From: Candidatus Levyibacteriota bacterium
GTDB lineage: Bacteria > Patescibacteriota > Microgenomatia > Levybacterales > UBA12049
Assembly: GCA_016186625.1 (NCBI GenBank)
Contig: JACPLG010000005.1
Location: 36,954 to 100,953 of the forward strand
Direction of reading: 5' to 3'
Length of the DNA: 64,000 nucleotides
Shown here: positions 1 through 64,000 of the stretch, one piece after another
Layout of the letters: the number at the start of each line of letters is the position of its first letter
Numbering within the stretch: the stretch's first letter is position 1
Notes under the pieces: model-generated
What the model saw: only the letters and a program-made list of their open reading frames with translations
Database searches by the model: none
Told to the model about the DNA's origin: nothing
Program-made: the position numbers and the translations under genes

Positions 1-410
1 CAACCCATAGAGCCAATATCCTTTCAGCAAATTATAATGACGTCGGCTTTTCTGTGAAATCGGGAAGACTTGCGGGAGAGCAAACTTTTTTAGTAGTTCA
101 GGAACTTGGCAGTAAGAGGATTTTGCCTGCAGTAAATCGGAGTCCGTCTCAAAATCAAAAAAGTGTCGCAGCTAAAAGAGTTTTAGGCTTTGAGATTGGT
201 TCTTATCTTCCTATCAAGCCTAATTTTTCAAAATCTTCAGAGCTTGTTTTACTGATACTTCTCTTGTTTATAGCGGTTTTTTTAATAGATCTGATTATAA
301 TTGAGAGGAGAAAAATTACAAGGTTTGTCGGACATAATCTTGATCATGCAATATTTTTGTCAATAATAATTTTGATTATATCCATATTCAATACAGGAAT
401 GGTGCTTTAA
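1..410 (+). CDS. hypothetical protein, probably 5'-truncated by the window edge; C-terminal hydrophobic segment
   Basis: The frame of the listed ORF 54..410 stays open back to base 3 with no stop. The hydrophobic C-terminus LVLLILLLFIAVFLIDLIII is visible in the translation. Confidence 0.3.
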   Translation, partial: THRANILSANYNDVGFSVKSGRLAGEQTFLVVQELGSKRILPAVNRSPSQNQKSVAAKRVLGFEIGSYLPIKPNFSKSSELVLLILLLFIAVFLIDLIIIERRKITRFVGHNLDHAIFLSIIILIISIFNTGMVL

Positions 411-673
411 TGAAAAAAAACCATACAACATATTATATTCTATTAGCATCAATACTCTTGGCTGGTTTTATATTAATTTTAAGTGCTCATCCAGACAGAG
501 GGCTTCAGATGAGCCTAGTTATTGGACTAAGCTTTGCTTATGTACTTGTTGGGATACTTCATCATTTGATAAACCATGATTTAGTGGCTAAAATTGTGAT
601 AGAATACGTTCTTGTTGCAAGTCTTGGTATTGCAACAGCTTTTTTTGTATTCAAAGGAGGATTTGGTTTTTAA
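410..673 (+). CDS. small integral membrane protein (2-3 TM helices), unknown function
   Basis: 87-aa ORF with strongly hydrophobic segments. Its start codon overlaps the stop of the previous ORF (ATGA-style). Confidence 0.4.
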   Translation: MKKNHTTYYILLASILLAGFILILSAHPDRGLQMSLVIGLSFAYVLVGILHHLINHDLVAKIVIEYVLVASLGIATAFFVFKGGFGF

Positions 674-718
674 TAACCTGTTTGGCAAGTTCAGGAGAAT
701 GTTAAGTTTAATCAAAAT

Positions 719-1435
719 ATGAAAGGTGTAATTTTAGCAGGGGGATTAGGTACTCGCCTTTATCCCTTAACGCATGTAACTAACAAGCATTTGCTTCCGG
801 TTTATGATAAACCGATGATTTTTTATCCTATAGAAACATTGGTTAAAGCAGGCATAAAAGACATACTGATAGTTACAAGTGGTCCCCACGTGGGACATTT
901 CTTAGGAATTCTAAAAAACGGAAATGAACTGGGGGTAGATCATCTTGAATATGCCTATCAGGAAAAACCTGACGGAGGAATTGCAGATGCGCTGTCTTTG
1001 GCAGAAAGCTTTGCAGATGAGGAGCCAATAACCGTGATTTTAGGAGATAACACAACGGATGCAGACATAAGTGAAGAAGTGACCAGCTTCAAAGACGGAG
1101 CATTGGCTTTTCTTAAAGAGGTAAGAGATCCTGAGAGATTTGGGGTTGCGTTTTTCGACGAAAATAAAAATATAACAGGAATAGAAGAAAAGCCTAAAAA
1201 TCCAAAAAGCAATATGGTAGTGACCGGAGTTTATATTTACGACGGGAAAGTGTTTGGGCACATCAGAAGTTTAAAACCCTCCGATAGAGGTCAGCTTGAG
1301 GTAACTGATTTAAATAATATTTATATTAAGAATGGAGAATTTAAATGGGCAGAATTGGATGGGTTTTGGAGCGATGCGGGTACATTTGACAGTCTTTTTG
1401 CCGCAAGTAAATACTGGGCAGAAAAAAATAAATGA
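719..1435 (+). CDS. rmlA: glucose-1-phosphate thymidylyltransferase (short-form RmlA-like sugar nucleotidyltransferase)
   Basis: N-terminal MKGVILAGGLGTRLYPLT...LLPVYDKPMIFYP matches the RmlA signature closely. DPERFGV, EEKP and VTGVYIYD motifs are present. Its stop overlaps the rmlB start. Confidence 0.85.
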   Translation: MKGVILAGGLGTRLYPLTHVTNKHLLPVYDKPMIFYPIETLVKAGIKDILIVTSGPHVGHFLGILKNGNELGVDHLEYAYQEKPDGGIADALSLAESFADEEPITVILGDNTTDADISEEVTSFKDGALAFLKEVRDPERFGVAFFDENKNITGIEEKPKNPKSNMVVTGVYIYDGKVFGHIRSLKPSDRGQLEVTDLNNIYIKNGEFKWAELDGFWSDAGTFDSLFAASKYWAEKNK

Positions 1436-2439
1436 AGATTTTAGTAACTGGCGGAGCCGGTTTTATCGGCTCCAACTTTATCCTCTATTGGGTTAAAAAT
1501 TATCCTCAAGATCAAATTATAAACTTTGATAAGCTAACCTACGCCGGAAATTTAGAAAATCTTAAGGATATTGAGAAGAATCCAAGCTATTCTTTTGTCA
1601 AAGGCGATATTTGCAATGTCTCGGAGGTTGATATAGCAATGCGGGGAGTTGATTGGGTAGTTCACTTTGCAGCCGAGAGTCATGTGGACAGATCAATCAT
1701 GGAGCCGGCTGCGTTTGTTATGACAAATGTTGTTGGAACGCAAGTTCTACTTGACGCTTCCCTAAAAAATAATATTAAACGCTTTCACCATGTATCAACA
1801 GATGAGGTATTTGGGCAACTCTTACTAGATTCTGATCAAAAGTTTAACGAATCAACCCCGTATAATCCAAGGAGTCCCTATTCTGCAAGTAAAGCAGGCT
1901 CTGACCATTTGGTCCGCTCCTATCACTATACCTTCGGTCTTCCAATTACAATTACAAATTGCTCTAATAATTTTGGTCCGTACCAATTTCCGGAAAAAAT
2001 AATTCCACTAGCGATTACAAATCTAATTGAAGGTAAAAGGATTCCAATCTATGGCGATGGTTTGCATGTTCGCGATTGGTTATATGTTGAAGATCACTGC
2101 AGCGCAATTGATCTGGTTTTGTCAAAAGGAAAAGTGGGGGAAACGTATTGTGTGGGAGGCATGAGCGAAGACATAAATAATCTGGAAGTTGCAAAAAAAA
2201 TTGTCCGAATTTTAGGTAAGAGTGAAGATATGATTGAGTTTGTGAAAGACAGGCCGGGGCATGACCGCCGCTATGCAGTTGAGTGGTCGAAAATAAAAAA
2301 AGAACTGGGATGGGAGCCCTTGCATTCGTTCGATCAGTGGCTTGAGGAGACTATTTCTTGGTATAAGAAAAATGAAAATTGGTGGAGGAAAGTAAAAAGC
2401 GGGGAATATAAGAAATATTACGAGCAACAATACAAATGA
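1432..2439 (+). CDS. rmlB: dTDP-glucose 4,6-dehydratase
   Basis: MKILVTGGAGFIGSNF Rossmann start, SHVDRS, YSASKAGSD (YxxxK) and PITITNCSNNFGPYQFPEKIIP, all typical of RmlB. Confidence 0.9.
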   Translation: MKILVTGGAGFIGSNFILYWVKNYPQDQIINFDKLTYAGNLENLKDIEKNPSYSFVKGDICNVSEVDIAMRGVDWVVHFAAESHVDRSIMEPAAFVMTNVVGTQVLLDASLKNNIKRFHHVSTDEVFGQLLLDSDQKFNESTPYNPRSPYSASKAGSDHLVRSYHYTFGLPITITNCSNNFGPYQFPEKIIPLAITNLIEGKRIPIYGDGLHVRDWLYVEDHCSAIDLVLSKGKVGETYCVGGMSEDINNLEVAKKIVRILGKSEDMIEFVKDRPGHDRRYAVEWSKIKKELGWEPLHSFDQWLEETISWYKKNENWWRKVKSGEYKKYYEQQYK

Positions 2440-2912
2440 TTAACTGCAGGTTTGAAAACGGGAGAAAAACCAGTCTTCGCCATTGCGTTGTAGATGCTCT
2501 AGTTATAGACAAAGGAAAAATTCTTTTAATAAAAAGGGCCCCACGTCTTCTAAATGGAGGAAAATATGCAGTTATTGGCGGATATATCGAAAGAGACGAA
2601 GATTCAAAACAAGCTCTCATAAGAGAAGCAAAAGAGGAAACAGGATATCATATTATGCCTGTTGAATTGTTTCGAATCGCTGATAATCCGGACAGGCCAC
2701 AAGAAGATAGGCAAAACGTCGCATTTTTCTACCTTGCAAAAGTTATAAAAAAAATCGGAGGAGGAAATGACGAAGTAAGCGAAATTAGGTGGTTTGATTT
2801 AAACAATTTGCCTCCAAAAAATCTGTTTGCCTTTGATCATTATGGAACGATTGAGTTGTATAAAAGATATCTTAAGAAAAAATTTCCACTCCCATTTGTT
2901 GGGAAGATATAA
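2436..2912 (+). CDS. NUDIX hydrolase
   Basis: Nudix box GGYIERDEDSKQALIREAKEETG (Gx5Ex7REUxEExGU). Confidence 0.8.
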   Translation: MINCRFENGRKTSLRHCVVDALVIDKGKILLIKRAPRLLNGGKYAVIGGYIERDEDSKQALIREAKEETGYHIMPVELFRIADNPDRPQEDRQNVAFFYLAKVIKKIGGGNDEVSEIRWFDLNNLPPKNLFAFDHYGTIELYKRYLKKKFPLPFVGKI

Positions 2913-3056
2913 CTCCAATTTCTTACATCCGCTTCTTAAAAATGGTAAAATAGATTGTTAGGAGGAGAGAGAACTCCATTGTTATTATTGTTTAATTGTT
3001 GGACTTAGACCTTTTAACAATGCAGCAATTGAACAATTAAGCAATTTGGTATTTAT

Positions 3057-4346
3057 ATGACTATTACTTTTATTGGACATGGTTATGTAGGTCTTGTTAC
3101 AGCAGCGGTTTTTGCAGATTTTGGTAATACGGTTCATGTTATAGGGCACACACCTGAGAAAATTAATAATTTAAAAAAGGGAATAATTCCATTTTTTGAA
3201 CCAGGCCTAGCAGAGCTGGTAAAAAAGAATGTTGAAGCAGGCAGATTACTGTTTAGCCTTGATTATGACCCAGGGGTTAAACAGTCTGACATTGTTTTTA
3301 TTGCTGTTGGAACACCTCCCCAAAAAACAGGAGATGCAGAACTTTCTACTGTATATGATGTGGCCGAAAAATTAGGTAAAAACTTAAAAAATTATACAGT
3401 TGTAGCCACAAAAAGTACAGTTCCCCCTGGGACAAATAAAAGGATTGAGCGCCTTATTTCAGAAGTTTTGCCCAAAGATGCAACTTTTGATATTGCTTCA
3501 GTTCCAGAATTTTTACGGGAAGGAACAGCAATTGAGGACACACTTCATCCGGACAGAGTTGTAATCGGAACGAAGAGCCCAAGAGCTAGAAGATTATTAA
3601 TTGATCTTCACAAACCGATAGATGGAACATTCGTAAATACAAACCTTGAAACGGCAGAACTTATAAAATATGCAGCAAATTCTTTTCTTGCAACAAAAAT
3701 TTCTTTCGCAAATGCAATAGCAAAATTATCAGAACTGGTCCATGCGGACGGCGTAAGGGTGCTTGACGGAATCGGATTTGACAAAAGAATTGGAAGAGCA
3801 TTTCTATATCCGGGTGCAGGGTACGGCGGGAGCTGTTTTCCAAAAGATGTAAAAGCTTTAATTTCAATTGCGAGCGATAATGATTACGATTTTGCCCTGC
3901 TAGATCAAGTTGAAGAAATAAATAGACAAGCAAAAAGAGATATTGTGAGAAAAGCACGAAAAATCTTAGGAGAAGTAGCGGGTAAAAAAGTGGCAGTTTT
4001 GGGACTTGCATTTAAACCAAACACGGATGACATGAGAGACGCGCCTTCAATTGATATTATTGAGCTTCTCAAAAAAGAAGGGGCCAAGGTTATTGCTTAT
4101 GATCCTAAAGCAATGGAAAATGCAAAAAAAATCATTAATGACATCGAGCTTGGAGAAAATATTTATGAAACAGTAAAAGCAGCAGATCTTATTCTATTTC
4201 TAACTGAGTGGAATGAGTTCAAAGAAGCTGACCTTTTGAAAATTAAAAAACTCATGAAAACACCAAACATTATTGACGGAAGAAATATTTACAATCCGCA
4301 GCAAATTATAAAATTAGGCTTTTCCTATATTGGGGTAGGAAGATGA
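3057..4346 (+). CDS. ugd: UDP-glucose 6-dehydrogenase (UDP-glucose/GDP-mannose dehydrogenase family)
   Basis: N-terminal ITFIGHGYVGLVTAAVFADFG, catalytic GGSCFPKDV, and ~430 aa length. A UDP-glucuronate decarboxylase gene lies downstream. Confidence 0.85.
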   Translation: MTITFIGHGYVGLVTAAVFADFGNTVHVIGHTPEKINNLKKGIIPFFEPGLAELVKKNVEAGRLLFSLDYDPGVKQSDIVFIAVGTPPQKTGDAELSTVYDVAEKLGKNLKNYTVVATKSTVPPGTNKRIERLISEVLPKDATFDIASVPEFLREGTAIEDTLHPDRVVIGTKSPRARRLLIDLHKPIDGTFVNTNLETAELIKYAANSFLATKISFANAIAKLSELVHADGVRVLDGIGFDKRIGRAFLYPGAGYGGSCFPKDVKALISIASDNDYDFALLDQVEEINRQAKRDIVRKARKILGEVAGKKVAVLGLAFKPNTDDMRDAPSIDIIELLKKEGAKVIAYDPKAMENAKKIINDIELGENIYETVKAADLILFLTEWNEFKEADLLKIKKLMKTPNIIDGRNIYNPQQIIKLGFSYIGVGR

Positions 4347-4385
4347 TCCCACTTCGCCTAGGCTACGGGGGACAAGCAAGAGTTT

Positions 4386-5336
4386 ATGAAAAAGGCTTTG
4401 GTAACAGGAATTTCAGGATTTGCAGGAAGCCATTTGGCAGACTACCTCCTTCAGACCGGCCAATACGATTTAAGCGGAACCTATTTGGACGAAAATAGTT
4501 TGAAAAACCTTAATAATCCGGCTAAAATCCGACTACAAAAGTTGAATTTATTAGATGAAGACGCAACAGAAGAATTCATAAGAAAAGAAAAACCAGACAT
4601 TTTATTTCATCTTGCAGCATTAACCTCTCCAAGAAATAGCTTTGATAGCCCAAAAGAGACTTTTATTAATAATATTTCTGCACAGATTAATATTCTTGAG
4701 TCAGTTAAGAAAAATAAAACTGAGACCCGAATTCTTGTTGTTTCTTCTGCTGAAGTTTACGGTTTAGTCTCATCGGAAAATTTGCCTATCGATGAAGACG
4801 CTCCTTTCAATCCAACCAACCCTTATGCAGTATCAAAGCTTGCTCAGGATTTTCTTGGGCTTCAATACTATCTTTCGGATAAACTCAAAATTGTAAGAGT
4901 TAGGCCTTTTAATCATGTAGGGCCCAGACAATCTCCTCGATTCGTAATTTCAGCATTTGCAAAACAGATTGCAGAAATTGAGAGAGGAAAAGGAAAAATT
5001 ATGAAAGTGGGAAAGTTGGCAGCACGCCGTGACTTTACGGATGTAAGAGATATGGTAAAAGCATACACTCTTGCGCTTAATATGGGAGAGTTAGGAGATG
5101 TATACAATCTGGGGAGAGGCAGGTCATATAGAATTTCAGAAATCCTTGAGATGTTAAAAAAAATGAGTAGCGTAAAAATATCAGTAGAAACAGAACCTGC
5201 TCTTTTGAAGCATTCGGACGATCGTGAGCTTTTATGTGATTTTTCCAGGTTTGAAAAGTTGACGGGTTGGAAGCCAGAAATACCGATTGAAAAAACCCTT
5301 CAGGATACGTTAGACTATTGGAGGAATCAGGTTTAA
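4386..5336 (+). CDS. rmd: NAD-dependent epimerase/dehydratase, most like GDP-4-dehydro-6-deoxy-D-mannose reductase (Rmd)
   Basis: [16 protein letters not shown] Rossmann motif, YAVSK (YxxxK), ~316 aa, immediately upstream of gmd. Assigning it to the Rmd subfamily rather than Fcl is an inference. Confidence 0.55.
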
Positions 5337-5337
5337 T

Positions 5338-6312
5338 ATGCCAAAAGCCCTTATTACTGGAATTACAGGTCAAGACGGGCCTTACCTTGCAGAATTTCTT
5401 TTGTCAAAAGGTTACCATGTTTATGGTCTGGTTAGAAGGCTAAGTACTCCAAATCTAGAGAATATCCATCATATAAGAGACCAGGTTGAACTTTTATCTG
5501 GCGATCTTCTGGATCAGGGATCAATAACTGACGCAATTTCAGAGACTGAACCGGATGAAGTCTACAATTTGGCTGCACAATCTTTTGTTAAGGCTTCTTG
5601 GGAACAGCCGGTTCTTACTGGGGAGTTCACTGCGCTGGGAGTAACGCGTGTACTTGAAGCAATAAGAACGGTAAATCCTAAAATTAAGTTTTATCAAGCA
5701 TCTTCATCTGAGATGTTTGGTAAAGTTACAGAAAGCCCGCAAAAGGAAACAACCAGATTTCACCCAAGGAGTCCGTATGGGGTTGCAAAAGTCTACGGTC
5801 ACTACACCACAGTTAATTACCGAGAAAGTTATGGAATCTTCGCTTGCTCGGGGATTCTCTTTAATCACGAATCTCCTCGGAGAGGCATAGAATTTGTAAC
5901 AAGAAAGATAAGTAATGGTGTTGCCAGAATTAAGTTAGGGAAACAGAAAAAATTAGAGTTGGGAAGTCTTGAGCCAAAAAGAGACTGGGGATTTTCAGGA
6001 GATTATGTTGAGGCAATGTGGCTTATGCTTGCCCAAGACAAGCCTGATGATTATGTTGTAGCAACTGGTGAAAACCATTCAGTCAGAGAATTTGTAGAGC
6101 TTGCTTTTGAAGCAGTAGAAATAAAAAATTGGGAGGACTTTGTAATTTCAAATGTTTCGCATCACCTAAGACCGGCAGAAGTAGATTATCTGGTTGGAGA
6201 TGCAAGTAAGGCCAGAAAAGTTCTGGGATGGAAGCCAAAGACCACTTTTAGGCAGTTGGTGGAGATGATGGTAAAAGCTGATTTAGAGCTTGAAAAGAGG
6301 AATAAGACATAA
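5338..6312 (+). CDS. gmd: GDP-mannose 4,6-dehydratase
   Basis: [34 protein letters not shown] is the canonical Gmd N-terminus. SSSEMFG and [10 protein letters not shown] are also present. Confidence 0.9.
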
Positions 6313-7271
6313 TGCAAACTATTCTCGTGGCAGGCGGATCCGGCTTTATTGGTTCAAATCTTTGCGAGAATCTTCTAAAGCGGGGCAACAAAATAATTTG
6401 CGTTGATAATTTTTTAACCAGCACTCACAGAAATATTGCTTCTTTTGAGGGAAATCCAAGCTTTACTTTTATTAAACATGATATAACTAGACCTCTTAGT
6501 CTTAAAGAGAAAATAGATGCCATATATCATCTTGCTTCTGCGGCCTCTCCTAATCATCACAGCAGAATTAGTTATCATGCATATCCCAAAGAAACAATGC
6601 TTGCTAATACGTCGGGAACTTTTCTGTTGCTCGGGCTCGCCCAGAAAAATAAAGCAAAATTTTTATTCGCATCCTCCTCTGAAGTTTATGGAGATCCATT
6701 AGAACACCCCCAAAAAGAGGATTACAGGGGAAATACCTCAACTACAGGTCCTCGTTCAGTTTATGATGAATCAAAGAGATTTGGCGAGACAATTACTGCA
6801 TATTTTAATAGAGAGAAAAACCTAGATACTAGAATTGCAAGAATATTTAATACCTATGGCCCAAAAATGATAAAAGAAGACATGAGAATGATTATTACGT
6901 TTATAACACAGGCCCTTGAAGGAGTGCCCATTACTATTTTTGGAGACGGAAAACAAACAAGGCCTCTTTGTTTTATTGATGATCTGGTGGATGGTTTGGT
7001 AAGGCTAATGGAATCACCTCAAGCAAAGGGAGAAGTTGTCAACTTGGGCTCAACGGACGAGCACACAGTTTTGGAGTACGCAGAGATAGTTAAGAGATTG
7101 ACAAATTCGAAAAGCGAAATAATATTTAGTGAAAAATTACCCCAGGACGACCCTACAAAAAGAAGACCTGATATTGAAAAAGCAAATAAGCTTTTAAGTT
7201 GGGAACCAAAAGTGTCACTTGAGGAAGGCTTGAAAAAAACTATAGAATATATCAGGAGCCATAATAGCTAA
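6312..7271 (+). CDS. uxs: UDP-glucuronate decarboxylase (UDP-xylose synthase)
   Basis: GGSGFIGSNLCENLL start, CVDNFLTS, SSSEVYGDPLEHPQKEDY and SVYDESKRFGE motifs typical of UXS. ugd lies upstream. Confidence 0.8.
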   Translation: MQTILVAGGSGFIGSNLCENLLKRGNKIICVDNFLTSTHRNIASFEGNPSFTFIKHDITRPLSLKEKIDAIYHLASAASPNHHSRISYHAYPKETMLANTSGTFLLLGLAQKNKAKFLFASSSEVYGDPLEHPQKEDYRGNTSTTGPRSVYDESKRFGETITAYFNREKNLDTRIARIFNTYGPKMIKEDMRMIITFITQALEGVPITIFGDGKQTRPLCFIDDLVDGLVRLMESPQAKGEVVNLGSTDEHTVLEYAEIVKRLTNSKSEIIFSEKLPQDDPTKRRPDIEKANKLLSWEPKVSLEEGLKKTIEYIRSHNS

Positions 7272-7353
7272 ATAACTGAATGGTTACATAGTTAATTGAA
7301 AAGTTTTTATCAAACAATTTAGCTATGCTAACCATCCTGACCATTTTAGCCAT

Positions 7354-8535
7354 GTGGTATTTTTTATGAAAGCAGTAATTATACTTCCAACTTATAACGA
7401 AAAAGGAAATGTTGAGCGTTTAATTACAATTCTTGAGGAAGAGATATTTCCAAAAATAAAGAATTATGAAATGTATATCTTAGTCGCAGATGACAATTCT
7501 CCAGACGGAACCGCAGATGAGGTGAGAAAACTAATGAAAAAATGGAAAAATATTGATTTAAATCTAGGTGAAAAACATGGACTTGGTGCAGCGTACGTAA
7601 GAGCAATGGACTGGGCAATTAAAGAAATGAATGCAGACATTGTTTTTGAGATGGATGCAGACTTGTCCCACGACCCGACAAAAATTCCACTTTTTCTGAA
7701 AAAGATAGATGAAGGATTTGATATGGTTATTGGGACAAGATATAGCGGAGGAGGATCTATTCCAAAGAATTGGGGAATCAGTAGAAAAATCCAGTCAGTT
7801 GTCGGAAATTTGGTTGTAAGATCAATTCTGATGAGATTCTGGGTTCATGACTGGACAGGAGGCTTCAGGGCCCTTAGGAAAGAAGTGTTTTTAAAAGAGA
7901 AAGATGAATTAACAGCTTTTAGAGGTTACACATTTCAGGTATCATTTTTACACAAAGCAATTCGTGACGGTTTTAAAGTAGCAGAAATCCCTTTCCATTT
8001 TTTAGATAGAACGCTTGGGAGATCAAAAATCGTTCCGCGGGAATATATTATTGACTTATTAAAATATGTCATAACTGCCAGATTTTGGGAACTAGTTCGC
8101 TCCCCTTTTTTAAAATACGCAATTACTGGTTTTATTGGGTATTTAATTAATGCCATCTCTCTTGAGATTTTTTCTGAATTTTTCAAACTTGCTCCATTCT
8201 TTGCGGCAGCGTTTTCTGCTGAGCTTTCAATCATTTGGAATTTTATAGTTAATAATTTCTGGGCATTTGGAAAATATAAAATTACAAGTCCTTGGAAAGT
8301 ACTTCTCAAATTCCCGCAATTTAATTTGGTTTCATTCGGGTCTCTTCTAATAATAGCAACAGTTGTATTTCTGGGAACATATATTTTCGGCAACACCACT
8401 TTTGTGCGGCAAATTTCTTTAATTATTGCAATAGGATTTTTTGTCATCCCATATAGCTACTCCATGTATAATATCTTTATATGGAAAAGATGGCACATTT
8501 CTTATCTTTCAAAACTCCAGGAAAAATTAGGTTAA
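7354..8535 (+). CDS. family-2 glycosyltransferase (Dpm1/polyprenyl-phosphate sugar synthase-like) fused to a C-terminal GtrA-like membrane domain
   Basis: ILPTYNE, DDNSPDGT and DADLSHDP (DxD) motifs, followed by a 4-TM tail (GtrA-like). The true start may be the internal ATG at 7366 (MKAVIIL). Confidence 0.8.
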   Translation: MVFFMKAVIILPTYNEKGNVERLITILEEEIFPKIKNYEMYILVADDNSPDGTADEVRKLMKKWKNIDLNLGEKHGLGAAYVRAMDWAIKEMNADIVFEMDADLSHDPTKIPLFLKKIDEGFDMVIGTRYSGGGSIPKNWGISRKIQSVVGNLVVRSILMRFWVHDWTGGFRALRKEVFLKEKDELTAFRGYTFQVSFLHKAIRDGFKVAEIPFHFLDRTLGRSKIVPREYIIDLLKYVITARFWELVRSPFLKYAITGFIGYLINAISLEIFSEFFKLAPFFAAAFSAELSIIWNFIVNNFWAFGKYKITSPWKVLLKFPQFNLVSFGSLLIIATVVFLGTYIFGNTTFVRQISLIIAIGFFVIPYSYSMYNIFIWKRWHISYLSKLQEKLG

Positions 8536-10070
8536 AGCCAGAATGGTTTCCCGTATTTCTGATAATTGCTTTTGGTTTTTTTCTGCGTATTTTCAAAGTA
8601 AGAGATTATATTTTGTTTTTGGGCGATGAAGGAAGAGATGCTTTAGTAGTTTATGGCATCCTTCATGGAGATTTAACGCTACTTGGTCCAACCAGCTCTG
8701 TTGGCGGATTTTTTCTAGGCCCAATTTACTACTACATGATGGCTCCTTTTATGATTCTTTCAAATTTTGATCCAGTTGGCCCCGCAATCATGGTAGTTTT
8801 GTTTGGTCTTGCCACAATTTATTTAGTTTACAGGATAGGGTATGAATTTTTTGGAAGAGGGGCAGGGCTAATTGCTAGTTTTCTTTATGCAATAAGCCCA
8901 ATTGTAATTGCCTATTCGCGCTCCTCCTGGAATCCGAATGTTTTCCCGTTTTTTACAATATCAAGTCTTTATATTTTGTATAAAGCAATTTCAAGAAATA
9001 AACTTCGACTTTTTGTATTAGCGGGAATCCTAATGGGAATTAATTTACAAATACATTATTTGGCTACTTTTGTGGGAGCAATTATGTTTTTCTATGTTTT
9101 GTTTTCAACTTTGAGTTTTCGCGCTGACACCATTGCTAATCTTCTCAAACGCTATCTTAGTCTTTTTTTCGGTTTTTTAATAGGCTTTTCTCCATTTATA
9201 GCTTTTGAACTGCGACATCAATTTGCCAATAGTCAAAATATAATTCGCTTTATTTTCAACTCCGAAGAGACAGGTGCTGGGCAACTTTTTTTTGCAAATA
9301 TTCAACATGTTTTTGCTCGACTTTTCCCAGGATTAATCTTTAGTTATCCTGATTTTTCTAAATTTTCAAAATTTGATCCATTTATACTCCAGTTATGGCT
9401 TAATCTTGCAATATTTATTGGGCTTGTTAGCACAATATTTTTCATTATTCAATTTTTGAAATCAGTAAAAACTGGGAATAAAAAATATGAATACTCACTC
9501 ATTTTTGCTTGGATGGCCTTAGGTATTGGACTCTTTGGGCTCTATAATAAATCAATATATGATTACTATCTTGGATTTCTTTTTCCAGTCCCCTTTTTGC
9601 TCGTAGGCTTGTTATTTTCAGAAATTACAAAAATTCTCAATAAGCCGGGAAAAGTTTTTGTAGCCCTGGCTTTATTTGGGCTTTTCTTTCTTAATCTCAA
9701 ATTCACCCCAATCGCTTATTTAGGAAATCGCCAAGTAGATCAGGTTAAGATGATTTCCCACTTCATTCTCTCAAAAACAGAGGGCAAGCCATTTAACTTT
9801 GCCCTTATTACCGGAGGAAATTCAGATCATGCTTACAGATATTTTATGAAGCTAGCTGGGCGAGATCCTGTGGTTATAAAAGGACTTGATGTGGATCCGC
9901 AGCGAAAATCCGCAACTGATCAGTTATTTATTGTTTGTGAGACAATACCTTGTTATCCATTGGGATATTCTCTTTGGGAGGTTGCAGGATTCGGCAGAGC
10001 GGAAATTGTGAGAGAGTGGGACGTATCAGTTCTTAAAGTTTACAAACTTGTCCATTATGAAGGCGAATAA
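8481..10070 (+). CDS. GT-C membrane glycosyltransferase (ArnT/PMT family 39/83-like)
   Basis: ~12 hydrophobic helices. Acidic DE motif (LGDEGRDALVVY) in the first extracytoplasmic loop. Sits directly downstream of a polyprenyl-phosphate sugar synthase-like GT2. Confidence 0.65.
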   Translation: MEKMAHFLSFKTPGKIRLKPEWFPVFLIIAFGFFLRIFKVRDYILFLGDEGRDALVVYGILHGDLTLLGPTSSVGGFFLGPIYYYMMAPFMILSNFDPVGPAIMVVLFGLATIYLVYRIGYEFFGRGAGLIASFLYAISPIVIAYSRSSWNPNVFPFFTISSLYILYKAISRNKLRLFVLAGILMGINLQIHYLATFVGAIMFFYVLFSTLSFRADTIANLLKRYLSLFFGFLIGFSPFIAFELRHQFANSQNIIRFIFNSEETGAGQLFFANIQHVFARLFPGLIFSYPDFSKFSKFDPFILQLWLNLAIFIGLVSTIFFIIQFLKSVKTGNKKYEYSLIFAWMALGIGLFGLYNKSIYDYYLGFLFPVPFLLVGLLFSEITKILNKPGKVFVALALFGLFFLNLKFTPIAYLGNRQVDQVKMISHFILSKTEGKPFNFALITGGNSDHAYRYFMKLAGRDPVVIKGLDVDPQRKSATDQLFIVCETIPCYPLGYSLWEVAGFGRAEIVREWDVSVLKVYKLVHYEGE

Positions 10071-10085
10071 AATTGACCTAATTAA

Positions 10086-10160
10086 CCTAATTTCTAAAAA
10101 AGCACCAATTTCTAAATTGGGAATTCTTTAGGTCAATTAGAAATTAGGAATTAGAAATTA
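10086..10160. repeat. array of AATTTCTAA / TTAGAAATT 9-mers (2 direct + 2 inverted copies) with flanking AATTGACCTAA / TTAGGTCAATT inverted repeat
   Basis: Copies of AATTTCTAA and its complement read directly at 10090-10098, 10108-10116, 10138-10146 and 10152-10160. Outer inverted 11-mers lie at 10071-10081 and 10128-10138. Confidence 0.5.
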
Positions 10161-10313
10161 CAAACAATGGAAGAAGGGAAACCTAAAAGTAAAAGAAGCC
10201 TAAGGGTTCAAAATTATCCATTATGTAATAGTTTAATAGGCGATATGCCGGGAAGCCACGACGCTTATTGCCCCAACTGTGGTTTCAAAGACCCATGTTT
10301 TAAATATTTTACC

Positions 10314-10334
10314 TTCCCACATTCCATGTGGGAA
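10314..10334. repeat. conserved hairpin repeat TTCCCACAT-TCC-ATGTGGGAA (copy 1 of 4)
   Basis: 9-bp perfect stem with a 3-nt loop. The same motif recurs at 46995-47015, 52483-52503 and 53367-53399. A 26-nt flank is shared with copy 3. Confidence 0.7.
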
Positions 10335-10449
10335 CACGATTTAACATTCACGCAATTCCTGCTCGAGCAGAATTTTTGAGGTTTACTTCTGCAAGGCGTG
10401 GCCCTGGAGAACTTGTAGTCGCTACAAAGACCCTGCTGTGAGTAGCTGC

Positions 10450-10959
10450 CTATTTTGGATGACTCAATTCGTATTGCTTTGCGCCAACTATTCCCCGTAG
10501 CTGCCTTAAAGCCCTTGTTCCATAATCAAAATAGCCTCTTGAACCACGCTCGGTTATTCTATCTTGCATTAGTCCAACAACATAGTCTTCTTGGCATCCT
10601 ACGATTTTCCCCTCGGGCGTAAGAAATATTAATCGAGGAGGCATGTCTCTCTCGTCAGGCACCGTTGCTACATGAAGTAGAGAAATTTCTGTTTTCTCTA
10701 CACCATCCTTAATAAATCTATAACATGGAATTCTAGGAAATAAACCTAATTCTGTTACACTTTTAGCCCACGCCTGAAGCTGAGGCTTGATTTGCCAAGC
10801 AACTACATCTTCAACATGAGAATCTATTATTTCATCTAAAGACTCCACGGACTCATTCAATCCACTATGTACAATTTCTAATTGTGAAAAATTTTCTAAT
10901 TCTTGCATGATACACCTCTTTTCTATAGGCCTAAAATTTAGGCTGGCGTTATTATACAC
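10450..10959 (-). CDS. hypothetical protein
   Basis: 169-aa ORF. I recognise no motif. Confidence 0.35.
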   Translation of the reverse strand: MYNNASLNFRPIEKRCIMQELENFSQLEIVHSGLNESVESLDEIIDSHVEDVVAWQIKPQLQAWAKSVTELGLFPRIPCYRFIKDGVEKTEISLLHVATVPDERDMPPRLIFLTPEGKIVGCQEDYVVGLMQDRITERGSRGYFDYGTRALRQLRGIVGAKQYELSHPK

Positions 10960-11104
10960 CTTTTATATTTATATATATTTATTAATTAAAATTAGCCTCA
11001 AAATGGGGCATTTTTGTCTCTTGACAAGGCTGAACTTAAAGGTCCGACCTTGGTTAGGCTCATGTTAAGGACGGACCTTTGCTTATTTGGCTTAGACTTC
11101 GTAG

Positions 11105-11140
11105 CGCAAAGAAAAATCCCGCACTATTACGTAACGGGAT
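11105..11140. terminator. bidirectional intrinsic terminator-like hairpin AAAAATCCCG-N13-CGGGATTTTT
   Basis: Perfect 10-bp inverted repeat with A/T runs on both sides. Lies just 3' of the minus-strand zinc-ribbon gene. Confidence 0.5.
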
Positions 11141-11199
11141 TTTTCTGTAGTGTTTCTTGAAGATAAATAATTGCGATCTCCAAGAAATTAGTCTGCAAT

Positions 11200-11343
11200 T
11201 TAAGCACGTCCTATCTTGTACATTCCTGTACCACAGACTGGACACTTTCCTTTAAGAGCAGGCTTACCATTTTTCATGGTTACCGGTTGTGCATTTGGAT
11301 CGTCTCTTTTTGCTCTACACTTTACACAATACATTGTTGCCAT
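11200..11343 (-). CDS. small zinc-ribbon protein (DUF5679-like, 47 aa); not in the supplied ORF track (below its length cut-off)
   Basis: Minus-strand translation MATMYCVKCRAKRDDPNAQPVTMKNGKPALKGKCPVCGTGMYKIGRA* carries two CxxC pairs. ATG at 11343, TAA at 11200-11202. Confidence 0.6.
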   Translation of the reverse strand: MATMYCVKCRAKRDDPNAQPVTMKNGKPALKGKCPVCGTGMYKIGRA

Positions 11344-11375
11344 ACAATTCACCCCCTTTCATTAAACAGTTAAGT

Positions 11376-11696
11376 TTACATTCGGTTTAAAACAAGAAAT
11401 AACACAACCTGGGCTATTATTATTGCCCCAGTTACAATTGCGGTTTTCCTAATGTCGTTAATTACATAAGCATATGAGGAAAGAGTGTAGCTTTTGGTTT
11501 GTGGCAACTCAAATGTAGGCAGTTGCAATTTCTCCCTTTTTTCGGCAGAAGAGCTTTCTTGACTATGTGATTTAGCCGCAACGCTTTCACCTACTTGAGT
11601 AGAAGGAGTCACAAGATGATACAAAACGTGCCTTTTATCGGCAAGAATCTTTTGTTTTTTGGTTCTTTTCTTTGCCATTATTTGGCGTAGCCTCAA
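11376..11696 (-). CDS. hypothetical protein with C-terminal transmembrane anchor
   Basis: Basic N-terminus, S/E-rich middle, hydrophobic C-terminus TAIVTGAIIIAQVVLFLVL. Confidence 0.35.
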   Translation of the reverse strand: MRLRQIMAKKRTKKQKILADKRHVLYHLVTPSTQVGESVAAKSHSQESSSAEKREKLQLPTFELPQTKSYTLSSYAYVINDIRKTAIVTGAIIIAQVVLFLVLNRM

Positions 11697-11761
11697 CTAT
11701 GGCTACAAAGGCAAGATACACTATTGACATCGTGCCTGTCAAGAGGCTAACATAAATATCT

Positions 11762-12232
11762 ATGCTCCCAAATTTCACTCCACTTCTTTTAATCCTGAGC
11801 TTTGCTTGGCTTGTCGGTCTAACTATATTATTTTGGAGAATGCTTGTTCACTACAATAAATTAATTCAAGGGGGAGGTAAGGAAGGCATCAGAGGACTTT
11901 TAGAGCAGGTTCTCAAAGAAAGTAGGGAAAATAAAAAGGATATTGAAAATCTAAGGAGCTATTGTGATAAGATAGAAAAAGAGGGCCATTTTCATATACA
12001 GAAAGTCGGACTTCTGAGATTTAATCCTTTTAAGGATACGGGTGGAGATCAAAGTTTTATACTATCCCTGGTGGATAAAGATGACACCGGGGTTATTATT
12101 TCAGGACTATATTCCCGATCCGGCCTTAGATGGTATGCTAAAAAGGTAGAAAGAGGCAAAGGCATTGAGCATGAGCTGTCCGATGAAGAAAAAAGGGCTT
12201 TGAGGCAAGCCGTAAATACAAAAAATTCATAA
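11762..12232 (+). CDS. membrane-anchored protein, DUF4446-like
   Basis: N-terminal TM followed by the QKVGLLRFNPFKDTGGDQSFILSLVD block that I associate with DUF4446. Family assignment is from memory. Confidence 0.4.
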   Translation: MLPNFTPLLLILSFAWLVGLTILFWRMLVHYNKLIQGGGKEGIRGLLEQVLKESRENKKDIENLRSYCDKIEKEGHFHIQKVGLLRFNPFKDTGGDQSFILSLVDKDDTGVIISGLYSRSGLRWYAKKVERGKGIEHELSDEEKRALRQAVNTKNS

Positions 12233-12235
12233 TTT

Positions 12236-13405
12236 ATGCTTAAAGATAAGAAAATACTACTCTTTGCGTTAATTGTTTACGTTCTTTCTACAGGATCCTC
12301 CTATCTCCTTTTCACAAAATCACCCCTTGCGCAAAAATTCACCTCTCCCATCTCTCCTCCAACCATTGATTCAAGTGGAGAAATAGTTTTTGATGAATCT
12401 CTTCCCAAAACAGAAGCTTGCCCAATAAATGGAGCTAAATACTCAAAACAACAAAAAGCCTGGTGGGAAAAACATAGGCCTTTGGGGATAATGATTGAAA
12501 ATCATGAAAATGCCCGTCCCCAATCAGGACTAAATTCCGCAGATATAGTTTATGAAGCGGTGGCTGAAGGGGGTATCACTAGAACCCTAGCTATTTATCA
12601 TTGCGGCCCCCCCGTTCAGGTAGGCCCCATAAGATCGGCCCGAACTTATTTTCTGGACTGGATCTCGGAATATGGAGACAGCCCCTTATATGTTCATGTT
12701 GGGGGAGCTAATACTCCCGGGCCAGCTGATGCCCTCGGGCAAATTAATGATTATAGATGGGGAAGCTATAATGATCTAAATCAGTTTTCAATTGGCTTTC
12801 CTACTTTTTGGAGAGATTACAATAGGCTAGGACACGCAACAGCAACAGAACATACAATGTATTCCACAACAAGCAAATTGTGGGATTTTGCAGCCAAAAA
12901 TAGAAAATTATCAAATAAAAATGAAGATGGGACGCCTTGGGATGAAGAATTTGTTCCATATGTGTTTAAGGATGATGCATCAGGCGGGGAAAGAGGCTCT
13001 TCGCAGGGTGTTCATATTGAATTTTGGGAAAATGCCCCAGACTACAATGTTGATTGGACATTTGATAGAGTCTCAAACCAATACAGCCGAAAAAATGGCA
13101 ACGTTCCCCATATTGATAAAAACACTGGAAAACAGCTGACAGCAAAAAACCTCATTATTTTATACATGCAGGAAAGAAACGCAAACGATGGATATGAAAA
13201 CAATATTCATCTACTTTATAGGAATAAAGGGACCGGAAAGGCTCAGGTATTTATGGATGGACGGGAAATAGAAGCTACCTGGAGTAAAAAGACGAGAACA
13301 GACAAAACACTGCTAACTGATAAGAATGGAAACGAGATAAAATTTGTAAGAGGTAGGATTTGGTTTCATATTTTGCCCCTGGAAGGTGTAGTAAGAGTAA
13401 AATAG
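12236..13405 (+). CDS. DUF3048 (YerB-like) secreted/lipoprotein
   Basis: N-terminal signal-like helix. The RPQSGLNSADIVYEAVAEGGITRTLAIYH block resembles the conserved DUF3048 core. Confidence 0.55.
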   Translation: MLKDKKILLFALIVYVLSTGSSYLLFTKSPLAQKFTSPISPPTIDSSGEIVFDESLPKTEACPINGAKYSKQQKAWWEKHRPLGIMIENHENARPQSGLNSADIVYEAVAEGGITRTLAIYHCGPPVQVGPIRSARTYFLDWISEYGDSPLYVHVGGANTPGPADALGQINDYRWGSYNDLNQFSIGFPTFWRDYNRLGHATATEHTMYSTTSKLWDFAAKNRKLSNKNEDGTPWDEEFVPYVFKDDASGGERGSSQGVHIEFWENAPDYNVDWTFDRVSNQYSRKNGNVPHIDKNTGKQLTAKNLIILYMQERNANDGYENNIHLLYRNKGTGKAQVFMDGREIEATWSKKTRTDKTLLTDKNGNEIKFVRGRIWFHILPLEGVVRVK

Positions 13406-13468
13406 AAATAGTTTGAAATAGTTTACTAATCCTCAAATATCGAGTACAATAAGTGCCATAATTTATTT

Positions 13469-14044
13469 ATGCTATCTGATCTTATAACATCCCGCTCCCG
13501 TGTGAAACTTTTAAATGTATTTTTATCATACCCTTCAGATATGCTTCATGTGCGTGAGCTTGTCCGGCGGACCGGAGATGAGATAAATGCCGTCCGGCGT
13601 GAACTCTCATATCTTGAGAAAAAAGGAATTTTAAGCCGCGAGCCCCGCGCTAACAGAGTTTATTACTTCCTGTCAAAAAACTACGAATTTTATTATGATC
13701 TCCTCAGAATCGGAAGCAAAGCTATTGGTATTGGAGAAACAATCTTAAAAAATCGAGTTAAGTTGGGTAGGATAAAATACGCAATGCTTTCCGGCAAATT
13801 TGCGAGAAAACTTCCCAAGGGGCCGGAAGAAGTGGATTTACTGGTAGTTGGGGCAATTGTTTTGCCAGAGCTGGCACTACTTGTTAGAGAAGAAGAAAAA
13901 AGAATTGATAGTGAAATTAACTATACAGTTATGACAGATGATGAGTTTGATTTCAGGAAGAAAAAAAGAGATCCGTTTATCCTTTCAATTCTTTATGGAT
14001 CACGTGTAATGCTAATTGGGGATGAAGAATCTATGCTGTCATGA
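13469..14044 (+). CDS. winged-helix DNA-binding domain protein with uncharacterised C-terminal domain
   Basis: N-terminal ArsR/MarR-like HTH region (LHVRELVRRTGDEINAVRRELSYLEKKGIL). Stop overlaps the secD start. Confidence 0.4.
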   Translation: MLSDLITSRSRVKLLNVFLSYPSDMLHVRELVRRTGDEINAVRRELSYLEKKGILSREPRANRVYYFLSKNYEFYYDLLRIGSKAIGIGETILKNRVKLGRIKYAMLSGKFARKLPKGPEEVDLLVVGAIVLPELALLVREEEKRIDSEINYTVMTDDEFDFRKKKRDPFILSILYGSRVMLIGDEESMLS

Positions 14045-15387
14045 AAAATCCAAGGCTTATTTTCGCCTTTATAATTCTTCTAACACTGATATCTGCCTTT
14101 GTTAATCTTCCCGGAAATATTCGCTTATTTAATTTTGAGAGAAGCTTTAAATATAACCCGAATTATTTTCTCCAAAAATATAACTTTTCCAAGGAACTAG
14201 CTTTCCGCCAAGGTCTTGATTTAAAAGGCGGAGTTAGTATTACTTTTAAGGCGGAAGTTGAAAAGCTGCCCACAGGAGAGCGAGATAAAGCTCTTGAAAG
14301 CTCCAGGGTGGTAATTGAGCGACGAATTAATCTTTATGGAGTTTCAGAACCCCTAATTCAAACAGCAAAAGTTAATAAAGACTCTAGAATCATAGTCGAG
14401 CTTCCCGGAGTAACGGATGTTAAGGCGGCGATTAACTTAATAGGAGCAACAGCCCAGCTAACCTTTTGGGAGGAGGCGGCAACAGTCTCAGCTGAGGTTG
14501 CAACCTCATCAGCCTATCCAATTAACGCAGATATATCGGGTTTGGGGCCACTGAAACAAACAGATTTAACAGGCTCGGATCTTAGCTCATCTTCGGTTGT
14601 TTTTGATCCAAATACCGGAACACCTCAGGTTCAGCTGAAATTTAATTCCGAGGGATCAAGAAAGTTTGCTGAAATTACCAAGAGAAATGTTGGAAAACCT
14701 GTTGCGATTGTCTTGGATAATCTGGTAATAACCGCTCCAAGCGTTAATGAGGCAATTCTTACAGGAGACGCTGTAATTTCAGGCAACTTTGCCCAGGAGC
14801 AGGCAAAAGCACTAAGCACTCAGCTTAACGCAGGAGCACTTCCTATTTCTTTAAGTGTATTAGAGCAACATGTGGTAGGTCCAACCTTAGGACAGGAGTC
14901 ACTCCAAAAAAGTTTACTAGCCGGAATCATTGGTTTTATAACTATTATTGCATTTATGGTTTCTTTATATAGAAGATTGGGAGTGTTAGCCAGTATTGCT
15001 CTACTCATATATGCACTACTCAACCTTGCTGTCTTTAAAATAAGCAGTCTTACCCCGTATGGAATAACACTTACCTTGGCAGGAATCGCAGGTTTTATTC
15101 TTTCAATTGGAATGGCGGTGGACGCAAATATTCTGATTTTTGAGAGGGTTAAGGAAGAAATGCGGGCGGGAAAAGGGAGAAGCTCCTCAATTGAGCTTGG
15201 GTTTTCTCATGCTTGGACATCAATTAGGGACTCCAATGTTTCAACTCTTATCACCTGTGTGATTCTTTATACTTTTGGCACCGGAATTGTAAGAGGGTTT
15301 GCGCTTATTTTGGCAATTGGAGTATTAATTTCTATGTTTTCGGCAATAACTATAACACGAACTTTCTTAAGACTTGTTTATAAGTAA
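14041..15387 (+). CDS. secD: protein translocase subunit SecD
   Basis: N-terminal TM, periplasmic domain with GLDLKGGVSITFKA, and a C-terminal 6-TM block (LTLAGIAGFILSIGMAVDANILIFERV). Confidence 0.9.
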   Translation: MKNPRLIFAFIILLTLISAFVNLPGNIRLFNFERSFKYNPNYFLQKYNFSKELAFRQGLDLKGGVSITFKAEVEKLPTGERDKALESSRVVIERRINLYGVSEPLIQTAKVNKDSRIIVELPGVTDVKAAINLIGATAQLTFWEEAATVSAEVATSSAYPINADISGLGPLKQTDLTGSDLSSSSVVFDPNTGTPQVQLKFNSEGSRKFAEITKRNVGKPVAIVLDNLVITAPSVNEAILTGDAVISGNFAQEQAKALSTQLNAGALPISLSVLEQHVVGPTLGQESLQKSLLAGIIGFITIIAFMVSLYRRLGVLASIALLIYALLNLAVFKISSLTPYGITLTLAGIAGFILSIGMAVDANILIFERVKEEMRAGKGRSSSIELGFSHAWTSIRDSNVSTLITCVILYTFGTGIVRGFALILAIGVLISMFSAITITRTFLRLVYK

Positions 15388-15490
15388 GTCAAAAGTCAAA
15401 ACTCAAAACTCAAAAATCAAAGTAAAAAGTTTAAGAGTACAAAATTTTTTGATTTTGAATTGTAATTTTGCCTTTTGCATTTTGAATTTT
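15388..15490. repeat. AT-rich tandem heptad repeats (5x NTCAAAA) followed by inverted copies (TTTTGNN x3-4) in the secD-secF spacer
   Basis: gtcaaaa/gtcaaaa/ctcaaaa/ctcaaaa/atcaaag at 15388-15422. Complementary ttttgcc/ttttgca/ttttgaa at 15467-15487. Confidence 0.5.
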
Positions 15491-15501
15491 TAATTTAGTT
15501 T

Positions 15502-16401
15502 ATGAATATTATTGGTAGGAAAAAATTATATTTTTTAATTTCACTTTTGGTGATGTTGCCGGGATTAGTCTCGCTTGCTCTATATGGGCTTAATCTTTCA
15601 ATAGATTTTACAGGAGGAAGTAGGATGATAATATCTTTTAGCAAAAACGTTTCGGAGGAGGAAACTAAGTTTATTAGCTCAGATCTGGAGAAGCGGAATA
15701 TAAAGGTTTTATCTATTGAGCCGTCAGGAAAAACCGCAATTGTTAGAACATCTCCAATTGATGAGAGGCAAAACTCGGAGTTTAATAAGGATTTGAAGGC
15801 AAAATATAGAGAGGCAATTCAGGAAGAATTCTCAACAATAGGACCAACAATTGGCGGAGAAACTACCAGAAATGCCGTAAAAGCAGTCTTTTTTGCCTCG
15901 CTATTGGTAGTGGTTTACATATCTTTGGTTTTTAGGTCTGTTCCAAAACCGGCTAGCAGTATAAGGTTTGGTATCTCAACTATATTTGCACTAATCCATG
16001 ATGTTTTGGTTGTAGTTGGTGTATTTTCAATTCTCGGTCATTTCTTAAGCGTTGAAATAGACGCTCTTTTTGTAACAGCGCTTCTTACGATTATTGGATT
16101 TTCAGTCCATGACACAATTGTTGTTTTTGACAGGATCCGAGAGAATTTAGGAAAAAATGTCAATGCAAGCTTTGCCCAAGTTGTTAATGATTCAATTCTT
16201 CAAACAATCGGCCGCTCTCTTAATACATCAATCACGGTTTTACTTGTTCTGTTCGCTTTACTTCTGTTCGGCGGCGAGAGTATCAGATGGTTTGTAGTGG
16301 CACTGATTGTGGGTATCGCGTCAGGTACGTATTCCTCAATATTCAATGCCTCACCAATATTGGTGGTCTGGCACGAATGGAGCCAAAGACAAAGTAAATA
16401 G
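15502..16401 (+). CDS. secF: protein translocase subunit SecF
   Basis: Signature LSIDFTGGS, and a 6-TM domain with HDVLVVVGVFSIL and FSVHDTIVVFDRIREN. Confidence 0.9.
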   Translation: MNIIGRKKLYFLISLLVMLPGLVSLALYGLNLSIDFTGGSRMIISFSKNVSEEETKFISSDLEKRNIKVLSIEPSGKTAIVRTSPIDERQNSEFNKDLKAKYREAIQEEFSTIGPTIGGETTRNAVKAVFFASLLVVVYISLVFRSVPKPASSIRFGISTIFALIHDVLVVVGVFSILGHFLSVEIDALFVTALLTIIGFSVHDTIVVFDRIRENLGKNVNASFAQVVNDSILQTIGRSLNTSITVLLVLFALLLFGGESIRWFVVALIVGIASGTYSSIFNASPILVVWHEWSQRQSK

Positions 16402-16420
16402 CAAATAGGAAATAGCAAAG

Positions 16421-16852
16421 ATGAAAGCGGGAATAGATTATATAGGAGTGTCAGCGGGAGCATTGATAGTAAACAAAAAAGGTGAAATTCTTCTAACAAA
16501 AAGAAGCATGAAGGCACGAAACGAAAAAGGAAAATGGGAAGCTCCAGGAGGTCAAGTCCATTTTGGTGAGACTAGAGAGTAAGCAATAAAAAGAGAGATT
16601 AAAGAGGAATTAGGAGTCAATATTGAGATTATTCGAACTCTACATACAACTGATGAAATTTTAGAAAAAGATAAACAACATTGGGTTCCAACTACGTTTT
16701 TGGTAAAAATTAAAAGAGGCCAAACACCTAAAGTTTTGGAACCAGAAAAATGTGACCAAATTGGTTGGTTTAATCTCAATAAACTTCCGTCACCAATCTC
16801 GTATGTAACATCACTTGACATTAAAGAATTCAAAAGACAGTTAAGACGATAA
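16421..16852 (+). pseudogene. NUDIX hydrolase gene interrupted by an in-frame TAA inside the Nudix box
   Basis: Single frame reads MKAGIDYIGVSAGALIVNKKGEILLTKRSMKARNEKGKWEAPGGQVHFGETRE*AIKREIKEELGV...RQLRR*. The TAA at 16580-16582 sits where Gln sits in the E. coli MutT box, consistent with CAA->TAA. No ATG exists downstream of the stop. Confidence 0.6.
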
Positions 16853-16890
16853 TTTTTTATTTTAGCCTTGCAAGGCGTCCCCTTGCAAAG

Positions 16891-17343
16891 CTAGGGGGAG
16901 AGTTTGGAGCGGACAATTCCAGAAACCATACCCATGTCGGATTTGCCTTTGAGTTTGGCGCCGAGCACGCCCATGACTTTTCCCATGTCTCCCATTGTTG
17001 AGGCTCCGGTTTCAGATATTGTTTGTTCAACTATATTTCGAACATCTTCTTCTGACATTTGTTCGGGCAGAAAACCTTCTAATATTTTTAGTTCGCTTTG
17101 CTCCTTATCAACTAACTCCTGTCTTCCTGCTTTTTTAAATTCTTCAATAGAATCTTTCCTTTGTTTTGCCTCTTTTTGGATTACTGAAAGAACGTCTTCT
17201 TCGGAAGCAACATATCCTGCGCCGCCTTTTTGAATCTCATAATAATTAACTGCGGAGAGCAAAAGCCGAAGAACAGAAGTTCGCAGCTCGTCACGAGCCA
17301 TCATTGACTGCTTTAATTCTTCTTGGAGTTTTTGCTTATCCAC
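16891..17343 (-). CDS. GatB/YqeY domain-containing protein
   Basis: Full-length similarity to the YqeY fold (MDKQKLQEELKQSMMARDELRTSVLRLLLSAV...LPEQMSEEDV). Confidence 0.8.
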   Translation of the reverse strand: MDKQKLQEELKQSMMARDELRTSVLRLLLSAVNYYEIQKGGAGYVASEEDVLSVIQKEAKQRKDSIEEFKKAGRQELVDKEQSELKILEGFLPEQMSEEDVRNIVEQTISETGASTMGDMGKVMGVLGAKLKGKSDMGMVSGIVRSKLSP

Positions 17344-17422
17344 TCTCTGATTATAGCAAAGTTATTCAAAAAGTTATTTGAAAAACAACAAAGCAAATAG
17401 AAGAACAAGATGTAATAAAATT

Positions 17423-17445
17423 ATCCGTTGTCTAGTCAACGATAC
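17423..17445. repeat. direct repeat TCGTTGTCTAGTCAAC(G/A)ATAC (copy 1; imperfect palindrome CGTTGnCTAGnCAACG)
   Basis: 21 of 22 positions match the copy at 17878-17900. The two copies flank the TrpR/YerC-like gene. Confidence 0.6.
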
Positions 17446-17459
17446 AAAATTACTCTAAA

Positions 17460-17873
17460 TTACTTACGTTTTACGTCTTTTCTATTGAAACCAGTATATT
17501 CATTTCTCTTGAAAACCAATTGTGATCCTCCGGTTTTACTATATCTCTTATTTCTATATTCTTTTTCAACTAGCAATCCGCGTCTTCGAATAAGATTATA
17601 ACAATCTGGGCGTGCATCCATGAGTCTCATAACGTGAACTATTGTATTTTTACCGACCTTGAGTTCTCTACTTATTTCATCTATTCCAACTCCTGAAGAT
17701 ATGTACTCAGCAATTAATATCCTTCGACCTATTTTTAGACGTTCGTCCAAAGTTAACAGTCCGTTGATTATCTCTTCCACCTCATTTCCATCTGTTGCAG
17801 CTAAGAAAGAGTCTCTTAATCTATTAAGCGCTTCGTAAATTGCTTCCTTCTCAAGAAATTTATATCTTCTCAT
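17460..17873 (-). CDS. TrpR-like YerC/YecD family DNA-binding protein
   Basis: LLTLDERLKIGRRILIAEYISSGVGIDEISRELKVGKNTI resembles the YerC/YecD helix-turn-helix. The listed ORF starts at a TTG (17930). An in-frame ATG at 17873 (MRRYKFLEKE) is the more likely start. Confidence 0.55.
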   Translation of the reverse strand: MRRYKFLEKEAIYEALNRLRDSFLAATDGNEVEEIINGLLTLDERLKIGRRILIAEYISSGVGIDEISRELKVGKNTIVHVMRLMDARPDCYNLIRRRGLLVEKEYRNKRYSKTGGSQLVFKRNEYTGFNRKDVKRK

Positions 17874-17877
17874 AAAG

Positions 17878-17900
17878 TATCGTTGTCTAGTCAACAATAC
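17878..17900. promoter_or_regulatory. direct repeat copy 2 / operator-like imperfect palindrome just upstream of the TrpR-like gene start
   Basis: TATCGTTGTCTAGTCAACAATAC sits 5-8 nt upstream of the ATG at 17873 on the coding strand. A TATAGT -10-like hexamer lies just beyond it. Confidence 0.45.
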
Positions 17901-17995
17901 TATAGTTACAAATAATCTATAGGTTTTCAAGTATTTATTTGAGGTGGATAGTAATTAAATTGAGATTGTTAGGATTGAATTAATTGGAGATGAAA

Positions 17996-18784
17996 TTAAC
18001 CGATGAGTCTTCCCAGACCTTTCTGCTTGCTTTTTTTAAAAGCAAAAGTAAACAGCAAAATTGATAATATCAAATAGAATATGTTTAATGCAAAGCTTAC
18101 AAAAATCTTATCTGCAGAAATAGTGTTCAAAAAAATGTGTTGCCTCATGGCTTCAAAAACATAGCTTGAAGGAATTAAAAGAGATATTTTTTGCGCCCAG
18201 TCCGGTAAGATAGATAGCGGATAATAAATTGCAGAAAAAGGGACTATGATGTATGCTCCAGTCCAAGCAAGAGTTTGCGCTTTCAGGCCATACCTAATTA
18301 TTATCGAAGCGACAATAAATCCGATTACCCAACCGGTTATACCAAGATTTATAAAAATAGGGACAAGCCATGCGCCAAACTGGAAGAAAGCGTACTTATA
18401 CAAAATGAACGCAGTTGCTGCGGAGAACACCAGGCTTATAGACATTTTTGTCCCACCGTAAATAATTACCGATGTAATCCACTCTGAAAGTTTAAGAGGT
18501 GAAGAAAATATATTGACTAAATTCCTGTCCCACAATTCGGTCAAAAGATTTACGGTTATTTCATACTGGGATCGCCAAGTGATAACCCAGAAGATAAGCC
18601 CTGTTAAAAGAACGGTTGTCGTTTCTTTTGGATTCTGACTAAGGCTCGCAAAGTACAGACCCGTAATTCCCCAAACCAGAATATCCATAACAGGCCAATA
18701 GAACATGTCGGATAATCTGTCATAACTGCGAATTAAAGTATAAAAATACCTTTTGTTCATCGCATATATTCTTTGCAAGCTCAT
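17996..18784 (-). CDS. ABC-2 type transporter permease
   Basis: 6 TM helices with an ABC-2 topology. Start overlaps the ATPase gene stop. Confidence 0.7.
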   Translation of the reverse strand: MSLQRIYAMNKRYFYTLIRSYDRLSDMFYWPVMDILVWGITGLYFASLSQNPKETTTVLLTGLIFWVITWRSQYEITVNLLTELWDRNLVNIFSSPLKLSEWITSVIIYGGTKMSISLVFSAATAFILYKYAFFQFGAWLVPIFINLGITGWVIGFIVASIIIRYGLKAQTLAWTGAYIIVPFSAIYYPLSILPDWAQKISLLIPSSYVFEAMRQHIFLNTISADKIFVSFALNIFYLILSILLFTFAFKKSKQKGLGRLIG

Positions 18785-19713
18785 AGTCTCCCTCCGGGCC
18801 GGAGGCCTCCTTTCGAAACTTTAAGAAAGAAATCTTCAAGATCAGGTTTGTTAATTGAAATATCTTGAAAGTTAATCTTGTTATTCGTAAGCATTGTTAG
18901 AAAATTTGAAATTTTTTTGCTTTCAACACTTATGTAAAACATACTTCCATCTCTTTTGTATTTAATTTTCTGATCTTCAAAAACTTCTTCCGCCTTTTTA
19001 TAGTCTTTTATTAAAATCTCCATTTGGGAGACGGTTATTTGATTTGCTAAATTTTCAGGCGTGTCTTCTGCAATGATTTTCCCATGATTAAGAATTATCA
19101 CTCGGTCACACATTTCTTCAACTTCCCCCATATTGTGGGATGTAAAAAGCATGCTGACTTTATATTCTTTTTGCTCTTTTTTTAAAAACTCTCTAATCTT
19201 TACAGCAATTTCAGGATCAAGGGATGCAGTCGGCTCATCCAAAAGAATAATTTCGGGATAATTTAAAAAAGCTTTTGTCAAAAGAAGTCTTGCCCGTTCT
19301 CCAGCGGAAAGAGAGTTTACTTCCTTTTCTCTCAAATGGTTGATTTCAAACTCAGAAAGTAATTTATCAATTCTTTTCTTTTTATTTGGAATTTCATAAA
19401 GGTCAGCATAAATTGATAGAACTTGATCAACTGTAAAAAGCCAAGGTAGAGAAATATAGGCAGATGAAAAATTAACTCTTTTGAGAATTTCACTTCTTGC
19501 CTTTTTGAATGTTTTCCCAAAATATGAAATCTGTCCGCTTGTGGGCTCCATTACATCCAAAAGCATATAGATAGTTGTTGTTTTACCTGCGCCATTTGGT
19601 CCAAGAAGACCAAGAATTTCCCCCTCGTTCAGAGAAAAAGAAACACGGTCCACTGCCGTAAAATCACCAAATTGTTTTGTAAGGTTTTTGACCTCTAATA
19701 CTTTATTTAACAT
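18781..19713 (-). CDS. ABC transporter ATP-binding protein
   Basis: Walker A GPNGAGKTT, signature LSAGERARL, Walker B ILLDEPTASLD, H-loop TSHN. Confidence 0.85.
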   Translation of the reverse strand: MLNKVLEVKNLTKQFGDFTAVDRVSFSLNEGEILGLLGPNGAGKTTTIYMLLDVMEPTSGQISYFGKTFKKARSEILKRVNFSSAYISLPWLFTVDQVLSIYADLYEIPNKKKRIDKLLSEFEINHLREKEVNSLSAGERARLLLTKAFLNYPEIILLDEPTASLDPEIAVKIREFLKKEQKEYKVSMLFTSHNMGEVEEMCDRVIILNHGKIIAEDTPENLANQITVSQMEILIKDYKKAEEVFEDQKIKYKRDGSMFYISVESKKISNFLTMLTNNKINFQDISINKPDLEDFFLKVSKGGLRPGGRL

Positions 19714-19729
19714 AAAAAAACTAAGGAGG

Positions 19730-21079
19730 TTACTGAAGCTCTCTTATTCTATTTAATAGATAATTTCTGTTATTTTTAGACAAATCTTCATCAACTTCCT
19801 CAAAAAGTTTTTGCAAAATTTCCCCTACGCGGGGACCTGGCTTTAAGTTTAACACTTTCATAACGTCATTTCCATCAATTTTAAGATCATTTAATGCAAA
19901 TGGTTTTGGCGCCAACTCCCCCGCTACTCTTTCTTTGAATTTTTTAAGCCGCCAGGATTCAGCGGTTTGTGTCCCTCCACCAAGCCGGTCCCCAATTCTA
20001 AGATCCATCATGTCTCCGACATTTTCAACTCCAATTCTTCTAATAAATCTTCTGACTGCTGCATCAGATAAATTTTCATTGACAGAAAACATATGCCACC
20101 TAATTAAAGTTACAATTTTTGTTGTTTCTTTTTTTGAAAATTTAAGCCTCTGACAAATCTCGTAAGCAATATTAGCGCCGGACACCTCATGGTTATAAAA
20201 GGTGACAAGTCCTTCTTTATCTTTTCCTGCAACTTTAGGTTTGCCAACGTCATGAAGAAGAGCTGCAAATCTGACAATCGGATCTTTGGACGGGCAGTGC
20301 TTTAAAGACATTATGTTATGAGTAAAAACATCTGTTGTGTGATGACGGCCGGGCCGGGCCTGCGAAACTCCAACTCCTTCTAAAAGTTCGGGTAATATAA
20401 ATTCCAAAAGCCCGGATTCTTTTAAAAGCATTATCCCTTTGGTAGGGTCCGGGCTTGATAAGATTTTTAAAAGCTCATCTCTAATCCGCTCGGCGGAAAT
20501 ATGTTTAATAAGGGCTGAGTCCTCCTTAATTTCTTTTCCTGTTGCCTCATCAATGTCAAAACCAAGCTGTGCTGCTAACCGAACTCCACGCATAAGACGC
20601 AGGGCATCCTCTTTAAACCTTTCCTTTGGATTTCCAACAGTTCTGATAATATTTTTTTTAATATCAGACTTTCCTTCAAAAGGATCGATAAACTCTACTT
20701 CTCTGCCGGCAACTTTCATAGCAACAGCGTTTAGTGTAAAATCCCGGCGGGATAAATCTTCTTCAATTGTTTTTCCCCAAGATACTTTGTCCGGACGGCG
20801 TCTGTCAGAATAACCATGTTCGGTCCGAAAAGTTGTGATTTCAACTATGCCAAGATTCTTAACGGGAATTCCTACAGTTCCAAACTGATTGTTATAATAT
20901 CCATCTTCAAAAAGTTTGAGAATTTGCTTAGGAGTGGCGCTAGTTGTTAAGTCCCAGTCTTTTACAGGAAGTCCCATGAGAATGTCTCTTACGCATCCTC
21001 CCACAAAATAAACATCAAAACCCGACTTTTTAAGAGTGTCATATATTTTCTTTATTTTCTCTGGGATAGCTTTAGTCAT
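19730..21079 (-). CDS. cca: CCA-adding enzyme (tRNA nucleotidyltransferase with HD domain)
   Basis: FVGGCVRD, DWDLTT and RRD motifs of the polymerase beta-like head, plus C-terminal HD motifs (HDVGK). The likely start is the ATG at 21079 (MTKAIPEK). The listed ORF carries a 29-aa N-terminal extension. Confidence 0.85.
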   Translation of the reverse strand: MTKAIPEKIKKIYDTLKKSGFDVYFVGGCVRDILMGLPVKDWDLTTSATPKQILKLFEDGYYNNQFGTVGIPVKNLGIVEITTFRTEHGYSDRRRPDKVSWGKTIEEDLSRRDFTLNAVAMKVAGREVEFIDPFEGKSDIKKNIIRTVGNPKERFKEDALRLMRGVRLAAQLGFDIDEATGKEIKEDSALIKHISAERIRDELLKILSSPDPTKGIMLLKESGLLEFILPELLEGVGVSQARPGRHHTTDVFTHNIMSLKHCPSKDPIVRFAALLHDVGKPKVAGKDKEGLVTFYNHEVSGANIAYEICQRLKFSKKETTKIVTLIRWHMFSVNENLSDAAVRRFIRRIGVENVGDMMDLRIGDRLGGGTQTAESWRLKKFKERVAGELAPKPFALNDLKIDGNDVMKVLNLKPGPRVGEILQKLFEEVDEDLSKNNRNYLLNRIRELQ

Positions 21080-21084
21080 ATTGT

Positions 21085-21105
21085 TTGAAGATTTGCTCTT
21101 TGTTA
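21085..21105. promoter_or_regulatory. near-palindrome CTTTGTTATA-g-TATAGCAAAG in the divergent cca/recJ promoter region
   Basis: 10-bp inverted repeat (9 of 10 positions) centred between the two divergent starts. Confidence 0.35.
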
Positions 21106-21132
21106 TAGTATAGCAAAGAAAAGAAGATATAA

Positions 21133-22896
21133 ATGAAAAAGTGGGATTTACTAAATAAAAAATCATCTCTTCGACAAACTCAGGACAAGAAAATAAAATC
21201 TAAAAAATTGGATACGGATAAATTGGTTCGAATCCTCCTTAAAAATCGAGGGATTAAAACAAAAAAAGAAGCCCAAGAGTTTTTGAGCCTAAAACTGGAA
21301 AGTTTGGATATTAATAAACTTGGGATAGACAAAAAGGACTTGAATAAAACTTTAAAAAGAATAAAAACCGCAATTGAGAAAAAAGAGCAAATAATTATTT
21401 TTGGCGACTATGATGCGGATGGGATATGTGGCACTGCAATTCTCTGGGAGACTCTGCATAGTCTTGGGGCCAATGTGTTGCCTTATATTCCCAACAGGAT
21501 TGAGGAAGGATACGGTTTATCCCTTGCGGGAATATCAAATTTAAAAAATAAAATATCAAATATAAAATTGGTGATAACAGTGGACAATGGGATTGTGGCA
21601 AATGACGCTGTTGAGTTTGCAAAAAGTTTAGACATCGATGTAATCATCACCGACCACCACGTACCTTCTAAAACTTTGCCCAAAGCTTTTGCAATTGTAC
21701 ACTCAACAAAAGTCTGCGGAGCGGGTGTGGCCTGGTTTCTCTCTCAAGAGATCGTTCGGGGTCCTGTCTCGCTTCACCCCCGCCCGACATCCTCATCCGC
21801 CAGCGGGCGGACTGCGGGTGCTCGTCGGGGGTCCCCCGCGCTCACCACCCCTCACCCCGATCACCTTGATCTCGTAGCGATTGCAACAGTTGCGGATTTA
21901 GTCCCGCTTGTTGGCCCAAATAGAATTCTTGTTAAGTTTGGGCTAGAAGAGCTTAAAAATACGAAAAGAGTTGGTTTGCAAGCGCTATATGATGAGGCAA
22001 GAATTGAAAGAGATAATATAGATACTTATACGATTGGACATATTGTTGCTCCAAGATTAAATGCTATGGGCAGGCTTGAAGAGGCAATGGACAGTCTTAG
22101 GCTTATTTGCACAAGAGACAAAAAAAGGGCAAATGTTTTGGCTAAGAAATTAGGAGAGATAAATAGAGTAAGACAGCGCCTCACAATTGATACTTTTATC
22201 CATGCCAGAGAGAGAGCCAACAAAAATACTCTCAAAAAACTACTTTTTGTTTATCATGAGTCTTATGAGCAAGGTGTGATTGGGTTGGTGGCTGGGAGAC
22301 TAACAGAGGAATATTATCTCCCATCAATAGTACTTTCAAAGGGAGAAAAGTTTAGTAAAGCTTCTGCTCGTTCTGTCTCGGGGCTAAACATAATAGAGTT
22401 TATAAGGGAAGCCGGAGAGTTTCTGGTTGATGCCGGGGGACACCCTATGGCTGCGGGTTTTACTATTGAGACAACAAAAATTCCACTTCTTGAAAAGAAA
22501 TTCGAAGAGCTTTCCAGGAGATTAATTTCAGACGACCATTTGGTCAGAAGACTAAAAATTGATTGCGAATTGCCTGTTTCTTATTTAACACTTGAATTAT
22601 TCGATTCGATATCGAAATTAGAACCATTTGGCATGAAAAACCCAACACCTGTTTTTTTAAGCAAAGGTTTGGAAATCACTGATATGCGATTAGTGGGAAT
22701 AGACGCAAAACATCTTAAATTAAAAATAAAAGATCAAATCTCAAATCTAACCATTGATGGGATTATTTTTAATTATGATAGTTCGATTGGTTTAAAGATC
22801 GGGGATAAAGTAGATGTTGTTTATTCAATAGAGATGAATGAATGGAACGGAAACAAGAAATTAGAACTTAAGATAAAAGATATTAAAAGTTCCTAG
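21133..22896 (+). CDS. recJ: single-stranded-DNA-specific exonuclease RecJ (DHH/DHHA1)
   Basis: IIFGDYDADGICGTAIL, VITDHH, LDLVAIATVADLVPL and a GGHPMAAG DHHA1 motif. Contains an in-frame GC-rich insert (see the repeat at 21755-21866). Confidence 0.85.
   Translation: MKKWDLLNKKSSLRQTQDKKIKSKKLDTDKLVRILLKNRGIKTKKEAQEFLSLKLESLDINKLGIDKKDLNKTLKRIKTAIEKKEQIIIFGDYDADGICGTAILWETLHSLGANVLPYIPNRIEEGYGLSLAGISNLKNKISNIKLVITVDNGIVANDAVEFAKSLDIDVIITDHHVPSKTLPKAFAIVHSTKVCGAGVAWFLSQEIVRGPVSLHPRPTSSSASGRTAGARRGSPALTTPHPDHLDLVAIATVADLVPLVGPNRILVKFGLEELKNTKRVGLQALYDEARIERDNIDTYTIGHIVAPRLNAMGRLEEAMDSLRLICTRDKKRANVLAKKLGEINRVRQRLTIDTFIHARERANKNTLKKLLFVYHESYEQGVIGLVAGRLTEEYYLPSIVLSKGEKFSKASARSVSGLNIIEFIREAGEFLVDAGGHPMAAGFTIETTKIPLLEKKFEELSRRLISDDHLVRRLKIDCELPVSYLTLELFDSISKLEPFGMKNPTPVFLSKGLEITDMRLVGIDAKHLKLKIKDQISNLTIDGIIFNYDSSIGLKIGDKVDVVYSIEMNEWNGNKKLELKIKDIKSS
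21755..21866 (+). repeat. GC-rich (~70 % GC) ~110-bp element inserted in-frame in recJ; homologous to an intergenic element at 28104-28203
   Basis: Begins TTCGGGGTCCTG, identical for 12 nt to the element at 28104, and ends ...CACCCCTCACC, matching CACCCCTCAAC in the other copy. Has an internal CCGCCCG/CGGGCGG inverted repeat. Encodes the low-complexity peptide RGPVSLHPRPTSSSASGRTAGARRGSPALTTPHPDH. Confidence 0.65.
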
Positions 22897-24307
22897 CTGT
22901 TGGAACAGTTTCTGGTTCTAAACCTAGGGCTCTTGACCATACTTTTATCTTTTCATACTGCTCAGGTCTGGATAAAGATTTTAACTGAGCCTGTCTTCTG
23001 TTTGTTTTTAAAGTTATATCAAATTCTCCTAGTTTCCCTTTTTCTCTAAGAATTGCAGCAAGACGAGTGAAGAGACGAGTAGAATCCGCTATTAACCGTT
23101 TGTCAATTTTTCTATATATCCCCTTTGCTAGTTTAATTTTATTGTCAACCGTCAAGTTGGGAGATTCAAAGGATGCATCTAGATCATGTTGAGTCTCTAA
23201 ATTTCCCGTAGTCATTTCTGTCCAAAGCCTACTACTTATTCCGAAAGTTTTTAGCAGAAGTTCTTCAGTCATTGATCTAATTTCTTGCATCTTAACCACT
23301 CTTGTTATCATAGGTCCTGCTGTAGCATCCAGAATCAATAAGTGCGCTTTTTCATCTGCAATTTCTGAGGGAAGCCCTTGATCTATAGTTAGTTGTTTCC
23401 ATTGGGTAGTATAAGCAAGAGCTCTCTGATTTATAGAATTGGATAAATCGGCATACAATTTTTCTGCCAGAGCTAGTTGTTGTGTGTGGTTAGCACTAGC
23501 CATTTCAAATGCTGTTCTCATTGCTTCAATATTAATCCCATCAGGATTAAGATCTTGCCAAAGCCTAAGGTAAATTGGGTAATTTGAAATCAATAAATCT
23601 TCTCTTTGGGTTCTTAATGATCTTAATTTTTTTATTTTATCTTCTCTTCGAGCAGGCTTAAATTCCCTAGTAGCTGCAAGGCTCTCTTTTTCTACCAATT
23701 CTTGAGTAATTCCGGCATCTCCTTTTAAAGCTGCAATCGTGACAAGATCAGCATCAAATCTGTCTTCTATTAAAAGCTCCAAATTTCTTTTCATATCGTC
23801 CACCATTCTTAGTCTAAGATCTGAAGATCGTCCTCTGTAGGCCTTATCAGCCCGAACCTTAAATCGTCTTATGTCTTGAGATGATATTCCTTCAATGCCA
23901 AGGACAGCTGCATATTCTCTTAAATATCCTTCAAATCTTCTTGATCCTCCAATCTCAGTTAGGATTCGTCTAGGAGAAATTCTTTCTAAAAGTCCCAATT
24001 CTCTATCTGTATCGGTAAGAATCTCTGCTCTCCTGGCGTTTTCTGCTGGATCAAAGGGATTATAAGGAAGGTGATGCTGCTCATAATCCTCTATTATAAT
24101 AGGAGGATCGAATAGGGCTGGGGTCCCGGTATTAACTGATTGGGATATGTCTGACATGGAGCCTGGAGGCTGAAATAATCTTTCCTGCCCAAAAATTTGT
24201 TGAGTATCTAATGAGGAGCTACCTACAGGAGCATCATCTGGGACTCGTTGTGGCCGCACTAAAGCTTCTTGGCCATCTGCATTTATAGGTTGTAGTCTTT
24301 CGCCCAT
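22883..24307 (-). CDS. hypothetical protein (474 aa), compositionally atypical
   Basis: L/R/E/A/Q-rich and K/I/N-poor, unlike neighbouring genes. GC is visibly higher than the flanks. I recognise no motif. Confidence 0.4.
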   Translation of the reverse strand: MGERLQPINADGQEALVRPQRVPDDAPVGSSSLDTQQIFGQERLFQPPGSMSDISQSVNTGTPALFDPPIIIEDYEQHHLPYNPFDPAENARRAEILTDTDRELGLLERISPRRILTEIGGSRRFEGYLREYAAVLGIEGISSQDIRRFKVRADKAYRGRSSDLRLRMVDDMKRNLELLIEDRFDADLVTIAALKGDAGITQELVEKESLAATREFKPARREDKIKKLRSLRTQREDLLISNYPIYLRLWQDLNPDGINIEAMRTAFEMASANHTQQLALAEKLYADLSNSINQRALAYTTQWKQLTIDQGLPSEIADEKAHLLILDATAGPMITRVVKMQEIRSMTEELLLKTFGISSRLWTEMTTGNLETQHDLDASFESPNLTVDNKIKLAKGIYRKIDKRLIADSTRLFTRLAAILREKGKLGEFDITLKTNRRQAQLKSLSRPEQYEKIKVWSRALGLEPETVPTARNF

Positions 24308-24439
24308 ATATTTTCTGGATTTATCTTAAATATTTTGATCCTTTTTGAATTGTTTTGTCAACTAGGAAAGATTACAGATTGTGCTTAATTTTAACATATC
24401 TTATAGTAGTTAGTCAAGTAAAATTGAGATAACCTTAGA

Positions 24440-24739
24440 TTAATTCGAGGTTGGTTTAGGAGAAATCGGAGGAGCTGGAGCAATAACTTGAGGGGGAGTT
24501 CCTAATGGTTCAAATCTAGCTCTTGCAGCTATAGCAACTCTTGCTAAAACAACAGTTTTACCATCTATTTCACCCGTAACGCTTGCAGGAAAAGATTCCC
24601 CTGGTCGAACTTCCACATAAGCGCCTTGTGCCTGCTCCATAACTCCTACAGGATGGAATCCAAGGTCATCTAGCGTTAACTGTTGTCTTTCCGATTCTCC
24701 CTTCATACAATAATTAGACTCAAAGTATATTTTAACCAA
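24440..24739 (-). CDS. hypothetical small protein with proline-rich C-terminus
   Basis: 99-aa ORF upstream of and co-oriented with the 474-aa hypothetical. A/V/P-rich. The start may be the internal Met (MKGESER). Confidence 0.3.
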   Translation of the reverse strand: MVKIYFESNYCMKGESERQQLTLDDLGFHPVGVMEQAQGAYVEVRPGESFPASVTGEIDGKTVVLARVAIAARARFEPLGTPPQVIAPAPPISPKPTSN

Positions 24740-24780
24740 TACTTCTTGTCAAGGCAAGAACAAAAATATACAATACGTTT

Positions 24781-26124
24781 ATGCAAAGGACGCTTGCAAA
24801 AGACACTCTGGACAAGATCGGCGAGGAAGTTTTACTCCGGGGCTGGGTTTTAACAGTAAGATCCCACGGCAAAATTGCCTTTTTTGACCTGCGAGACAGA
24901 AGCGGGACACTTCAGATTGCAGCTTTTGATCCCAAACAAGTTCAAAACGTAAACTCTCTTTCTCAGCAGGATGCAGTTGAGGTTGTGGGAAAAGTTAAGA
25001 AAAGAGAAGGGAAATTTGTTAATCCAAATACTCCTTTGGGAACAGTTGAGATTGAGGCATCAAAAGTTTCCATAGTCGCAAAAGCAAAGGAACTTCCATT
25101 TGACATGGGAGGAAAAGACCTTCTCTTGGAACTGCCCACACTTTTTGATCACCGCTCACTTGCTCTAAAACACCCAAAAATTGCCAAGATATTTAAAGTC
25201 CAGGCCGCTCTTTCCTCGGAATTTCGAAAAGCCGCTCAAGAGCTTGATTGTGTGGAAATTTTTGTTCCAACTATTGCCAAAGGAGCTACAGAAGGAGGAG
25301 CCGAGGTTTTCAAAGTGGATTATTACGGAAGTCAAGCTTTCTTGACCCAAAGCCCGCAGCTTTACAAGCAAATTATGGTGGGTGTATATGAGCGGGTATG
25401 GACAATTGCCAAGGCTTATAGAGCAGAGCCATCAGTTACAACAAGGCATTTGTCAGAGGCAACTCAAATGGATATTGAAATAGGATTTATTGAGAATTTC
25501 GAAGAGCTCTTAGACGCTTTAGAGTTCGTAGGAACAACAATGATAAAGAACGCCTCGGAAAAGAATAAAGATATACTTTCAGAGTTTGGTATTGAGGCGC
25601 CACTGGTTCCTACCAAAGTTCCGCGCCTGACTCTTAGAGAAGCGCAAGAAATTGTTTCAAAACGAACAGGGCGTGATCTTTCAAAAGAATTAGATTTAAA
25701 TCCAGAAGATGAGAAGGAAATTTGGCTGTGGGCAAAAGAGGAACATAAATCTGATTTTGTGACCATTACTCATTTTCCCACTAAAAAAAGAGCTTTTTAC
25801 ACAATGCCAGACCCCCAGGATCCCCAGTACAGCCTTTCTTATGACTTACTGTTTAAAGGACTGGAAATTCTTTCGGGAAGCCAGCGAATCCATAAGCTTG
25901 ATGAGTTAACCAAGCGAATGAAGGAAAAAGGAGTTGACCCAGGCAGTTTTGGCATGTATCTTGCGGCTTTTTTATATGGGATGCCACCTGAGGGCGGTTT
26001 TTCTTTTGGACTGGAACGGGTAACAATGAAGCTTTTAGAGCTATCTAATGTGCGGGAAGCTTCGCTTTTCCCCAGAGACATGGAGCGTGTAGATGAGAGG
26101 CTTTCCGGAAATCAAAATAAATAA
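24781..26124 (+). CDS. aspS: class-II aspartate--tRNA ligase, archaeal/short type (an Asn-specific enzyme cannot be excluded)
   Basis: N-terminal OB anticodon-binding domain. Class II motif 2 region (FRAE) and motif 3 (GGFSFGLERVTM...FPRD). ~447 aa. Confidence 0.7.
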   Translation: MQRTLAKDTLDKIGEEVLLRGWVLTVRSHGKIAFFDLRDRSGTLQIAAFDPKQVQNVNSLSQQDAVEVVGKVKKREGKFVNPNTPLGTVEIEASKVSIVAKAKELPFDMGGKDLLLELPTLFDHRSLALKHPKIAKIFKVQAALSSEFRKAAQELDCVEIFVPTIAKGATEGGAEVFKVDYYGSQAFLTQSPQLYKQIMVGVYERVWTIAKAYRAEPSVTTRHLSEATQMDIEIGFIENFEELLDALEFVGTTMIKNASEKNKDILSEFGIEAPLVPTKVPRLTLREAQEIVSKRTGRDLSKELDLNPEDEKEIWLWAKEEHKSDFVTITHFPTKKRAFYTMPDPQDPQYSLSYDLLFKGLEILSGSQRIHKLDELTKRMKEKGVDPGSFGMYLAAFLYGMPPEGGFSFGLERVTMKLLELSNVREASLFPRDMERVDERLSGNQNK

Positions 26125-27031
26125 GAGAAAGATATTTTATCTTTTGATACTAGGGTTTACTTTTGCGGTTTTTTTAATTCTTGCATACATAAATATAGCG
26201 CTTAAAAGACAAAATTCAGATTTGGAGATTTATCCAAAACCTCTTATTTATAATTCCCAAAAATATCCACAGATTAAAAATCATCAAGAAGTATTTATTT
26301 CTGCGAAAGGGGCTGTGGTTCTTGACAGGGACTCATATGTAGTCCTTTATGAAAAGAATCCAAAATTAAGGTTTTCTCCCGCCTCAACTACTAAAATCAT
26401 GACCGCTCTTGTAGCTTTGGAATACTTCAAATTGGATGATATTTTGACCATATATCAATCAAATGTTGAAGGCTCTAATATTACTTTTGAGCAGGGGGAA
26501 CAGTTTACTTTTGAAAATTTGCTTTATGCACTGATGCTTCCTTCAAGTAATGACGCAGCCTCGGCGATTGCCCAGAATTATCCGGGCGAAGAAGCGGCTT
26601 TTGTTGCCAAAATGAATGAGAAAGCCAAGGAGCTTCACCTAACTGATACATTTTTTGGTGAGCCGATAGGGCTTTTAGATGAGAAAGTTTACACAACCCC
26701 ACTTGATTTAGCGCGTCTTGCGGCGCAGGCTCTTGAGAATTCTACCTTGGCAAAAGTTGTTTCAACCAGAAATAGAGAGATAGTAAGCCTTCAGGGCAAA
26801 AATTATTCTTTGTATAATATCAACAGGCTTTTAGATTTGCCAGGAGTAAGCGGAGTAAAAACGGGTTTTACAGAGGGAGCAGGAGAAGTATTAGTAACCT
26901 CAAAAAAGATCTCGGGAGAAGGGGCAGAAATAGTAATCGTTGTAATGCAAAGCGAAGATCGTTTTTTGGACACTCAAATTTTACTTGAGTTTTTAAACAA
27001 CAATATTAATTACTTATCCATTCAGCCTTAA
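26093..27031 (+). CDS. D-alanyl-D-alanine carboxypeptidase (peptidase S11, low-molecular-weight PBP)
   Basis: N-terminal TM. Active-site SxxK (ASTTK), SxN (SSN) and KTG (VKTGFT) motifs are all present. Confidence 0.75.
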   Translation: MRGFPEIKINKRKIFYLLILGFTFAVFLILAYINIALKRQNSDLEIYPKPLIYNSQKYPQIKNHQEVFISAKGAVVLDRDSYVVLYEKNPKLRFSPASTTKIMTALVALEYFKLDDILTIYQSNVEGSNITFEQGEQFTFENLLYALMLPSSNDAASAIAQNYPGEEAAFVAKMNEKAKELHLTDTFFGEPIGLLDEKVYTTPLDLARLAAQALENSTLAKVVSTRNREIVSLQGKNYSLYNINRLLDLPGVSGVKTGFTEGAGEVLVTSKKISGEGAEIVIVVMQSEDRFLDTQILLEFLNNNINYLSIQP

Positions 27032-28049
27032 CCGCTGAGACATAAGCAATAAAGTCATTAGCCCCTTCAAACACAATGACCGGAAGCAAATAATCCTGAG
27101 ATCTTCCTTCTACATAAAAACCAAGGTAAACTTTTTTGATGACAATATTTAGGTCTGTCCCTTCATAGGAGGCTATATAAGCTTCCCCTTTTCTTAAGTC
27201 TTCAAAAGCTTCCTGGGCAGTTTTAATAGGATAAGCTGCACCTTCATCTAACACTTTCTGATAAAAGAATCTTGCATTAACTATTTGAGGGCCCGATTCC
27301 CCTCTCGCAACCACCAAATTCATGACAGAGGCATTTCCGTTAGGATAGACAATCACTATATCATCTATGTCTTTCTGGAAAAAATATACACTAATAAGCT
27401 TTGCTTTTGAAATGTTTGTTACAGGACCTAAAATCCCATTATTTAAGTCATAAAATTCTGTTCTGGTCTTGCCTTGATCAATATCCTCAGAGAAAAACCC
27501 TAATGTTTGTAAAAAATTTTGGGCAACGCTGATTGCCTCGTTCTCATTCGGGAGATTAACAGCCGAAAGCACCCCAGGATCAGAAAGATATGAGGAATAT
27601 AGATTAAAGGATGACATATTAATATTTAAAACAAGACTTTTAGGAGGTGGCCCAGGAGCTGTGAATCGGTACAAAGATTCGGATAAAGCCTGCGGAGTTG
27701 AGTTAAAGTCAAGCGCTATAGCTTTTTCCATTGTCCGTTGAACAGCTAGAAGATCAGGTCCAGGCTTGTCCATTTTGTAGACATTGGATCTGTCCGGAAA
27801 ACTGGGCAACTCACCTGAAATAGTATCAATTGTAAAAGTGAATTTCTTTTTTATTCCCTCTGGAAAAAAAATCTTAGGCAATTTTCCAAAAGATGCAGTA
27901 GGAGCGGGCGGGGGTGTTGGAGAAACTGCCTCTTTGATAAGAAATATAATTCTTATCAAAATAAATGAGACAACAAGAATTGCTATTATTATTCCGAGCC
28001 ATTTAGCAACAGAGAGGAATTTAGCTCTGAAATTACTTAAAGTAGGCAT
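27006..28049 (-). CDS. hypothetical membrane-anchored extracytoplasmic protein
   Basis: N-terminal TM (WLGIIIAILVVSFILIRIIFLI) followed by a P-rich linker and a soluble domain. I recognise no motif. Confidence 0.35.
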   Translation of the reverse strand: MPTLSNFRAKFLSVAKWLGIIIAILVVSFILIRIIFLIKEAVSPTPPPAPTASFGKLPKIFFPEGIKKKFTFTIDTISGELPSFPDRSNVYKMDKPGPDLLAVQRTMEKAIALDFNSTPQALSESLYRFTAPGPPPKSLVLNINMSSFNLYSSYLSDPGVLSAVNLPNENEAISVAQNFLQTLGFFSEDIDQGKTRTEFYDLNNGILGPVTNISKAKLISVYFFQKDIDDIVIVYPNGNASVMNLVVARGESGPQIVNARFFYQKVLDEGAAYPIKTAQEAFEDLRKGEAYIASYEGTDLNIVIKKVYLGFYVEGRSQDYLLPVIVFEGANDFIAYVSAVKAEWISN

Positions 28050-28103
28050 GTATTGAGTATAAGGCAGTTTTTAGTTACAATGCAAGGTGAGAGGAATGTT
28101 TGT

Positions 28104-28203
28104 TTCGGGGTCCTGCCACTCGTTTCCCTCCCGCCAGTGCTCGTTCACGAAACACTGAGCTCCGCGCTGTCGGGAGCCCTTCCACTCGTGTCACCCCTCA
28201 ACA
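28104..28203 (+). repeat. GC-rich ~100-bp element in the gltX 5' region; second copy of the recJ-inserted element; terminal inverted repeat GTTTGTTtcGGGG...CCCCtcAACAAAC
   Basis: Starts with TTCGGGGTCCTG. Contains a CTCCCG...CGGGAG inverted repeat. Ends ~20 nt before the gltX ATG. Confidence 0.6.
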
Positions 28204-28222
28204 AACAAAATAAAATAATAAT

Positions 28223-29617
28223 ATGGTAAGAACACGGATTGCGCCAAGTCCAACTGGGTTTCCCCATATCGGAACTGTCTATCAGGCGCTTTTTAATTAT
28301 TCTTTTGCTAAAAAAAACAAAGGTTCATTTATAGTTCGTGTTGAAGATACTGATCAAACCCGAATAGTTCCGGGCGCAGAGGAAAAAATATTTGAGGCAC
28401 TGGACTGGTTTGGTTTGCCCGAAGACGAAAGTCCGCGAAAAGGCGGAGATTTTGGGCCATATAGGCAATCTGAACGCCTGGAAATTTACAAGAAATATTT
28501 ATCCGAGCTTATTGAAAAAGGAGGAGCCTATTTTTGTTTTTGTACAAAAGAAAGACTGGATGCGCTGCGGGCAAGCCAGTCTGCGGCTAAGCAGCCCATT
28601 ATGTATGATGGCAACTGTCGCGGACTTTCCTTGGAAGAAGCAAAAAAAAGACTAAGCAATGAACCCCATGTAGCGAGATTGAAAATTCCCCACACCCGGA
28701 AATTAATAACAAGAGATGAAATTAGAGGGGATGTTGAGTTTGACCCGACACTTACTGAAGACTCTATTTTGATGAAATCGGACTTCTTTCCAACATACCA
28801 TTTTGCAGTGGTGGTTGATGATCACTTGATGAAAATAACACACGTTATTAGAGGTGAGGAATGGCTTTCATCTTTGCCAAAACATATTGTTATCTATGAT
28901 TATTTTGGTTGGGAAAAACCTTTGTTTTACCACACGCCCAATCTTAGAAATCCTGACAAGTCCAAGCTTTCCAAGCGTCACGGTCACGCAAATATAGATT
29001 GGTATAGGAAAGAAGGATTTTTACCTGAAGCAATTTTAAATTTCCTCTGCCTTATGGGGTGGAGTTACCCGGACCAGCGGGAAGAATTCGATCTATCGGA
29101 GTTTATTAATCTTTTTGACCCCAAAGATCTCAAACCGGTTGGCCCAATTTTTGACCTTACAAAACTTGAATGGCTCAATGGAGTCTGGATTAGAAATATG
29201 TCAGTCCAAGATTTAAGGAAACGACTTGAAAAATTTTATAAAGATGACAAGGACTTTAGTGTAATTTTTGAAAGCCGTCATATAGATCTTATGATTGGCC
29301 TTGCCCAAAGCAGAATGAAAAAACTTTCAGAGTTTCGAAGTCTTGTCATTGCGCCTCAAAAACAGAGGCAGTTTAGCGAGGAGGAAAAAGAGACAGGCAA
29401 AAAGCTTTTGGGAGTTCTTCAAGAAATAAATCATACCGACTGGAGGGAAGATATAATCCTCAACTATTTAAAGAATTTTAGAGATGAGGAGGGAGTTTCA
29501 ATGAAACTGATTTATTTTCTGATTACCGGCAGGGAACAGGGTCTTCCACTTATCGAAACAATGGTAAAAATTGAAGGAAGGGACCAAATCCTGGAGAATC
29601 TTAAGAAAAGAGTTTAG
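28223..29617 (+). CDS. gltX: glutamate--tRNA ligase
   Basis: MVRTRIAPSPTGFPHIGTVYQALFNY (HIGH-type motif) and KLSKRHG (KMSKS-type). Confidence 0.9.
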   Translation: MVRTRIAPSPTGFPHIGTVYQALFNYSFAKKNKGSFIVRVEDTDQTRIVPGAEEKIFEALDWFGLPEDESPRKGGDFGPYRQSERLEIYKKYLSELIEKGGAYFCFCTKERLDALRASQSAAKQPIMYDGNCRGLSLEEAKKRLSNEPHVARLKIPHTRKLITRDEIRGDVEFDPTLTEDSILMKSDFFPTYHFAVVVDDHLMKITHVIRGEEWLSSLPKHIVIYDYFGWEKPLFYHTPNLRNPDKSKLSKRHGHANIDWYRKEGFLPEAILNFLCLMGWSYPDQREEFDLSEFINLFDPKDLKPVGPIFDLTKLEWLNGVWIRNMSVQDLRKRLEKFYKDDKDFSVIFESRHIDLMIGLAQSRMKKLSEFRSLVIAPQKQRQFSEEEKETGKKLLGVLQEINHTDWREDIILNYLKNFRDEEGVSMKLIYFLITGREQGLPLIETMVKIEGRDQILENLKKRV

Positions 29618-29619
29618 CA

Positions 29620-30213
29620 ATGGAAGAATTTGTCCTGTTGGCAAGACCATTTTGGGTGAATCTTTTGATATTGGTTCCAATTCTTTTGTTTTTTTACTTT
29701 CGCAAAAACAAACTTGCGATTTCCCGAAAAACTCTTTTTTACACTTTTCTGTTTGGTGCTTCCTTTGGGGTAATTGAGGCAAGTGTTCTTATATATCTAA
29801 GAGCTGCAACAGGGCTTCTTCCAGGATTCGAAGGAACAATATTTGATGTATGGAGACAGAGCTACGAGATTTACTACAACCAGGAGATGCTAGAGAGGCA
29901 ACTTCCAATGAGCCTGCGAGTGTTCGAATTAATTCGTGAAATAGGAACTATGGTTATGCTTTGGGCAGTCGCATTTATAGCTGCTTCAAAATGGAAGGAA
30001 AGATTTGCGATATTCCTCTTTTCTTTTGCAGCTTGGGATATTTTCTATTACATCCATCTTTGGGCAACTGTTCGCTGGCCGAAAAGCCTGACAACGCCTG
30101 ATGTTTTGTTTTTAATTCCCGAGCCCTGGTTTGCCCAAGTCTGGTTCCCGATTTTAGTAAGCGGCGCTACCATGTTTGGAATTATTATAAATTTAAGAAA
30201 GAAAACTAAATAG
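29620..30213 (+). CDS. integral membrane protein, unknown function
   Basis: 5-6 hydrophobic helices. I recognise no motif. Confidence 0.4.
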   Translation: MEEFVLLARPFWVNLLILVPILLFFYFRKNKLAISRKTLFYTFLFGASFGVIEASVLIYLRAATGLLPGFEGTIFDVWRQSYEIYYNQEMLERQLPMSLRVFELIREIGTMVMLWAVAFIAASKWKERFAIFLFSFAAWDIFYYIHLWATVRWPKSLTTPDVLFLIPEPWFAQVWFPILVSGATMFGIIINLRKKTK

Positions 30214-30215
30214 CC

Positions 30216-30917
30216 TTACTTATGATGGCCCATTTTGTAGGAGATGAAATTCGCGGATCGGAAAATTCCAAAAGTAAAAAAGATTGACATAAATAAGTAT
30301 TTCAAGGTCGTTCTTACCACACCATCTTCATAGAATCTTCGCGGAGAAACATAGATAGAAAGGTGAAGCATGGCAGATTTATTTTTTCTTCCAACTCTTC
30401 GTATGAATTCAATATCTTCAAATTTTATTGACGTATCAAAACCTCCACCTTTTTCAAATACCGTCTTTCTAATGATGATGCAGCAGCCAGCACCTGAAGG
30501 AAGAAACCTTTGATAAAGGGAAAACCCGAAATTATACAAATACATAGAAGCTATTAAAAGAGGATGTTTTGTGCGTGCAAGATAAAAAGGACATGCAATA
30601 TCAAGGTTTTTACGTTCAAATTCACCCAATGCTTTCTGCAAAAAATCGTGGGCTATTTCAGTGTCTGCATCGATAAAGATAATTAGCTCATTGTTTGCAT
30701 GTTTTGCACCAAGATTTCTCTGCCCCGCAATTGACGGAGGAGCTTGAAGAATTTTTACATTTTTATATTTTTTTACAATTTTAAGAGTTCTATCTGCTGA
30801 GTAAGCGTCAACAACAATTATCTCATCTGCTTTTTTGGTCTGATTTTCAAGATTTTCTAAGATTCCTCCAATATATTTCTCTTCATTTAGAGTCGGGATG
30901 ACAACAGTAGTTTTCAT
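30216..30917 (-). CDS. family-2 glycosyltransferase
   Basis: VVIPTLNEEKYI, VVDAYSADRT and FIDADT (DxD) motifs. Confidence 0.75.
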   Translation of the reverse strand: MKTTVVIPTLNEEKYIGGILENLENQTKKADEIIVVDAYSADRTLKIVKKYKNVKILQAPPSIAGQRNLGAKHANNELIIFIDADTEIAHDFLQKALGEFERKNLDIACPFYLARTKHPLLIASMYLYNFGFSLYQRFLPSGAGCCIIIRKTVFEKGGGFDTSIKFEDIEFIRRVGRKNKSAMLHLSIYVSPRRFYEDGVVRTTLKYLFMSIFFTFGIFRSANFISYKMGHHK

Positions 30918-30943
30918 GTCACGCCTAGTATATCAGAAGGAGA

Positions 30944-31624
30944 CTAGTAAGATACGAATTTTTGAATTTTGGCTTTTTTTTGAAGATCTTCAATTAATTT
31001 TTGCGTTTTCCCCTGAATCTTTTCCTGCCTTAATGATTCTCTTGCCTGTGTTTTCTTTTGCTCATCCGTTGTTCCTTCCGGGAAAAGACTTTTGTTCTGC
31101 GTAATATAGTCTCCCATCTCCTTATCGGATATTTTTATATCCTCACCGGCTAATTTCTGGACTGAAAGTTGCAGCCCAATCTCGTTTCTCAACTCGTTTC
31201 TGGTCATGCTTTGTCGCTGCAGGGCTTGGTCAAGAGTTGTGCCTTGAGACTTTAAGTTTGCCTCAATTTTTACAATTTCAGAATCAATCTCGGATGGCGT
31301 AGCCGATACACCTTTATTCCTTACTTCCTGGAGGATTAATTTTTTAATTATCAGATTCTCAAGTACTGCCTCTCCGCTTTGGTTCTCAAGATTCTTAATT
31401 ACCGAGATTCTTGTTATTGGTTCTCCGTTTACTATTGCGGCAACAAAAAGTCCTTTATAAAGATAAAGAAGAATTACCACTATTAAAATTAACAGAGCCA
31501 GAACAGCTGTTAATTTTTTATTTCTTAAGAATGTATCTTTGTTAAGTTTAATTTTACCAGGCAGAGATGTTTGGGTTTTTTCAACTGCAGGACTTGGGGT
31601 TTTTGCTCTTGACTTTCTTGCCAT
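30944..31624 (-). CDS. SurA N-terminal-domain-like periplasmic chaperone (no PPIase domain recognisable)
   Basis: Signal/anchor helix followed by the IVNGEPITRISVIKNLENQSGEAVLENLIIKKLILQE pattern typical of SurA/PrsA N-domains. The likely start is the ATG at 31624 (MARKSRAK). Confidence 0.45.
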   Translation of the reverse strand: MARKSRAKTPSPAVEKTQTSLPGKIKLNKDTFLRNKKLTAVLALLILIVVILLYLYKGLFVAAIVNGEPITRISVIKNLENQSGEAVLENLIIKKLILQEVRNKGVSATPSEIDSEIVKIEANLKSQGTTLDQALQRQSMTRNELRNEIGLQLSVQKLAGEDIKISDKEMGDYITQNKSLFPEGTTDEQKKTQARESLRQEKIQGKTQKLIEDLQKKAKIQKFVSY

Positions 31625-31714
31625 CTGAAAATTATAGCATAACCGGGAAGTAAAGATACAAACAAATTTAAGGTACCTATTTACTCTTGTCTCTTTCTTT
31701 ATTAGCATGTAAAT

Positions 31715-32443
31715 ATGCCCAGGAAAAAAAATCGTACCTCAAAGAGCAGAAAAATTTTCCATCAGTATATCTTAGCGTTTGTAGTAAGCCTATTTATAGT
31801 TTCCGGATTCTTTTATTGGAACTGGGCAAACTCTTCTAATAAGGAAGAATGCGCAAATTCAATAAGCTGTATTAATGATCTTTCAGGAAAAATTGATCCA
31901 ACTCAAAAAGAGGGAGAATTTATGGGTCAAAAAATAAAAATCCCAGAACTTGTTGCTCAAAGTCCGCAGTCTCAAGTAGTTTTAGGCGATTCATCTTCAA
32001 ATAAACACATTTACATAGATTTGACCAACCAAAAGCTTTACGCTAAAGAGGGAGACAAGACTATCTACGAGTTTCTTGTTTCTACTGGTAAGTGGGGGAG
32101 GACTCCAACGGGAAATTTTATTACCTGGATAAAGCTAAGAGCAGCCAAGATGGAGGGGGGAAGTAAAGCACTGGGCACTTATTATTATCTTCCAAATGTT
32201 CCTTATATTATGTATTTTCATGGTAGTGGAATTCCCAAATGGCGAGGGTATGGAATCCACGGAGCGTACTGGCATAACAACTTTGGTCATCCCATGAGCC
32301 ACGGATGCATAAATATGAGGATTGAGGAAGCAAGACTTTTGTACGATTGGGCAAGTCCTCCAACAGAAGGACACACAACTCTTGTTGATGCCAATAGTCC
32401 TGGGACGCCTATTACAATCTACGGCACCGCCCCGTGGCAATAA
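31715..32443 (+). CDS. L,D-transpeptidase (YkuD domain)
   Basis: Catalytic block IHGAYWHNNFGHPMSHGCINM (His ... SHGC), preceded by an N-terminal TM. Confidence 0.8.
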   Translation: MPRKKNRTSKSRKIFHQYILAFVVSLFIVSGFFYWNWANSSNKEECANSISCINDLSGKIDPTQKEGEFMGQKIKIPELVAQSPQSQVVLGDSSSNKHIYIDLTNQKLYAKEGDKTIYEFLVSTGKWGRTPTGNFITWIKLRAAKMEGGSKALGTYYYLPNVPYIMYFHGSGIPKWRGYGIHGAYWHNNFGHPMSHGCINMRIEEARLLYDWASPPTEGHTTLVDANSPGTPITIYGTAPWQ

Positions 32444-32716
32444 TATGAAAATAATAATTTTTGGCAAAAGTAGTGACTTAGAGGATCTTTTAATAATTAT
32501 TGCCTATATCTTGATCCTTATTCTAATAGCTGCTTTAATTTGGATTTTGATTAGCCCGTTCCTTGCAGTTTTAGTCTCAATTCTTGTCTCATATCTTTTT
32601 TATCTTCGGAAAATCATTGGCAGAAAATAGTCTAAAACTGGATTTATTAGCCTCAATAAAAAAATTTGGGCACTTTACGCTTACTCAGAAAAAACAAATT
32701 TGGTATAGTTACACAT

Positions 32717-33901
32717 ATGTTAAAAATCAATGAGCGGTCGCTTGCTCTTCACAAAAAACATCAGGGGAAGATTGCAACTGTTCCCATAGTTCCCATAAAA
32801 ACCAAAGAAGATCTATCACTTGCCTATACTCCGGGTGTTGCTGCGGCAAGCAGTCTGATTGCCAAAAATCCTATGCTTTCTTATGACTATACGTGGAGGG
32901 GGCGGGCTGTTGCTGTGGTGTCTGACGGCTCGGCGGTGTTGGGACTGGGAAACATAGGCCCTGAAGCGGCACTTCCCGTGATGGAGGGCAAGGCGCTGCT
33001 GCTTAAGGAATTTGGCGGGGTGGACGGCGTGCCTCTAGTTATAAACACTCAGGACGCCTCGGAGATTGTCCGGTTTGTTACCCATATTGCTCCGTCTTTT
33101 TCCGGCATTCTTTTGGAAGATATCAGTGCGCCCCGGTGCTTTCAGATAGAAGAAGAACTCTTAGGAATCGGGATACCGGTCTTTCATGATGATCAGCACG
33201 GGTCAGCGATTGCGGTAAGAGCGGCTCTTAAGAATGCGGCGAAGGTAGTGGGAAAGGAGTATGGTAATCTTCGGGTAGTGATTGTCGGCGCGGGAGCGGC
33301 AGGGCTTGCCACCGCCAAGATGCTTCTTGGCTTAACCTGTCAAAGTGATTTTTGTGAGATTATACCGGGAGGGCTACGGGTAAAAGATGCCATCATTGTC
33401 GATAGGGCGGGGGCCCTCTTTCCCGGAAGAGCTGATCAAAATATATATAAGCAGGGATTAGCCAGCGTGTCCAACATCGACCGCAAAAGTGGGACACTTG
33501 CCGAGGTTATTCAAGGCGCAGATGCGCTGATCGGAGTTTCCGGGCCAAACAATATTACGCCTGAGAATATACGACGCATGGCTCCTCACCCAATCGTATT
33601 TGCCATGGCCAACCCCGTACCCGAGATTATGCCCGATGAGGCCAGACGAGCAGGGGCGGCAGTAGTTGCAACAGGAAGGAGCGACGTTCCTAACCAAATC
33701 AATAACGTCCTGGTATTTCCCGGCGTTTTTCGGGCTGTTAAGGAGGGAAGGTTAAAAACTATTACACCGGAGATGAAACTGGCCGCATCAGACGCGTTGG
33801 CAGGATTAGTAACAAAGCCTACAGAAGATCACATTATCCCCGATCCGTTTTTTCCGAGGCTTGCAGAGACCATCGCCCATGCGATGCTAAAAAAGGCATA
33901 A
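32717..33901 (+). CDS. NAD(P)-dependent malic enzyme (short form, no PTA domain); markedly GC-rich relative to its surroundings
   Basis: LAYTPGVAAAS, VVSDGSAVLGLGNIGPEAALPVMEGKALL and VVIVGAGAAGLA motifs. The likely start is the ATG at 32717 (MLKINERSLALHKKHQGKI). Confidence 0.85.
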   Translation: MLKINERSLALHKKHQGKIATVPIVPIKTKEDLSLAYTPGVAAASSLIAKNPMLSYDYTWRGRAVAVVSDGSAVLGLGNIGPEAALPVMEGKALLLKEFGGVDGVPLVINTQDASEIVRFVTHIAPSFSGILLEDISAPRCFQIEEELLGIGIPVFHDDQHGSAIAVRAALKNAAKVVGKEYGNLRVVIVGAGAAGLATAKMLLGLTCQSDFCEIIPGGLRVKDAIIVDRAGALFPGRADQNIYKQGLASVSNIDRKSGTLAEVIQGADALIGVSGPNNITPENIRRMAPHPIVFAMANPVPEIMPDEARRAGAAVVATGRSDVPNQINNVLVFPGVFRAVKEGRLKTITPEMKLAASDALAGLVTKPTEDHIIPDPFFPRLAETIAHAMLKKA

Positions 33902-33916
33902 TTTTTGTCCTTTGAC

Positions 33917-33981
33917 TCTGGTTCGACTTGCTCACCAGTCGCTCAGGATGTTCTCCTGCTATAGCTGTGAGCGCAGTCGAA
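33917..33981. other. imperfect 15-bp inverted repeat (GTTCGACTTGCTCAC ... GTGAGCGCAGTCGAAC) immediately 3' of tRNA-Gln
   Basis: Both arms read directly. The ~30-nt loop is GC-moderate. Possibly a terminator or processing hairpin for the tRNA transcript. Confidence 0.4.
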
Positions 33982-33985
33982 CAGC

Positions 33986-34054
33986 TGCTGGACTTGGATT
34001 CGAACCAAGATGAGCGGATTCAGAGTCCGCTATCCTACCATTAGATGATCCAGC
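33986..34054 (-). tRNA. tRNA-Gln (anticodon CUG)
   Basis: Minus-strand sequence GCTGGAT...GCGGA-CTCTGAA-TCCGC...CTTGG-TTCGAAT-CCAAG-TCCAGC-A. The acceptor stem pairs, the T-loop is canonical, and the anticodon loop CU-CUG-AA has U33 and A37. The D-arm is short, so the ends are +/- 2 nt. Confidence 0.7.
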
Positions 34055-34124
34055 AAGGCGTACTAATTTTATCTCATTGAGGCTAATAAATCCAGTTTAA
34101 ACCTACTTACTTCCAAAAATATTT

Positions 34125-34607
34125 TTGTTATACTTATTCATAATGAGCGTGCCAGACAGAATTCAAGAAGGGCTGCGGTGGAATAATCTCCATCATTTAC
34201 TTCTACTCTGGACACCAAATATATTTAATCCGTATAAGCTGATTGCCAATCTTAGGCATCCTATCGGTGAAGTATTTCATACCAATCATAAACAGCGCCC
34301 TGTCAAAAGAACGGATGAAACGCAGTATTACATAGTGGAACACAGGCTTTTTGGAAGACTCGTAACAGTTGATGTTGTTATTCCTACTACATTTCAAAAA
34401 GGGATAATTCTTAGAATAAAACAACTGTTTAACAGAAGATTTTACTATGGTCATGACAGAGATTTCCCACGACCATTTATATTGGTAAATAGAACATTTG
34501 TTAATGATGACTTTGACCAAAAGAGATTTTTAAAGAGAATGTGGGATGAGTTAAGAAGATCAGGGATTTCGAACATTAAGTTTGCAGTAAGATTTGCGGA
34601 AAACTAG
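34125..34607 (+). CDS. hypothetical protein
   Basis: 160-aa ORF. I recognise no motif. Convergent with the downstream membrane-protein genes. Confidence 0.3.
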   Translation: MLYLFIMSVPDRIQEGLRWNNLHHLLLLWTPNIFNPYKLIANLRHPIGEVFHTNHKQRPVKRTDETQYYIVEHRLFGRLVTVDVVIPTTFQKGIILRIKQLFNRRFYYGHDRDFPRPFILVNRTFVNDDFDQKRFLKRMWDELRRSGISNIKFAVRFAEN

Positions 34608-34924
34608 CGTTTTTTGAGGGAGGTAGAGAGGAAGCTAATTAGAAGATATAAAAGGAGCATTTGCCATAAAACTATTGAAATTAGGGTGGTGCTTAAGAAA
34701 AGACTGATTAACTCCCGCTTTAGGTCATAAACCACAATAAGAAGTGAGGCAATTTTCCCGGTAATTAGTAAAATTCCAAGCCCAATTAAAGGACTTATGA
34801 TAACTGGCAAAAGTACAGGACGCCTAACTGTTTCTCTTACCGAGACATAAGGGTGAAACGTAAGCCCAAGAAGTGTTTTAGTCCAGACATATGCAACGTA
34901 AATAAAAAAAGTTCTTTTTCTCAT
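34604..34924 (-). CDS. small integral membrane protein
   Basis: 3 hydrophobic helices. Last gene of the sigma-factor operon. Confidence 0.35.
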   Translation of the reverse strand: MRKRTFFIYVAYVWTKTLLGLTFHPYVSVRETVRRPVLLPVIISPLIGLGILLITGKIASLLIVVYDLKRELISLFLSTTLISIVLWQMLLLYLLISFLSTSLKKR

Positions 34925-35148
34925 ATGGTCCTAAATATTTTAAGGACAAAATCAGTATAACTTCCCCCAAAAATTCCCCTGAAAAGAAGAGTGATCAGAA
35001 AAGCTAAAGGAACTAAGATTCTGTAAGGATGGTGTCCAAGCCAAAGGCTAACTGTTGAGAAAACTTTTGAAAATGGCATATCTCTGACTATTCTCTCCTG
35101 CTCACGGGCTCTTTGTTGAAGCTTTAAAATAAATTCACCCTCGTTCAT
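34921..35148 (-). CDS. small membrane protein downstream of the ECF sigma factor (candidate anti-sigma factor)
   Basis: The listed ORF 34921..35220 overlaps the sigma-gene 3' end. The internal ATG at 35148 (MNEGEFILKLQQRAREQ...) gives a plausible 75-aa protein with one TM helix. The function is inferred from position only. Confidence 0.3.
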   Translation of the reverse strand: MNEGEFILKLQQRAREQERIVRDMPFSKVFSTVSLWLGHHPYRILVPLAFLITLLFRGIFGGSYTDFVLKIFRTI

Positions 35149-35668
35149 AAAGGATTTGGAATTGCCGCCTTGCTCTAAAAAGTAGCGATTCCGTGGCTTT
35201 AAAAGAAAGATTAAATTCAAGAGCTATTTGTTTAATAGGTATGTTATCTTCATAATGGAGTCTTAGTATCTTTCTATATTTTTCAGAAAGAGCATAGAGA
35301 GTTTTTTCAATTTTAACTCTTATCCTATTTTTTTCAAACTGGAATTCAGGCTGGTGTACCTCTTTGTCGATTATCTCAAGATAAGGAATTTGAGACAGAA
35401 GTATAGACTTTATTTTTCTCTTTCTGTAGTAATCAACCATCTTATTATGGGCAATTTTAAAAAGCCAAGCAGTTAAGTTTGAATTTCTCTGAAGAAGCTG
35501 CAGGGAATCAATTGCCTCAAGAAAAACATCATTTGTCAGATCCTCGGCGTCTTCTTTTGAAGGCAAGCGGTGAGCAAGATAATTTAAAATCTTTGGGGAG
35601 TTTGACTTATAAAATTCACTTACCGATTGGGGATCTCCGCTTTTTACCTTATCGATCAGACTTCCCAT
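35135..35668 (-). CDS. ECF-type RNA polymerase sigma-70 family factor
   Basis: Region 2 (EDAEDLTNDVFLEAI, NLTAWLFKIAHNKMVDYYRKRK) and region 4 HTH (IKQIALEFNLSFKATESLLFRARRQF). The likely start is the ATG at 35668 (MGSLIDKVKSGD). The listed ORF's 71-aa N-terminal extension runs through a GC-rich non-coding segment. Confidence 0.8.
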   Translation of the reverse strand: MGSLIDKVKSGDPQSVSEFYKSNSPKILNYLAHRLPSKEDAEDLTNDVFLEAIDSLQLLQRNSNLTAWLFKIAHNKMVDYYRKRKIKSILLSQIPYLEIIDKEVHQPEFQFEKNRIRVKIEKTLYALSEKYRKILRLHYEDNIPIKQIALEFNLSFKATESLLFRARRQFQILYERG

Positions 35669-35739
35669 AAGAAGTATTATACACAATTTTGGAGTTTTTC
35701 CGCCAGCATTTACCCTTCGCCTTTTCGATTCTATACGAA

Positions 35740-35815
35740 TACGGCTGCCTCCAGACCTGCCTGCCGGCAGGCAGGGGCGGGCAGGCATGGAGCATTGCTT
35801 GGAGGACAAGTTGGT
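35740..35815. promoter_or_regulatory. GC-rich structured segment with a perfect 20-bp palindrome CCTGCCTGCCGGCAGGCAGG (35756-35775) in the divergent sigma/HMG-CoA-reductase intergenic region
   Basis: The palindrome reads directly. Flanking CCTCCAG...CTTGGAGG complementarity extends the hairpin. A TTGACT...TATATT promoter-like pair follows at ~35833-35862. Confidence 0.5.
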
Positions 35816-35879
35816 GCGAATGATTTTTTGACTTTTTACGACTATATTAGTAAGGCTTATTGCGGCCAAAAAATCGTTC

Positions 35880-37052
35880 ATGAACTTAAGAGATTACGGA
35901 TTAGCTTCGGATAGACGAACAGTTTTAGAAAAAGAACTTAAGCTTACTCTTCCAAATATTGGCTCGTTTACCTTGGACGAAAAAATTGCAAGTTCCAGAA
36001 ATTGCGAAAACATGATTGGAGTAGCACAAGTGCCAATTGGGATTGCAGGACCGTTAAAAGTTCAAAGTTCAATCCATTCGGCAAGCTCAGGACAAGCGTT
36101 CAAAGTTCAAAGTTATTATCTGCCTTTGGCGACGACAGAGGGGGCGTTGGTGGCATCGGTTAATAGAGGATGTAAAGCAATAACAGAATCTGGAGGGGCT
36201 GTCTCATATGCGTATCGCGTTGGACAAACAAGAGGACCTGTCTTTTCAGTTAAAAACCTGGAAGAACAGAAGAAAGTTTATGACTGGATAAAAAAGAATG
36301 AAGCAAAACTAGGAAAAGTTGCAGAATCTAACTCTCAGCATTTAAAACTTTTAAGAATAAAAGTTCGGGGACTGTCAAATTACTTGTTTGTTCGATTTTA
36401 TTTTAATACGGAGGATGCCATGGGTATGAATATGGTAACAATTGCAACCCAGAAAGCGTCAGAATTAATTGAAAAAGAAACAGGAGCAAGACTTATTTCT
36501 GTTGCAGGGAATTTTGATATAGATAAAAAACCATCCTGGCTTAATTTTATAAACAATCGCGGCTTTAAAGTCTGGTCTGAGGTGGTTCTAACAAAAAAAG
36601 TTCTCAAAGATGTTCTAAAAACTAATGCTGACAAATTTTTTGAAGTATGGCTTTCCAAATGTATGATCGGATCTGCAATGTCAGGTTCGTTAGGTTTTAA
36701 CGCTCAATATGCAAATATAATTGCAGCGCTTTTTATAGCAACAGGTCAGGACCCAGCCCATGTTGCGGAGGCAAGTATGGGGATTACAACAGCAAAAGTT
36801 TTACCAAACGGAAATCTTTCAGTCTCAATTTATTTGCCTGACTTAAGCATAGGAACAGTTGGTGGGGGAACTGGACTAGCAACGCAGCAGGAAGCGCTTT
36901 CGATATTGGGTGTTGCCGGCGCAGGAAATGTCGAAAAATTCGCTGAAATTGTTGGAGCAGCAGTTTTGGCAGGAGAAATTTCATTGATATCAAGTTTGTC
37001 CGAAGGAAGTTTGGCGATTGCTCATGAGAAACTAGGGAGAGGACTGAGATAA
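35880..37052 (+). CDS. hydroxymethylglutaryl-CoA reductase, class I (archaeal/eukaryotic type)
   Basis: EDAMGMNMV motif, LATTEGALVAS, GTVGGGT and a C-terminal HxxLG. Confidence 0.85.
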   Translation: MNLRDYGLASDRRTVLEKELKLTLPNIGSFTLDEKIASSRNCENMIGVAQVPIGIAGPLKVQSSIHSASSGQAFKVQSYYLPLATTEGALVASVNRGCKAITESGGAVSYAYRVGQTRGPVFSVKNLEEQKKVYDWIKKNEAKLGKVAESNSQHLKLLRIKVRGLSNYLFVRFYFNTEDAMGMNMVTIATQKASELIEKETGARLISVAGNFDIDKKPSWLNFINNRGFKVWSEVVLTKKVLKDVLKTNADKFFEVWLSKCMIGSAMSGSLGFNAQYANIIAALFIATGQDPAHVAEASMGITTAKVLPNGNLSVSIYLPDLSIGTVGGGTGLATQQEALSILGVAGAGNVEKFAEIVGAAVLAGEISLISSLSEGSLAIAHEKLGRGLR

Positions 37053-37088
37053 TTTGAAATTCGAAATTTAAAATTGAAAATTTAAAGT

Positions 37089-38123
37089 ATGGCTGGAATT
37101 GTTAGTTACGGAGCATACATCCCTAAATATAGAATTAAACTTTCTGAAATTGTCAAGGTCTGGCAAAAAGATGAAGAAGAAATAATAGGTGGCCTTAAAG
37201 TCTTGGAAAAAAGTGTCCCGGGAGTTGATGAGGATGCAGTGACAATTGGAATTGAGGCAGGAAAAAGAGCTCTTGAGATGGCTGGACTCGCTCCTTCGAA
37301 AATTGGATGTGTTTACTTTGGATCCGAAAGCCATCCATATGCTGTTAATCCTTCATCTTCAATTGCGGCAGAATATCTGGGCATTGGACCGAATTATTTT
37401 GCTGCAGATTTAGAGTTTGCCTGTAAAGCTGCAACAGCCGGGATGCAAGTTGCCAATGCTTTGATTGAAAGCAATAAGATAAAATACGGACTCGCAATTG
37501 GCGCGGACACTGCCCAGGGCAAACCACATGATGCACTCGAATATACTGCAGCAGGCGGTGGTGTTGCTATTATTTTGGGAAAAGGGAGAGAAGTAATTGC
37601 CGAAATTTTAGATACTTCTTCTGTTACTTCGGATACCCCTGATTTTTGGAGAAGAGACGGAATGCGCTATCCTTCACATTTTGGCCGCTTCACTGGAGAA
37701 CCAGCATACTTTATGCATATTGTTTCTGAGGGAAAGAAACTTCTTGAAAAAAGTAAAATTAAACCACAGGACTTTGCCTACGCCGTATTTCATATGCCAA
37801 ACGGAAAGTTTCCTAGAGTTGCTGCTAAGAAATTAGGTTTCACTCCAGAACAAATAGCGCCGGGCCTGGTAGTTAATAGAATCGGCAATCCTTATTCAGC
37901 CTCTTCCCTAATGGGACTGGCCAAAGTTCTGGATATTGCCAAGCCGGGCCAGCGAATATTTTTTGTTTCATATGGATCAGGAGCAGGCTCTGACGGGTTT
38001 ATTTTTGAGACAACAAAAAATATAGTTTCAAAACAAAAAAAGACTGTACCGGTTGAGGTACAAATTGAAGACAAAATATACATTGACTACCCAACATATC
38101 TCAAGTTTACCCACACACTATGA
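37089..38123 (+). CDS. hydroxymethylglutaryl-CoA synthase, archaeal type
   Basis: MAGIVSYGAYIPKYRIKLSEI N-terminus, catalytic Cys block (FACKAATAG), and a ~345 aa thiolase-fold size. Confidence 0.85.
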   Translation: MAGIVSYGAYIPKYRIKLSEIVKVWQKDEEEIIGGLKVLEKSVPGVDEDAVTIGIEAGKRALEMAGLAPSKIGCVYFGSESHPYAVNPSSSIAAEYLGIGPNYFAADLEFACKAATAGMQVANALIESNKIKYGLAIGADTAQGKPHDALEYTAAGGGVAIILGKGREVIAEILDTSSVTSDTPDFWRRDGMRYPSHFGRFTGEPAYFMHIVSEGKKLLEKSKIKPQDFAYAVFHMPNGKFPRVAAKKLGFTPEQIAPGLVVNRIGNPYSASSLMGLAKVLDIAKPGQRIFFVSYGSGAGSDGFIFETTKNIVSKQKKTVPVEVQIEDKIYIDYPTYLKFTHTL

Positions 38124-39259
38124 TACACATATTGGGCGTTGCAACCACTGAATTTGGAGAACTTTGGAAGAAGTCTCCAAGAGCTTTAGCAAAACAGGCT
38201 GCGGAGGGAGCGCTGGAAGACGCAGGGCTAAAAATTAGTGATATTGATGCTTTGTTTGTAGGAAACATGCTTGCGGGAATTCTTGGAAATCAGGCAAATC
38301 TTGGTTCTTTATTTGCAGAAGAGCTAGGTTTGAGCGTCCCTGCGATAAGAGTTGAAGGGGCATGTGCTTCAGGTGGATTAGCACTTCATAGCGGCGTTAA
38401 TGGTATTTTATCAGGTCAATACAAAACCGTGCTGGCTTTGGGAGTTGAGAAGATGACAGACTCAGGACAGGATGAAGTTACAACAGGACTTATGGCCGCA
38501 GGGTCTGACAGTGAAAGAATGGCGGGCGCAACTTTTCCGGGGATTTATGCCCTTATGGCCCAGGCGTATTTGGAAGAATTTGGAATCTCTGAAGAAACCT
38601 TGGCCGGAGTTTCTGTTAAAAACCATTACCATGGGAGTCTTAACGACAAAGCGCAATTCCGCCGCGTGGTGACAGTTGAAGATGTTATGAGTAGCGGGCG
38701 AATTGCAGACCCACTGAAGCTTTTAGACTGTTCTCCTATTTCCGATGGGGCATCGGCAGTAGTGATAAGCTCGGAAAATTTAAGAAAAAGAAAACCCGTT
38801 TATGTCAGCGCCTCAGAAGTTGCCACAGACACTCTTGCTCTTCACGATAGAAAATCTTTCACGTCTTTGTCATCGGTTGTGAGAGCGTCCAAAAATGCTT
38901 ATAAAAAAGCAGGAATTAGCCCGTCGGACGTTGACGTTTCGGAAATTCATGATTGTTTTTCAATTGCCGAGGCAATTGCCGTTGAGGATTTAGGTTTTTC
39001 AAAAAGAGGAGAGGGTGCCAAAGATATTGCAACGGGAAAAATGACTTTAGGCAAGGGTAAAGTTATTACAAATCCCTCAGGTGGGCTTAAAGCATGCGGG
39101 CACCCCGTGGGAGCAACAGGGATTAAGCAGATTGTTGAGATTACCCAGCAGCTAAGAGGTGAGGCAGGAGGCAGGCAAGTAAAAAGAGCAAAAATAGGAT
39201 TAACTCATAATGTGGGAGGATCAGGAGCAGTAGCAGTAATCCACATTCTCAAAAATTGA
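38120..39259 (+). CDS. acetyl-CoA acetyltransferase (archaeal-type thiolase that partners HMG-CoA synthase)
   Basis: GACASGGLALH active-site Cys region and a C-terminal GHPVGATG motif. Start overlaps the HMGS stop. Confidence 0.85.
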   Translation: MIHILGVATTEFGELWKKSPRALAKQAAEGALEDAGLKISDIDALFVGNMLAGILGNQANLGSLFAEELGLSVPAIRVEGACASGGLALHSGVNGILSGQYKTVLALGVEKMTDSGQDEVTTGLMAAGSDSERMAGATFPGIYALMAQAYLEEFGISEETLAGVSVKNHYHGSLNDKAQFRRVVTVEDVMSSGRIADPLKLLDCSPISDGASAVVISSENLRKRKPVYVSASEVATDTLALHDRKSFTSLSSVVRASKNAYKKAGISPSDVDVSEIHDCFSIAEAIAVEDLGFSKRGEGAKDIATGKMTLGKGKVITNPSGGLKACGHPVGATGIKQIVEITQQLRGEAGGRQVKRAKIGLTHNVGGSGAVAVIHILKN

Positions 39260-39260
39260 C

Positions 39261-39563
39261 ATGATTACAACACCGGTAAAACTTTGGAGAAGACAAAAAG
39301 AAGTAGCCAGACATTTAGGACGGGAAGGTAAAATAATTTCTTGGACAATTATTAGAGTTCCTCCAAAAGCCTTTCTCAATGAAACACCCTATCCTGTTGT
39401 GATAGTTAAGATGGAAAATGGAGAAAAAATGATTGGACAGCTTGTAGACTGGCAAGATGAAGATTTGGCAGTTGGCAGAAAAGTCGTGGCAGTACTAAGA
39501 CGCTTGTTTTCAGGCGATAGCGAGAGTATAATTGCCTACTATATTAAGTTTAGGCCTATATGA
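39261..39563 (+). CDS. DUF35 OB-fold/zinc-ribbon-like scaffold protein of the thiolase-HMGS complex
   Basis: ~100-aa protein directly after the thiolase, as in archaeal thiolase/HMGS/DUF35 operons. Has the KMENGEKMIGQLVDW OB-like segment. Confidence 0.65.
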   Translation: MITTPVKLWRRQKEVARHLGREGKIISWTIIRVPPKAFLNETPYPVVIVKMENGEKMIGQLVDWQDEDLAVGRKVVAVLRRLFSGDSESIIAYYIKFRPI

Positions 39564-40615
39564 AGAGTATAAGAATCTCTGCCCCCGGGAAGCTACATTT
39601 ACTTGGAGAACATGTTGTTGTCTATAACAAGCCGGCAATTCTTGCAGCGGTTGATAAAAGATGTTTTGTAGAAATAACTCCTAGAAAAGATAAGAAAATT
39701 AAAGTATTGTCTCGAAATTACAATACTTCGACACTACGTCGTATCGAAGAAATTGTCGAAAAGTTTGAGAAAGCCCAAAAAGACTGGGAAACTTATAATG
39801 AAAATAATGACGTTTCTCTTTTGAAATCAATTACCAAGGACCCACTGGATTATCCTCAAGCAATAGTCGGACAATTTTTAAATTATTATAAAATAAAGAA
39901 AGTTGAAGGATTTGATTTAGTTATTGATTCACAGATTCCTGTTGGGTCCGGAATGGGATCATCTGGTGCTTTGTCTGTTTCAATAATCGGAGCATTGTCT
40001 TTGTTTGCGGGTAAACCTTTTAATAAAAAGATAATTAACGAAATTGCATTTTTGGCAGAGCAAAAGAAACATGGCAAGCCTTCAGGGGGAGATAATTCAA
40101 CAAGCTGCTATGGAAAATTAGTCTGGTTTAAAAAAGACGAGGGGATAAAACCATTAGGTTTTGGAGTTTCAGAAAAGATTTCAAAGAATTTCTATGTTAT
40201 AAACACAGGCACGCCTAAAGAGACAACTGGGGAGATGGTGAGTCGAGTTCGCGATCTATTCTCAAAACGAGAATTATTTGTCCAGGAGATTCTGGATAGA
40301 CAGGAAGAACTGGTAAAAGATTTGAAATTGGCTCTTGAAAAAAATATTCCGAGACAAGTTCCAGGTATTATAAAAAACGGAGAAAGAAATCTCCAAAAAT
40401 TAGGAGTTGTCTCGCCTTTTGTTCGGGGTTTAATCAGAAAAATAGAGGAAAGCGGTGGAGCTGCTAAAATCTGCGGAGGGGGAGGAAAAACCAAAGCAAC
40501 AGGAATAATTTTGATTTATCACACTGACTTGCAAAATCTTAAAAAAGTGCTACAATCCCACAATCTAAATCCAACTCAGCTTACATTGGGAGTTGAAGGA
40601 TTAAGAAAAGAATAA
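39560..40615 (+). CDS. mvk: mevalonate kinase (GHMP kinase)
   Basis: SAPGKLHLLGEHVVVYNKPAI N-terminus and GHMP motif PVGSGMGSSGALSV. Confidence 0.8.
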   Translation: MKSIRISAPGKLHLLGEHVVVYNKPAILAAVDKRCFVEITPRKDKKIKVLSRNYNTSTLRRIEEIVEKFEKAQKDWETYNENNDVSLLKSITKDPLDYPQAIVGQFLNYYKIKKVEGFDLVIDSQIPVGSGMGSSGALSVSIIGALSLFAGKPFNKKIINEIAFLAEQKKHGKPSGGDNSTSCYGKLVWFKKDEGIKPLGFGVSEKISKNFYVINTGTPKETTGEMVSRVRDLFSKRELFVQEILDRQEELVKDLKLALEKNIPRQVPGIIKNGERNLQKLGVVSPFVRGLIRKIEESGGAAKICGGGGKTKATGIILIYHTDLQNLKKVLQSHNLNPTQLTLGVEGLRKE

Positions 40616-40616
40616 T

Positions 40617-41699
40617 ATGACAGTTACTGAACAAGTAGACAGGAGAGGCCCAAGTGGTCCGAAATTTCATGATGAATCTTTAATGCCAGTTACGATGGGT
40701 ACTCCTTATCGTGTTCCAGATTATGCTTATCCGAATTGGGGCTTGGTGTATGAAGGAGAAGAAAAAGCTACTGCCGCATACAGAGCTGAGTGGGCAGAGG
40801 GTAACAAAGATCAACTTGGCTTAGTAACGAGAGCAATAGTAGAAGCGGGTTATGGAAATTTTCCTGCGCTTCTTAGGGAATCTGCCGCAAGAGCTATTAG
40901 GGAATTAGTTACATACAGAGGAGAGTCAGTTAAAATTCTTGATATTGGGGCAGGGCCAGGAACATCTGCGGATGAAGTATATGAAGCCTTAGATTCCGTA
41001 ACGCGAAGCCACACAGATATGTATCTTGTGGATCCTTCTCCAGATAGTCTTGTTGATGCAAAAGTACGCTTAGAAGGAAAAGGAAGATTTAATTTCTTTC
41101 TTCAGGGTTCAGACAGCGATATGTTACCCAATATAGATTCAAACACATTTGATGTAGTTTTGGGTGTGGCGTCAGTTCATCATCACGCTAAAATACCTTT
41201 TGAAGAATACAATCGCGTTCTTAAGCCGGGGGGATTTTTAGTTTTAGCAGATTGGCATCAGCCCTTATGGGAGCACCCGGGATCAGTTTTTGATTTTCTA
41301 GAGCAAATAGATTGGCCAAGAAAAGAAGAAGGATTAGATAATTGGCTGAGGGTTTACCCAAAGGCAGTCAATATGCCGCCACCTCCACGTAACCCTGCTG
41401 ATAGACAAGCTATAATCGAAATTACGGAGTTTTGGAAAGCATATCAAAGAATTTCTAGGGAGGCGAATCTAGGTCCAAATGCAATATGGCCGCTTGAAGG
41501 ACATAGGCCAGTAGCAAGATATGTAAAGGCAATGAAAGAAGCCGGATTCGATCTTGAAACTCCAGATATTGATAGGCTAATTAGGAATGGTGTTATTTCT
41601 CGAAATCCGCATCAAATTCTTCCAGACTCAAGTCTTTTACAGCTTTCTGTTGCACAAAAACCAAGAGATCATGAACGTACAGCAAGAATCGCAGCCTAG
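40617..41699 (+). CDS. class I SAM-dependent methyltransferase, embedded in the mevalonate operon
   Basis: Motif I ILDIGAGPGTSADEV, acidic motif II (MYLVDPSPD) and post-I VLKPGGFLVLADW. Has ~95-aa N-terminal and ~140-aa C-terminal extensions. GC is higher than the flanking genes. Confidence 0.7.
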   Translation: MTVTEQVDRRGPSGPKFHDESLMPVTMGTPYRVPDYAYPNWGLVYEGEEKATAAYRAEWAEGNKDQLGLVTRAIVEAGYGNFPALLRESAARAIRELVTYRGESVKILDIGAGPGTSADEVYEALDSVTRSHTDMYLVDPSPDSLVDAKVRLEGKGRFNFFLQGSDSDMLPNIDSNTFDVVLGVASVHHHAKIPFEEYNRVLKPGGFLVLADWHQPLWEHPGSVFDFLEQIDWPRKEEGLDNWLRVYPKAVNMPPPPRNPADRQAIIEITEFWKAYQRISREANLGPNAIWPLEGHRPVARYVKAMKEAGFDLETPDIDRLIRNGVISRNPHQILPDSSLLQLSVAQKPRDHERTARIAA

Positions 41700-41716
41700 A
41701 ATAAAACAGCTAAAAT

Positions 41717-42808
41717 ATGAGCGCTCCTGTTGAAAGAAGCCAAAGAACTTTACAGAGAAATATGGATCTGTTGATGCGATATCACGTAGCACAATCAGGC
41801 GGAGAAGTTTCAGAAGCGCATAGCCCAACGCATCTCAGAACTACTGCTAGACTTACTGAATTAGGAGGAATTTTGTATGGATTCTCTCCAAGAGAATTTG
41901 ATCTAGCTCACTTTGCAGGAGATTTCCATGATCTGGTTAGGTCACCAAGCGAAGACCCGAGTCTAAAAGATGAGGAAGTTAGCGCCAGACAAGCCGTGCT
42001 AATAATGGAGATGATGAGCGATAGAGGAGTTTTTGCCACTGATTCTCAGGAAAGAGAAGCAGTTAGATTTGCTATTAAAAATCAGGGAAAAGCTCCAATT
42101 TCTTTCCTGGACGGTTCCACAAGAGATGAGGTACCGCAGGATTTGGGTGATAGAATCCATGCAGCACTGTTTATTGCAGATAAAATTGAAGCAAATGGAG
42201 CAAGAGTAATCGCCAGAAGATCGAGTTTTGTAGCGGGAGATAGGCTTCATAATCCAGATGGTGATTGGCAAAAATTTGGTTTTGTTCCGGATAAAGACGA
42301 GGCATTAGTTGTGGCCATTGAGAGTTTGCTCAGACTTGGAATAATAAATCCTCAATATATTTATCCTGGAAAAATAAGGAGAATTATAGACCCATTGTAT
42401 GAGGTTCAAAGAGAATTTGTTAAAGGAGTATTTAAAGCAAAAGGACTTAAAGTAGGAGATGCGGCAAAGCTACTTTTAGAAAGAAAAAGGGATGATGGTA
42501 AAAACATGCTAGAAGCGAGGAAATTATCTGCTCCTGACAACGTTGAGGAGCTTGTCGCTTTTTTGCAAGAAAAAACAGGAATTACAGATGATGCAATTGA
42601 ATCAACAACGGAAGATGTTGCCAATTCGGCTATAGAAACAGTACTTTATTTCAGCAGAGACTATAAAGCAGATTTGGATAGACTGATAGCTGATTGGCTA
42701 CCAAGAGGAGAATCGGCTGAGCGATGGCAACGTCAAATGGTGGAGTATGCAGAAGGAAACTGGTTTAAGCAGGCAAGAGAACAAATTTCTTCTGATACAA
42801 TAAGTTAA
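41717..42808 (+). CDS. HD-domain metal-dependent phosphohydrolase-like protein with a C-terminal extension
   Basis: The His...HD...D pattern (HSPTHL ... HFAGDFHDLVR ... D) is visible in the first 150 aa. The remainder has no recognisable motif. Confidence 0.5.
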   Translation: MSAPVERSQRTLQRNMDLLMRYHVAQSGGEVSEAHSPTHLRTTARLTELGGILYGFSPREFDLAHFAGDFHDLVRSPSEDPSLKDEEVSARQAVLIMEMMSDRGVFATDSQEREAVRFAIKNQGKAPISFLDGSTRDEVPQDLGDRIHAALFIADKIEANGARVIARRSSFVAGDRLHNPDGDWQKFGFVPDKDEALVVAIESLLRLGIINPQYIYPGKIRRIIDPLYEVQREFVKGVFKAKGLKVGDAAKLLLERKRDDGKNMLEARKLSAPDNVEELVAFLQEKTGITDDAIESTTEDVANSAIETVLYFSRDYKADLDRLIADWLPRGESAERWQRQMVEYAEGNWFKQAREQISSDTIS

Positions 42809-43780
42809 GTGAATAAAATAACTGTTTCGGCGCCGGGGAAGTTGATGCTATATGGTGAGCACGCTGTTGTCTATAACCACCCGTGTTTGGTTACCGCAGT
42901 TGACCAGAGAATTCGTTTAACCGCAGAAGTCTTGGAAAGTTCGAACTTCGAACTTGAGGCAAGTGATGTTAAAGTCTCAAATTATAAAAAACCATTAAAT
43001 AAATTAGGAAAAGGGGATATTCCAAAAGGTGCGCAGTTTGTTGAGATAGCGGTAAAAAATACTGCAGAGCAGTACTCAATAAAAAATAAAGGATTAAGAA
43101 TAACTACGAGTTCAGAGTTTTCTTCTAAGTTTGGATTTGGATCATCAAGTGCTTCAACAGTCTGTACTGTTTTTGCACTCTCGAAATTATTTGGTCTGAA
43201 ACTTTCCAAGAAGCAATTGTTCGATATCGCATATAAAACAGTTTTGGACATTCAAGGAAAAGGATCTGGATTTGATGTGGCAGCAGCGGTCTTTGGCGGA
43301 ACAGTTTATTTTGTAACCGGTGGAAAAAAGATTGAGCCATTAAACATCGATAGTCTACCATTGATCGTTGGATACAGTGGAATAAAGGCAGATACTGTAA
43401 CTCTAATTAATCAAGTAAAAGAAAAGTTTGCTGATAATCAAAAAAGACTCGATGAGATATACAATGAGATTGATCGACTTGTTGAGAAAGTAAAACCAAA
43501 AGTTATTAATAAAAGTTGGAAAGCTGTTGGGACAGCTATGTCATCTAACCAAAAACTTCTTAAAGAGCTTGGAGTAAGCATTAAGAAGCTCGACAAAATG
43601 ATTGAAGGTGCAATAAAAGCTGGAGCGTATGGCGCAAAATTATCTGGAGCAGGCGGAGGAGATTGTATGATTGCACTTTCGCCAGAAAAAGTCCGTTCAA
43701 AAGTTGAAAAAGCTATCGAAAAAGCTGGAGGAGAAGTCATCAAAATTACCACAAACGCAGAAGGTGTTAGAATAGAATAA
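42809..43780 (+). CDS. GHMP kinase; candidate phosphomevalonate kinase (or second mevalonate-family kinase)
   Basis: SAPGKLMLYGEHAVVYNHP N-terminus and GHMP motif FGFGSSSASTV. Sits between mvk and the decarboxylase gene. Confidence 0.6.
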   Translation: MNKITVSAPGKLMLYGEHAVVYNHPCLVTAVDQRIRLTAEVLESSNFELEASDVKVSNYKKPLNKLGKGDIPKGAQFVEIAVKNTAEQYSIKNKGLRITTSSEFSSKFGFGSSSASTVCTVFALSKLFGLKLSKKQLFDIAYKTVLDIQGKGSGFDVAAAVFGGTVYFVTGGKKIEPLNIDSLPLIVGYSGIKADTVTLINQVKEKFADNQKRLDEIYNEIDRLVEKVKPKVINKSWKAVGTAMSSNQKLLKELGVSIKKLDKMIEGAIKAGAYGAKLSGAGGGDCMIALSPEKVRSKVEKAIEKAGGEVIKITTNAEGVRIE

Positions 43781-43782
43781 TA

Positions 43783-44745
43783 ATGAAAGCTACAGCTCAG
43801 ACGCCCTCTAATATAGCATTTGTTAAGTATTGGGGAAGGAAGGACGAAGAATTAAGGCTTCCAGAAAATGGAAGTATTTCCATGAATCTTTCAGGGCTTG
43901 TAACAACTACAACTGTTGAGTTTAGCGATAAGTTCGAGCAAGATGAAATTATTATAAATAGCGTCAAAGAAGATTTAGAAAATAATAGGGCAGTAAAACA
44001 CTTAGACAGAGTTCGATCGCTGGCAAAAATAAACTTAAAAGCAAAAGTTAATACTTCAAATAATTTTCCAACGGGAACCGGCCTTTCCTCATCAGCATCA
44101 GGTTTTGCAGCTCTTACTGTGGCCGCGGCTTCAGCGGCCGGTTTAAAATTATCAGAAAAGGATCTTTCGATATTAGCAAGACAAGGATCAGGATCTGCCT
44201 GCCGTTCAATTCCTGACGGATTTGTTGAGTGGTTGGATGGAGACTCAAGCGATACATCCTATGCTGTTTCCATTTTCCCTCCAGACTACCTTGATATTGT
44301 AGATGTGGTGGTAGTTGTATCAACAGAGAAAAAATTTCTGGCAACTTCTGAAGGACAAAAAACTGCCAGAACCAGCCCCTTTTTTGAAACCAGACTTAAT
44401 TTGATCAGAAATAAAATAAATCGAGTAAAAAAAGCCATCGAGGATAAAAACTTTTCAGAATTCGGAGAATTGATTGAAAGGGAAGCCTTAGAGTTTCACT
44501 CAATTCTGTTTACTTCTGCCCCCCCGTTGTTTTATTGGACACCAGAGACAGTTAAAATTATGAAGTACGTTCAGGCCCTAAGAAGAGAAGGATTGGAATG
44601 TTATTTTACGATTAATACCGGCCAGGATGTCCATGTTATTTGCAAGAAAGAAGACTCAGAAAATGTTTCAAAAAAACTTTCAGAAATTCCGGAAGTTCGA
44701 AATACGATTATTAATTTCCCATCCCCCGGCGCCCATTTGGTTTAA
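43783..44745 (+). CDS. diphosphomevalonate (or phosphomevalonate) decarboxylase, MVD family
   Basis: NIAFVKYWGRKDEELRLPENGSISMNL N-terminus, and a GTGLSSSASGFAAL GHMP-like P-loop. Confidence 0.8.
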   Translation: MKATAQTPSNIAFVKYWGRKDEELRLPENGSISMNLSGLVTTTTVEFSDKFEQDEIIINSVKEDLENNRAVKHLDRVRSLAKINLKAKVNTSNNFPTGTGLSSSASGFAALTVAAASAAGLKLSEKDLSILARQGSGSACRSIPDGFVEWLDGDSSDTSYAVSIFPPDYLDIVDVVVVVSTEKKFLATSEGQKTARTSPFFETRLNLIRNKINRVKKAIEDKNFSEFGELIEREALEFHSILFTSAPPLFYWTPETVKIMKYVQALRREGLECYFTINTGQDVHVICKKEDSENVSKKLSEIPEVRNTIINFPSPGAHLV

Positions 44746-44748
44746 TTG

Positions 44749-45804
44749 TCACATTGTATACGTGAGAAGGGCCATGGTGTTGTTTTCGTGTACCCCAAGC
44801 CCGTCGATTGCATAATATCTTTTTTTCTTTTTCATATTTTCCATGTTCGATATTATAAAACCTTTAGTATAGCTTTCGATTACTCCCGGGTGGATATAAT
44901 ATTTTCTACAAGTTGCCGGTCGATTCCTAAGAAAGTTTGCTACTTCTTTAACTGTTGCTACAATATTTTCTTTTGCGAAATTTTCCTCTTCGGTTATTCC
45001 AAGTTTGTTAAAGCGAATCGCAGCCAAGACTGTCCCGCCCCAAGTCCTGAAGTCTTTTGCGGTAATATCTTCTCCTGTAATTTCTCTTAAATATTCATTA
45101 ACATCATATGAATCAATCGTTTGAATTTGCCCATTTTCATCAAAATATTGGAAAAGATCCTGTCCTGGAATATCTTTAATACGCCTTAGAATTCTGGCAA
45201 CTTTTTTATTTCTTATACTTACCTTGTGATAGACTCCGCTTTTGCCTTTAAACTGGAAAACTACTTTATCAGTGGAATTTACTCTTCCGTGTCTTTTTTG
45301 AAGAGTAGTCAGGCCAAATGAATTATTATCTTCAGCATATTCTTCATTACCAACCCTGATTAGTGTATTTTCAAGCAGCCAAACAACTGTTGCAAGGACT
45401 ATCTCTCGTGTAAGCTTACCTTCCTCCATGTCGTAGCGCACTTTATTTCTTATTTTTGGAAGATGGCGGGCAAAATCCATAATGTGGGTAAATTTTTCTC
45501 CCTGGCTCATTTTTAGGTAGAGCGGATGATAGCGGTATTGTTTTCTTCCTCTTTTGTCATATCCAGTTGCCTGAATGTGGCCATTTGAGTAGGGAGCAAT
45601 CCAGACGTTTTTGTACGCAGGGGGAATCATTAGTTTGTTTATCCGATCAATTGTTGCCTGGTCGGTTATCCTTTTTCCGTCGGTATTAAAATAAACAAAT
45701 TTGTCCCCGATTATTTTGCGTGAGTAGCCGGGCAATTCAACCTTGCTATAGCGAAGACTTACACCTTTTAAGATGTCTTCCGTAGCCATAACCCGATTAT
45801 ACAC
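44749..45804 (-). CDS. DNA topoisomerase IB (bacterial/poxvirus type)
   Basis: N-terminal ELPGYSRKIIGDKFVYFNTDGKRI...YKNVWIAPYSNGHIQATGYDKRGRKQYRYHP resembles the TopIB core. Length ~350 aa. Confidence 0.75.
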   Translation of the reverse strand: MYNRVMATEDILKGVSLRYSKVELPGYSRKIIGDKFVYFNTDGKRITDQATIDRINKLMIPPAYKNVWIAPYSNGHIQATGYDKRGRKQYRYHPLYLKMSQGEKFTHIMDFARHLPKIRNKVRYDMEEGKLTREIVLATVVWLLENTLIRVGNEEYAEDNNSFGLTTLQKRHGRVNSTDKVVFQFKGKSGVYHKVSIRNKKVARILRRIKDIPGQDLFQYFDENGQIQTIDSYDVNEYLREITGEDITAKDFRTWGGTVLAAIRFNKLGITEEENFAKENIVATVKEVANFLRNRPATCRKYYIHPGVIESYTKGFIISNMENMKKKKRYYAIDGLGVHENNTMALLTYTM

Positions 45805-45813
45805 AATTTCAAA

Positions 45814-46893
45814 TTATAAACGTACGAGCGCTGCTGTCCAGGTAAGACCGGCGCCATAACCGACCAGCAGTCCAATATCTCCCGCCTGAATTTTCCCTTC
45901 TGCCAAACCGTCTTGTAAATCAAAAGGGATTGAAGCGGAAGAAGTGTTGCCATACTTAAGTATTCCGCGGCCATAGTGTCTAGCATTTCCAATTCCAAAC
46001 GTTCCAAGCCCATCAACCATACGAATACTCGCCTGATGATGTAGTACAAAAGTAGCGAGCTCTATATCAACTTCCGGCCCAAGCAGTTCCGCAATATTAG
46101 CTTTATTGATTCTTCCAAAATATCGTTTTAATTCCGGTCCTACCATTTCAAATTGATCTGCGTACGGAGGCCGCCTTACTGTTAGATATGTATCATCCTC
46201 GTGATAATTCGGCGTTCTCATTCTTAACAACCCTTCAGTATCTTTTTCATGTTGTACTGTGGACGCTTCAACCATCAGATCTTCTCCGTAAGTAAATTGC
46301 ATAGCTATTGCCCTATCAGATAAGATTAAACGCGATTTAGAACTGTCTTCTTCTGGCGGCGGGAGAGTCCGGCGATAACCTGTTTCATCCACAACTATAA
46401 GCACACTTTGTCCTTTCGGATCTTTTTGCCGGAGCCAGTCAAGCGCAACAACGAAGCCTGAGCATGCAGTCGAAACTGTATGGGTATTTTGTAAATTTGC
46501 CGGCGCTAAGGGTTTTTCTAAACCTAATTCTGTGACGTTGGCAATAAGGCTTTCTCTTACTTGATTTGCTCTTTGCTGCTTGTCCGGATTATCTGGATCA
46601 AACGGAGGCAAATGGCTTGCACTGACTATCATAATATCAGGTGTTTGCCCTGTCCTTTTTACTAAAGCTTTTGCTACTTTTTCTGCAGCAGAAGCAGATT
46701 CTTCTTCGGTTGCTTCATGTAAAACTGAGGGGCCAAGCTTAGTACGAAAGTCGTAATCAGGAAGTAAGCCAAACTCCGCTAAATACGCGGCATCAATTAT
46801 AATTCTTTCTGTTGGAGTAAATCGTTCAAATTGTATGCCTTGAACTGGTAGTCCAAGCCGTTCCCTTATTTCAGCTACTGTTTCAGCGCCCAT
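45814..46893 (-). CDS. 3-oxoacyl-ACP synthase III (FabH)-like thiolase-fold condensing enzyme; GC-rich relative to flanks
   Basis: Catalytic Cys (VSTACSGFVVAL), His (HHQAS) and Asn (GNTSSASIP), with a C-terminal GYGAGLTWTAALVRL. The N-terminal third is atypical for FabH. Confidence 0.65.
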   Translation of the reverse strand: MGAETVAEIRERLGLPVQGIQFERFTPTERIIIDAAYLAEFGLLPDYDFRTKLGPSVLHEATEEESASAAEKVAKALVKRTGQTPDIMIVSASHLPPFDPDNPDKQQRANQVRESLIANVTELGLEKPLAPANLQNTHTVSTACSGFVVALDWLRQKDPKGQSVLIVVDETGYRRTLPPPEEDSSKSRLILSDRAIAMQFTYGEDLMVEASTVQHEKDTEGLLRMRTPNYHEDDTYLTVRRPPYADQFEMVGPELKRYFGRINKANIAELLGPEVDIELATFVLHHQASIRMVDGLGTFGIGNARHYGRGILKYGNTSSASIPFDLQDGLAEGKIQAGDIGLLVGYGAGLTWTAALVRL

Positions 46894-46994
46894 GAACTAA
46901 TATAGTACCATCTAATTGCAACTGAATTTTTGTTAGATAGATACTCTGATATAATTGCCCCATTTTTTGGCTGAATAACCTGAGAAAATCTTGC

Positions 46995-47015
46995 TTCCCA
47001 CATTCCAAGTGGGAA
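46995..47015. repeat. conserved hairpin repeat, copy 2 (TTCCCAC-ATTCCAA-GTGGGAA)
   Basis: Same stem as copies 1, 3 and 4. Lies in the divergent intergenic region. Confidence 0.6.
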
Positions 47016-47044
47016 AGCAGAGTAGATGATTCATCAATGTATTC

Positions 47045-47080
47045 TAGCACAGTTTTCCGCTCGAGCGGAAAACTGTGCTA
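47045..47080. promoter_or_regulatory. 36-bp perfect palindrome TAGCACAGTTTTCCGCTC|GAGCGGAAAACTGTGCTA
   Basis: The 18-bp arms are exact reverse complements around a CTCGAG centre. Lies 80 bp upstream of the 47160 gene and ~150 bp upstream of the divergent KAS-III-like gene. Confidence 0.7.
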
Positions 47081-47139
47081 ATTTCCTAACCCCTTAATAT
47101 AAACATTAAAGTTTAAGATTTTGTCTTCGTAGCATAACG

Positions 47140-47156
47140 TCTTCTGCTATAATTGC
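47140..47156 (+). promoter_or_regulatory. promoter TCTTCTGCTATAATTGC (extended -10 TGcTATAAT); TATAAT ends 6 nt before the ATG, predicting a leaderless mRNA
   Basis: TATAAT at 47148-47153, start codon at 47160. The same 17-mer is repeated at 47613-47629. Confidence 0.55.
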
Positions 47157-47159
47157 GAC

Positions 47160-47612
47160 ATGAAGAATAAGCAAAAACTTTTAAAGTATCTTAAGAGCAG
47201 AGATTTGATGATTTTGGCAACGAATGGGCCAACCGCCTCAACGTTTTATTATGGAATAGATGATGATTTTAATTTCTACATTGTAACTTCTCCAAATTCT
47301 GAACATGCAAAGAATTTTATCAAAAATCCCAATGTCGCTTGCGTGATTACTGATACAAATCAAAAAATGTTTGAAACCAAAAATAAAAGCGGAGTCCAGA
47401 TTAAAGGAGTGGTTAAACAAGTTTCGAGTGGTCAACTTAAAAAAGCGCTTAATGTTTGGGCTCATGCAAATAAAGAAATGGCAGAAAAGTTTTTTAAAAA
47501 TATCAGTGAGGGAAAATGGAAAGACAAAGTTTATCTAATTAAACCAAGAGAAATTAAATGGTTTAATGAAAAGCTTTACGGAGAACAAGGGACAGAAACA
47601 TTTAGATTCTAA
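47160..47612 (+). CDS. pyridoxamine 5'-phosphate oxidase-like FMN-binding split-barrel protein (general stress protein 26-like)
   Basis: LKSRDLMILATNGPTASTFYYGIDDDFNFYIVTSPNSEHAKNFIKNPNVA pattern typical of the PNPOx-like fold. Confidence 0.6.
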   Translation: MKNKQKLLKYLKSRDLMILATNGPTASTFYYGIDDDFNFYIVTSPNSEHAKNFIKNPNVACVITDTNQKMFETKNKSGVQIKGVVKQVSSGQLKKALNVWAHANKEMAEKFFKNISEGKWKDKVYLIKPREIKWFNEKLYGEQGTETFRF

Positions 47613-47629
47613 TCTTCTGCTATAATTGC
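47613..47629 (+). promoter_or_regulatory. second copy of the TCTTCTGCTATAATTGC promoter, directly after the stop of the PNPOx-like gene; would drive a ~160-nt leader or small RNA ahead of the HAD gene
   Basis: Exact 17-nt direct repeat of 47140-47156. The leader contains the palindromic hairpin TTTGACACTACGTCGTGTCGAAG (47638-47660). Confidence 0.5.
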
Positions 47630-47794
47630 TCCCATTTCTTTGACACTACGTCGTGTCGAAGTTTTTGACACATTATTAGAATCTAACACTTTAGGTTCAC
47701 GCCCTTGGGGTGTAAAGCTATAGAGCACGCCAGAAATTGACAGTGCTGGTCAATTCCAGAAAAACTTCCTAAAGTGTTATAATTAGCTCGTTTT

Positions 47795-48661
47795 ATGGCA
47801 GAATCGGTTATTGCAATTATCTTTGATTTTGACGAGACCTTAGGCCCCGATACTATCTCCCTTTTTCTTCAGCAACAGAAAATCAAACCAGCGCAGTTTT
47901 GGAGCGGCGTAAATGAAATGGTTTCGGACGGTTGGGATCCGCCACTTGCATATATGCATAAGATGCTAGTTTTATCCCAAGAAGGTAAGCTCGATATTTC
48001 AAAAAAGTCTCTTATTAAAAACGGTAAAAGTTTGAAATTGTTTCCCGGTTTGCCTAGTGTATTTTCAGAACTTCGAGACTTTGTTAATAAAAACACTCAG
48101 TTAAAACCCGCTAGGGTATCACTTGAATTTTATATCGCAAGTGGAGGTCTTGAGGAAATAATAAGAGCGACAAAAGTTGAGTCCGAAATAGATGGAATTT
48201 TTGGATGTAATTTTGCCTACGATAAAAAGGGAAATGCAATTGGAATCAAATCGGCAATCTCTTTTACAGAAAAAACCCGATATATCCACGGTATAAGAAA
48301 AGGAATAGATACAAAAGAGCTCAGGAATAATCCGTACAGAATTAATGATGCAATAAGCCTGGATCAACAGAGAATCCCGTTTTCTCAAATGATTTATATA
48401 GGAGACGGACCAAGCGATATTCCATGCTTGTCCATGATAACTCATAATGGTGGGACAGGAATCGGAGTCTCAGCTCCATCCGGAACTTTTAAAAAAGGAT
48501 ACGAGTTAGCAAGAGGAAAAAGAATAACTGTTGGACCATATACTGCCAATTATAAAAAAGGATCTGACATGAGAAAAGTTTTGGAGGAGACAATCCTTAG
48601 AATAGGACTTGAAATTGGCATGGAGAGAAGGAAAAATATTGTGAACGCCCCAGGCCACTAA
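47795..48661 (+). CDS. HAD-superfamily hydrolase
   Basis: Motif I IIFDFDETL (DxDxT) and motif IV IYIGDGPSDIPC. Confidence 0.55.
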   Translation: MAESVIAIIFDFDETLGPDTISLFLQQQKIKPAQFWSGVNEMVSDGWDPPLAYMHKMLVLSQEGKLDISKKSLIKNGKSLKLFPGLPSVFSELRDFVNKNTQLKPARVSLEFYIASGGLEEIIRATKVESEIDGIFGCNFAYDKKGNAIGIKSAISFTEKTRYIHGIRKGIDTKELRNNPYRINDAISLDQQRIPFSQMIYIGDGPSDIPCLSMITHNGGTGIGVSAPSGTFKKGYELARGKRITVGPYTANYKKGSDMRKVLEETILRIGLEIGMERRKNIVNAPGH

Positions 48662-48700
48662 ATTGGATTTAGATTGAGATTTGTAATATCATAAGATCAA

Positions 48701-49246
48701 ATGGAACAAAATTCACCAATAGCAAGGACCTCGATTTCCGGTTTGTTGTTAATTCAAAGGCCGACGATATCAGATGACCGGGGATTTTTTAGAGAACCTG
48801 TGAGAATAAAAGAAATTGAAGAAGCAGCAGGAATCTCGTTCCCAGTTGCACAAATGAACCATGCCCGCTCTTCTAAAAATACATTAAGAGGAATTCATAT
48901 TGCTCCGTGGAATAAACTAGTCTATGTCACAAAAGGCAAAGTCCAGGCGGTTATAGCTGATTTGAGAGAAAATTCCGGGACTTTTGGGAAATATGAATCG
49001 TTTATTATTGGAGACGAAAACCGTGCAAGTATTTTTGTTCCTTCAGGCTTTGGCAATTCGTATGTAGTTTTAAGCGATGATGCAGACTATGTTTATCTTA
49101 CGGATCAAGAATGGGCGCCGGACAAAGAGTTTGGAGTAATTTGGAACGATCCTGACCTTAATATAAAATGGGAATTTGAAGGCGAGCCGGTTCTTTCCGA
49201 AAAAGACCAGCAAAACCCCACCCTTAAAGAAATTTTCCCCAAGTAA
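48701..49246 (+). CDS. rmlC: dTDP-4-dehydrorhamnose 3,5-epimerase-like cupin (RmlC family)
   Basis: LLLIQRPTISDDRGFFRE, RGIHIAPWNKLVYVTKGKVQAVIADLR and GFGNSYVVLSDDADYVY, the RmlC beta-barrel pattern. Confidence 0.7.
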   Translation: MEQNSPIARTSISGLLLIQRPTISDDRGFFREPVRIKEIEEAAGISFPVAQMNHARSSKNTLRGIHIAPWNKLVYVTKGKVQAVIADLRENSGTFGKYESFIIGDENRASIFVPSGFGNSYVVLSDDADYVYLTDQEWAPDKEFGVIWNDPDLNIKWEFEGEPVLSEKDQQNPTLKEIFPK

Positions 49247-49304
49247 AGTCCTTGACTAACTCTATTCCAAAGTGGTCTACTTATATTAGAGGTAAAAATT
49301 TTTT

Positions 49305-50375
49305 ATGAACATCAAAACCGTTACTCACGGGAGTATGACTTTTGCAGTTGTTCAAAGCCCGCAAGAGCTTGAGATAAAGGAGCTTAAAAAAAACTATAAT
49401 TTTAGCTCAATTCATTTAGAAGACTATCTTAGCAGGAAACAATTCCCGAAAATAGAAACTGCCGGAGAATATACTCTTATTGCATTGGATTTTCCCCATG
49501 TGGAAAGCCCAGAGGATGGAAAAAGTGATGAAAAAGTCAAAAAAGAGAGTTCAGATCTTGAGAAAGATAATGTGCCCAAGAAAGAATTTACCACAACAAT
49601 AAAAGATATAATAATCACTCCTGTTGTCCTGCCGACAAAATTACTATTCAGCGAATCTCATAAAAAGAGAATTAATACCTCCCATGTAAATTTTTTTATC
49701 GGGAAAGATTATTTAGTGGTTCTTCATGACGAAAAGACCCCACAGATAGATGAAATTTTCAATTTAATCCAGAAAACTCTTCAGAACAGGGAACAGCTTA
49801 TGGGGAGCGGACCGTATTATCTTTTTTACCGCATTGTAAATCATTTGGTTGATTCAACATATTTGGTTATGAGAGAGATTTCAACCATGATAGATGATAT
49901 AGACATACATCTTCTTAAAAATAACCCGCCACTTAGCGTTGTTGAGGACATTTCTGTTACCAGACGAAACATAGTGTTTTTAAAATCAATGATTGAGCCA
50001 TCTCTTCATATTTTTTCAGATCTTGCAAACGGCAAGCACGAAGAATTTAATAAAACAGACAGAGTTTACTGGAACAGCATCTCAAACCACTTACAGAAAA
50101 CAAAGTATAGGCTCCACAGCAGCCAAGAGCTTATTGAAGGGATTACCTTAAGCCATGAATCACTGCTGACTGCAAAAACAAATGAGATAGTAAAAGTTCT
50201 GACTATGTTTACCGCAATTCTTCTGCCTCTTACTCTTATTGCCAGTATTTACGGAATGAATATAGTAGGACTCCCTTTGGCGGAGGAACCGGGTGCGTTG
50301 GGCACATTAATACTTGCCATGATATTAATAGGCCTTATGATGATTTTAGGTTTTAGAATAAAGAGATGGTTTTAA
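49305..50375 (+). CDS. corA: CorA-family magnesium/cobalt transporter
   Basis: C-terminal two TM helices with the YGMN motif (IYGMNIVGLP). Confidence 0.8.
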   Translation: MNIKTVTHGSMTFAVVQSPQELEIKELKKNYNFSSIHLEDYLSRKQFPKIETAGEYTLIALDFPHVESPEDGKSDEKVKKESSDLEKDNVPKKEFTTTIKDIIITPVVLPTKLLFSESHKKRINTSHVNFFIGKDYLVVLHDEKTPQIDEIFNLIQKTLQNREQLMGSGPYYLFYRIVNHLVDSTYLVMREISTMIDDIDIHLLKNNPPLSVVEDISVTRRNIVFLKSMIEPSLHIFSDLANGKHEEFNKTDRVYWNSISNHLQKTKYRLHSSQELIEGITLSHESLLTAKTNEIVKVLTMFTAILLPLTLIASIYGMNIVGLPLAEEPGALGTLILAMILIGLMMILGFRIKRWF

Positions 50376-50396
50376 TTTGACCAAATAGGAAGTTTT

Positions 50397-51767
50397 ATGG
50401 AAAAGAAACTTGAAAAAATTGTGGGGGCGCCGGCTGACGTACTGGACAAAACAATAAATTTTTCAGAAAACGTTGCAAAAAATCAAACAGTTAAAAAAGC
50501 CGGCGAATATTGGCGCAATCTTGGCCCCGGTCTTACAACAGGCGCATCTGATGATGATCCGTCAGGAATTGCCACTTATTCTCAAGCTGGAGCATCTTAT
50601 GGATTCCAGCTTTTGTGGATGGCTCCCTTTACTTTTCCCCTGATGTCAATTGTCCAGGAAATGTGCGCGCGAATAGGTTTGGTGACTGGCCGCGGGCTTG
50701 CGGCCAACATAAGAATTCACTTTCCAAAATGGGTTTTATATGTTTGTACGGGACTTTTATTTTTTGCTAACACACTTAATATCGGTGCAGATCTTGGAGC
50801 AATGGCGCGATCTACACAGCTTATTTTTCCGGATATAAGATTTGTAACGCTGGTTTTTGGGTTTGCAATTGTAAGCCTTGGGCTTCAAATCTTTGTAAGC
50901 TATGAAAAGTATGCCAGGTATTTGAAATGGATGGCGCTTGTACTTCTTTCTTATATCCTTTCAGCCCTTAGCGTTAATTTGGATTTTAAGGAACTTTTAA
51001 GAAATACATTAATTCCCACGATTAAATTCTCACGCGAACAAATTGTTCTTATTGCGGCAATTTTGGGAACTACAATTTCTCCGTATCTTTTTTTCTGGCA
51101 AACATCGCAGGAGGTAGAAGACAGAATCTCGCACGGAGAAACAACCATAAAACTCAGACAGGAAGCTGTATCGGATAAGGAAATAAAAATAATGCGCCAG
51201 GACGTCTGGTCAGGAATGTTTTTATCAAATCTCGTCATGTTTTTTATAATTGCCGCAACAGCCGCAACGCTTTTTGCAAATGGAATTACGTCTATCACAA
51301 CAGTTGAAGAAGCGGCTGAGGCACTCCGCCCAATTGCCGGGGATCAGGCTTTTCTTTTATTCACCTTTGGGGTAATAGGAACAGGAATGTTAACAATACC
51401 GATTTTAGCAGGCTCAGCATCATATGCCATATCTGAGAGCTTTGGGTGGAAATTCGGTCTTTACAGAAAATTAAAAGAGGCAAATGCATTTTACGGAATA
51501 ATCATTATTTCAACTTTTCTTGGGGTTGCACTCAACTTTGTAGGAGTAAATCCAATAAAAGCTTTGATTTTGGCAGCCGTTGTAAACGGACTTGTTGCGC
51601 CGGTTATTCTAATATTAATAATCATTCTAAGCAGTAATAAAAAAATTATGGGAAATAGAGCAAATCATCCATTCACAACAATCCTGGGACTTTTTATCAC
51701 CAACATCATGATTTTGGTAGGGGCGTTGACTCTAATTTTTTCATTCTCCTCTTTATCGCTATTTTAA
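50397..51767 (+). CDS. NRAMP-family divalent metal transporter
   Basis: DDDPSGIATYSQAGASYGFQLLW (DPGN-type motif), 11-12 TM helices, ~456 aa. Confidence 0.75.
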   Translation: MEKKLEKIVGAPADVLDKTINFSENVAKNQTVKKAGEYWRNLGPGLTTGASDDDPSGIATYSQAGASYGFQLLWMAPFTFPLMSIVQEMCARIGLVTGRGLAANIRIHFPKWVLYVCTGLLFFANTLNIGADLGAMARSTQLIFPDIRFVTLVFGFAIVSLGLQIFVSYEKYARYLKWMALVLLSYILSALSVNLDFKELLRNTLIPTIKFSREQIVLIAAILGTTISPYLFFWQTSQEVEDRISHGETTIKLRQEAVSDKEIKIMRQDVWSGMFLSNLVMFFIIAATAATLFANGITSITTVEEAAEALRPIAGDQAFLLFTFGVIGTGMLTIPILAGSASYAISESFGWKFGLYRKLKEANAFYGIIIISTFLGVALNFVGVNPIKALILAAVVNGLVAPVILILIIILSSNKKIMGNRANHPFTTILGLFITNIMILVGALTLIFSFSSLSLF

Positions 51768-51785
51768 AACTATTATAATAAGTGA

Positions 51786-52466
51786 ATGTTCTCAAAAAAG
51801 CAGATTAATCTTCTAGTTTCAGCGATTATCATTTTGATATCAGCCGTTGCTATTGTACTCTCCGATAATTCTTCAAAGCTCTCGCCCTCTTTTAAAAATG
51901 AATCTATTTCTTCTACTCCGGAAAGTCTTTATGAGGAAGAAGTGCTCGGCCAATCATTACTTTCTTCAGGAGTACCGGTTTTGCCAACTGCTCCTGATAA
52001 GATTGCGGAGGAAGATTCGGACAACCAGGAAAGCGAGCAAGTGGATGAGGCAGGATACAGGGTTGTGAAGATTGTTGACGGAGATACCTTGGACGTTGAA
52101 ATTGACGGAAAAATTGAGCGTTTAAGACTTATCGGAATAGATACTCCCGAGACAGTAGACCCCCGAAAAAGCGTTAAGTGCTATGGACGTGAGGCTAGTA
52201 ACAAGGCAAAAGAGTTACTCGAGGGTCAGTTCGTTAGCTTGGAATCAGACGAAACACAAGGAGAGCGGGATAAATATAAAAGGCTTCTTCGTTATGTTTT
52301 CCTTGCGGATGGCACCAATTTTAATTTGTACATGATTGCCGAAGGTTACGCCCATGAATATACCTATGCCAACCCCTATAAATATCAAGTCGAGTTTAGG
52401 CAAGCAGAAATTGATGCCCGAGAAAATTCAAGGGGCCTTTGGAATCCACAAGTCTGTCCTAATTAA
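51786..52466 (+). CDS. thermonuclease (staphylococcal nuclease homologue), membrane-anchored/secreted
   Basis: VKIVDGDTLDVEIDGKIERLRLIGIDTPET and YVFLADGTNFNLYMIAEGYA SNase motifs. N-terminal TM. Confidence 0.8.
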   Translation: MFSKKQINLLVSAIIILISAVAIVLSDNSSKLSPSFKNESISSTPESLYEEEVLGQSLLSSGVPVLPTAPDKIAEEDSDNQESEQVDEAGYRVVKIVDGDTLDVEIDGKIERLRLIGIDTPETVDPRKSVKCYGREASNKAKELLEGQFVSLESDETQGERDKYKRLLRYVFLADGTNFNLYMIAEGYAHEYTYANPYKYQVEFRQAEIDARENSRGLWNPQVCPN

Positions 52467-52482
52467 AAATTTGAACTCTAGC

Positions 52483-52503
52483 TTCCCACATTCCATGTGG
52501 GAA
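52483..52503. repeat. conserved hairpin repeat, copy 3 (TTCCCACAT-TCC-ATGTGGGAA)
   Basis: Identical over 26 nt to copy 1, including the flanking GGGAACAC. Lies just after the thermonuclease stop. Confidence 0.7.
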
Positions 52504-52572
52504 CACAGATTGAAAAAGAGGTAGGCTTCGCCCACTTGTTGGGGAAATCTATAACTTGCTATAATTCCTCCT

Positions 52573-53358
52573 ATGAAACTTTTGTGCTTAAATCTTTGGG
52601 GCGGTCAGGTTTACAAACCGCTTTTAGAATTTATTAAACAGCAAAAAGATGTTGATATTTTCTGCTTTCAAGAAGTTATGCAATCTTCGGTCAGCAAATT
52701 CAGTAACAAGGCAAAGACAGATGTCTATAATGATCTTTCAAAAATTCTTAAAAACTATACTGGTTTTTTGGCAACACCAATTCTTTCAGGTTTTGATCTC
52801 AAGGAAAAAGTTGACTTTGACCTAAAATTTGGCCAGGCAACCTTTGTCAAAAAAGGAATCAAAGTAGTGTCTGATGAGACCTATTTTGTTTATGGACAAA
52901 AAGGGCCGGTTTCTTTTTGGAAGATAGAAAAGAATACAAGAAGATATCTTGATATTCCGCGAAATATGCAGTGTCTAGTTATTGACCAGGGCAATAAAAA
53001 AATTTTAATAGGGAACCTGCATGGCTTTTGGATGCCAGTATCAAAAAAGGATTCACCGCACCGAATAAGACAGTCAAATAAAATAAGGGAAATTTTTGAT
53101 CAGCACCCTGGCCCAAAAATTCTTTGTGGGGATTTTAATCTCAGACCTGAGACAAAAAGCATGAAAATACTTGAGGAGAATATGAGAAATTTAATTGTTG
53201 AATACGGGATAGAAAGTACGAGGAGCAAGCATCATAGAAGGACAAATAAATACGCGGATTATATTATGGTATCTGCGGATATTAAGATAAATCGATTCGA
53301 AGCAATGGATGCGCATGTCTCGGACCATTTGCCACTACTTTTAGAGTTTTCGGTTTAA
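52573..53358 (+). CDS. endonuclease/exonuclease/phosphatase (EEP) family protein
   Basis: MKLLCLNLWGG, CFQEV and C-terminal SDHLPL motifs characteristic of the EEP fold. Confidence 0.7.
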   Translation: MKLLCLNLWGGQVYKPLLEFIKQQKDVDIFCFQEVMQSSVSKFSNKAKTDVYNDLSKILKNYTGFLATPILSGFDLKEKVDFDLKFGQATFVKKGIKVVSDETYFVYGQKGPVSFWKIEKNTRRYLDIPRNMQCLVIDQGNKKILIGNLHGFWMPVSKKDSPHRIRQSNKIREIFDQHPGPKILCGDFNLRPETKSMKILEENMRNLIVEYGIESTRSKHHRRTNKYADYIMVSADIKINRFEAMDAHVSDHLPLLLEFSV

Positions 53359-53366
53359 GTTCGTAA

Positions 53367-53399
53367 TTTGAGTTCCCACTTTCCATGTGGGAACTCAAA
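53367..53399. repeat. conserved hairpin repeat, copy 4, extended to a 13-bp stem (TTTGAGTTCCCAC-TTTCCAT-GTGGGAACTCAAA) between convergent genes
   Basis: Perfect 13-bp stem read directly. Overlaps the nth stop codon region. Confidence 0.7.
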
Positions 53400-54012
53400 G
53401 AATAAAACTTCTGAGGGGACAATTTTGGTGTTTGCAACGGGCAGGGCAATACTTCCTTCCGTAGTCAATAAGAAGATAAGTAACTGCCCCCCAATCTTTT
53501 TTTGGAACAACTTCCATTAAGTCTTGCTCGATTTTGTTAGGATTTGCTTGCTGAGACAATCCAAACAAGTTTGATAAGCGCTTAACATGTGTATCAACCG
53601 CTATTCCTTCATTTTTTTCATAAATATTAAAAAGCAGCACATTTGCCGTTTTTCTACCAACTCCGGGAAGTTTAACCAACTCTTCCATTGAATCCGGAAG
53701 TTTACCACCGTATTGTTTGCTTACAATCTCCAAAGCTGATTTTATATTTTTAGCCTTACCTCTATAAAGGCCAATTCGTTTGATATCTTTTTCAAACTCG
53801 GGGAGAGGGACTCTTAGGTAATCAATTAAAGTTCGATACTTTTTGAAAAGATCTGCGGTGACCACATTCACTTGTTTGTCTGTAGTTTGCGCTGACAAAA
53901 CTACTGCCACAAAAAGTTCGATTGGAGTAGTGTAATTTAAAGCTATCTTGGTCTTTGGAAACAGCTTTTTGAGTTCTGAAATTAAAATTTGCGTTCTTTC
54001 TTTTTTATCCAT
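53395..54012 (-). CDS. nth: endonuclease III
   Basis: HhH-GPD (LPGVGRKTANVLL), catalytic Lys/Asp, and a C-terminal 4Fe-4S cluster loop C-x6-C-x2-C-x5-C (CPARCKHQNCPL). Confidence 0.85.
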   Translation of the reverse strand: MDKKERTQILISELKKLFPKTKIALNYTTPIELFVAVVLSAQTTDKQVNVVTADLFKKYRTLIDYLRVPLPEFEKDIKRIGLYRGKAKNIKSALEIVSKQYGGKLPDSMEELVKLPGVGRKTANVLLFNIYEKNEGIAVDTHVKRLSNLFGLSQQANPNKIEQDLMEVVPKKDWGAVTYLLIDYGRKYCPARCKHQNCPLRSFIL

Positions 54013-54102
54013 TCAAAGATTATATCAGAGGATCAATGTTTCTACTCACAATTTAATCTAATTGACACAAAGACAAAGACGTTTTATAATCCCTCGCATA
54101 TT

Positions 54103-54915
54103 ATGGCAATAGCAGAATATGGTCCCAGAAGCTCTGATGGTACACCTACGGTGGATTCATTGGAAGCAATCTACATATCTATCTGGTCGGGAAACGCTAA
54201 TATAGCGAGTAGACTACGCCCTCGAATAGCAGCGATACCCTTTTCTCCTTATTGGAGCGATAGGTTTAAGGACTTTGCAACCCTAGGAAGATATAATGTT
54301 GTGCCTGGGCAATTATTTGCACAAACTATTTATGAAGTCTCAAAACAACAAGAAGGAGAGGAGTTAAATAGAACTGTAGCTATTGAATTAGGAATTCACT
54401 CTGGGGAAGCAGTTTTGGAAGCAGCTATTGATCTTCCTCTTTCACCAGAAGCAGTTTCTTTACCCGAACTTGATCTGGAGCCTTTACCTCAGGCTTTATT
54501 GGCCATACGACTAGCTATAGAAACATCTAAATATATACTGCATCCTGCTCCTAGAGTAATATCTGATAGTTGGATCTATTTTATTCAGCGCCTTGCTTCG
54601 GAAGATTCAATAAAGTACAGTGCTCTGTCTGCTGAATTGATGAGGAAGTTGGGAAATACAGCCATTGAAGTTCAATCTATTAGAGCAGAGGAGGCGGGAT
54701 TGCTAGGGGGATTTAACGATTTTAACAGAGATCACGAAATAAGCTGCGCAATAGCGGAAGTCTTAGCCCATCATTTTCCCACAATTGTCCTTCAAGGATT
54801 AACAGAGGCTCCGAAATACGTTTTTTATGAGCCTAGGTTAGGAGGTAGACTAAACCCGCCCGTTCCAGAAGAAGATCTGCTTGAAAGAAATGTCTCGCCT
54901 GTATTAACTGAATAA
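54103..54915 (+). CDS. hypothetical protein (A/L/E/P-rich, compositionally atypical)
   Basis: The listed ORF begins at 53989 and overlaps the nth start. The internal ATG at 54103 (MAIAEYGPRSSDG) is more plausible. I recognise no motif. Confidence 0.35.
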   Translation: MAIAEYGPRSSDGTPTVDSLEAIYISIWSGNANIASRLRPRIAAIPFSPYWSDRFKDFATLGRYNVVPGQLFAQTIYEVSKQQEGEELNRTVAIELGIHSGEAVLEAAIDLPLSPEAVSLPELDLEPLPQALLAIRLAIETSKYILHPAPRVISDSWIYFIQRLASEDSIKYSALSAELMRKLGNTAIEVQSIRAEEAGLLGGFNDFNRDHEISCAIAEVLAHHFPTIVLQGLTEAPKYVFYEPRLGGRLNPPVPEEDLLERNVSPVLTE

Positions 54916-54939
54916 TCTGTTATCTCTTACTTGTTCATT

Positions 54940-55452
54940 TCAGGATTTTTTGTCAGATGTGGCAACAGGGGACTTTTCAAGAGCGGTTATCTTTTGCTGA
55001 ATGAACGCCATAGCATTTTTAATATCATCCAAGTCTTTCTGAATATCATGAACGTCTTCTTCCAGCTCTTCTTGAACTTTTTCTTCCTCCTCTTCTTCCT
55101 GTTCCTCTTCAAGCTCACGGTATGTGTCAACAAGGGTTTGTCTATTTTGATTAATCATAATAAATGTTGCCAAGAAAATTGCCTCAAGAGAAACAAGCAT
55201 GGTGAGAAGTCCATAAGGAAATGGGTCAAACGATTTTATGTAACTATGTAAATATCCGGTGGAATTTATAACAAACCAAAGACTGAACCAAATGACATGG
55301 AAATAGACAAAGGGCATGCTTCCTGCCCAATTACTGATAAACTCTGCAAGTTTTCCCTCAACAGAGTGCATTTTCTTAAGCACCTGCTCGGGCTTGGTGC
55401 CTTCGGGAAGGCCCAGGGGAAGCAGGGTGATATTTTCTTTTTTCTTTCTCAT
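54940..55452 (-). CDS. DUF1003 membrane protein with acidic coiled-coil C-terminus
   Basis: FDPFPYGLLTMLVSLEAIFLATFIMINQNRQ matches the DUF1003 core. An EEEQEEEEEE run follows. Confidence 0.55.
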   Translation of the reverse strand: MRKKKENITLLPLGLPEGTKPEQVLKKMHSVEGKLAEFISNWAGSMPFVYFHVIWFSLWFVINSTGYLHSYIKSFDPFPYGLLTMLVSLEAIFLATFIMINQNRQTLVDTYRELEEEQEEEEEEKVQEELEEDVHDIQKDLDDIKNAMAFIQQKITALEKSPVATSDKKS

Positions 55453-55635
55453 AATCTAATTTTAGTCTCATAACTTTGATTGTCAACCCCTTCGTCCAAG
55501 CAATGTTTGCTGTCTTCAGCCCGATTGTTCATCAGGCTTTTGACTTTCAAACATGCTTGTCCTCTCAAATTTCTTCGAAATTTGGACCTCTGCGGAGGGG
55601 ATTATTGCGGTCTGCGCTCTTGAGTAAATAGGAGC

Positions 55636-55669
55636 TTGACATCTAGCAGATGCTATGATAGAGTGCTAA
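55636..55669 (+). promoter_or_regulatory. lon promoter: TTGACA (55636-55641), 17-bp spacer, TAGAGT (55659-55664); contains an exact CIRCE right half-site GAGTGCTAA (55661-55669) with a degenerate left half CTAGCAGAT
   Basis: Hexamers and spacing read directly. The ATG at 55674 lies 9 nt after the -10, so the leader is very short. Confidence 0.5.
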
Positions 55670-55673
55670 TACC

Positions 55674-58043
55674 ATGGAGAAAGTAGTCCCTATAATACCT
55701 ATAAGAGACGGGATAATTTTCCCAAATACAGACTCGGTTTTGACTTTTGGCAGGCCAAAAAGCTTAGCAGCCCTAGAGATTTCATTCTCGCAGGAGCGAA
55801 TTGTCTGTTTTGTACTGCAAAAAAGTGCAAGAGTTAATGACCCCCGACCTTCAGATATATTCACAATCGGAACGCTTTGCCGAATTGAGCGAATGATTAA
55901 GACTGAAGGAGAAATTAACGCGCAAGTCAGAGGCGTTTCAAGAATAAAAATAAAATCTTTTCATGAGAATGAAAATTTTCTCATTGGACATGTTGAGGAA
56001 CTCGAAGAAGAATTGGACGATTCCGCAGAAGTAAAAGCCCTTTGTAATCACCTCACAAATGAATTCCGCCGGGCCATGAATCTTGGTAAAACCGCAGATT
56101 TTCTTATTTTTATGAACATCATGTCACCTGATAATCCTCCGGCGCAGCTTTCCGATTTAATTGCATCTGTTTTAGATTTAAAACCTTCTCAAAAACAGGA
56201 ACTGCTTGAGATGACAAATGTAAAGGCAAGGCTAGAAAGAGTAGCTGAGCTCCTTGCAAAAGAAATAAAAGTATTGGAGCTTGAGAAAAAAATTGCATCA
56301 AAGACTCAAGAGAGGTTTGAAAAAGGAGCAAGGGAGGTAATGCTTAGAGAGCGGCTCAAGACAATTGAAAAAGAACTGGGGGAGTCTGATGAGGATAATG
56401 AGATTAGGGAGCTTATGACAAAAATTAAAGAAGCAGGAATGCCTGAAGAGATTGAAGAGAAAGCCAGAAAAGAGGCCAAAAAACTAGCTCAAATGGCTCA
56501 ATTTAATCCCGAAGCAGGATATATTAGAAATTATCTGGATTGGCTAATTGATCTTCCCTGGAGTAAGGAAAGTAATGGAAGTTTAGATATCAAAAAGGCT
56601 GAAAAAATGCTAAACGATGACCATTTTGGTCTCAAGGATGCGAAAGAGAGGATTGTTGAATATCTGGCAGTTCAGAAGCTGGCTGGAAAAATGAAAGGGC
56701 CAATTCTTTGTTTTGTTGGCCCGCCGGGCGTTGGAAAAACTTCTATTGGAAAGTCTATTGCCCACGCACTGGGACGCGAATTTGTTAAAGTTTCTCTGGG
56801 TGGCATAAGAGACGAAGCTGAAATAAGAGGGCACAGAAGGACCTACGTTGGCGCTTTGCCAGGACGCATTATCCAAGGCATAAAAGATGCAGGGACAAAA
56901 AATCCGGTATTTATGCTTGATGAGATTGATAAAGTAGGCACAGATTTCAGGGGAGATCCGTCTTCAGCTCTTCTTGAGGCGCTTGATCCTGAGCAAAATT
57001 CAGCTTTTTCAGACCATTATCTTGAAGTCCCTTTTGATTTGTCTAATGTTATGTTTATTACAACCGCAAATGTTTTATTCACAATTCCTCCGGCGCTACG
57101 TGATCGCTTGGAAGTTATCAATTTTGCAGGCTATACCCATGATGAGAAGTTTCATATTGCAAACGATTTTTTAATCAAAAAACAGATGGAATCACATGGA
57201 CTGACCAGCAGGGAAATCGAAATTACAGACGGAGGTCTCAAGTTTATTATCGAACACTATACAAGAGAAGCGGGGGTTAGAAATTTGGAACGTCAAATTG
57301 CAAGTCTTCTTCGTAAAGTTGCCAAGCTTGTAGCTGAAGGCAAGAAAAATAAGGTTACAATTACTTCAAAGAATGTTACAAAATTTCTAGGGCCTATAAA
57401 AATGCGCTCAACTATTATTGAGAAAAAAGACGAAGTAGGTATGGCAACAGGACTTGCCTGGACCGAGGCTGGCGGAGATATTTTGTTCATCGAAGTTGCT
57501 CTAATGCCCGGAAAAGGAGACCTTCTTCTGACGGGACAGCTTGGGGATGTTATGAAGGAATCCTGCCGTGCTGCTTTATCCTATGTCAGAGCCCGCGGAA
57601 TTCAGTTTGGTCTTTCTCCTAAATTTTTCCAAAAGATTGATGTTCATGTCCATGTACCTGAGGGCGCCGTTCCAAAAGACGGTCCTTCAGCGGGTATTGC
57701 CATAACTTCCGCTATTGTCTCGGCTCTTTCCAAAATTCCGGTTCGCCGAGTAGTTGGAGCAACAGGCGAGGTTACGCTTCGCGGCCGAGTATTGGAAATT
57801 GGCGGAGTTAAGGAAAAAGTGATAGCGGCGCACCGCGCAGGGCTTAAAACTATAATTTTGCCAAAAGATAATAAAAAAGATCTAATTGACGTACCGAAAG
57901 AAGTTATGAGAGATCTGGAATTTAAATTTGTAACGCATATGGATGATGTTTTAGACATTTCTCTTACAAAACAAATTGGTCGCGAAAAAGCTATAGCAGC
58001 ACATCCTGTTCTTCACGCAGCCTCCCCTACGAAAGCTGACTAA
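55674..58043 (+). CDS. lon: ATP-dependent Lon protease (LonA)
   Basis: LON N-domain, Walker A GPPGVGKTS, Walker B, sensor motifs, and catalytic Ser/Lys (PKDGPSAGIA ... K). Confidence 0.9.
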   Translation: MEKVVPIIPIRDGIIFPNTDSVLTFGRPKSLAALEISFSQERIVCFVLQKSARVNDPRPSDIFTIGTLCRIERMIKTEGEINAQVRGVSRIKIKSFHENENFLIGHVEELEEELDDSAEVKALCNHLTNEFRRAMNLGKTADFLIFMNIMSPDNPPAQLSDLIASVLDLKPSQKQELLEMTNVKARLERVAELLAKEIKVLELEKKIASKTQERFEKGAREVMLRERLKTIEKELGESDEDNEIRELMTKIKEAGMPEEIEEKARKEAKKLAQMAQFNPEAGYIRNYLDWLIDLPWSKESNGSLDIKKAEKMLNDDHFGLKDAKERIVEYLAVQKLAGKMKGPILCFVGPPGVGKTSIGKSIAHALGREFVKVSLGGIRDEAEIRGHRRTYVGALPGRIIQGIKDAGTKNPVFMLDEIDKVGTDFRGDPSSALLEALDPEQNSAFSDHYLEVPFDLSNVMFITTANVLFTIPPALRDRLEVINFAGYTHDEKFHIANDFLIKKQMESHGLTSREIEITDGGLKFIIEHYTREAGVRNLERQIASLLRKVAKLVAEGKKNKVTITSKNVTKFLGPIKMRSTIIEKKDEVGMATGLAWTEAGGDILFIEVALMPGKGDLLLTGQLGDVMKESCRAALSYVRARGIQFGLSPKFFQKIDVHVHVPEGAVPKDGPSAGIAITSAIVSALSKIPVRRVVGATGEVTLRGRVLEIGGVKEKVIAAHRAGLKTIILPKDNKKDLIDVPKEVMRDLEFKFVTHMDDVLDISLTKQIGREKAIAAHPVLHAASPTKAD

Positions 58044-58421
58044 TTGGAAGGTATCAAGGGTACCACATGTATCAGAAGTATCACGGGGAGAACTGTTCGA
58101 GTGTTGACAAACTTATCAATTTGTGGCATTAATTAGTTAATGGCTAAAAGAAAGGTAAGAAGATCAACTCATCACAAAGTAACTTGGGCCGGATTTTCCA
58201 CATCCCAGCTCATAATTATATTCACAATCTTTATCCTTTTCGTCATCTTCTACTTGATGTAGATTTGCAGTTTATACCCCTGACCGGATTGAAATCGATG
58301 TGCGAAGCTATTCCACATCGGAAGTGGAATAGGTATGCGCATCGGGAAAGTTTAGATTTGTTTTGAGGTTTAATTTGAGGTAAGATAGGCACAGGCCGCC
58401 ATCGCCCGCCGGCCAAAGCGA

Positions 58422-58495
58422 GGCCCCATCGTCTAGTGGTTTAGGATATCTGGTTCTCATCCAGAAGATCAGGGGTTCGAATCCCCTTGGGGCTA
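58422..58495 (+). tRNA. tRNA-Glu (anticodon CUC)
   Basis: GGCCCCA-TC-GTC-TAGTGGTTTAG-GAT-A-TCTGG-TTCTCAT-CCAGA-AGATC-AGGGG-TTCGAAT-CCCCT-TGGGGCT-A, 74 nt. Close to E. coli tRNA-Glu. No encoded CCA. Confidence 0.75.
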
Positions 58496-58499
58496 CAGA

Positions 58500-58614
58500 G
58501 GCCAAGCGGGCAGGTCTAGTGGTTCAGGACATCGGGTTCCCCGCCAGCAACGCTTTGCGTAGCAATTTTCGGGCTGGTCATCCCGAAAATCACGGGTTCG
58601 ACTCCCGTTGGCGG
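58500..58614 (+). ncRNA. tRNA-like element of unresolved structure (canonical D-arm and T-arm/3' acceptor; ~35-40 extra nt in the anticodon region; no complementary 5' acceptor strand found)
   Basis: GTCTAGTGGTTCAGGAC duplicates the tRNA-Glu D-arm. ACGGG-TTCGACT-CCCGT-TGGCGGT-A is a canonical T-arm plus acceptor 3' strand. TCGGG...CCCGA could form an anticodon stem bracketing a 44-nt insert. Confidence 0.3.
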
Positions 58615-58662
58615 TACGCCTCGTCAAACTCTTCAGGGTGAGCTTCAGATTTAACTCAGCAC

Positions 58663-58688
58663 AAGCAATTTGTTTGCTTTTTTTCTTT
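58663..58688 (+). terminator. intrinsic terminator AAGCAA-tttgt-TTGCTT followed by a T-run
   Basis: 6-bp stem plus TTTTTTCTTTCTT, directly after the tRNA cluster. Confidence 0.5.
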
Positions 58689-58690
58689 CT

Positions 58691-58698
58691 TGTATAAT
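58691..58698 (+). promoter_or_regulatory. extended -10 promoter TGTATAAT; predicts a leaderless transcript starting at the GTG at 58705
   Basis: TG-n-TATAAT reads directly. 6 nt separate it from the in-frame GTG. Confidence 0.45.
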
Positions 58699-58704
58699 CC
58701 AATT

Positions 58705-59466
58705 GTGGCTGATAAAGTTTATCTTTCTGTTGTAATTCCCTCTTACAATGAAATGCCAAATCTTCGAAAGGGGGTACTCGACAAGATTGATCACTATCTT
58801 TCCCGTCAAAAATATTCTTGGGAAGTAATTATTGTGGATGATGGCTCAGATGACGGGTCATGGGAATTCTTTGATGAATTTGTTAAAGAAAACAGGAACT
58901 TCCGCCTTATTAAAGGTTCGCACTTGGGAAAAGCAGGTGCAGTAACAGCGGGAATGCTTGAAGCCAAAGGAGAAGTTCGATTGTTTACAGATATGGACCA
59001 GGCAACACCAATTGAGGAGACAGAAAAACTTCTGCCGTTTGCTGGTGAAGGTTTTGATCTAGCTATTGGTTCACGAAGCACCAACCGCAAAGGCTCACCG
59101 TTTTCCCGCAGAATTATGTCCCGCGGCATGATTGTTCTTAGGAAATTGATGGTGGGTTTGTATAACATAGAAGATACTCAGTGCGGATTTAAGATATTTA
59201 CAGAAGAAGCTGCCAATAAGCTTTTTAAAAAAATTTATGATTTTCATCACGGTTTTTCAAAGATTCACGGATCAAATGTAGCTGCAGGATTTGATATAGA
59301 GCTCCTATATCTTGCAAATAAGTTTGGTTATAAAATCAAAGAAGTTCCGGTTGAGTGGCTTTATGTTGAGTCAAGACGCGTCAGCCCGATTAATGATTCA
59401 ATCAATGGAATTGTGGATTTACTCCGAATAAGAGCAAATATTTTTAAAAAAGCTTACACCAATTAA
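58705..59466 (+). CDS. family-2 glycosyltransferase (polyprenyl-phosphate sugar synthase-like, CsbB/GtrB-type)
   Basis: LSVVIPSYNE, IIVDDGSDDGS and DMDQATP (DxD) motifs. The listed ORF starts at a TTG (58690). No in-frame ATG precedes the conserved N-terminus, so GTG 58705 is proposed. Confidence 0.7.
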   Translation: MADKVYLSVVIPSYNEMPNLRKGVLDKIDHYLSRQKYSWEVIIVDDGSDDGSWEFFDEFVKENRNFRLIKGSHLGKAGAVTAGMLEAKGEVRLFTDMDQATPIEETEKLLPFAGEGFDLAIGSRSTNRKGSPFSRRIMSRGMIVLRKLMVGLYNIEDTQCGFKIFTEEAANKLFKKIYDFHHGFSKIHGSNVAAGFDIELLYLANKFGYKIKEVPVEWLYVESRRVSPINDSINGIVDLLRIRANIFKKAYTN

Positions 59467-59467
59467 A

Positions 59468-60616
59468 ATGCAGAAATTTTTAATTACTTCCTGGATTTTT
59501 TTTGCCGTCCTTCTACTTTTATATTCTTTTACCCAGGTAGATTTAAGCCTAACCCTTTCTCAATTGTCAATTTGGCAGGAAATTCAGCGGTCCTTTCAGC
59601 AGATAGGCTATTTCCAAAGACCTTTATCTACTCTTATTTTTCTTCTAATTGCTGTTTTAATGTTTGCTCTTTATGCCCTGACTCTTGTTCAGGTTAAAAA
59701 GAAAAAAATAAGCCGCAGATACTTGTTTGGAATAGTCCTCGCTATATCCGGCATATTGTTTTTTTCTTATAACGCATTTTCTTATGACCTGTTTAATTAT
59801 ATTTTTGATGCCAAGATATTCACTTTCTATTTTCAGAATCCTTATTTTCATAAGCCCTTAGATTTTCCGCAAGATCCTATGCTTTCATTTATGCACTGGA
59901 CTCATAGAGTTTATCCGTATGGCCCTACTTGGCTTTTTTTGACAATTCCTCTTTCTTTTTTTGGTTTTAATATTTTCCTCTTAACTTTTTACCTTTTTAA
60001 ATTTTTATCAGTTGTCTCCTTTGTTGCTGCCGCACTTCTTATAGAAAAAATTGCCAAAAAAATTGGAGTCAATTCTTTATTTGCGGTTGGGGTATTTTCA
60101 CTCAATCCTCTGGTGATTATTGAATCTCTTGTTTCTTCCCATAATGATATTGTTATGGTGGCATTCGGACTTTTATCTCTTTTCATGTTTTTTGAAAGAA
60201 AATTTTTCGGCTCGCTATTTTGGCTTATGGTCTCAATCGGTGTTAAATTCGCAACAGTCTTTATGCTCCCTGCATATTTTGCAAAAAAGTTTTTTGAGGT
60301 TAATAACACAAAATTCTTCCTTATATTGACTCTTTCTATGCTTGTTGCTTTATTTTTGGCAACCCTAAGAACGACATTTCAACCTTGGTATTTTCTTTTT
60401 GTTTTACCTTTTTCCGCTTTTATTTCAGAGAAAAAATATATTTTAATTCCTACTTTTGTAATTTCCCTGTCTTCACTTATTTTTTACGCCCCTTTTTTAT
60501 ATTTTGGCAATTGGGATCCGCCAATACCAACATACCTAAACGCATTAATGATATCATCAATCGTTGTTTCAATATTGATAGTTATTGTTGTCAAGATATC
60601 AAACGTTAAACATTAA
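59468..60616 (+). CDS. polytopic membrane protein (possible GT-C/DUF2029-like glycosyltransferase)
   Basis: ~11 hydrophobic helices. Positioned between the GT2 and GT-C genes. Family assignment is tentative. Confidence 0.4.
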   Translation: MQKFLITSWIFFAVLLLLYSFTQVDLSLTLSQLSIWQEIQRSFQQIGYFQRPLSTLIFLLIAVLMFALYALTLVQVKKKKISRRYLFGIVLAISGILFFSYNAFSYDLFNYIFDAKIFTFYFQNPYFHKPLDFPQDPMLSFMHWTHRVYPYGPTWLFLTIPLSFFGFNIFLLTFYLFKFLSVVSFVAAALLIEKIAKKIGVNSLFAVGVFSLNPLVIIESLVSSHNDIVMVAFGLLSLFMFFERKFFGSLFWLMVSIGVKFATVFMLPAYFAKKFFEVNNTKFFLILTLSMLVALFLATLRTTFQPWYFLFVLPFSAFISEKKYILIPTFVISLSSLIFYAPFLYFGNWDPPIPTYLNALMISSIVVSILIVIVVKISNVKH

Positions 60617-60760
60617 ATAGTAAATATTTTCAGAACACTCAGATGATTACTCAGATTACCGGAAAGGTCAGGCAATCAGAAAGTCAGAGGACCGGAATTC
60701 CGAAACGCTGATCTTCTGAGAACATCTGGTTCACTGAGTATTCCGAGTTTTCCGAAAGCG

Positions 60761-62281
60761 GTGTATAATTCTTTTATGGATATAATTTCAAAGCATTCAA
60801 AATTAATTTTGTTTTTTGTTGGCTTGTCTGTCCTCTATTTCATAACACGTCTTTATAACATAACGGAGCTACCCCTTTTTACTGATGAGGCAATTTACAC
60901 ACGCTGGTCTCAGATTGCCAGATTTGATGCAGCCTGGCGCTTCATTTCTTTAACTGACGGAAAGCAGCCCTCTTTTGTCTGGCTTGACATGGCTCTTATG
61001 AGGTTTGTTTCGGACCCTCTTCTTGCAGGACGCTTAGTCTCGGTAGCTTCAGGATTTTTGGGAATGGTAGGAATCTTTTTTTTGGCCAAAGGAATCTTTA
61101 AGAGCAAAAAAACAGGATTACTCACTTCATTTATTTACGCAGTTTTTCCTTTTACTTTGGTATACGATAGGATGGCGCTTTATGAATCTTTAGTTGCCAC
61201 AACTATAATTTGGGGGATTCTTTTTCACGTGCTTTTAGTCAGGAAAATAAGACTTGATATAGCGCTAATCTTAGGGTTTATAATAGGATTTGGGGTTTTA
61301 ACAAAAAGCTCAGCTTTTTTTCTAATATACCTGTTTCCGTTGTCTCTTCTTCTTTTTGATTTTAAACAAAAAAATAGAGTCCTGCAGCTTGCTAAATGGG
61401 CCGGACTTGCAGCTCTTTCAACCGCAATAGGATATGGATTTTACTCAGTTCTTAGACTTTCTCCCTTCTTCCATATAATTGAAGAAAAAAATGGACTATT
61501 TGTATATCCATTTAATGAGTGGATTAATCATCCCTTTGAATTTTTCCAAGGAAACTGGAATGGTCTTATGGATTGGCTAATTGGATATTCTACTATCCCT
61601 TTTCTAATCATTGTCATTTTATCTTTTGTTATAGGACGAAAAAAATTATTAAAAGAAAAGCTTTTTTTACTTCTCTGGTTTTTTGTACCATTCGTAGCTC
61701 TTGCTCTTTTTGGAAGAATACTTTATCCAAGATTTATATTATTTATGACAATACCACTGCTAGTTTTAGGGGCATACTCAATAATATATATGATAGACAA
61801 GGTAGCGAAAAATTATCAAAAAGTCATAATTTTACTGTTTGCTTTTGGACTCATGTTGCGGTCTGATTATTACATTCTTACCGATTTTGCCAGGGCTCCA
61901 ATTCCAAAAGCAGATACTGATCAGTTTATAAACGCCTGGCCGGCAGGTGGTGGTGTCAGGGAAATTGTGGCATTTCTTGATCAAGAATCAAAAAAAGGCA
62001 AAATATATGTTGCAACGGAGGGAACTTTTGGATCGCTCCCAACATATGCAACAGAAATTTATCTAGATATGAATAAAAACATAGAAAAAAGAGGAATTTG
62101 GCCAACAACCCCACAAATTCCCGAGGATCTAGTTGAAAAAGCCGAAACCATGAGAGTGTTTTACGTTTTCAATGACTCCCAAAGCCCTCCTCCTGCGTAT
62201 CCAGTAAAACTAATTGCAAAATATCAAAAAGGGATAGGTGACTCCTACATGAGCCTTTATGAAGTTCTTCCAAATCGTTAA
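60761..62281 (+). CDS. GT-C membrane glycosyltransferase (PMT/ArnT family 39/83-like)
   Basis: First-loop acidic motif LFTDEAIYTRWSQ, multiple TM helices, ~500 aa. Confidence 0.65.
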   Translation: MYNSFMDIISKHSKLILFFVGLSVLYFITRLYNITELPLFTDEAIYTRWSQIARFDAAWRFISLTDGKQPSFVWLDMALMRFVSDPLLAGRLVSVASGFLGMVGIFFLAKGIFKSKKTGLLTSFIYAVFPFTLVYDRMALYESLVATTIIWGILFHVLLVRKIRLDIALILGFIIGFGVLTKSSAFFLIYLFPLSLLLFDFKQKNRVLQLAKWAGLAALSTAIGYGFYSVLRLSPFFHIIEEKNGLFVYPFNEWINHPFEFFQGNWNGLMDWLIGYSTIPFLIIVILSFVIGRKKLLKEKLFLLLWFFVPFVALALFGRILYPRFILFMTIPLLVLGAYSIIYMIDKVAKNYQKVIILLFAFGLMLRSDYYILTDFARAPIPKADTDQFINAWPAGGGVREIVAFLDQESKKGKIYVATEGTFGSLPTYATEIYLDMNKNIEKRGIWPTTPQIPEDLVEKAETMRVFYVFNDSQSPPPAYPVKLIAKYQKGIGDSYMSLYEVLPNR

Positions 62282-64000
62282 AGAAAAAATATGGCTTATT
62301 TTTTTAGTTGTAATTCCTCTGTTATTTTTTTATCAGACGATTTTTTTTGGCAGAATTCCTTTTCCGGGAGATCTTCTTGTAGGTGAATATAACCCTTATA
62401 ACTCTTATCCTTTTTTGGGCTACGTCCCCGGGAGTTATCCAAATAAAGCACAAAACTTTGACGTTATAGAATTATTATATCCAGCTAAATTTTTAAGCAT
62501 AGAATCGTTTAAAAATTTTCAGCTTCCACTTTGGAATCCATATAATTTTTCAGGAAGTCCTCACCTAGCAAGCCTTCAGTCCGGCTCTTTATATCCTTTA
62601 AATTTGATCTTTTTTATCTTGCCATTTGTTTATGCGTGGAGTTTTTATATATGGTTGCAATTTATTTTGGCGGGAATTTTCACATACATATTACTTCGTG
62701 AACTTCGAATAGGATCTGTGGGCAGCTTTTTTGGAGCTCTAAGCTTTACATTCTCTTCATTTTTTGTGGTCTGGATAGAATACGGGAATATAGGACATTC
62801 TATCCTTTGGCTGCCTCTATTGATATGGTTATCTTTGAGATTTGTCAAAAAGCCAACTTTAGGAACATATTTTATTATGATAGCCGGGCTTACCTCATCT
62901 ATCCTAGCGGGGTATATTCAGACATCTTTTTATCTCTTTATTTTTCTCATGTTTTTCACCTTGTTTAACATCATATTTTTAAACGAGAAAGATAGATTGA
63001 GAAAAATAGTAATAATGCTTCCTATTTTTGTTTTTCCTGTATTTTTGTCTGCAGCCCAGCTGATTCCTATGCTAGAGCTATTTAATAGTTCAAGTAGATC
63101 ATCTTATATGATTTCTTCTATGATTAATTCACTTATTCCGAAGTTTCATATAATCACTCTTTTTGTGCCAGATTTCTTTGGCAATCCCGCTACGAGGAAT
63201 TATTGGCTGGAAGGCACATATATAGAAAGAGTGTCTTATATTGGAATACTGCCTTTGCTATTTGCTATTTATTCTGTATTGAAAAGACAAAAACCTACTG
63301 TGTTATTTTTCGCATCCTCTTCGTTAGTTATCTTATTATTAACTTTTGACAACATAATTAGCAGAACCTTTTATTCACTAAATCTACCTTTTGTTTCTAC
63401 TGCTGTTCCAACAAGGATAATGTATTTATTTTGTTTTTCGACGAGCATTTTAGCTGCGTTTGGTTTTGACCTTTTTGAGAAAAATAAAAAAAGAGATAAC
63501 ACTTTTATTATATCATTATTTGCCTCAGGATTAATTTTCATTTCACTTTGGCTATATGTATTGCTTGCTCCCGATTTTTTCAAAAACGAGTCCTTAACTA
63601 CGAATCTAGCTATTTCTAAAAGAAATTTAATTTTACCTACCATGATTTTGGGCGTAGGATCAGTATTGGCGCTGGGCCTTTATAAGTTAAAAAATTTTAA
63701 AAAATACATATTACTTGCTCTACTTCTCTTAACAGTATTTGATCTCTTTTATTTCTTTCAAAAGATTACCCCATTTTCTCCAAGTCAATCAGTTTATCCA
63801 ACAACAGAAGTCATGTCCTATCTAAAGAGTGTTCAGGGAATTGATCGATCGTGGGGATATGGGAGCGGATATATAGAATCAAATATCCAGACTTACGAAA
63901 AAATTTATTCATCTGACGGATATGATGCCCTTCACCTAAAAAGATATGGAGAGCTTTTATCTACTTCAGATGATGGAAATATCTCAGAAAATATTGCAAG
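62259..64000 (+). CDS. YfhO-family polytopic membrane protein (3' end beyond window); not in the supplied ORF track
   Basis: ATG at 62259, overlapping the previous gene by 23 nt, opens a frame (MKFFQIVKEKIWLIFLVVIPLLFFYQTIFFGRIPFPGDLL...) with no stop through the end of the window. It has >12 hydrophobic helices. The YfhO assignment is by general architecture and is tentative. Confidence 0.5.
   Translation, partial: MKFFQIVKEKIWLIFLVVIPLLFFYQTIFFGRIPFPGDLLVGEYNPYNSYPFLGYVPGSYPNKAQNFDVIELLYPAKFLSIESFKNFQLPLWNPYNFSGSPHLASLQSGSLYPLNLIFFILPFVYAWSFYIWLQFILAGIFTYILLRELRIGSVGSFFGALSFTFSSFFVVWIEYGNIGHSILWLPLLIWLSLRFVKKPTLGTYFIMIAGLTSSILAGYIQTSFYLFIFLMFFTLFNIIFLNEKDRLRKIVIMLPIFVFPVFLSAAQLIPMLELFNSSSRSSYMISSMINSLIPKFHIITLFVPDFFGNPATRNYWLEGTYIERVSYIGILPLLFAIYSVLKRQKPTVLFFASSSLVILLLTFDNIISRTFYSLNLPFVSTAVPTRIMYLFCFSTSILAAFGFDLFEKNKKRDNTFIISLFASGLIFISLWLYVLLAPDFFKNESLTTNLAISKRNLILPTMILGVGSVLALGLYKLKNFKKYILLALLLLTVFDLFYFFQKITPFSPSQSVYPTTEVMSYLKSVQGIDRSWGYGSGYIESNIQTYEKIYSSDGYDALHLKRYGELLSTSDDGNISENIA

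What the first reader, a model, noticed from the sequence alone, without database searches (positions are those of the whole stretch)
21755..21866. GC-rich ~110-bp element inserted in-frame in recJ, with a homologous copy in the gltX leader (RPE-like behaviour)
The recJ reading frame passes through a ~110-bp stretch of roughly 70 % GC in a genome that is otherwise below 40 % GC. It encodes a P/S/R/G/A-rich peptide (RGPVSLHPRPTSSSASGRTAGARRGSPALTTPHPDH) between the DHH catalytic domain and the conserved LDLVAIATVADLVPL segment.

The element starts with TTCGGGGTCCTG, which is identical for 12 nt to the start of a non-coding GC-rich element at 28104-28203. The two ends also match (CACCCCTCACC versus CACCCCTCAAC), and both copies contain internal GC inverted repeats. 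A shared, structured, GC-rich mini-element that sits in-frame in an essential gene in one place and intergenic in another resembles Rickettsia palindromic elements. I know of no such family described for this kind of genome.
Basis: seen in the sequence. Interest (0 to 1): 0.8.

Follow-up and report, generated by a model that had tools for sequence, protein, structure and literature searches.

The report
Palindromic GC-rich repeat inside CPR genes
The GC-rich stretch in recJ and its partner upstream of gltX are two copies of a previously undescribed family of about 90-110-base hairpin-forming repeats, found so far only in Candidate Phyla Radiation bacteria apart from one unverified 'Deltaproteobacteria' genome bin, that lie between genes or in-frame inside housekeeping genes, much as Rickettsia palindromic elements do.

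Summary
The window comes from a Candidatus Levybacteria (CPR) genome with 38% GC.

- **Two copies.** Copy 1 (21758-21851, 73% GC) lies in-frame in recJ. Copy 2 (28107-28197) lies 26 nt upstream of gltX. A covariance model built from 63 relatives of copy 2 finds copy 1 full-length (31.6 bits, E 2e-6), so the two are homologous subfamilies, here called A and B.
- **Distribution.** Copies occur in Levybacteria, Roizmanbacteria, Microgenomates, Saccharimonadales, Doudnabacteria and Uhrbacteria, with at least 3-9 copies per genome.
- **Architecture.** A long imperfect hairpin has a conserved core and helices that covary (96% of cells paired, against 30-49% in slid controls).
- **Location.** About half of the copies sit in short intergenic spacers. 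The rest sit in-frame, in either orientation, in loops or linkers of RecJ, LeuRS, DnaX-like proteins, TopA, Tgt, PRPP-synthetase-like proteins, PPDK and others.
- **RecJ.** The insert is a predicted disordered loop.
- **Conservation.** Copies are far more conserved than their host genes (83-88% against 61-68% identity).
- **Orientation.** Orientation follows GC skew (54 of 63 copies).

The best explanation is a non-autonomous mobile palindromic DNA element, probably moved through single-stranded DNA. No transposase, Rfam family or publication was found.

The parts
21758..21851 (+). Copy 1, subfamily A: hairpin core GGGGTCCTG...CCACCCC, in-frame in recJ. It encodes about RGPVSLHPRPTSSSASGRTAGARRGSPALTTP.
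   Evidence: Sequence. Fold z = -3.3. Covariance model R1 hit 21747-21862, 31.6 bits, E 2e-6. Subfamily A recurs in L001, L125, L126 and L127.
21750..21754 (+). GATCG, the 5' flank that pairs with CGATC at 21858-21862 and extends the hairpin of copy 1.
   Evidence: MFE structure.
21858..21862 (+). CGATC, the 3' flank that pairs with 21750-21754.
   Evidence: MFE structure.
21133..22896 (+). recJ (587 aa), host gene of copy 1. The insert lies between helix 196-209 and helix 245-254 of the DHH domain.
   Evidence: ORF. 100% identical to NCBI RecJ of Candidatus Levybacteria, with Pfam DHH, DHHA1 and RecJ_OB. AlphaFold mean pLDDT is 89.5; the 10-residue blocks covering 211-240 average pLDDT 45-60 and residues 210-244 are modelled as coil.
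28107..28197 (+). Copy 2, subfamily B: hairpin core GGGGTCCTGCCACTCG TTTCCCTCCCGCCAGTGCTC [apical hairpin] CCGCGCTGTCGGGAGCCCTTCC ACTCGTGTCACCCC.
   Evidence: Sequence. Fold z = -5.0. R1 hit 28096-28208, 107 bits. 88% identical to the recJ copy of another Levybacterium, L002.
28097..28104 (+). TGTTTGTT, the copy-specific outer stem (5' arm) of copy 2.
   Evidence: Pairs with AACAAACA at 28200-28207. Outer-stem extensions are enriched in the family.
28200..28207 (+). AACAAACA, the copy-specific outer stem (3' arm) of copy 2.
28223..29617 (+). gltX (464 aa). Copy 2 ends 26 nt (core) or 16 nt (outer stem) upstream of its ATG, in a 173-nt divergent spacer.
   Evidence: ORFs. The orthologous spacers in relatives are 30-48 nt. 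A promoter-like site at 28188-28216 overlaps the 3' arm, and another at 28053-28081 lies upstream of the element.

Best explanation
Both loci are copies of one family of short (about 90-nt core, up to about 125 nt with outer stem), GC-rich DNA repeats. The repeats form imperfect hairpins, are non-autonomous, and are found in CPR/Patescibacteria genomes.

**Anatomy.** The element is a rod made of four parts:
- P1: GGGU/ACCC.
- P2: 6-7 bp of variable, covarying sequence.
- A conserved core: UUUCCCUCCCGCCAGUGCUC ... UGCGCGCUGUCGGGAGCCCUUCC in subfamily B, and UUCACCCCCGCC ... GUCGGGGGUCCC in subfamily A.
- A hypervariable apical hairpin.

**Spread (inferred).** The element spreads within and between genomes by a trans-acting enzyme that is not identified here. 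The most likely route is a single-stranded hairpin intermediate on the lagging-strand template.

**Retention.** Copies survive only where they do no harm. That means short intergenic spacers, or surface loops and linkers of proteins where the insert keeps the frame. In the latter case it is translated (inferred) as a P/S/A/R/G-rich disordered peptide.

**In this window.** The subfamily A copy adds about 31-35 residues to a RecJ loop. The subfamily B copy sits in the gltX promoter or leader region, where it may incidentally affect expression.

**Shown:** family membership, structure and covariation, presence/absence among orthologues, in-frame occurrence in many proteins, and the orientation bias.

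**Inferred:** mobility mechanism, translation, and neutrality.
For: - **Family and homology.**
  - A genome scan with the B core returned 118 loci, about 60 of them true copies in low-GC CPR MAGs.
  - The covariance model links subfamilies A, B and C and gives 74 hits in 488 kb of related loci.
- **Structure.**
  - 9 of 21 pairs show double compensatory changes.
  - 96% of cells are paired, against 30-49% when partners are slid.
  - 165 double-change cells are seen, against 20-49 in slid controls.
- **Presence/absence.**
  - RecJ orthologues exist with and without the insert.
  - Only 3 of 120 LeuRS orthologues carry a clear copy at one linker, and others show remnants.
  - The gltX spacer is 30-48 nt in relatives against 173 nt here.
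- **Many hosts, both orientations, frame kept.**
  - Hosts include RecJ, LeuRS, DnaX-like, PRPP-synthetase-like, Tgt-like, DprA-like, GT39-like, PPDK, ComF-like, WecG and TopA.
  - Tight 'intergenic' copies lie between distinct complete genes, not inside split genes.
- **Conservation.** Orthologous-site copies are 83-88% identical while the flanking recJ is 61-68%. The window's gltX copy is 88% identical to another genome's recJ copy.
- **Orientation.**
  - The element's top strand lies on the G-rich strand in 51 of 63 copies (p 7e-7), and by GC3 skew in 54 of 63 (p 6e-9).
  - Where skew and gene direction disagree, the element follows skew 15:4.
  - Only about 65% of copies are sense to neighbouring genes.
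- **RecJ insert.** It is predicted to be a low-confidence coil in an otherwise confident fold.
- **Not an assembly artefact.** Independent assemblies (NCBI, JGI, ENA, Logan) carry the same kind of insert.
Against: - No transposase was found. A tblastn with an IS200 TnpA sequence recalled from memory found nothing. No mobile-element family appeared among the top 25 Pfam families returned for 128 neighbouring ORFs; the remaining families were not listed. No half-sites suggesting an autonomous version are present in the held loci.
- There is no conserved target motif and no consistent target-site duplication.
- No filled-versus-empty pair was available at nucleotide resolution, so an insertion event was never seen directly.
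- Covarying helices around a conserved core across several CPR phyla look more like a selected structured nucleic acid than a typical short-lived MITE.
- Reuse of exactly the same loop in orthologues (recJ, the DnaX-like and PRPP-synthetase-like proteins, LeuRS) can also be read as old vertical inheritance plus constraint.
- MFE calculations do not favour the top strand over the bottom strand.
- The B set was collected with an exact core pattern, so core invariance in that set is partly circular. The RecJ peptides found by protein homology are the independent check.
Confidence: 0.62

Rival explanations
1. It is a functional structured RNA, either a cis-regulatory element or a small ribozyme or protein-binding RNA. 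Its helices are kept by selection at the RNA level. Copies inside genes are transcribed with the host mRNA and act there, for example on stability, processing or translation.
For: - A conserved core with strongly covarying P1 and P2 and a hypervariable but always paired apical hairpin.
- G-U type pairs at three positions on the top strand.
- Anti-Shine-Dalgarno-like CCUCC and CCCUUCC paired with or next to GGGAG.
- The window's B copy lies directly upstream of the gltX start.
Against: - No Rfam family matches, even at E <= 10.
- About one third of copies are antisense to the surrounding genes, including in-frame antisense copies.
- Orientation follows GC skew better than it follows transcription direction.
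- Copies are scattered in unrelated genes with no common function.
- Both strands fold equally well.
Confidence: 0.15
2. It is a host-selected DNA signal that works on single-stranded DNA during replication. Examples would be a hairpin recognised by primase or a primosome, or by a recombination or repair protein, on the lagging-strand template. In this reading it is dispersed because it is useful, not because it is selfish.
For: - The strong replication-strand orientation bias.
- High sequence conservation of the core across CPR lineages relative to the host genes.
- Hairpin architecture.
- No transposase found.
Against: - Copy number is low and irregular: 2 in 64 kb here, and at least 3 on an 804-kb contig by exact pattern.
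- Many close relatives lack the copies.
- Decayed remnants exist.
- Other transposons that move as single strands show the same kind of bias (my recollection of the IS200/IS605 literature, not tested here).
Confidence: 0.1
3. It is not a repeat element at all. It would be a lineage-specific low-complexity linker of RecJ that happens to be GC-rich, or a chimeric assembly.
For: The RecJ loop is hypervariable in length and sequence among orthologues.
Against: - The same nucleotide sequence family occurs in intergenic DNA and in unrelated proteins.
- Covariance-model E-values are 1e-5 to 1e-29.
- Independent assemblies from four sources carry it.
- Conservation is at the nucleotide level and includes non-coding copies.
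Confidence: 0.02

Closest known systems
Rickettsia palindromic elements (RPE)
   Same: Dispersed repeats of about 100-150 bp that form hairpins. They occur in intergenic DNA and in-frame inside housekeeping genes of a reduced genome, adding a tolerated peptide segment. No transposase of their own is known. (The RPE properties are from my own knowledge.)
   Different: The host phylum is different and no sequence relation was shown, because no RPE sequences were available to compare. Here the element is very GC-rich in an AT-rich genome. It has a conserved core with covarying stems shared across several CPR phyla, and a replication-strand orientation bias.
REP / REPIN elements mobilised by RAYT (TnpA_REP) and IS200/IS605-derived palindromic MITEs (PATEs)
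   Same: Hairpin-forming, non-autonomous, multi-copy elements. The orientation bias relative to replication fits single-strand transposition on the lagging-strand template. There are no clear terminal direct repeats.
   Different: REPs are 20-40 nt units and extragenic, and a RAYT gene flanked by REPs is expected. None was found in about 0.6 Mb of held loci. No conserved 4-5-nt target or guide motif lies next to the ends. The element is one long rod, not two subterminal hairpins.
GC clusters of yeast mitochondrial DNA, and other palindromic repeats such as ERIC and Correia elements
   Same: GC-rich palindromic mobile-looking modules in an AT-rich genome, sometimes inside coding sequence. Their sequences are conserved and they have no coding capacity. 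(From my own knowledge.)
   Different: The genomes and sequences are unrelated. ERIC and Correia elements are mostly in transcribed intergenic regions and have defined TIR/TSD (Correia). Here there is no consistent TSD.

Membership tests
Rickettsia palindromic elements (RPE) | Sequence homology to one of the RPE consensus families | not testable with these tools
   No RPE sequences or models were available. Rfam has no hit. The host is CPR, not Rickettsia.
Rickettsia palindromic elements (RPE) | Palindromic repeat found both between genes and in-frame inside protein-coding genes | tested here: met
REP/REPIN-RAYT | Cognate RAYT / Y1 HUH transposase gene, typically flanked by the repeats | tested here: inconclusive
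   No IS200-like TnpA by tblastn, using a query recalled from memory. None among the top 25 Pfam families returned for 128 neighbouring ORFs. Whole genomes could not be scanned.
REP/REPIN-RAYT | Strictly extragenic location | tested here: not met
   About 40% of copies lie inside long ORFs.
IS200/IS605-derived MITE (PATE) | Insertion next to a conserved tetra- or pentanucleotide target, with no TSD | tested here: not met
   Flank profiles show no conserved target beyond 3-5 nt that belong to subfamily ends. There is no consistent TSD.
IS200/IS605-derived MITE (PATE) | Orientation bias with the active strand on the lagging-strand template | tested here: met
   51 of 63 copies by GC skew and 54 of 63 by GC3 skew. 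This assumes the usual rule that G>C marks the leading strand.
Classical DDE-type MITE | Terminal inverted repeats plus direct target-site duplication of fixed length | tested here: not met
   The ends GGGTCCTGYCGC / GCGRCACCC are only loosely inverted. Direct repeats of 6 or more nt occur in 11% of copies against 2% in the control, with inconsistent offsets. Instead, 19 of 63 copies have inverted flank extensions of 5 or more bp.
Any Rfam RNA family (including small self-cleaving ribozymes) | Score at or above the family's gathering threshold | tested here: not met
   Only three tRNAs in the window reach the gathering score. In E-value mode on 28060-28240 the best hits are 12-16 bits against thresholds of 37-40.

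The most novel reading that the evidence does not exclude
The element is not just selfish DNA. It would be a hairpin module found across CPR lineages, oriented with replication, and recognised as single-stranded DNA (or RNA) by a still unknown conserved protein. That would explain three things: why its core is held nearly constant across several candidate phyla, why its helices covary, and why some copies carry copy-specific inverted duplications of the flank. This would amount to a new mobilisation or DNA-transaction mechanism that generates or requires flank-to-flank pairing.
Probability: 0.2. Interest if true: 0.85.

Novelty: new member of a known kind. Interest (0 to 1): 0.62.

Why it matters
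- **A gap filled.** CPR/Patescibacteria have tiny, compact genomes and, as far as I could find, no described family of dispersed repeats. This family shows that even these genomes carry a spreading palindromic element that remodels loops of core enzymes such as RecJ, LeuRS, TopA and DnaX-like proteins.
- **Annotation.** It explains odd GC-rich, P/S/A/R/G-rich segments and length variation in CPR proteins.
- **Evolution.** It gives a marker for recent DNA exchange among CPR lineages.
- **An open question made testable.** The combination of a conserved core, covarying stems and replication-linked orientation points to an unidentified trans-acting enzyme. A covariance model now exists to map the element, which makes that enzyme searchable.

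Tried and rejected
- **Rfam.** Searched at gathering threshold and in E-value mode. Nothing was found.
- **Literature.** Four searches, including the core sequence as a text string. Nothing was found.
- **Peptide-based census of host proteins.**
  - The profile was too short to be accepted.
  - A concatenated sense plus antisense profile gave 1 hit.
  - phmmer of the 36-aa translation against 1.84 billion representatives gave 6 hits.
  - These searches are statistically underpowered and do not measure abundance.
- **Transposase hunt.** tblastn with a recalled IS200 TnpA, Pfam on 128 neighbouring ORFs, of which only the top 25 families are returned, ORFs between paired copies, and orphan half-sites. 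All were negative.
- **Phages and plasmids as vectors.**
  - The one viral-contig pattern match is a chance hit in a 63% GC contig.
  - There was no blastn match in the phage or plasmid collections.
- **Cross-phylum spread into Gammaproteobacteria.** Rejected for the one MAG checked. Its record title is wrong: its LeuRS is named Levybacteria by NCBI and all near homologues are Levybacteria. The other MAGs with the same title carry Levybacteria- or Roizmanbacteria-type copies and are assumed to be mislabelled too.
- **Target motif such as TTAA, or a fixed TSD.** Not supported.
- **'The top strand is the only folding strand'.** Not supported by MFE.
- **Translational bypass or a split gene.** Not needed, because every coding copy keeps the frame and tight intergenic copies separate distinct genes.
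- **Inverted duplication of 4-9 nt of target.** For five Roizmanbacteria-type coding copies, my arithmetic on the lengths gives multiples of three if one outer arm is counted as new. This is suggestive only and is not claimed.
Full report
**1. The observation**

The window is 38.5% GC. It holds two non-tRNA islands of more than 62% GC that look alike: 21727-21889 and 28105-28199. The recJ ORF (21133..22896, +, 587 aa) reads through the first island as VRGPVSLHPRPTSSSASGRTAGARRGSPALTTPHPDH. The second island lies in the 173-nt spacer between a 347-aa gene on the minus strand and gltX, which starts at 28223.

TTCGGGGTCCTG occurs exactly twice in the window, at the start of each island. Both islands end in CACCCCTCA. 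Each folds into one long imperfect hairpin closed by GGGGU/ACCCC, with z-scores of -3.3 and -5.0. In both, the hairpin is lengthened by flanking bases that differ between the copies: GATCG/CGATC in recJ, and TGTTTGTT/AACAAACA upstream of gltX.

The RecJ protein is 100% identical to an NCBI entry from Candidatus Levybacteria, so the organism is a CPR bacterium.

**2. It is an insertion, and it recurs**

I aligned 120 RecJ orthologues.
- The closest ones (P0002-P0012, 62-66% identity) have a short ordinary linker at this point.
- About 13 others carry a 30-65-residue insert in exactly the same loop.

Fetching the DNA of four of these showed three nucleotide subtypes:
- **A:** this window and L001.
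- **B:** L002 and L003.
- **C:** L004.

Subtype B in the recJ of L002 is 88% identical to this window's gltX-side copy. So one genome's recJ carries what another genome has upstream of gltX.

The orthologous spacer upstream of gltX is 30-48 nt in four relatives, against 173 nt here. That is what an insertion of about 110-125 nt would produce.

**3. The family**

*Genome scan.* I scanned one genome per species with the B core (CCCGCCAGTGC, 18-42 nt, GCGCTGTCGG).
- About half are chance hits in high-GC genomes.
- About 60 are full elements in low-GC MAGs of Levybacteria, Roizmanbacteria, Microgenomates, Saccharimonadales, Doudnabacteria, Uhrbacteria and 'Patescibacteria group'.

*Mislabelled MAGs.* Many TPA MAGs titled 'uncultured Gammaproteobacteria' also scored. 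I checked one of them, CAZRWL01. Its LeuRS is named Candidatus Levybacteria by NCBI and all its near homologues are Levybacteria, so I treat those titles as wrong. One 'Deltaproteobacteria' MAG (L073) was not checked.

*Copy number.* Lower bounds per genome are 9 (Roizmanbacteria JACOYT01), 5 (Levyibacteriota JBEKQZ01) and 5 (CAZFNO01).

*Other collections.* A metagenome scan with a 20-mer from subtype A found subtype A in three further CPR-like contigs. One of them also carries a B copy. No true copy turned up in viral contigs, phage records or plasmid records.

**4. Anatomy**

The alignment of 63 B copies gives this layout:
- an outer stem, present in some copies and specific to each;
- P1, N-GGGU/ACCC-N;
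- a small asymmetric loop, CCU/C;
- P2, 6-7 bp;
- a pyrimidine-rich internal loop, UUUCC / CCCUUCC;
- P3, CUCCCGCCAGUGC / GCGCUGUCGGGAG, with one C-U mismatch;
- an apical hairpin that differs in sequence and length but is paired in nearly every copy.

*Covariation.* P1 and P2 covary strongly.
- 9 of 21 pairs show double changes.
- 96% of cells are paired, against 30-49% when partners are slid by 1-3 columns.
- 165 double-change cells are seen, against 20-49 in slid controls.
- P3 is invariant in this set partly because it was the search pattern. The RecJ peptides found by protein homology (FPPASA...RAVG in 8 of about 13 inserts) confirm independently that this core is conserved.

*Link between subfamilies.* A covariance model built from the B copies scores the A and C copies end to end at 27-32 bits, E 1e-4 to 2e-6. 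The window holds only these two copies. No Rfam family matches.

**5. Where copies sit**

*Coding against intergenic.* Of the 63 B copies, roughly 60% are in short intergenic spacers that consist almost entirely of the element. The rest are inside long ORFs. Five of the tightest intergenic cases lie between distinct, complete genes, not inside broken ones.

*Host proteins.* Coding copies keep the reading frame and occur in both orientations.
- **Sense.** They are read mostly in one frame, (R)GPxxxFPPASAxxxxx(L/V)RAVGSPSxxxTP. This frame is used in 12 of about 15 sense copies, although all three plus-strand frames are open in 75-83% of copies. My reading is that selection favours a harmless hydrophilic peptide.
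- **Antisense.** They are read mostly as GGxSG(R/K)VPDSAQ...STGG(R/K)E...
- **Hosts confirmed by the searches:** RecJ and LeuRS, and by Pfam PPDK/PEP synthase and a DegT-family aminotransferase.
- **Hosts named only from sequence motifs I recognised:** DnaX-like, PRPP-synthetase-like, Tgt-like, DprA-like, MiaB-like and GT39-like membrane proteins.
- **Subtype A.** It sits in-frame in a ComF-like phosphoribosyltransferase, a WecG/TagA glycosyltransferase and topoisomerase I, always read as RGPVSLHPRPTSS...TAGARRGSPALTTP.
- **Position in the protein.** Where Pfam domains could be placed, the insert falls between domains or within a domain whose match continues on both sides.

*RecJ.* AlphaFold gives a confident fold (mean pLDDT 89.5). 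Residues 210-244 are modelled as coil. The 10-residue blocks covering 211-240 average pLDDT 45-60, and residues 221-237 are below 50. This stretch lies between helix 196-209 and helix 245-254.

*LeuRS.* Only 3 of 120 orthologues carry a clear copy at one linker. P0162 keeps just the two ends (AGPVKS...SFATR) and P0130 a longer degenerate version, so copies also decay.

**6. Signs of how it behaves**

1. **More conserved than the host.** A copies in the recJ of this window and of L001 are 88% identical, while the adjacent 300 nt of recJ are 63-68%. B copies in L002 and L003 are 83% against 61-64%. Either the copies are younger than the species split, or their nucleotide sequence is constrained.
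2. **Genome-specific variants.** Copies within one genome share the apical-hairpin type but differ in P2 and in the outer stem, always with matching changes on both arms.
3. **Outer-stem extension.** 19 of 63 copies have 5 or more extra base pairs between their flanks, against 2% in shuffled pairings. 14 have 7 or more, against 0.3%. These stems differ from copy to copy, for example AAATTCTGAC/GTCAGAATTT and ACAATGTGAC/GTCACATTGT in a single Roizmanbacteria genome.
4. **Orientation.**
   - The strand that reads GGGTCCTG...CACCC lies on the G-rich strand in 51 of 63 loci (p 7e-7).
   - By third-codon-position skew the count is 54 of 63 (p 6e-9).
   - Where skew and the direction of neighbouring genes disagree, the element follows skew 15 to 4.
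   - Under the usual rule that the leading strand is G-rich, this strand is the lagging-strand template, which is single-stranded during replication.
5. **Missing pieces.**
   - There is no conserved target motif and no consistent direct target duplication.
   - No transposase was found: none by tblastn with a recalled IS200 TnpA, and none among the top 25 Pfam families returned for 128 neighbouring ORFs.
   - The held loci contain no orphan half-sites.
   - Minimum-free-energy folding does not prefer one strand, so the G-U type pairs seen on the top strand are only weak evidence for which strand folds.

**7. Interpretation**

The simplest account is a non-autonomous mobile palindromic DNA element. 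It is kept only at harmless sites, and its insertion or maintenance is tied to single-stranded DNA at the replication fork.

- **Behaviour.** It behaves like Rickettsia palindromic elements.
- **Likely mechanism.** It resembles REP/REPIN or IS200/IS605-type single-strand elements.
- **Membership.** It fails or cannot be given the membership tests for each of those families: it is not extragenic, no RAYT was found, there is no target motif, and there is no TIR/TSD.
- **Rivals.** A selected structured RNA and a host DNA signal remain possible, because a conserved core with covarying stems is unusual for a MITE. Against an obligate mRNA role stand the one-third antisense copies, the scatter across unrelated genes and the skew-linked orientation.
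- **Artefact.** An assembly artefact or a mere low-complexity linker is excluded by the family data.

**8. Novelty and verdict**

I found no description of this family in Rfam or in the searchable literature. I rate it a new member of a known kind: dispersed palindromic repeats that can sit in-frame in genes. It has unusual features that could turn out to be mechanistically new.

Noticed in passing
window 35745-35790 (inside or at the 5' end of ORF 35135..35881, minus strand); also L022:1682, L119:5934, L119:6377: A second, smaller GC-rich perfect palindrome, CCTGCCTG-nnnn-CAGGCAGG. In L119 one copy is nested inside a B-type element. It looks like another dispersed palindromic repeat family.
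   Followed up: partly
RecJ orthologues P0049, P0076, P0096, P0102 and LeuRS P0131; RecJ P0034, P0047, P0048: The same permissive loops carry other repeat-like translated inserts in other genomes: '...NSFRHL...MLKQVQHD...' and 'AEVAHKNFRVRS...HSENFVGS'. This suggests further families of in-frame palindromic elements in CPR.
   Followed up: no
window 58506-58616: Rfam reports a tRNA match 111 nt long at 32 bits, just above threshold. ARAGORN does not call it. It may be a tRNA gene with an insertion or intron.
   Followed up: partly
window 32883-33700: Several stretches of 57-62% GC spread over what appears to be one gene, well above the window mean of 38%. Whether this reflects conservation or foreign origin was not examined.
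   Followed up: no
L076:6377-6494 (+) and 6501-6625 (-): Two element copies lie head-to-head only 7 nt apart in an Uhrbacteria contig.
   Followed up: no
L126:2906-3060: An A-type copy inside topoisomerase I carries a nested extra hairpin (CGCCTGTCAAGCAGGCG) and is still in-frame.
   Followed up: partly
Record titles of L010, L012, L014, L019, L028, L030, L035 and others: TPA MAGs titled 'uncultured Gammaproteobacteria bacterium' appear to be mislabelled CPR genomes. The LeuRS of one of them (CAZRWL01) is Levybacteria by NCBI protein name and by all near homologues.
   Followed up: partly

Follow-up and report, generated by a model that had tools for sequence, protein, structure and literature searches.

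The 474-aa gene that lies on the minus strand between recJ and aspS in the 64,000-nucleotide stretch of a Candidatus Levybacteria MAG analysed here (the window), annotated by NCBI as a 'hypothetical protein' (HYW63_01625) and called X below, is best explained in our view, with somewhat better than even confidence, as a clade-specific and fast-evolving gene for an all-helical repeat scaffold whose allele has been exchanged, and the small gene upstream of it as a separate and optional one. X is an orphan that occupies positions 22883 to 24307 and a protein identical to its product is present in NCBI. The small ORF, at positions 24440 to 24739 on the same strand, reads as 99 aa from a TTG. The initial annotation had described two co-oriented minus-strand ORFs flanked by housekeeping genes, and this agrees with the ORF coordinates and with the domains of the flanking proteins, which are DHH, DHHA1, and RecJ_OB in RecJ and tRNA-synt_2 and an anticodon OB in AspRS. 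According to the ORF coordinates the 3' ends of X and recJ converge at positions 22883 to 22906 with a 14-nt overlap, which is kept in all relatives at a length of 4 to 35 nt, and a hairpin at positions 22889 to 22906 within this region is bidirectional and terminator-like. X and aspS are read away from each other and X and recJ towards each other, so that X is not co-transcribed with either of them. It probably has tandem promoters of the sigma-70 type for its own transcription, and a consensus scan gave two such minus-strand sites with 10 of 12 matches each: P1 (TTGACT-18-TAAAAT with a TG extension, positions 24388 to 24417), whose sequence is kept in the relatives L001, L002, and L004, and P2 (TTGACA-18-CAAAAT, positions 24332 to 24361), of which the TTGACA and the -10 region are kept in relatives. 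The neighbours of X are aspS, recJ, dacA, gltX, and the gene for the CCA enzyme, and there is no secretion, pilus, or defence gene among them, nor is there a paralogue of X within the window.

Both genes had been described as compositionally foreign with visibly higher GC, and this did not hold up. The GC content of X is 0.387, which is 28th among the 64 ORFs of the window (median 0.385), and its GC3 is very low (0.249, 60th of 64), while the small ORF has a GC content of 0.428, equal to that of aspS (0.427), and a GC3 of 0.222. In synonymous codon usage both genes are closer than average to the remainder of the window (z = +2.3 for X and +1.4 for the small gene), and the sole true outlier in the window, a malic-enzyme gene at positions 32666 to 33901 (z = -6.9), served as a positive control. 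At the protein level, the richness in L, R, E, A, and Q ascribed to the pair is real for X, in which these residues make up the highest fraction of all 64 ORFs (0.426 compared to a median of 0.319), but not for the small ORF, which is only 19th; the reported scarcity of K, I, and N is borne out for the small ORF, which has the lowest fraction of the 64 (0.111). X is therefore unusual in its amino-acid composition alone and its nucleotide composition and codon usage are native.

The X family was defined here by a profile match to a helical core of about 300 residues together with a location at which the gene diverges from aspS and converges on recJ. It consists of 21 clusters (50% identity) among 1.84 billion representatives, the window protein being the top match of the family profile (E = 2.6e-244) and lying in the same location as all the other members, and the core region common to the whole family corresponds to profile positions of about 127 to 447. 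X is a member of a small, unannotated family that is restricted to one Levybacteria (CPR) subclade. No domain match for X or for the small protein was found in Pfam, NCBIfam, PHROGs, or PADLOC, the sole hit being one of the small protein to PHROG 2660 (E = 0.09). When Pfam was run on all 21 family members only scattered single matches were obtained (E > 0.002), and searches of the PDB with the sequence profiles A1 and A2 gave nothing significant, with staphylocoagulase at the top (E = 0.15). No relatives were found in the viral and plasmid collections IMG/VR, INPHARED, and PLSDB or when viral contigs and JGI metagenome contigs were scanned with A1, A2 being too divergent for such pattern scans, and a literature search found nothing relevant. 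Several weak Foldseek matches (E of at least 1.3, TM about 0.12) hinted at the sigma-70 family, but Pfam Sigma70 was matched neither by X at E <= 1 nor by any of the 21 family members.

The junction in relatives, which the initial annotation had proposed to check, was found to carry X next to recJ and/or aspS in 13 of 13 family loci examined, down to about 20% identity and including members at 18-28% identity (P0012, P0013, P0014, P0017, P0021, and P0022), and the small gene in 3 of 7 close loci. The wider block gltX-hyp-dacA-aspS / X / recJ-CCA is also kept. X was present in none of 80 other Microgenomates representatives, in which the recJ-aspS slot is hypervariable and its occupants are unrelated, and the gap between the conserved flanks may be as short as 24 bp or as long as about 5.8 kb. 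Levybacteria have one small orphan at a time in the slot, always in the same orientation, the X clade keeps its occupant stably, and in related Microgenomates the slot gene is preceded by a leader-peptide/terminator attenuator, which is a translation-sensing device. The short slot orphans of other Levybacteria (L012-L090, L069/L072) were considered as diverged or truncated forms of X and rejected, all homology searches being empty (HMM searches with --max and with a sub-family HMM, phmmer with every family member, and hhalign comparisons to individual repeat units). In the RecJ tree the X-bearing group is weakly supported: together with L069/L072 it is recovered as a clade in just 49% of the bootstraps, and L069/L072, which do not have X, may nest inside the X-bearing group. 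There are no integrase or phage genes, no tRNA lies within about 9 kb, and the repeats that flank X are only short, chance-level ones. Patchy presence at a conserved site is seen for the small gene and, in the case of X, at the clade level only. The same slot in all 13 loci, the native codon usage, and the lack of mobility genes and flanking repeats tell against the earlier proposal of a horizontally acquired cargo; X is conserved in its lineage and normal in its codon usage, the very outcome which that proposal had named as contrary to it, and therefore it is not recently imported foreign cargo.

From its predicted structure, X would encode a soluble, non-enzymatic all-alpha tandem-repeat protein. 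Its N-terminal arm (residues 1-85, positions 24053 to 24307, minus strand) is predicted to be disordered (pLDDT 23-33), is acidic and rich in Pro, Gln, and Ser (net charge -8, pI 4.2), and varies more than any other part of the alignment, with a pN of 0.39-0.51 compared to 0.17-0.26 in the core. A short conserved arm motif, HHLPYNPFDPAENARRAEIL (residues 77-98, positions 24014 to 24079, minus strand), was found in the alignment of close homologues; P87, N90, R93, A94, I96, and L97 are invariant among the six of these, residues 87-98 form a helix in the AF2 model, and the motif is absent as a conserved feature from the deep family. The all-alpha repeat core (residues 121-465, positions 22913 to 23947, minus strand) has 15 helices at a pLDDT of 80-95 in the AF2 model, which was built on six sequences and has a pTM of 0.63, so that the global arrangement of the helices is uncertain. 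Within the core, hhalign aligned repeat unit 1 (residues 199-310, positions 23378 to 23713, minus strand), made of two sub-units of about 56 residues, with repeat unit 2 (residues 311-422, positions 23042 to 23377, minus strand) at a probability of 97.5% (E = 8.4e-12, 109 columns), and the sub-units paired as B with D (94.9%) and C with E (82.3%), in a pattern of a 15-residue and a 36-residue helix alternating with helices of 15, 21, and 11 residues. The core, with its about 345 residues of helices, goes back to the internal duplication of a unit of about 112 residues. Single sub-units match generic three-helix bundles. Across the family only G311, L351, and Q450 are invariant, and D197, Y246, A317, and A394 come close to it; residues of this kind are typical of turns and cores and none is of a catalytic type. 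The family has no conserved basic residues, there is no Cys, and the net charge of the members spans -27 to +8, many of them being strongly acidic. No signal-peptide-like or membrane segment was seen, since the Kyte-Doolittle average over 19 residues reaches at most 0.93 in X and 1.01 in the small protein. Members of the family differ in their N-terminal modules, from the disordered arm of the window protein to an extra module of about 250 aa in P0010/P0013, which in L010 is a separate gene upstream (homologous, E = 2e-10). Because of this architecture and the absence of catalytic signatures we infer that X may act as a binding scaffold or adaptor, with partners that would attach to its helical surfaces and its N-terminal motif and with which these would co-evolve.

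Judged from its sequence, X is a genuine gene, with a dN/dS of 0.27-0.36 relative to three relatives, a confident AF2 core, and a family of 21 clusters. The identities indicate that its protein evolves several-fold faster than its housekeeping neighbours: between the window and L005 the identity is 57% for RecJ, 61% for AspRS, and 62% for the CCA enzyme but only about 18-24% for X. At the synonymous level the picture is different. In comparisons made on short metagenomic contigs with 80-160 four-fold sites each, the window and L001 are identical at 59 of 96 four-fold sites in X versus 39 of 124 in recJ (p = 1e-5), the window and L002 at 60 of 99 in X versus 97 of 236 in aspS and dacA (p = 0.001), and L001 and L003 are equal in the two genes (0.44 in X and 0.42 in recJ). 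That the synonymous sites of the window X are much less diverged than those of its flanks suggests allele exchange within the clade. The trees point the same way, since L011 groups with L001/L003 in the RecJ tree (74% bootstrap) whereas in X the window belongs with L001/L002/L003 (51-71% identity) and L011 stands at about 20%. Apparently, the window lineage has received its present X allele from a related lineage through homologous exchange, in place of its former one. Codon selection due to high expression was rejected as the cause of the low synonymous divergence: the other low-GC3 genes of the window are ordinary enzymes, L001 and L003 show equal values, and deep X pairs are saturated at synonymous sites, from which it follows that X has no intrinsic synonymous constraint.

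The small gene (HYW63_01630) is an orphan that extends from 24440 to 24706 on the minus strand and encodes 88 aa and not 99 aa as annotated initially, because the start used in the NCBI annotation and by the homologues is the ATG at 24706 and the TTG at 24739 is upstream of the -10 box of the promoter. This promoter-like site of its own (TTGACA-17-TATACT, positions 24724 to 24752, minus strand, 11 of 12 consensus matches) lies in a cassette of about 330 bp that is missing from L001, L002, and L093 and has no flanking repeats. The proline-rich tail that had been noted is there, the C-terminal GTPPQVIAPAPPISPKPTSN, and it is disordered and follows an alpha/beta domain of about 65 residues, the AF2 model showing four strands and a C-terminal helix at a mean pLDDT of 66. 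The protein has a pI of 5.2 and the gene a pN of 0.23 compared to a pS of 0.49. Three copies are known, in the window, L004, and L092; the gene is absent from the other four of the seven close loci (L001, L002, L003, and L093) and was not found in any deep relative that keeps X. Since the small gene has its own promoter-like site, as X does, and no more than 3 of the 7 close relatives carry it, the supposed two-gene module is not a conserved one, and the small gene is an independent, facultative orphan and not an obligate partner of X. The possibility that the small protein is a split-off form of the N-terminal module of P0010/P0013 or of the upstream gene of L010 was rejected (hhalign probability 0.2%).

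Other explanations have to be weighed against a clade-specific scaffold gene. It is possible, if on the whole unlikely, that X is an arms-race or host-interaction factor, leaving the cell by non-classical export or injection or acting against phages or the defences of a host, under diversifying selection in an episymbiotic CPR bacterium. The divergence of X, much faster than that of its neighbours, the synonymous and topological signs of allele replacement within the clade, the restriction of X to one clade within a hypervariable slot, and the variable N-terminal modules are all in line with this, and the disordered N-terminus could conceivably be a non-classical secretion signal. However, the overall dN/dS is well below 1, X has neither a signal peptide-like nor a membrane segment, no PADLOC, PHROG, or Pfam match, no secretion, pilus, or defence gene beside it, and no relatives in the viral and plasmid data. 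For the effector, toxin, or surface-interaction system suggested in the initial annotation one can cite the fast evolution, the signs of lateral allele exchange, the restriction to one subclade, and the hypervariable slot, and the absence of signal or membrane segments and of toxin or defence domains speaks against it. A broader and rather unlikely version is that the recJ-aspS slot of Microgenomates is a cradle for fast-turnover genes, in most lineages unrelated small orphans behind attenuators, in which X grew by duplication in one Levybacteria subclade and was swapped in an episymbiont-host or phage-related arms race.

The family-wide linkage to aspS and recJ, the attenuator ahead of the slot gene in related Microgenomates, and the fact that helical repeats are a common RNA-binding architecture could also be read to mean that X is a nucleic-acid or translation factor for tRNA, ribosomes, or repair intermediates, tied to aspS, gltX, the CCA-adding enzyme, YqeY, and recJ. 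We think this quite improbable, as the net charge varies from -27 to +8 with many members strongly acidic, no basic residues are conserved, core translation factors evolve more slowly, and X is not co-transcribed with recJ or aspS. That the small acidic protein neutralises or regulates X in a conflict module, a toxin-antitoxin-like or defence pair, would fit two orphans of which the small one is directly upstream of the co-oriented X with no terminator between them; this is very unlikely and largely refuted by presence and absence, for the small gene is missing from four of the seven close relatives and from every deep relative with X, X has been alone throughout the history of the family, the promoter-like sites are separate, and PADLOC and Pfam give no toxin or antitoxin domain. 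As for recently acquired foreign island cargo or spurious ORFs, the atypical amino-acid composition and the lack of annotation of both genes can be cited for them, but composition and synteny contradict them and we give them hardly any credence: native codon usage with low GC3, positional orthologues down to about 20% identity, and borders without repeats, integrase, or tRNA argue against the former and purifying selection with a confident fold against the latter.

As a putative scaffold, X resembles spectrin, PRC1, and the bacterial EzrA, which are all-alpha, have tandem helical-bundle units of about 110 residues, and have no catalytic residues. EzrA is a tandem-repeat scaffold with a membrane anchor, which X does not have, and X shows no sequence similarity to spectrin-type scaffolds. 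Foldseek with the whole of X was insignificant (PRC1 E = 0.63, beta-spectrin E = 3.5, TM about 0.1), and spectrin has an A-B-C pattern in repeats of about 106 residues whereas X has 112-residue units with another sub-unit pattern. Taxonomically restricted orphan protein families are known in CPR/Patescibacteria, and Meheust et al. reportedly dealt with them in 2019. Like these, X belongs to a small family with no known domain and no homologue outside a narrow CPR clade; unlike them, it can be followed from locus to locus by its position for as long as sequence similarity is detected at all and has a confident predicted fold, an internal duplication, and a synonymous-site sign of allele exchange. 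Chromosomal hotspots are variable slots between conserved core genes that gather accessory genes, and the recJ-aspS slot is similar in its conserved flanks (CCA-recJ and aspS-dacA-hyp-gltX) and unrelated occupants but is free of integrases, tRNAs, direct repeats, and phage genes. Type II toxin-antitoxin systems likewise have a small acidic-protein gene immediately upstream of a larger co-oriented gene, but the pairing here is not conserved, the promoters are separate, and there is no toxin or antitoxin domain.

Even in the small genomes of CPR/Patescibacteria a considerable part of the genes has no known function. As the case of X shows, a gene may look foreign on inspection and yet be clade-specific with native codon usage. 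What has been obtained is a well-delimited unknown and not the discovery of a function: a new family of helical-repeat proteins whose genes keep one genomic position, which lets orthologues be tracked to about 20% identity and is therefore useful for studying the divergence of orphan proteins. Fast protein change together with the movement of alleles between lineages, as X seems to show, is often tied to biotic interactions, and if a role in interaction were shown, X would be a handle on the dealings of Levybacteria with their hosts or phages.

The 474-aa orphan protein, designated X, is encoded by an ORF at 22883-24307 on the minus strand and upstream of it on the same strand lies a small ORF at 24440-24739, which encodes 99 aa when read from its TTG. 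The ORF calls, and the Pfam matches of the flanking genes, bear out the initial annotation in that both ORFs run in the same direction between recJ (21133-22896, plus strand; DHH, DHHA1, and RecJ_OB) and aspS (24781-26124, plus strand; tRNA-synt_2 and the anticodon OB fold). Identical proteins, HYW63_01625 and HYW63_01630, are present at NCBI in a Candidatus Levybacteria MAG (CPR, Microgenomates), both as 'hypothetical protein'. A sequence match to a near-consensus promoter for the small gene, TTGACA-17-TATACT, is found at 24752-24724 on the minus strand, and because the TTG at 24739 sits upstream of its -10 box the real start is the ATG at 24706, which gives a protein of 88 aa; the NCBI model and the homologues of the small gene also begin at the equivalent ATG. 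Two promoter-like sites for X were matched at 24417-24388 and 24361-24332 (minus strand) and both are kept in relatives that do not have the small gene. The 3' ends of X and recJ share 14 nt around a bidirectional hairpin. It was also observed that recJ of the window carries an in-frame, single-copy insert of about 110 bp at 21750-21865, with a GC content of about 67-70% compared to 38% for the genome, which encodes VRGPVSLHPRPTSSSASGRTAGARRGSPALTTPHPD between segments of the DHH domain and at which the RecJ proteins of relatives are gapped or unalignable.

When the composition of the 64 ORFs of the window was examined, the fraction of L, R, E, A, and Q was highest in X (0.426; median 0.319) and its fraction of K, I, and N was low (0.160, rank 55th). 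In the small ORF the fraction of K, I, and N was the lowest of all (0.111) but that of L, R, E, A, and Q was ordinary, so that the amino acid bias described earlier for both proteins stands for X and, for the small protein, only as regards its poverty in K, I, and N. The higher GC content claimed for them was not found, as X is at 0.387 compared to a median of 0.385 and the small ORF at 0.428 is the same as aspS. GC3 is very low in both, 0.249 in X and 0.222 in the small ORF, the median being 0.315. Synonymous codon choice was tested against the window by leave-one-out likelihood, and codons preferred in the window were used above average in X (z = +2.3) and in the small ORF (z = +1.4). Thus, GC content and codon usage are native in both genes and there is no sign of foreign origin at the nucleotide level, contrary to the view that the pair is compositionally foreign cargo. 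The true compositional outlier is the malic-enzyme gene at 32666-33901 on the plus strand (GC 0.50, GC3 0.48, codon-usage z = -6.9), which is adjoined by a tRNA gene at 33985-34055 on the minus strand and makes a stronger case for horizontal acquisition than the flagged genes do. A 363-aa protein encoded at 41717-42808 (plus strand) has a bias like that of X (L+R+E+A+Q 0.394, K+I+N 0.132) and low GC3; it has no Pfam match and no relatedness to X. Elsewhere on the plus strand of the window there is a mevalonate-pathway-like cluster at 35880-40615 (HMG-CoA reductase, an HMG-CoA synthase/KAS-III-like protein, thiolase, and a GHMP kinase) and a 111-nt tRNA model match of 32.3 bits at 58506-58616, adjoining a normal tRNA at 58422-58495, which may be a tRNA with an intron or a long variable arm.

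When 5.8 billion proteins were searched by word index, only five relatives of X were returned, with identities of 55-65%. The family grew to 21 clusters at E <= 1e-3 when 1.84 billion cluster representatives were searched exhaustively with a profile; their lengths are 230-587 aa, most have 18-28% identity to X, and they have a core of about 300 residues in common. Genomic context was recovered for 13 members, namely the window and 12 other loci, the most remote members included (P0022, E = 6e-6). Wherever the contig reaches, the X-family gene is convergent with recJ, with an overlap of 4-35 nt, and divergent from aspS, and the long contigs keep the full block of the window, gltX-hyp347-dacA-aspS / X / recJ-CCA enzyme-ABC transporter. 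This fixed context in the examined loci, which holds down to the most remote members, makes X a positional orthologue across a clade and not an island. Between the window and the relative L005, RecJ, AspRS, and the CCA enzyme are 57%, 61%, and 62% identical, respectively, whereas X is about 18-24% identical; X evolves much faster than its neighbours. The dN/dS of X among close relatives is 0.27-0.36, constraint being weakest in the N-terminal 85 codons. The AspRS encoded at the conserved position has only 36% identity to that of the window in one X-bearing relative (L001 95-1414, minus strand) and 30% in another (L094 2656-4101, minus strand), whereas their RecJ is 58% and 55% identical, respectively, which suggests that aspS was displaced in situ there by an AspRS of another type.

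When X of the window was compared to X of L001, L002, and L003, the same codon was used at 60-68% of positions with identical amino acids, about 44-45% being expected from codon usage, whereas recJ, aspS, and dacA of the same genome pairs were near saturation (42-47% observed, 40-42% expected). This excess is uniform along X. At four-fold sites the counts for the window and L001 were 59/96 in X and 39/124 in recJ (p = 1e-5), and for the window and L002 they were 60/99 in X and 97/236 in aspS and dacA together (p = 0.001). Between L001 and L003 the four-fold values of X (0.44) and recJ (0.42) are equal and deep X pairs are saturated at synonymous sites; therefore there is no intrinsic synonymous constraint on X. 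Codon selection in a highly expressed gene is an unlikely cause because low GC3 is otherwise found in the window in genes for ordinary enzymes. In the RecJ tree, L011 joins L001 and L003 and the window falls outside this group (74% bootstrap), while for X the window has 51-65% identity to L001-L003 and L011 has about 20% identity to every one of these, the window included. This is most simply read as a replacement of the X allele in the window lineage, through homologous recombination with a lineage close to L001/L002. Such a replacement is horizontal only in the narrow sense of being within the clade, and this would be why X bears no compositional trace of it.

The small gene is known in three copies (the window, L004, and L092), which are 57-71% identical, lie between aspS and the X gene, and are under purifying selection (pN 0.23, pS 0.49). 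It is carried, with its own promoter, on a cassette of about 330 bp that has no flanking repeats and is missing in L001, L002, L003, L093, and every deep relative. The small gene is thus optional among X-bearing loci and the two genes are not a conserved module as had been proposed. The AlphaFold2 model of the small protein, of moderate confidence (mean pLDDT 66), has four strands and then a C-terminal helix, after which the Pro-rich tail is disordered.

With AspRS as the probe, 80 species-representative loci were collected from Levybacteria, Daviesbacteria, Curtissbacteria, and other Microgenomates. The flanking block is conserved in them, the distance between recJ and aspS varies from 24 bp to about 5.8 kb, and none of the 80 has an X-family member. 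Slots of the Daviesbacteria type hold housekeeping genes (acetolactate synthase, TyrRS, prephenate dehydratase, DAHP synthase, and RelA/SpoT) and those of the Levybacteria type are each occupied by a single orphan of 55-200 aa, unrelated from one locus to another, that has the orientation of X and abuts the end of recJ. In neighbour-joining trees of RecJ, X-bearing loci cluster with the X-lacking L069 and L072 (49% bootstrap for the combined clade), which are placed either as sister to the X group or nested within it depending on the tree. On this grouping, the X family had a single origin in that subclade, or became recognisable there a single time, and X may have been replaced in L069/L072. 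In X-lacking Microgenomates the slot gene sits behind an attenuator-like leader, found on the minus strand at L018 5751-5879, L013 5665-5793, L079 5769-5897, and L090 5774-5902 and also in 15 further loci (L012, L014, L017, L021, L022, L027, L029, L033, L059, L060, L063, L064, L067, L080, and L088). It consists, in order, of a sigma-70-like promoter, a uORF of 14-42 codons, a 5' hairpin, a terminator hairpin, a U-run, a Shine-Dalgarno sequence, and ATG. The two hairpins are mutually exclusive (GGGAG/CUCCC), as the 3' arm of the 5' hairpin (GGGAG[AG]UU) can alternatively pair with the 5' arm of the terminator hairpin (AAUCUCCC). Folding z-scores are -4 to -6.5 and no Rfam family matched at threshold, the best being a weak Phe_leader match (E = 0.0025). 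This leader is absent from the window and, though outside it, is the most interesting by-product of the analysis. In the closest lineages without X, a different upstream motif, CTGTCAGATTNCTGTCAGGAA...GTCAAGC, is shared on the minus strand by L072 (~5830-5950), L076 (~440-560), and L069 (~5840-5930), and is followed by a small hairpin, a U-run, and the short orphan ORF of each.

The AlphaFold2 model of X, built on a six-sequence alignment (pTM 0.63), has disordered residues at 1-82 and 99-120 and 15 helices in residues 121-465 (pLDDT 80-95). In profile-profile comparison, residues 199-310 and 311-422 are duplicates (97.5% probability, E = 8e-12), each made of two sub-units of about 56 residues (B~D 95%, C~E 82%), with weaker copies on both sides; each sub-unit starts with a D/x-G-[ILM]-x-x-x-E-type turn after a long helix. 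X is thus modelled as an internally duplicated all-helical core with a disordered N-terminal arm. Foldseek searches of PDB and BFVD gave nothing below E = 0.03 (TM about 0.1) and sequence-profile searches of PDB gave no match, and therefore the X family is without a detectable characterised relative. Some members (P0010/P0013, residues ~1-250) are extended at the N-terminus by a module of about 250 residues that is partly beta-rich and to which the small protein has no detectable relatedness. In L010 the separate gene immediately preceding the X homologue (189-722, plus strand; 177 aa) matches this module (E = 2e-10), and the separate and fused forms represent a fission or fusion of genes in this family.

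Invariant residues in the family are limited to G311, L351, and Q450, and D197, Y246, A317, and A394 are nearly invariant; as judged from the sequences, these fit better as helix caps and core positions than as a catalytic site. X has no Cys, about 30% charged residues, and a pI of 6.3, and neither X nor the small protein has a hydrophobic segment. Our reading, held with a slight balance in its favour, is that X is a soluble binding scaffold or adaptor with no enzymatic activity, and that the surfaces by which it binds partners are quick to change. That X is instead an arms-race factor, non-classically exported or conflict-related, is the foremost of the rivals but is unlikely; the protein diverges fast, and the searches revealed no known domain, no hallmark of mobility, and no secretion signal at the locus. 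A factor associated with translation or nucleic acids and tied to its neighbourhood is more doubtful still, for X keeps its place between recJ and aspS but the net charge of the family ranges from -27 to +8, which counts against a conserved nucleic-acid-binding surface. A conflict module formed by both genes is very improbable, their common direction notwithstanding, with the small gene being optional among X-bearing loci, and we give the least credence to recent foreign cargo or spurious ORFs, the amino acid bias of X being set against two real genes of native composition.

Taken together, the initial annotation was right about the genes and the bias and wrong about GC content, and of its interpretation what holds is that the slot is variable and that X is lineage-restricted, fast-evolving, and probably an exchanged allele, and not that it is compositionally foreign cargo, half of a conserved pair, or a protein with hallmarks of an effector or toxin. 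With no characterised relative detectable, the locus defines a well-delimited orphan protein family that is fixed in position across its clade.

What the first reader, a model, noticed from the sequence alone, without database searches (positions are those of the whole stretch)
28104..28203. GC-rich structured element with terminal inverted repeats immediately upstream of gltX
This is 100 bp of high GC ending ~20 nt before the GluRS start codon. Its termini GTTTGTTtcGGGG and CCCCtcAACAAAC are inverted (11 of 13 positions), and an internal CTCCCG...CGGGAG pair is present. It is the intergenic member of the family seen inside recJ. Its position in an aminoacyl-tRNA synthetase leader raises the possibility of a cis-regulatory RNA, but no T-box specifier or antiterminator consensus is visible.
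Basis: seen in the sequence. Interest (0 to 1): 0.55.

Follow-up and report, generated by a model that had tools for sequence, protein, structure and literature searches.

The report
Hairpin repeat inserted before gltX
The GC-rich hairpin in front of the glutamyl-tRNA synthetase gene is not a gltX regulator. It is one copy of an apparently undescribed selfish palindromic DNA repeat that has spread through tiny Patescibacteria genomes, mostly landing in frame inside essential genes.

Summary
Window 28098-28206 is a 109-nt, 61% GC imperfect hairpin in a 38% GC Levybacteria genome. It ends 16 nt before the gltX ATG.

A covariance model built from relatives finds exactly two copies in the window:
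- this one (110 bits);
- the in-frame one inside recJ (21747-21862, E 5e-7).

The family occurs in at least 51 public assemblies, mostly Levy-, Roizman- and Curtissbacteria, with a diverged form in Aminicenantes. It has an almost invariant core, covarying stems and a variable apical hairpin. About two thirds of parsed copies lie inside long ORFs. All 32 sense copies use one frame (GP[VA]..FPPASA..RAVGSPS).

At about 40 of 53 orthologous gltX loci the ATG follows the conserved -10 box by 2-10 nt, so the ancestral mRNA is leaderless. Only four other loci carry a family member there.

The element is therefore an RPE-like mobile insertion, not an aminoacyl-tRNA synthetase leader. It has no Rfam match, and I found no parent IS and no paper describing it.

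One feature is unexplained: young copies are flanked by copy-specific inverted repeats of 6-12 bp, not direct repeats.

The parts
28053..28081 (+). Conserved sigma-70-type gltX promoter (-35 TTGAGT, 17-nt spacer, -10 TACAAT). It is not part of the element but defines its context.
   Evidence: Promoter scan. The same TTGAGT-17-TACAATGCAA block was found in 49 metagenome loci plus L002, L003 and L107, each followed by a GluRS start.
28098..28104 (+). Left copy-specific outer arm GTTTGTT. It pairs with 28200-28206.
   Evidence: The outer arms differ from copy to copy within the family.
28105..28199 (+). Core of the palindromic element: TC-GGGGTCCTG...CACCCC-TC. P1 is GGGGT/ACCCC. P2 is a weak CAC/GTG here. 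P3 is CTCCCG 28128-28133 with CGGGAG 28171-28176, plus CAGTGC 28135-28140 with GCGCTG 28164-28169, which includes an invariant T.G pair. The variable apical hairpin is about 28141-28163.
   Evidence: Fold, family alignment and covariation, covariance-model hit 28096-28208 at 110.5 bits.
28200..28206 (+). Right copy-specific outer arm AACAAAC.
28207..28222 (+). A/T-only spacer AAAATAAAATAATAAT between the element and the ATG. It is predicted to be unpaired and is absent from empty orthologous sites.
28188..28216 (+). Candidate secondary promoter: GTGTCA (3' end of the element), 17-nt spacer, TAAAAT (in the A/T spacer). It would place a transcription start at the ATG. This is a consensus match only.
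   Evidence: 9 of 12 matches. Five such sites were found in this 400-nt stretch against 0.8 expected.
28223..29617 (+). gltX (GluRS, 464 aa), the gene downstream of the insertion.
   Evidence: ORF list, Pfam tRNA-synt_1c on the identical product.
21747..21862 (+). Second family member (subfamily 2, 75% GC), in frame inside recJ. It encodes residues about 210-240 (GPVSLHPRPTSSSASGRTAGARRGSPALTTP).
   Evidence: Solved RecJ 8y30 aligns to residues 24-209 and 241-585 and skips the insert. The closest RecJ homologues lack it.

Best explanation
The element is one copy of a short (about 80-125 nt core), non-coding, GC-rich palindromic repeat that multiplies as DNA in Patescibacteria genomes, chiefly the Levy-, Roizman- and Curtissbacteria lineages.

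Shown:
- Each copy folds into a long imperfect hairpin. It has nearly invariant blocks (GGGTCCTG; TTTCCCTCCCGCCAGTGCTC; GCGCGCTGTCGGGAGCCCTTCC; CACCC), conserved mismatches and bulges, two covarying stems, and an apical hairpin of variable length.
- Copies sit in either orientation.
- Most lie inside housekeeping genes, in variable segments flanked by conserved blocks, and keep the reading frame open.

Inferred:
- In-gene copies are simply translated as Gly/Pro/Ser/Ala-rich loops, as with Rickettsia palindromic elements.
- In this genome one copy landed between the conserved gltX promoter and the start codon of what was ancestrally a leaderless gltX mRNA.
- The insertion either gives gltX a roughly 135-nt 5' UTR that begins with a self-contained stable hairpin and leaves the A/U-rich start region unpaired, or transcription now starts from a new promoter made of the element's 3' end plus the A/T spacer.
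- Any effect on gltX is a by-product, not amino-acid- or tRNA-responsive control.
- The conserved structure with fixed mismatches suggests that a folded single strand is what the unknown mobilising machinery recognises.
- The copy-specific inverted flanks are probably made at or soon after insertion, by fold-back (template-switch) synthesis on the hairpin.
For: Family and structure:
83 loci from 51 assemblies carry full copies.
- The model finds 101 copies in 0.75 Mb of fetched loci, and exactly 2 in the window.
- In the P2 stem, 6 of 7 pairs show compensatory changes and 93% of cells are paired. The whole structure is 83.5% paired against 37-45% when the partners are slid.

Mobility:
- One Roizmanbacteria MAG (JACOYT01) has 11 of the fetched loci carrying copies; the cores I compared among them (L007, L015, L055) are identical or differ by 2 nt, and they sit in unrelated genes.
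- The window's gltX copy is 94.6% identical to a copy in a different gene of another MAG and 87% identical to the recJ copy of L002. Housekeeping genes of those relatives are only 66-79% identical at the nucleotide level.
- Three independent assemblies of this species all break inside the element.

Coding-region behaviour:
- 48 of 70 parsed copies lie in long ORFs: 32 sense, all in one frame, and 16 antisense.
- Core lengths of 80, 89, 98, 107 and 116 nt are all 2 mod 3.
- The same variable segments (between conserved blocks) of RecJ, CarA, CarB, TopA and a GT39 protein are hit in several species.
- The RecJ insert falls where a solved RecJ has a 1-residue junction.

Not a gltX leader:
- About 40 of 53 orthologous loci have the ATG 2-10 nt after TACAATGCAA. 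The element is present only in the window, L137, L107 (L165 has an identical leader) and L121. Unrelated hairpin repeats occupy the same junction in L003/L125/L150 and L133/L166.
- There is no Rfam hit.
- In the fold of the putative leader the AUG region is unpaired.
Against: - No transposase or full-length parent element was found next to copies.
- No direct target-site duplication was found.
- No empty and filled sites from closely related strains were available, so mobility is inferred from distribution, not seen.
- The core is so conserved across species, and across phyla in the Aminicenantes form, that selection for a cellular function or continual gene conversion cannot be excluded.
- Part of that conservation comes from how copies were found. 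The scan required 20 exact bases of the 5' half. The 3' half was not part of the scan pattern, but I kept only parsed copies with at most 5 mismatches in its 22-nt block, so neither half is a fully unbiased sample.
- Family members occur at the same gltX junction in four other loci. That could mean an old, retained insertion there.
- There are no transcript data, so whether the element is in the gltX mRNA is unknown.
Confidence: 0.8

Rival explanations
1. It is a dedicated cis-regulatory leader RNA of gltX, such as a riboswitch, a T-box-like sensor or an attenuator.
For: - It lies between a conserved promoter and the gltX start, on the sense strand.
- It folds stably.
- Family members occupy the same junction in four other loci.
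Against: - It is absent from about 40 of 53 orthologous loci, which are leaderless.
- The same sequence occurs inside recJ, carA, carB, topA and many other genes, in both orientations.
- There is no terminator-like site.
- The predicted fold leaves the start region open, and no alternative structure was seen.
- No T-box or any other Rfam family matches, even at E <= 10.
Confidence: 0.03
2. It is a domesticated, host-beneficial structural module kept by selection rather than a selfish repeat. Possible roles are a binding site for a nucleoid or RNA-binding protein, an mRNA 5' stabiliser, or a replication or recombination signal.
For: - The core blocks are nearly invariant across species whose housekeeping genes are only 66-79% identical.
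- Mismatches and bulges are conserved, including an invariant T.G pair.
- Copies at orthologous positions persist in several species.
- A homologous core is found in a distant phylum, Aminicenantes.
Against: - Occurrence is patchy even at the hot spots. The nearest RecJ and gltX relatives lack it.
- Both orientations occur.
- Decayed copies exist among RecJ homologues.
- Unrelated repeat families occupy the same sites, which fits tolerance rather than need.
- Part of the conservation reflects how copies were found.
Confidence: 0.12
3. In-gene copies are removed or skipped, by an intron-like excision or by translational bypassing, rather than translated. The gltX copy would then be a stray member of such a class.
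For: - The hairpin brings its two flanks together.
- From my own knowledge: GC-rich mobile inserts in yeast mitochondrial genes are bypassed by ribosomes.
- CPR genomes are rich in introns (abstract of 10.1101/2025.07.03.662931, listed).
Against: - All 32 sense in-gene copies keep one open frame, although the other two frames are also free of stops in many copies.
- Core lengths fall in classes that differ by multiples of 3.
- No ribozyme or intron family matches.
- Antisense copies are also kept in open frames.
Confidence: 0.03

Closest known systems
Rickettsia palindromic elements (RPE)
   Same: Both are short palindromic non-coding repeats in reduced, AT-rich genomes. Both insert frequently inside protein-coding genes in frame, are translated as extra peptide segments, and also occur intergenically (RPE properties as summarised in PMC10969869).
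   Different: - I saw no resemblance to RPE sequences as I recall them; no RPE sequence was compared.
- The host phylum is different.
- This element is strongly GC-rich against an AT-rich background.
- It has a highly conserved core with covarying stems.
- Young copies carry copy-specific inverted flanks.
Bacterial MITEs (Correia, ERIC, BOX, Nezha and others)
   Same: They are small, non-autonomous, multi-copy and hairpin-forming, and they can be co-transcribed with neighbouring genes and alter mRNA stability or promoters.
   Different: MITEs are defined by terminal inverted repeats matching a parent IS and by direct target-site duplications. Here no parent IS was found. The conserved parts are internal. 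The outermost arms vary from copy to copy and are inverted, not direct.
GC clusters of yeast mitochondrial genomes (from my own knowledge, not tested here)
   Same: They are GC-rich palindromic mobile clusters scattered in a very AT-rich genome, sometimes inside coding sequence.
   Different: They are organellar and eukaryotic, shorter (about 30-50 bp), and unrelated in sequence. Their flanks are AT-rich direct repeats.
REP/REPIN elements and integron attC sites, which are recognised as folded single strands
   Same: In both, structure is conserved more than sequence in parts of the hairpin. Both have fixed extrahelical bases or mismatches and a variable apical region. This is the design expected when a protein reads a folded single strand.
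   Different: - No GTAG/CGTC tag was consistent across copies, and I noticed no RAYT-like or integrase gene among the recurrent neighbouring ORFs (those ORFs were not annotated).
- attC conserves the outer R boxes (GTTRRRY) and varies inside. This family does the opposite.
- REPs are extragenic, whereas this family is mostly intragenic.

Membership tests
T-box leader or other aminoacyl-tRNA synthetase leader RNA | Match to the T-box covariance model (specifier loop, T-box sequence, terminator/antiterminator) | tested here: not met
   No Rfam match at gathering score or at E <= 10 on 27900-28400. No terminator-like site.
T-box leader or other aminoacyl-tRNA synthetase leader RNA | Conserved upstream of the orthologous gene | tested here: not met
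   About 40 of 53 orthologous gltX loci have no leader at all. The element is present in the window and 4 other loci, two of them with identical leaders.
Any curated RNA family (Rfam 15) | Score at or above the family threshold | tested here: not met
   Only tRNAs are found in the window. The best hits on the element are chance-level frameshift-site models at 15-16 bits.
MITE | Multi-copy, short, no coding capacity of its own | tested here: met
   101 model hits in the fetched loci. 11 fetched loci of one MAG carry copies, and the cores compared are identical or differ by 2 nt.
MITE | Direct target-site duplication flanking each copy | tested here: not met
   No direct repeat was found beyond what the family consensus explains. 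Instead, inverted flanks of at least 6 bp occur in 15 of 69 copies against 0.19 expected.
MITE | Terminal inverted repeats shared with a full-length parent IS that encodes a transposase | tested here: inconclusive
   No separated 5' and 3' halves flanking an ORF were found, and no recurrent neighbouring ORF other than housekeeping synteny groups. Only about 0.75 Mb around copies was examined.
Rickettsia palindromic elements | Palindromic repeat inserted in frame within ORFs and compatible with protein function | tested here: met
   48 of 70 copies lie in long ORFs with the frame kept open. The RecJ insert lies between conserved blocks of a solved RecJ.
Rickettsia palindromic elements | Sequence homology to the described RPE families | not tested
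The host phylum and base composition differ. I file this as working like an RPE, not as a member.
Integron attC site | Conserved outer R''/R' boxes (RYYYAAC / GTTRRRY) with a variable interior | tested here: not met
   The outer arms differ between copies and the interior is conserved. No attC model hit.
Intrinsic terminator | GC-rich hairpin followed by a T run, at a gene's 3' end | tested here: not met
   No terminator-like site was found in 27900-28300. The element lies between two divergently transcribed genes.

The most novel reading that the evidence does not exclude
The family spreads by a hairpin-templated route that has not been described. A folded single strand is inserted and its 3' end is extended on the neighbouring flank, or a flank is captured and filled in. 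This leaves an inverted rather than direct duplication of 6-12 bp. No dedicated transposase sits next to the copies. The conserved core with fixed mismatches would be the recognition module, shared between Patescibacteria and Aminicenantes. If so, this is a new class of prokaryotic mobile DNA that remodels essential proteins in the smallest known genomes.
Probability: 0.2. Interest if true: 0.8.

Novelty: new variant of a known kind. Interest (0 to 1): 0.6.

Why it matters
- **Mobile DNA in minimal genomes.** Genomes of about 1 Mb with few recognisable mobile elements would carry an active selfish repeat. It repeatedly adds loops of about 30 residues to RecJ, CarA/CarB, topoisomerase I, GT39 and other core proteins. 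This would be a second, independent case of the RPE phenomenon.
- **Practical consequences.** The repeat breaks short-read assemblies of these organisms. It inflates and confuses protein families. It can also be mistaken for a regulatory RNA, as happened here.
- **Mechanism.** The copy-specific inverted flanks and the structure-conserving core point to an insertion mechanism that does not fit standard transposition.
- **gltX.** The gltX junction shows how a leaderless gene acquires a leader.

Tried and rejected
- **Rfam** at gathering and at E <= 10: nothing.
- **Pfam** on the element-encoded peptides: nothing.
- **HMMER search** of the 33-aa translated element against 1.8 billion representative proteins: only 5 hits. 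The query is too short to measure prevalence.
- **IMG/VR scan** for the element pattern: 0 hits, so no sign of a phage vector.
- **Parent IS.** I looked for 5' and 3' halves separated by an ORF and for recurrent neighbouring ORFs. I found only complete short hairpins and housekeeping synteny.
- **Direct target-site duplications:** none beyond the family consensus.
- **Insertion boundaries.** I tried to fix them, and the origin of the inverted flanks, from homologues lacking the insert (RecJ, GT39, CarB and others). The nearest homologues are only 50-66% identical and the loops are hypervariable, so this was inconclusive.
- **Strain-level empty site.** Three other assemblies of the same species all contain the element and break in it.
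- **Cross-domain or cross-phylum spread from MAG titles.** The 'Nanoarchaeia' contig encodes RecO and other genes with bacterial-type family matches. At least four of the 'Gammaproteobacteria'-titled contigs share synteny groups with Levy- or Curtissbacteria loci. I treat all such titles as probably wrong.
- **Literature.** Five full-text searches found no description of such an element in CPR bacteria.

Full report
**What is there**

The window is a 38.5% GC stretch of a Candidatus Levybacteria (Patescibacteria) genome. Between a minus-strand gene that starts at 28049 and gltX (ATG at 28223) lies a 109-nt segment, 28098-28206, with 61% GC.

Its ends, GTTTGTT-TC-GGGG and CCCC-TC-AACAAAC, are complementary at 11 of 13 positions. 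The internal CTCCCG/CGGGAG pair is at 28128-28133 and 28171-28176.

As RNA the plus strand folds into one long imperfect hairpin: -41.6 kcal/mol, z = -3.85, and none of 200 shuffles is as stable. The minus strand and both DNA strands fold likewise but less distinctly.

The gap to the ATG is 16 nt.

**It is a repeat family, not a unique leader**

The only other comparably GC-rich hairpin in the window lies in frame inside recJ (21747-21862, 75% GC). It shares TTCGGGGTCCTG, C(T/C)CCCGCC, CGGG(A/G)G and CACCCCTCA with the gltX copy.

Translated in one frame, the gltX copy reads RGPATRFPPASARSRNTELRAVGSPSTRVTPQQ. About 20 of 120 Levybacteria RecJ homologues carry this peptide at exactly the recJ insertion point; the closest homologues lack it.

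The RecJ inserts of two other species (L002, L003) are nearly identical in DNA to the window's gltX copy.

Hits in high-GC genomes lack the 3' half and are chance. 83 loci from 51 assemblies carry whole copies.

Several assemblies have titles that look wrong:
- At least four of the contigs titled 'uncultured Gammaproteobacteria' share synteny groups with Levy- or Curtissbacteria loci; I did not check the other assemblies with that title.
- The 'Nanoarchaeia' contig encodes RecO and other genes with bacterial-type family matches.

I therefore treat the family as Patescibacterial. A diverged but recognisable form (subfamily 2, the type in the window's recJ) is multi-copy in Aminicenantes genomes, including a 4-Mb record titled 'chromosome: 1'.

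**Anatomy**

The consensus, from outside to inside, is:
- a copy-specific outer arm;
- (GAC or CTC)GGGTCCTG;
- a 5-7 bp variable stem (P2);
- TTTCCCTCCCGCCAGTGCTC;
- an apical hairpin of 17 to about 70 nt;
- TGCGCGCTGTCGGGAGCCCTTCC;
- the complement of P2;
- G-Y-CACCC(GTC or TCG), then the complementary outer arm.

On 25 copies, 6 of 7 P2 pairs show compensatory changes and 93% of cells are paired. Two P3 pairs also covary. The whole structure is 83.5% paired, against 37-45% when partners are slid by 1-3 columns.

Fixed irregularities are conserved:
- a 3-nt bulge after GGG;
- a pyrimidine-rich internal loop;
- an invariant T.G pair;
- a C/T mismatch or wobble whose two sides swap together.

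A covariance model (R1) finds exactly two hits in the window: 110.5 bits, and 33.4 bits at E 5e-7. It finds 101 hits in 0.75 Mb of fetched loci, including copies the pattern had missed.

**Evidence that it multiplies as DNA**

- One Roizmanbacteria MAG has 11 of the fetched loci carrying copies. The cores I compared among them are identical (L007, L055) or differ by 2 nt in the apical loop (L015). The copies sit in unrelated genes.
- The window's gltX copy is 94.6% identical to a copy in a different gene of another MAG. It is 88% identical to the gltX-junction copy of L137 and 87% to the recJ copy of L002.
- The window's recJ copy is 85-87% identical to copies in L004 and L121.
- Housekeeping genes of these relatives are only 66-79% identical in DNA.
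- Three independent short-read assemblies of this very species break inside the element at the shared CCCTCCCGCC block, as expected for a repeat.
- I found no neighbouring transposase, no full-length parent element and no copy in viral contigs.

**Behaviour in genes**

Of 70 fully parsed copies, 48 lie inside long ORFs with at least 30 codons on each side.
- 32 are sense, and all use the same frame, which gives a Gly/Pro/Ser/Ala-rich peptide. The other two frames are also free of stops in many copies.
- 16 are antisense.

Core lengths cluster at 80, 89, 98, 107 and 116 nt, all 2 mod 3.

The same variable segments, flanked by conserved blocks, are hit in several species: the RecJ linker, CarA, CarB, topoisomerase I, a RadA-like protein (my reading of the alignment, not confirmed by a family search) and a GT39 glycosyltransferase. 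These sites often also carry unrelated repeat-derived peptides.

A solved RecJ (8y30) aligns to residues 24-209 and 241-585 of the window's RecJ. The 31 element-encoded residues therefore replace a one-residue junction.

This is the behaviour described for Rickettsia palindromic elements (PMC10969869). Five literature searches found nothing equivalent for CPR bacteria.

**The gltX context**

Upstream of the element is a promoter-like block (TTGAGT, 17 nt, TACAAT, then GCAA; 28053-28085). It is conserved enough to retrieve 49 orthologous loci from metagenomes.

In about 40 of 53 loci the GluRS start codon follows TACAATGCAA by 2-10 nt. By ordinary promoter geometry this puts the transcription start at or next to the ATG, so the ancestral gltX mRNA is leaderless. 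This is an inference.

A family member sits at this junction in the following loci:
- the window (subfamily 1);
- L137 (subfamily 1);
- L107, with L165 carrying an identical leader (subfamily 1 with a longer apical hairpin);
- L121 (subfamily 2).

Unrelated small hairpin repeats sit there in L003/L125/L150 and L133/L166. The closest relative with usable sequence (L122, 78-80% DNA identity) has an empty site.

So the junction is a tolerated insertion hot spot, and the element is not a conserved leader.

In the window, transcription from the conserved promoter would give a roughly 135-nt leader. Its hairpin is self-contained and leaves the 16-nt A/U spacer and the AUG unpaired. Alternatively, a consensus-level promoter (GTGTCA, 17 nt, TAAAAT; 28188-28216) would restore a start at the ATG. 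It is built from the element's 3' end and the A/T spacer. I cannot decide between these without transcript data.

**The unexplained feature**

Copies are not flanked by direct repeats. Instead, 15 of 69 copies have perfect inverted flanks of at least 6 bp (0.19 expected from mismatched left and right flanks). 12 have at least 8 bp (0.035 expected). The sequences differ from copy to copy, for example GAATTGTTGAC|GTCAACAATTC, TACAATGTGAC|GTCACATTGTA, and the window's GTTTGTT|AACAAAC.

Many of the longest (10-12 bp) arms belong to copies in the Roizmanbacteria MAG whose cores are near-identical, which I take to be the youngest copies. Most other copies have short arms or none. This suggests the arms arise at or soon after insertion and then decay.

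Empty orthologous gltX sites contain neither arm. Perfect 20-bp palindromes should also be rare as targets inside conserved protein genes (an expectation I did not test). Insertion into pre-existing palindromes therefore seems unlikely.

Within one genome the innermost bases of the arms are shared (GAC, TGAC, GTGAC) while the outer bases differ.

I favour fold-back or template-switch synthesis on the hairpin, the known route that perfects quasi-palindromes (from my own knowledge). This is inference. The attempts to settle it with homologues lacking the insert failed, because the nearest ones are too distant.

**Verdict**

The finding is real, but it is an RPE-like mobile palindromic repeat, apparently undescribed, and not a gltX regulatory RNA. 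I rate it moderately high. The family is widespread, strikingly conserved in structure, and remodels essential proteins in minimal genomes. Its inverted flanks do not fit standard transposition.

Noticed in passing
window 58506-58616 (+): A tRNA-like gene directly after tRNA-Glu (58422-58496) carries an insertion of about 42 nt in the anticodon loop. Rfam's tRNA model scores it 32.3 bits, but ARAGORN does not call it. The insertion is too short for the group I introns reported in Patescibacteria tRNA genes.
   Followed up: partly
window 35756-35775: A perfect 20-bp palindrome, CCTGCCTGCCGGCAGGCAGG, sits in a small GC island. The same palindrome is nested inside the L019 copy of the element. 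This suggests another small GC-rich palindromic repeat family in these genomes.
   Followed up: partly
RecJ, GT39 and CarB homologues (P0001-P0240; L020, L073, L086, L100, L112): The same protein loops carry several other repeat-derived peptides in different species: ISNFKFQISNK..., VILNLFQDL...LKQVQHD......FASAQDDK and IPAFAGMT. Some of these are the two translated arms of a palindrome.
   Followed up: no
L003 15990-16060; L125, L150, L133, L166 (gltX promoter-ATG junction): Unrelated small hairpin repeats occupy the same junction as the element in other Levybacteria, for example GAAGCATcgttATGCTTC and AGACGCACCgaatGGTGCGTCT.
   Followed up: no
window 28053-28085 and 49 metagenome loci (L121-L169): A strongly conserved promoter block (TTGAGT, 17 nt, TACAATGCAA) is followed within 2-10 nt by the gltX ATG in most Levybacteria. 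This implies a leaderless gltX mRNA.
   Followed up: yes
L001 1-94; L170 and L171 1-40; L032, L033 and L108 contig ends: Short-read contigs end inside copies of the element. The repeat is therefore a recurrent cause of assembly breaks in these MAGs.
   Followed up: partly
L009, L014, L016, L020 and other 'uncultured Gammaproteobacteria' titles; L040 ('Nanoarchaeia'): The public titles of these MAGs look wrong. At least four of the Gammaproteobacteria-titled contigs share synteny groups with Levy- or Curtissbacteria loci. L040 encodes RecO and other genes with bacterial-type family matches.
   Followed up: partly
window 32666-33901 (+): An ORF I take to be a malic enzyme (from its translation; not confirmed by a family search) has GC up to 0.66 in 80-nt windows, against a window mean of 0.385. 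This may indicate a horizontally acquired gene.
   Followed up: no
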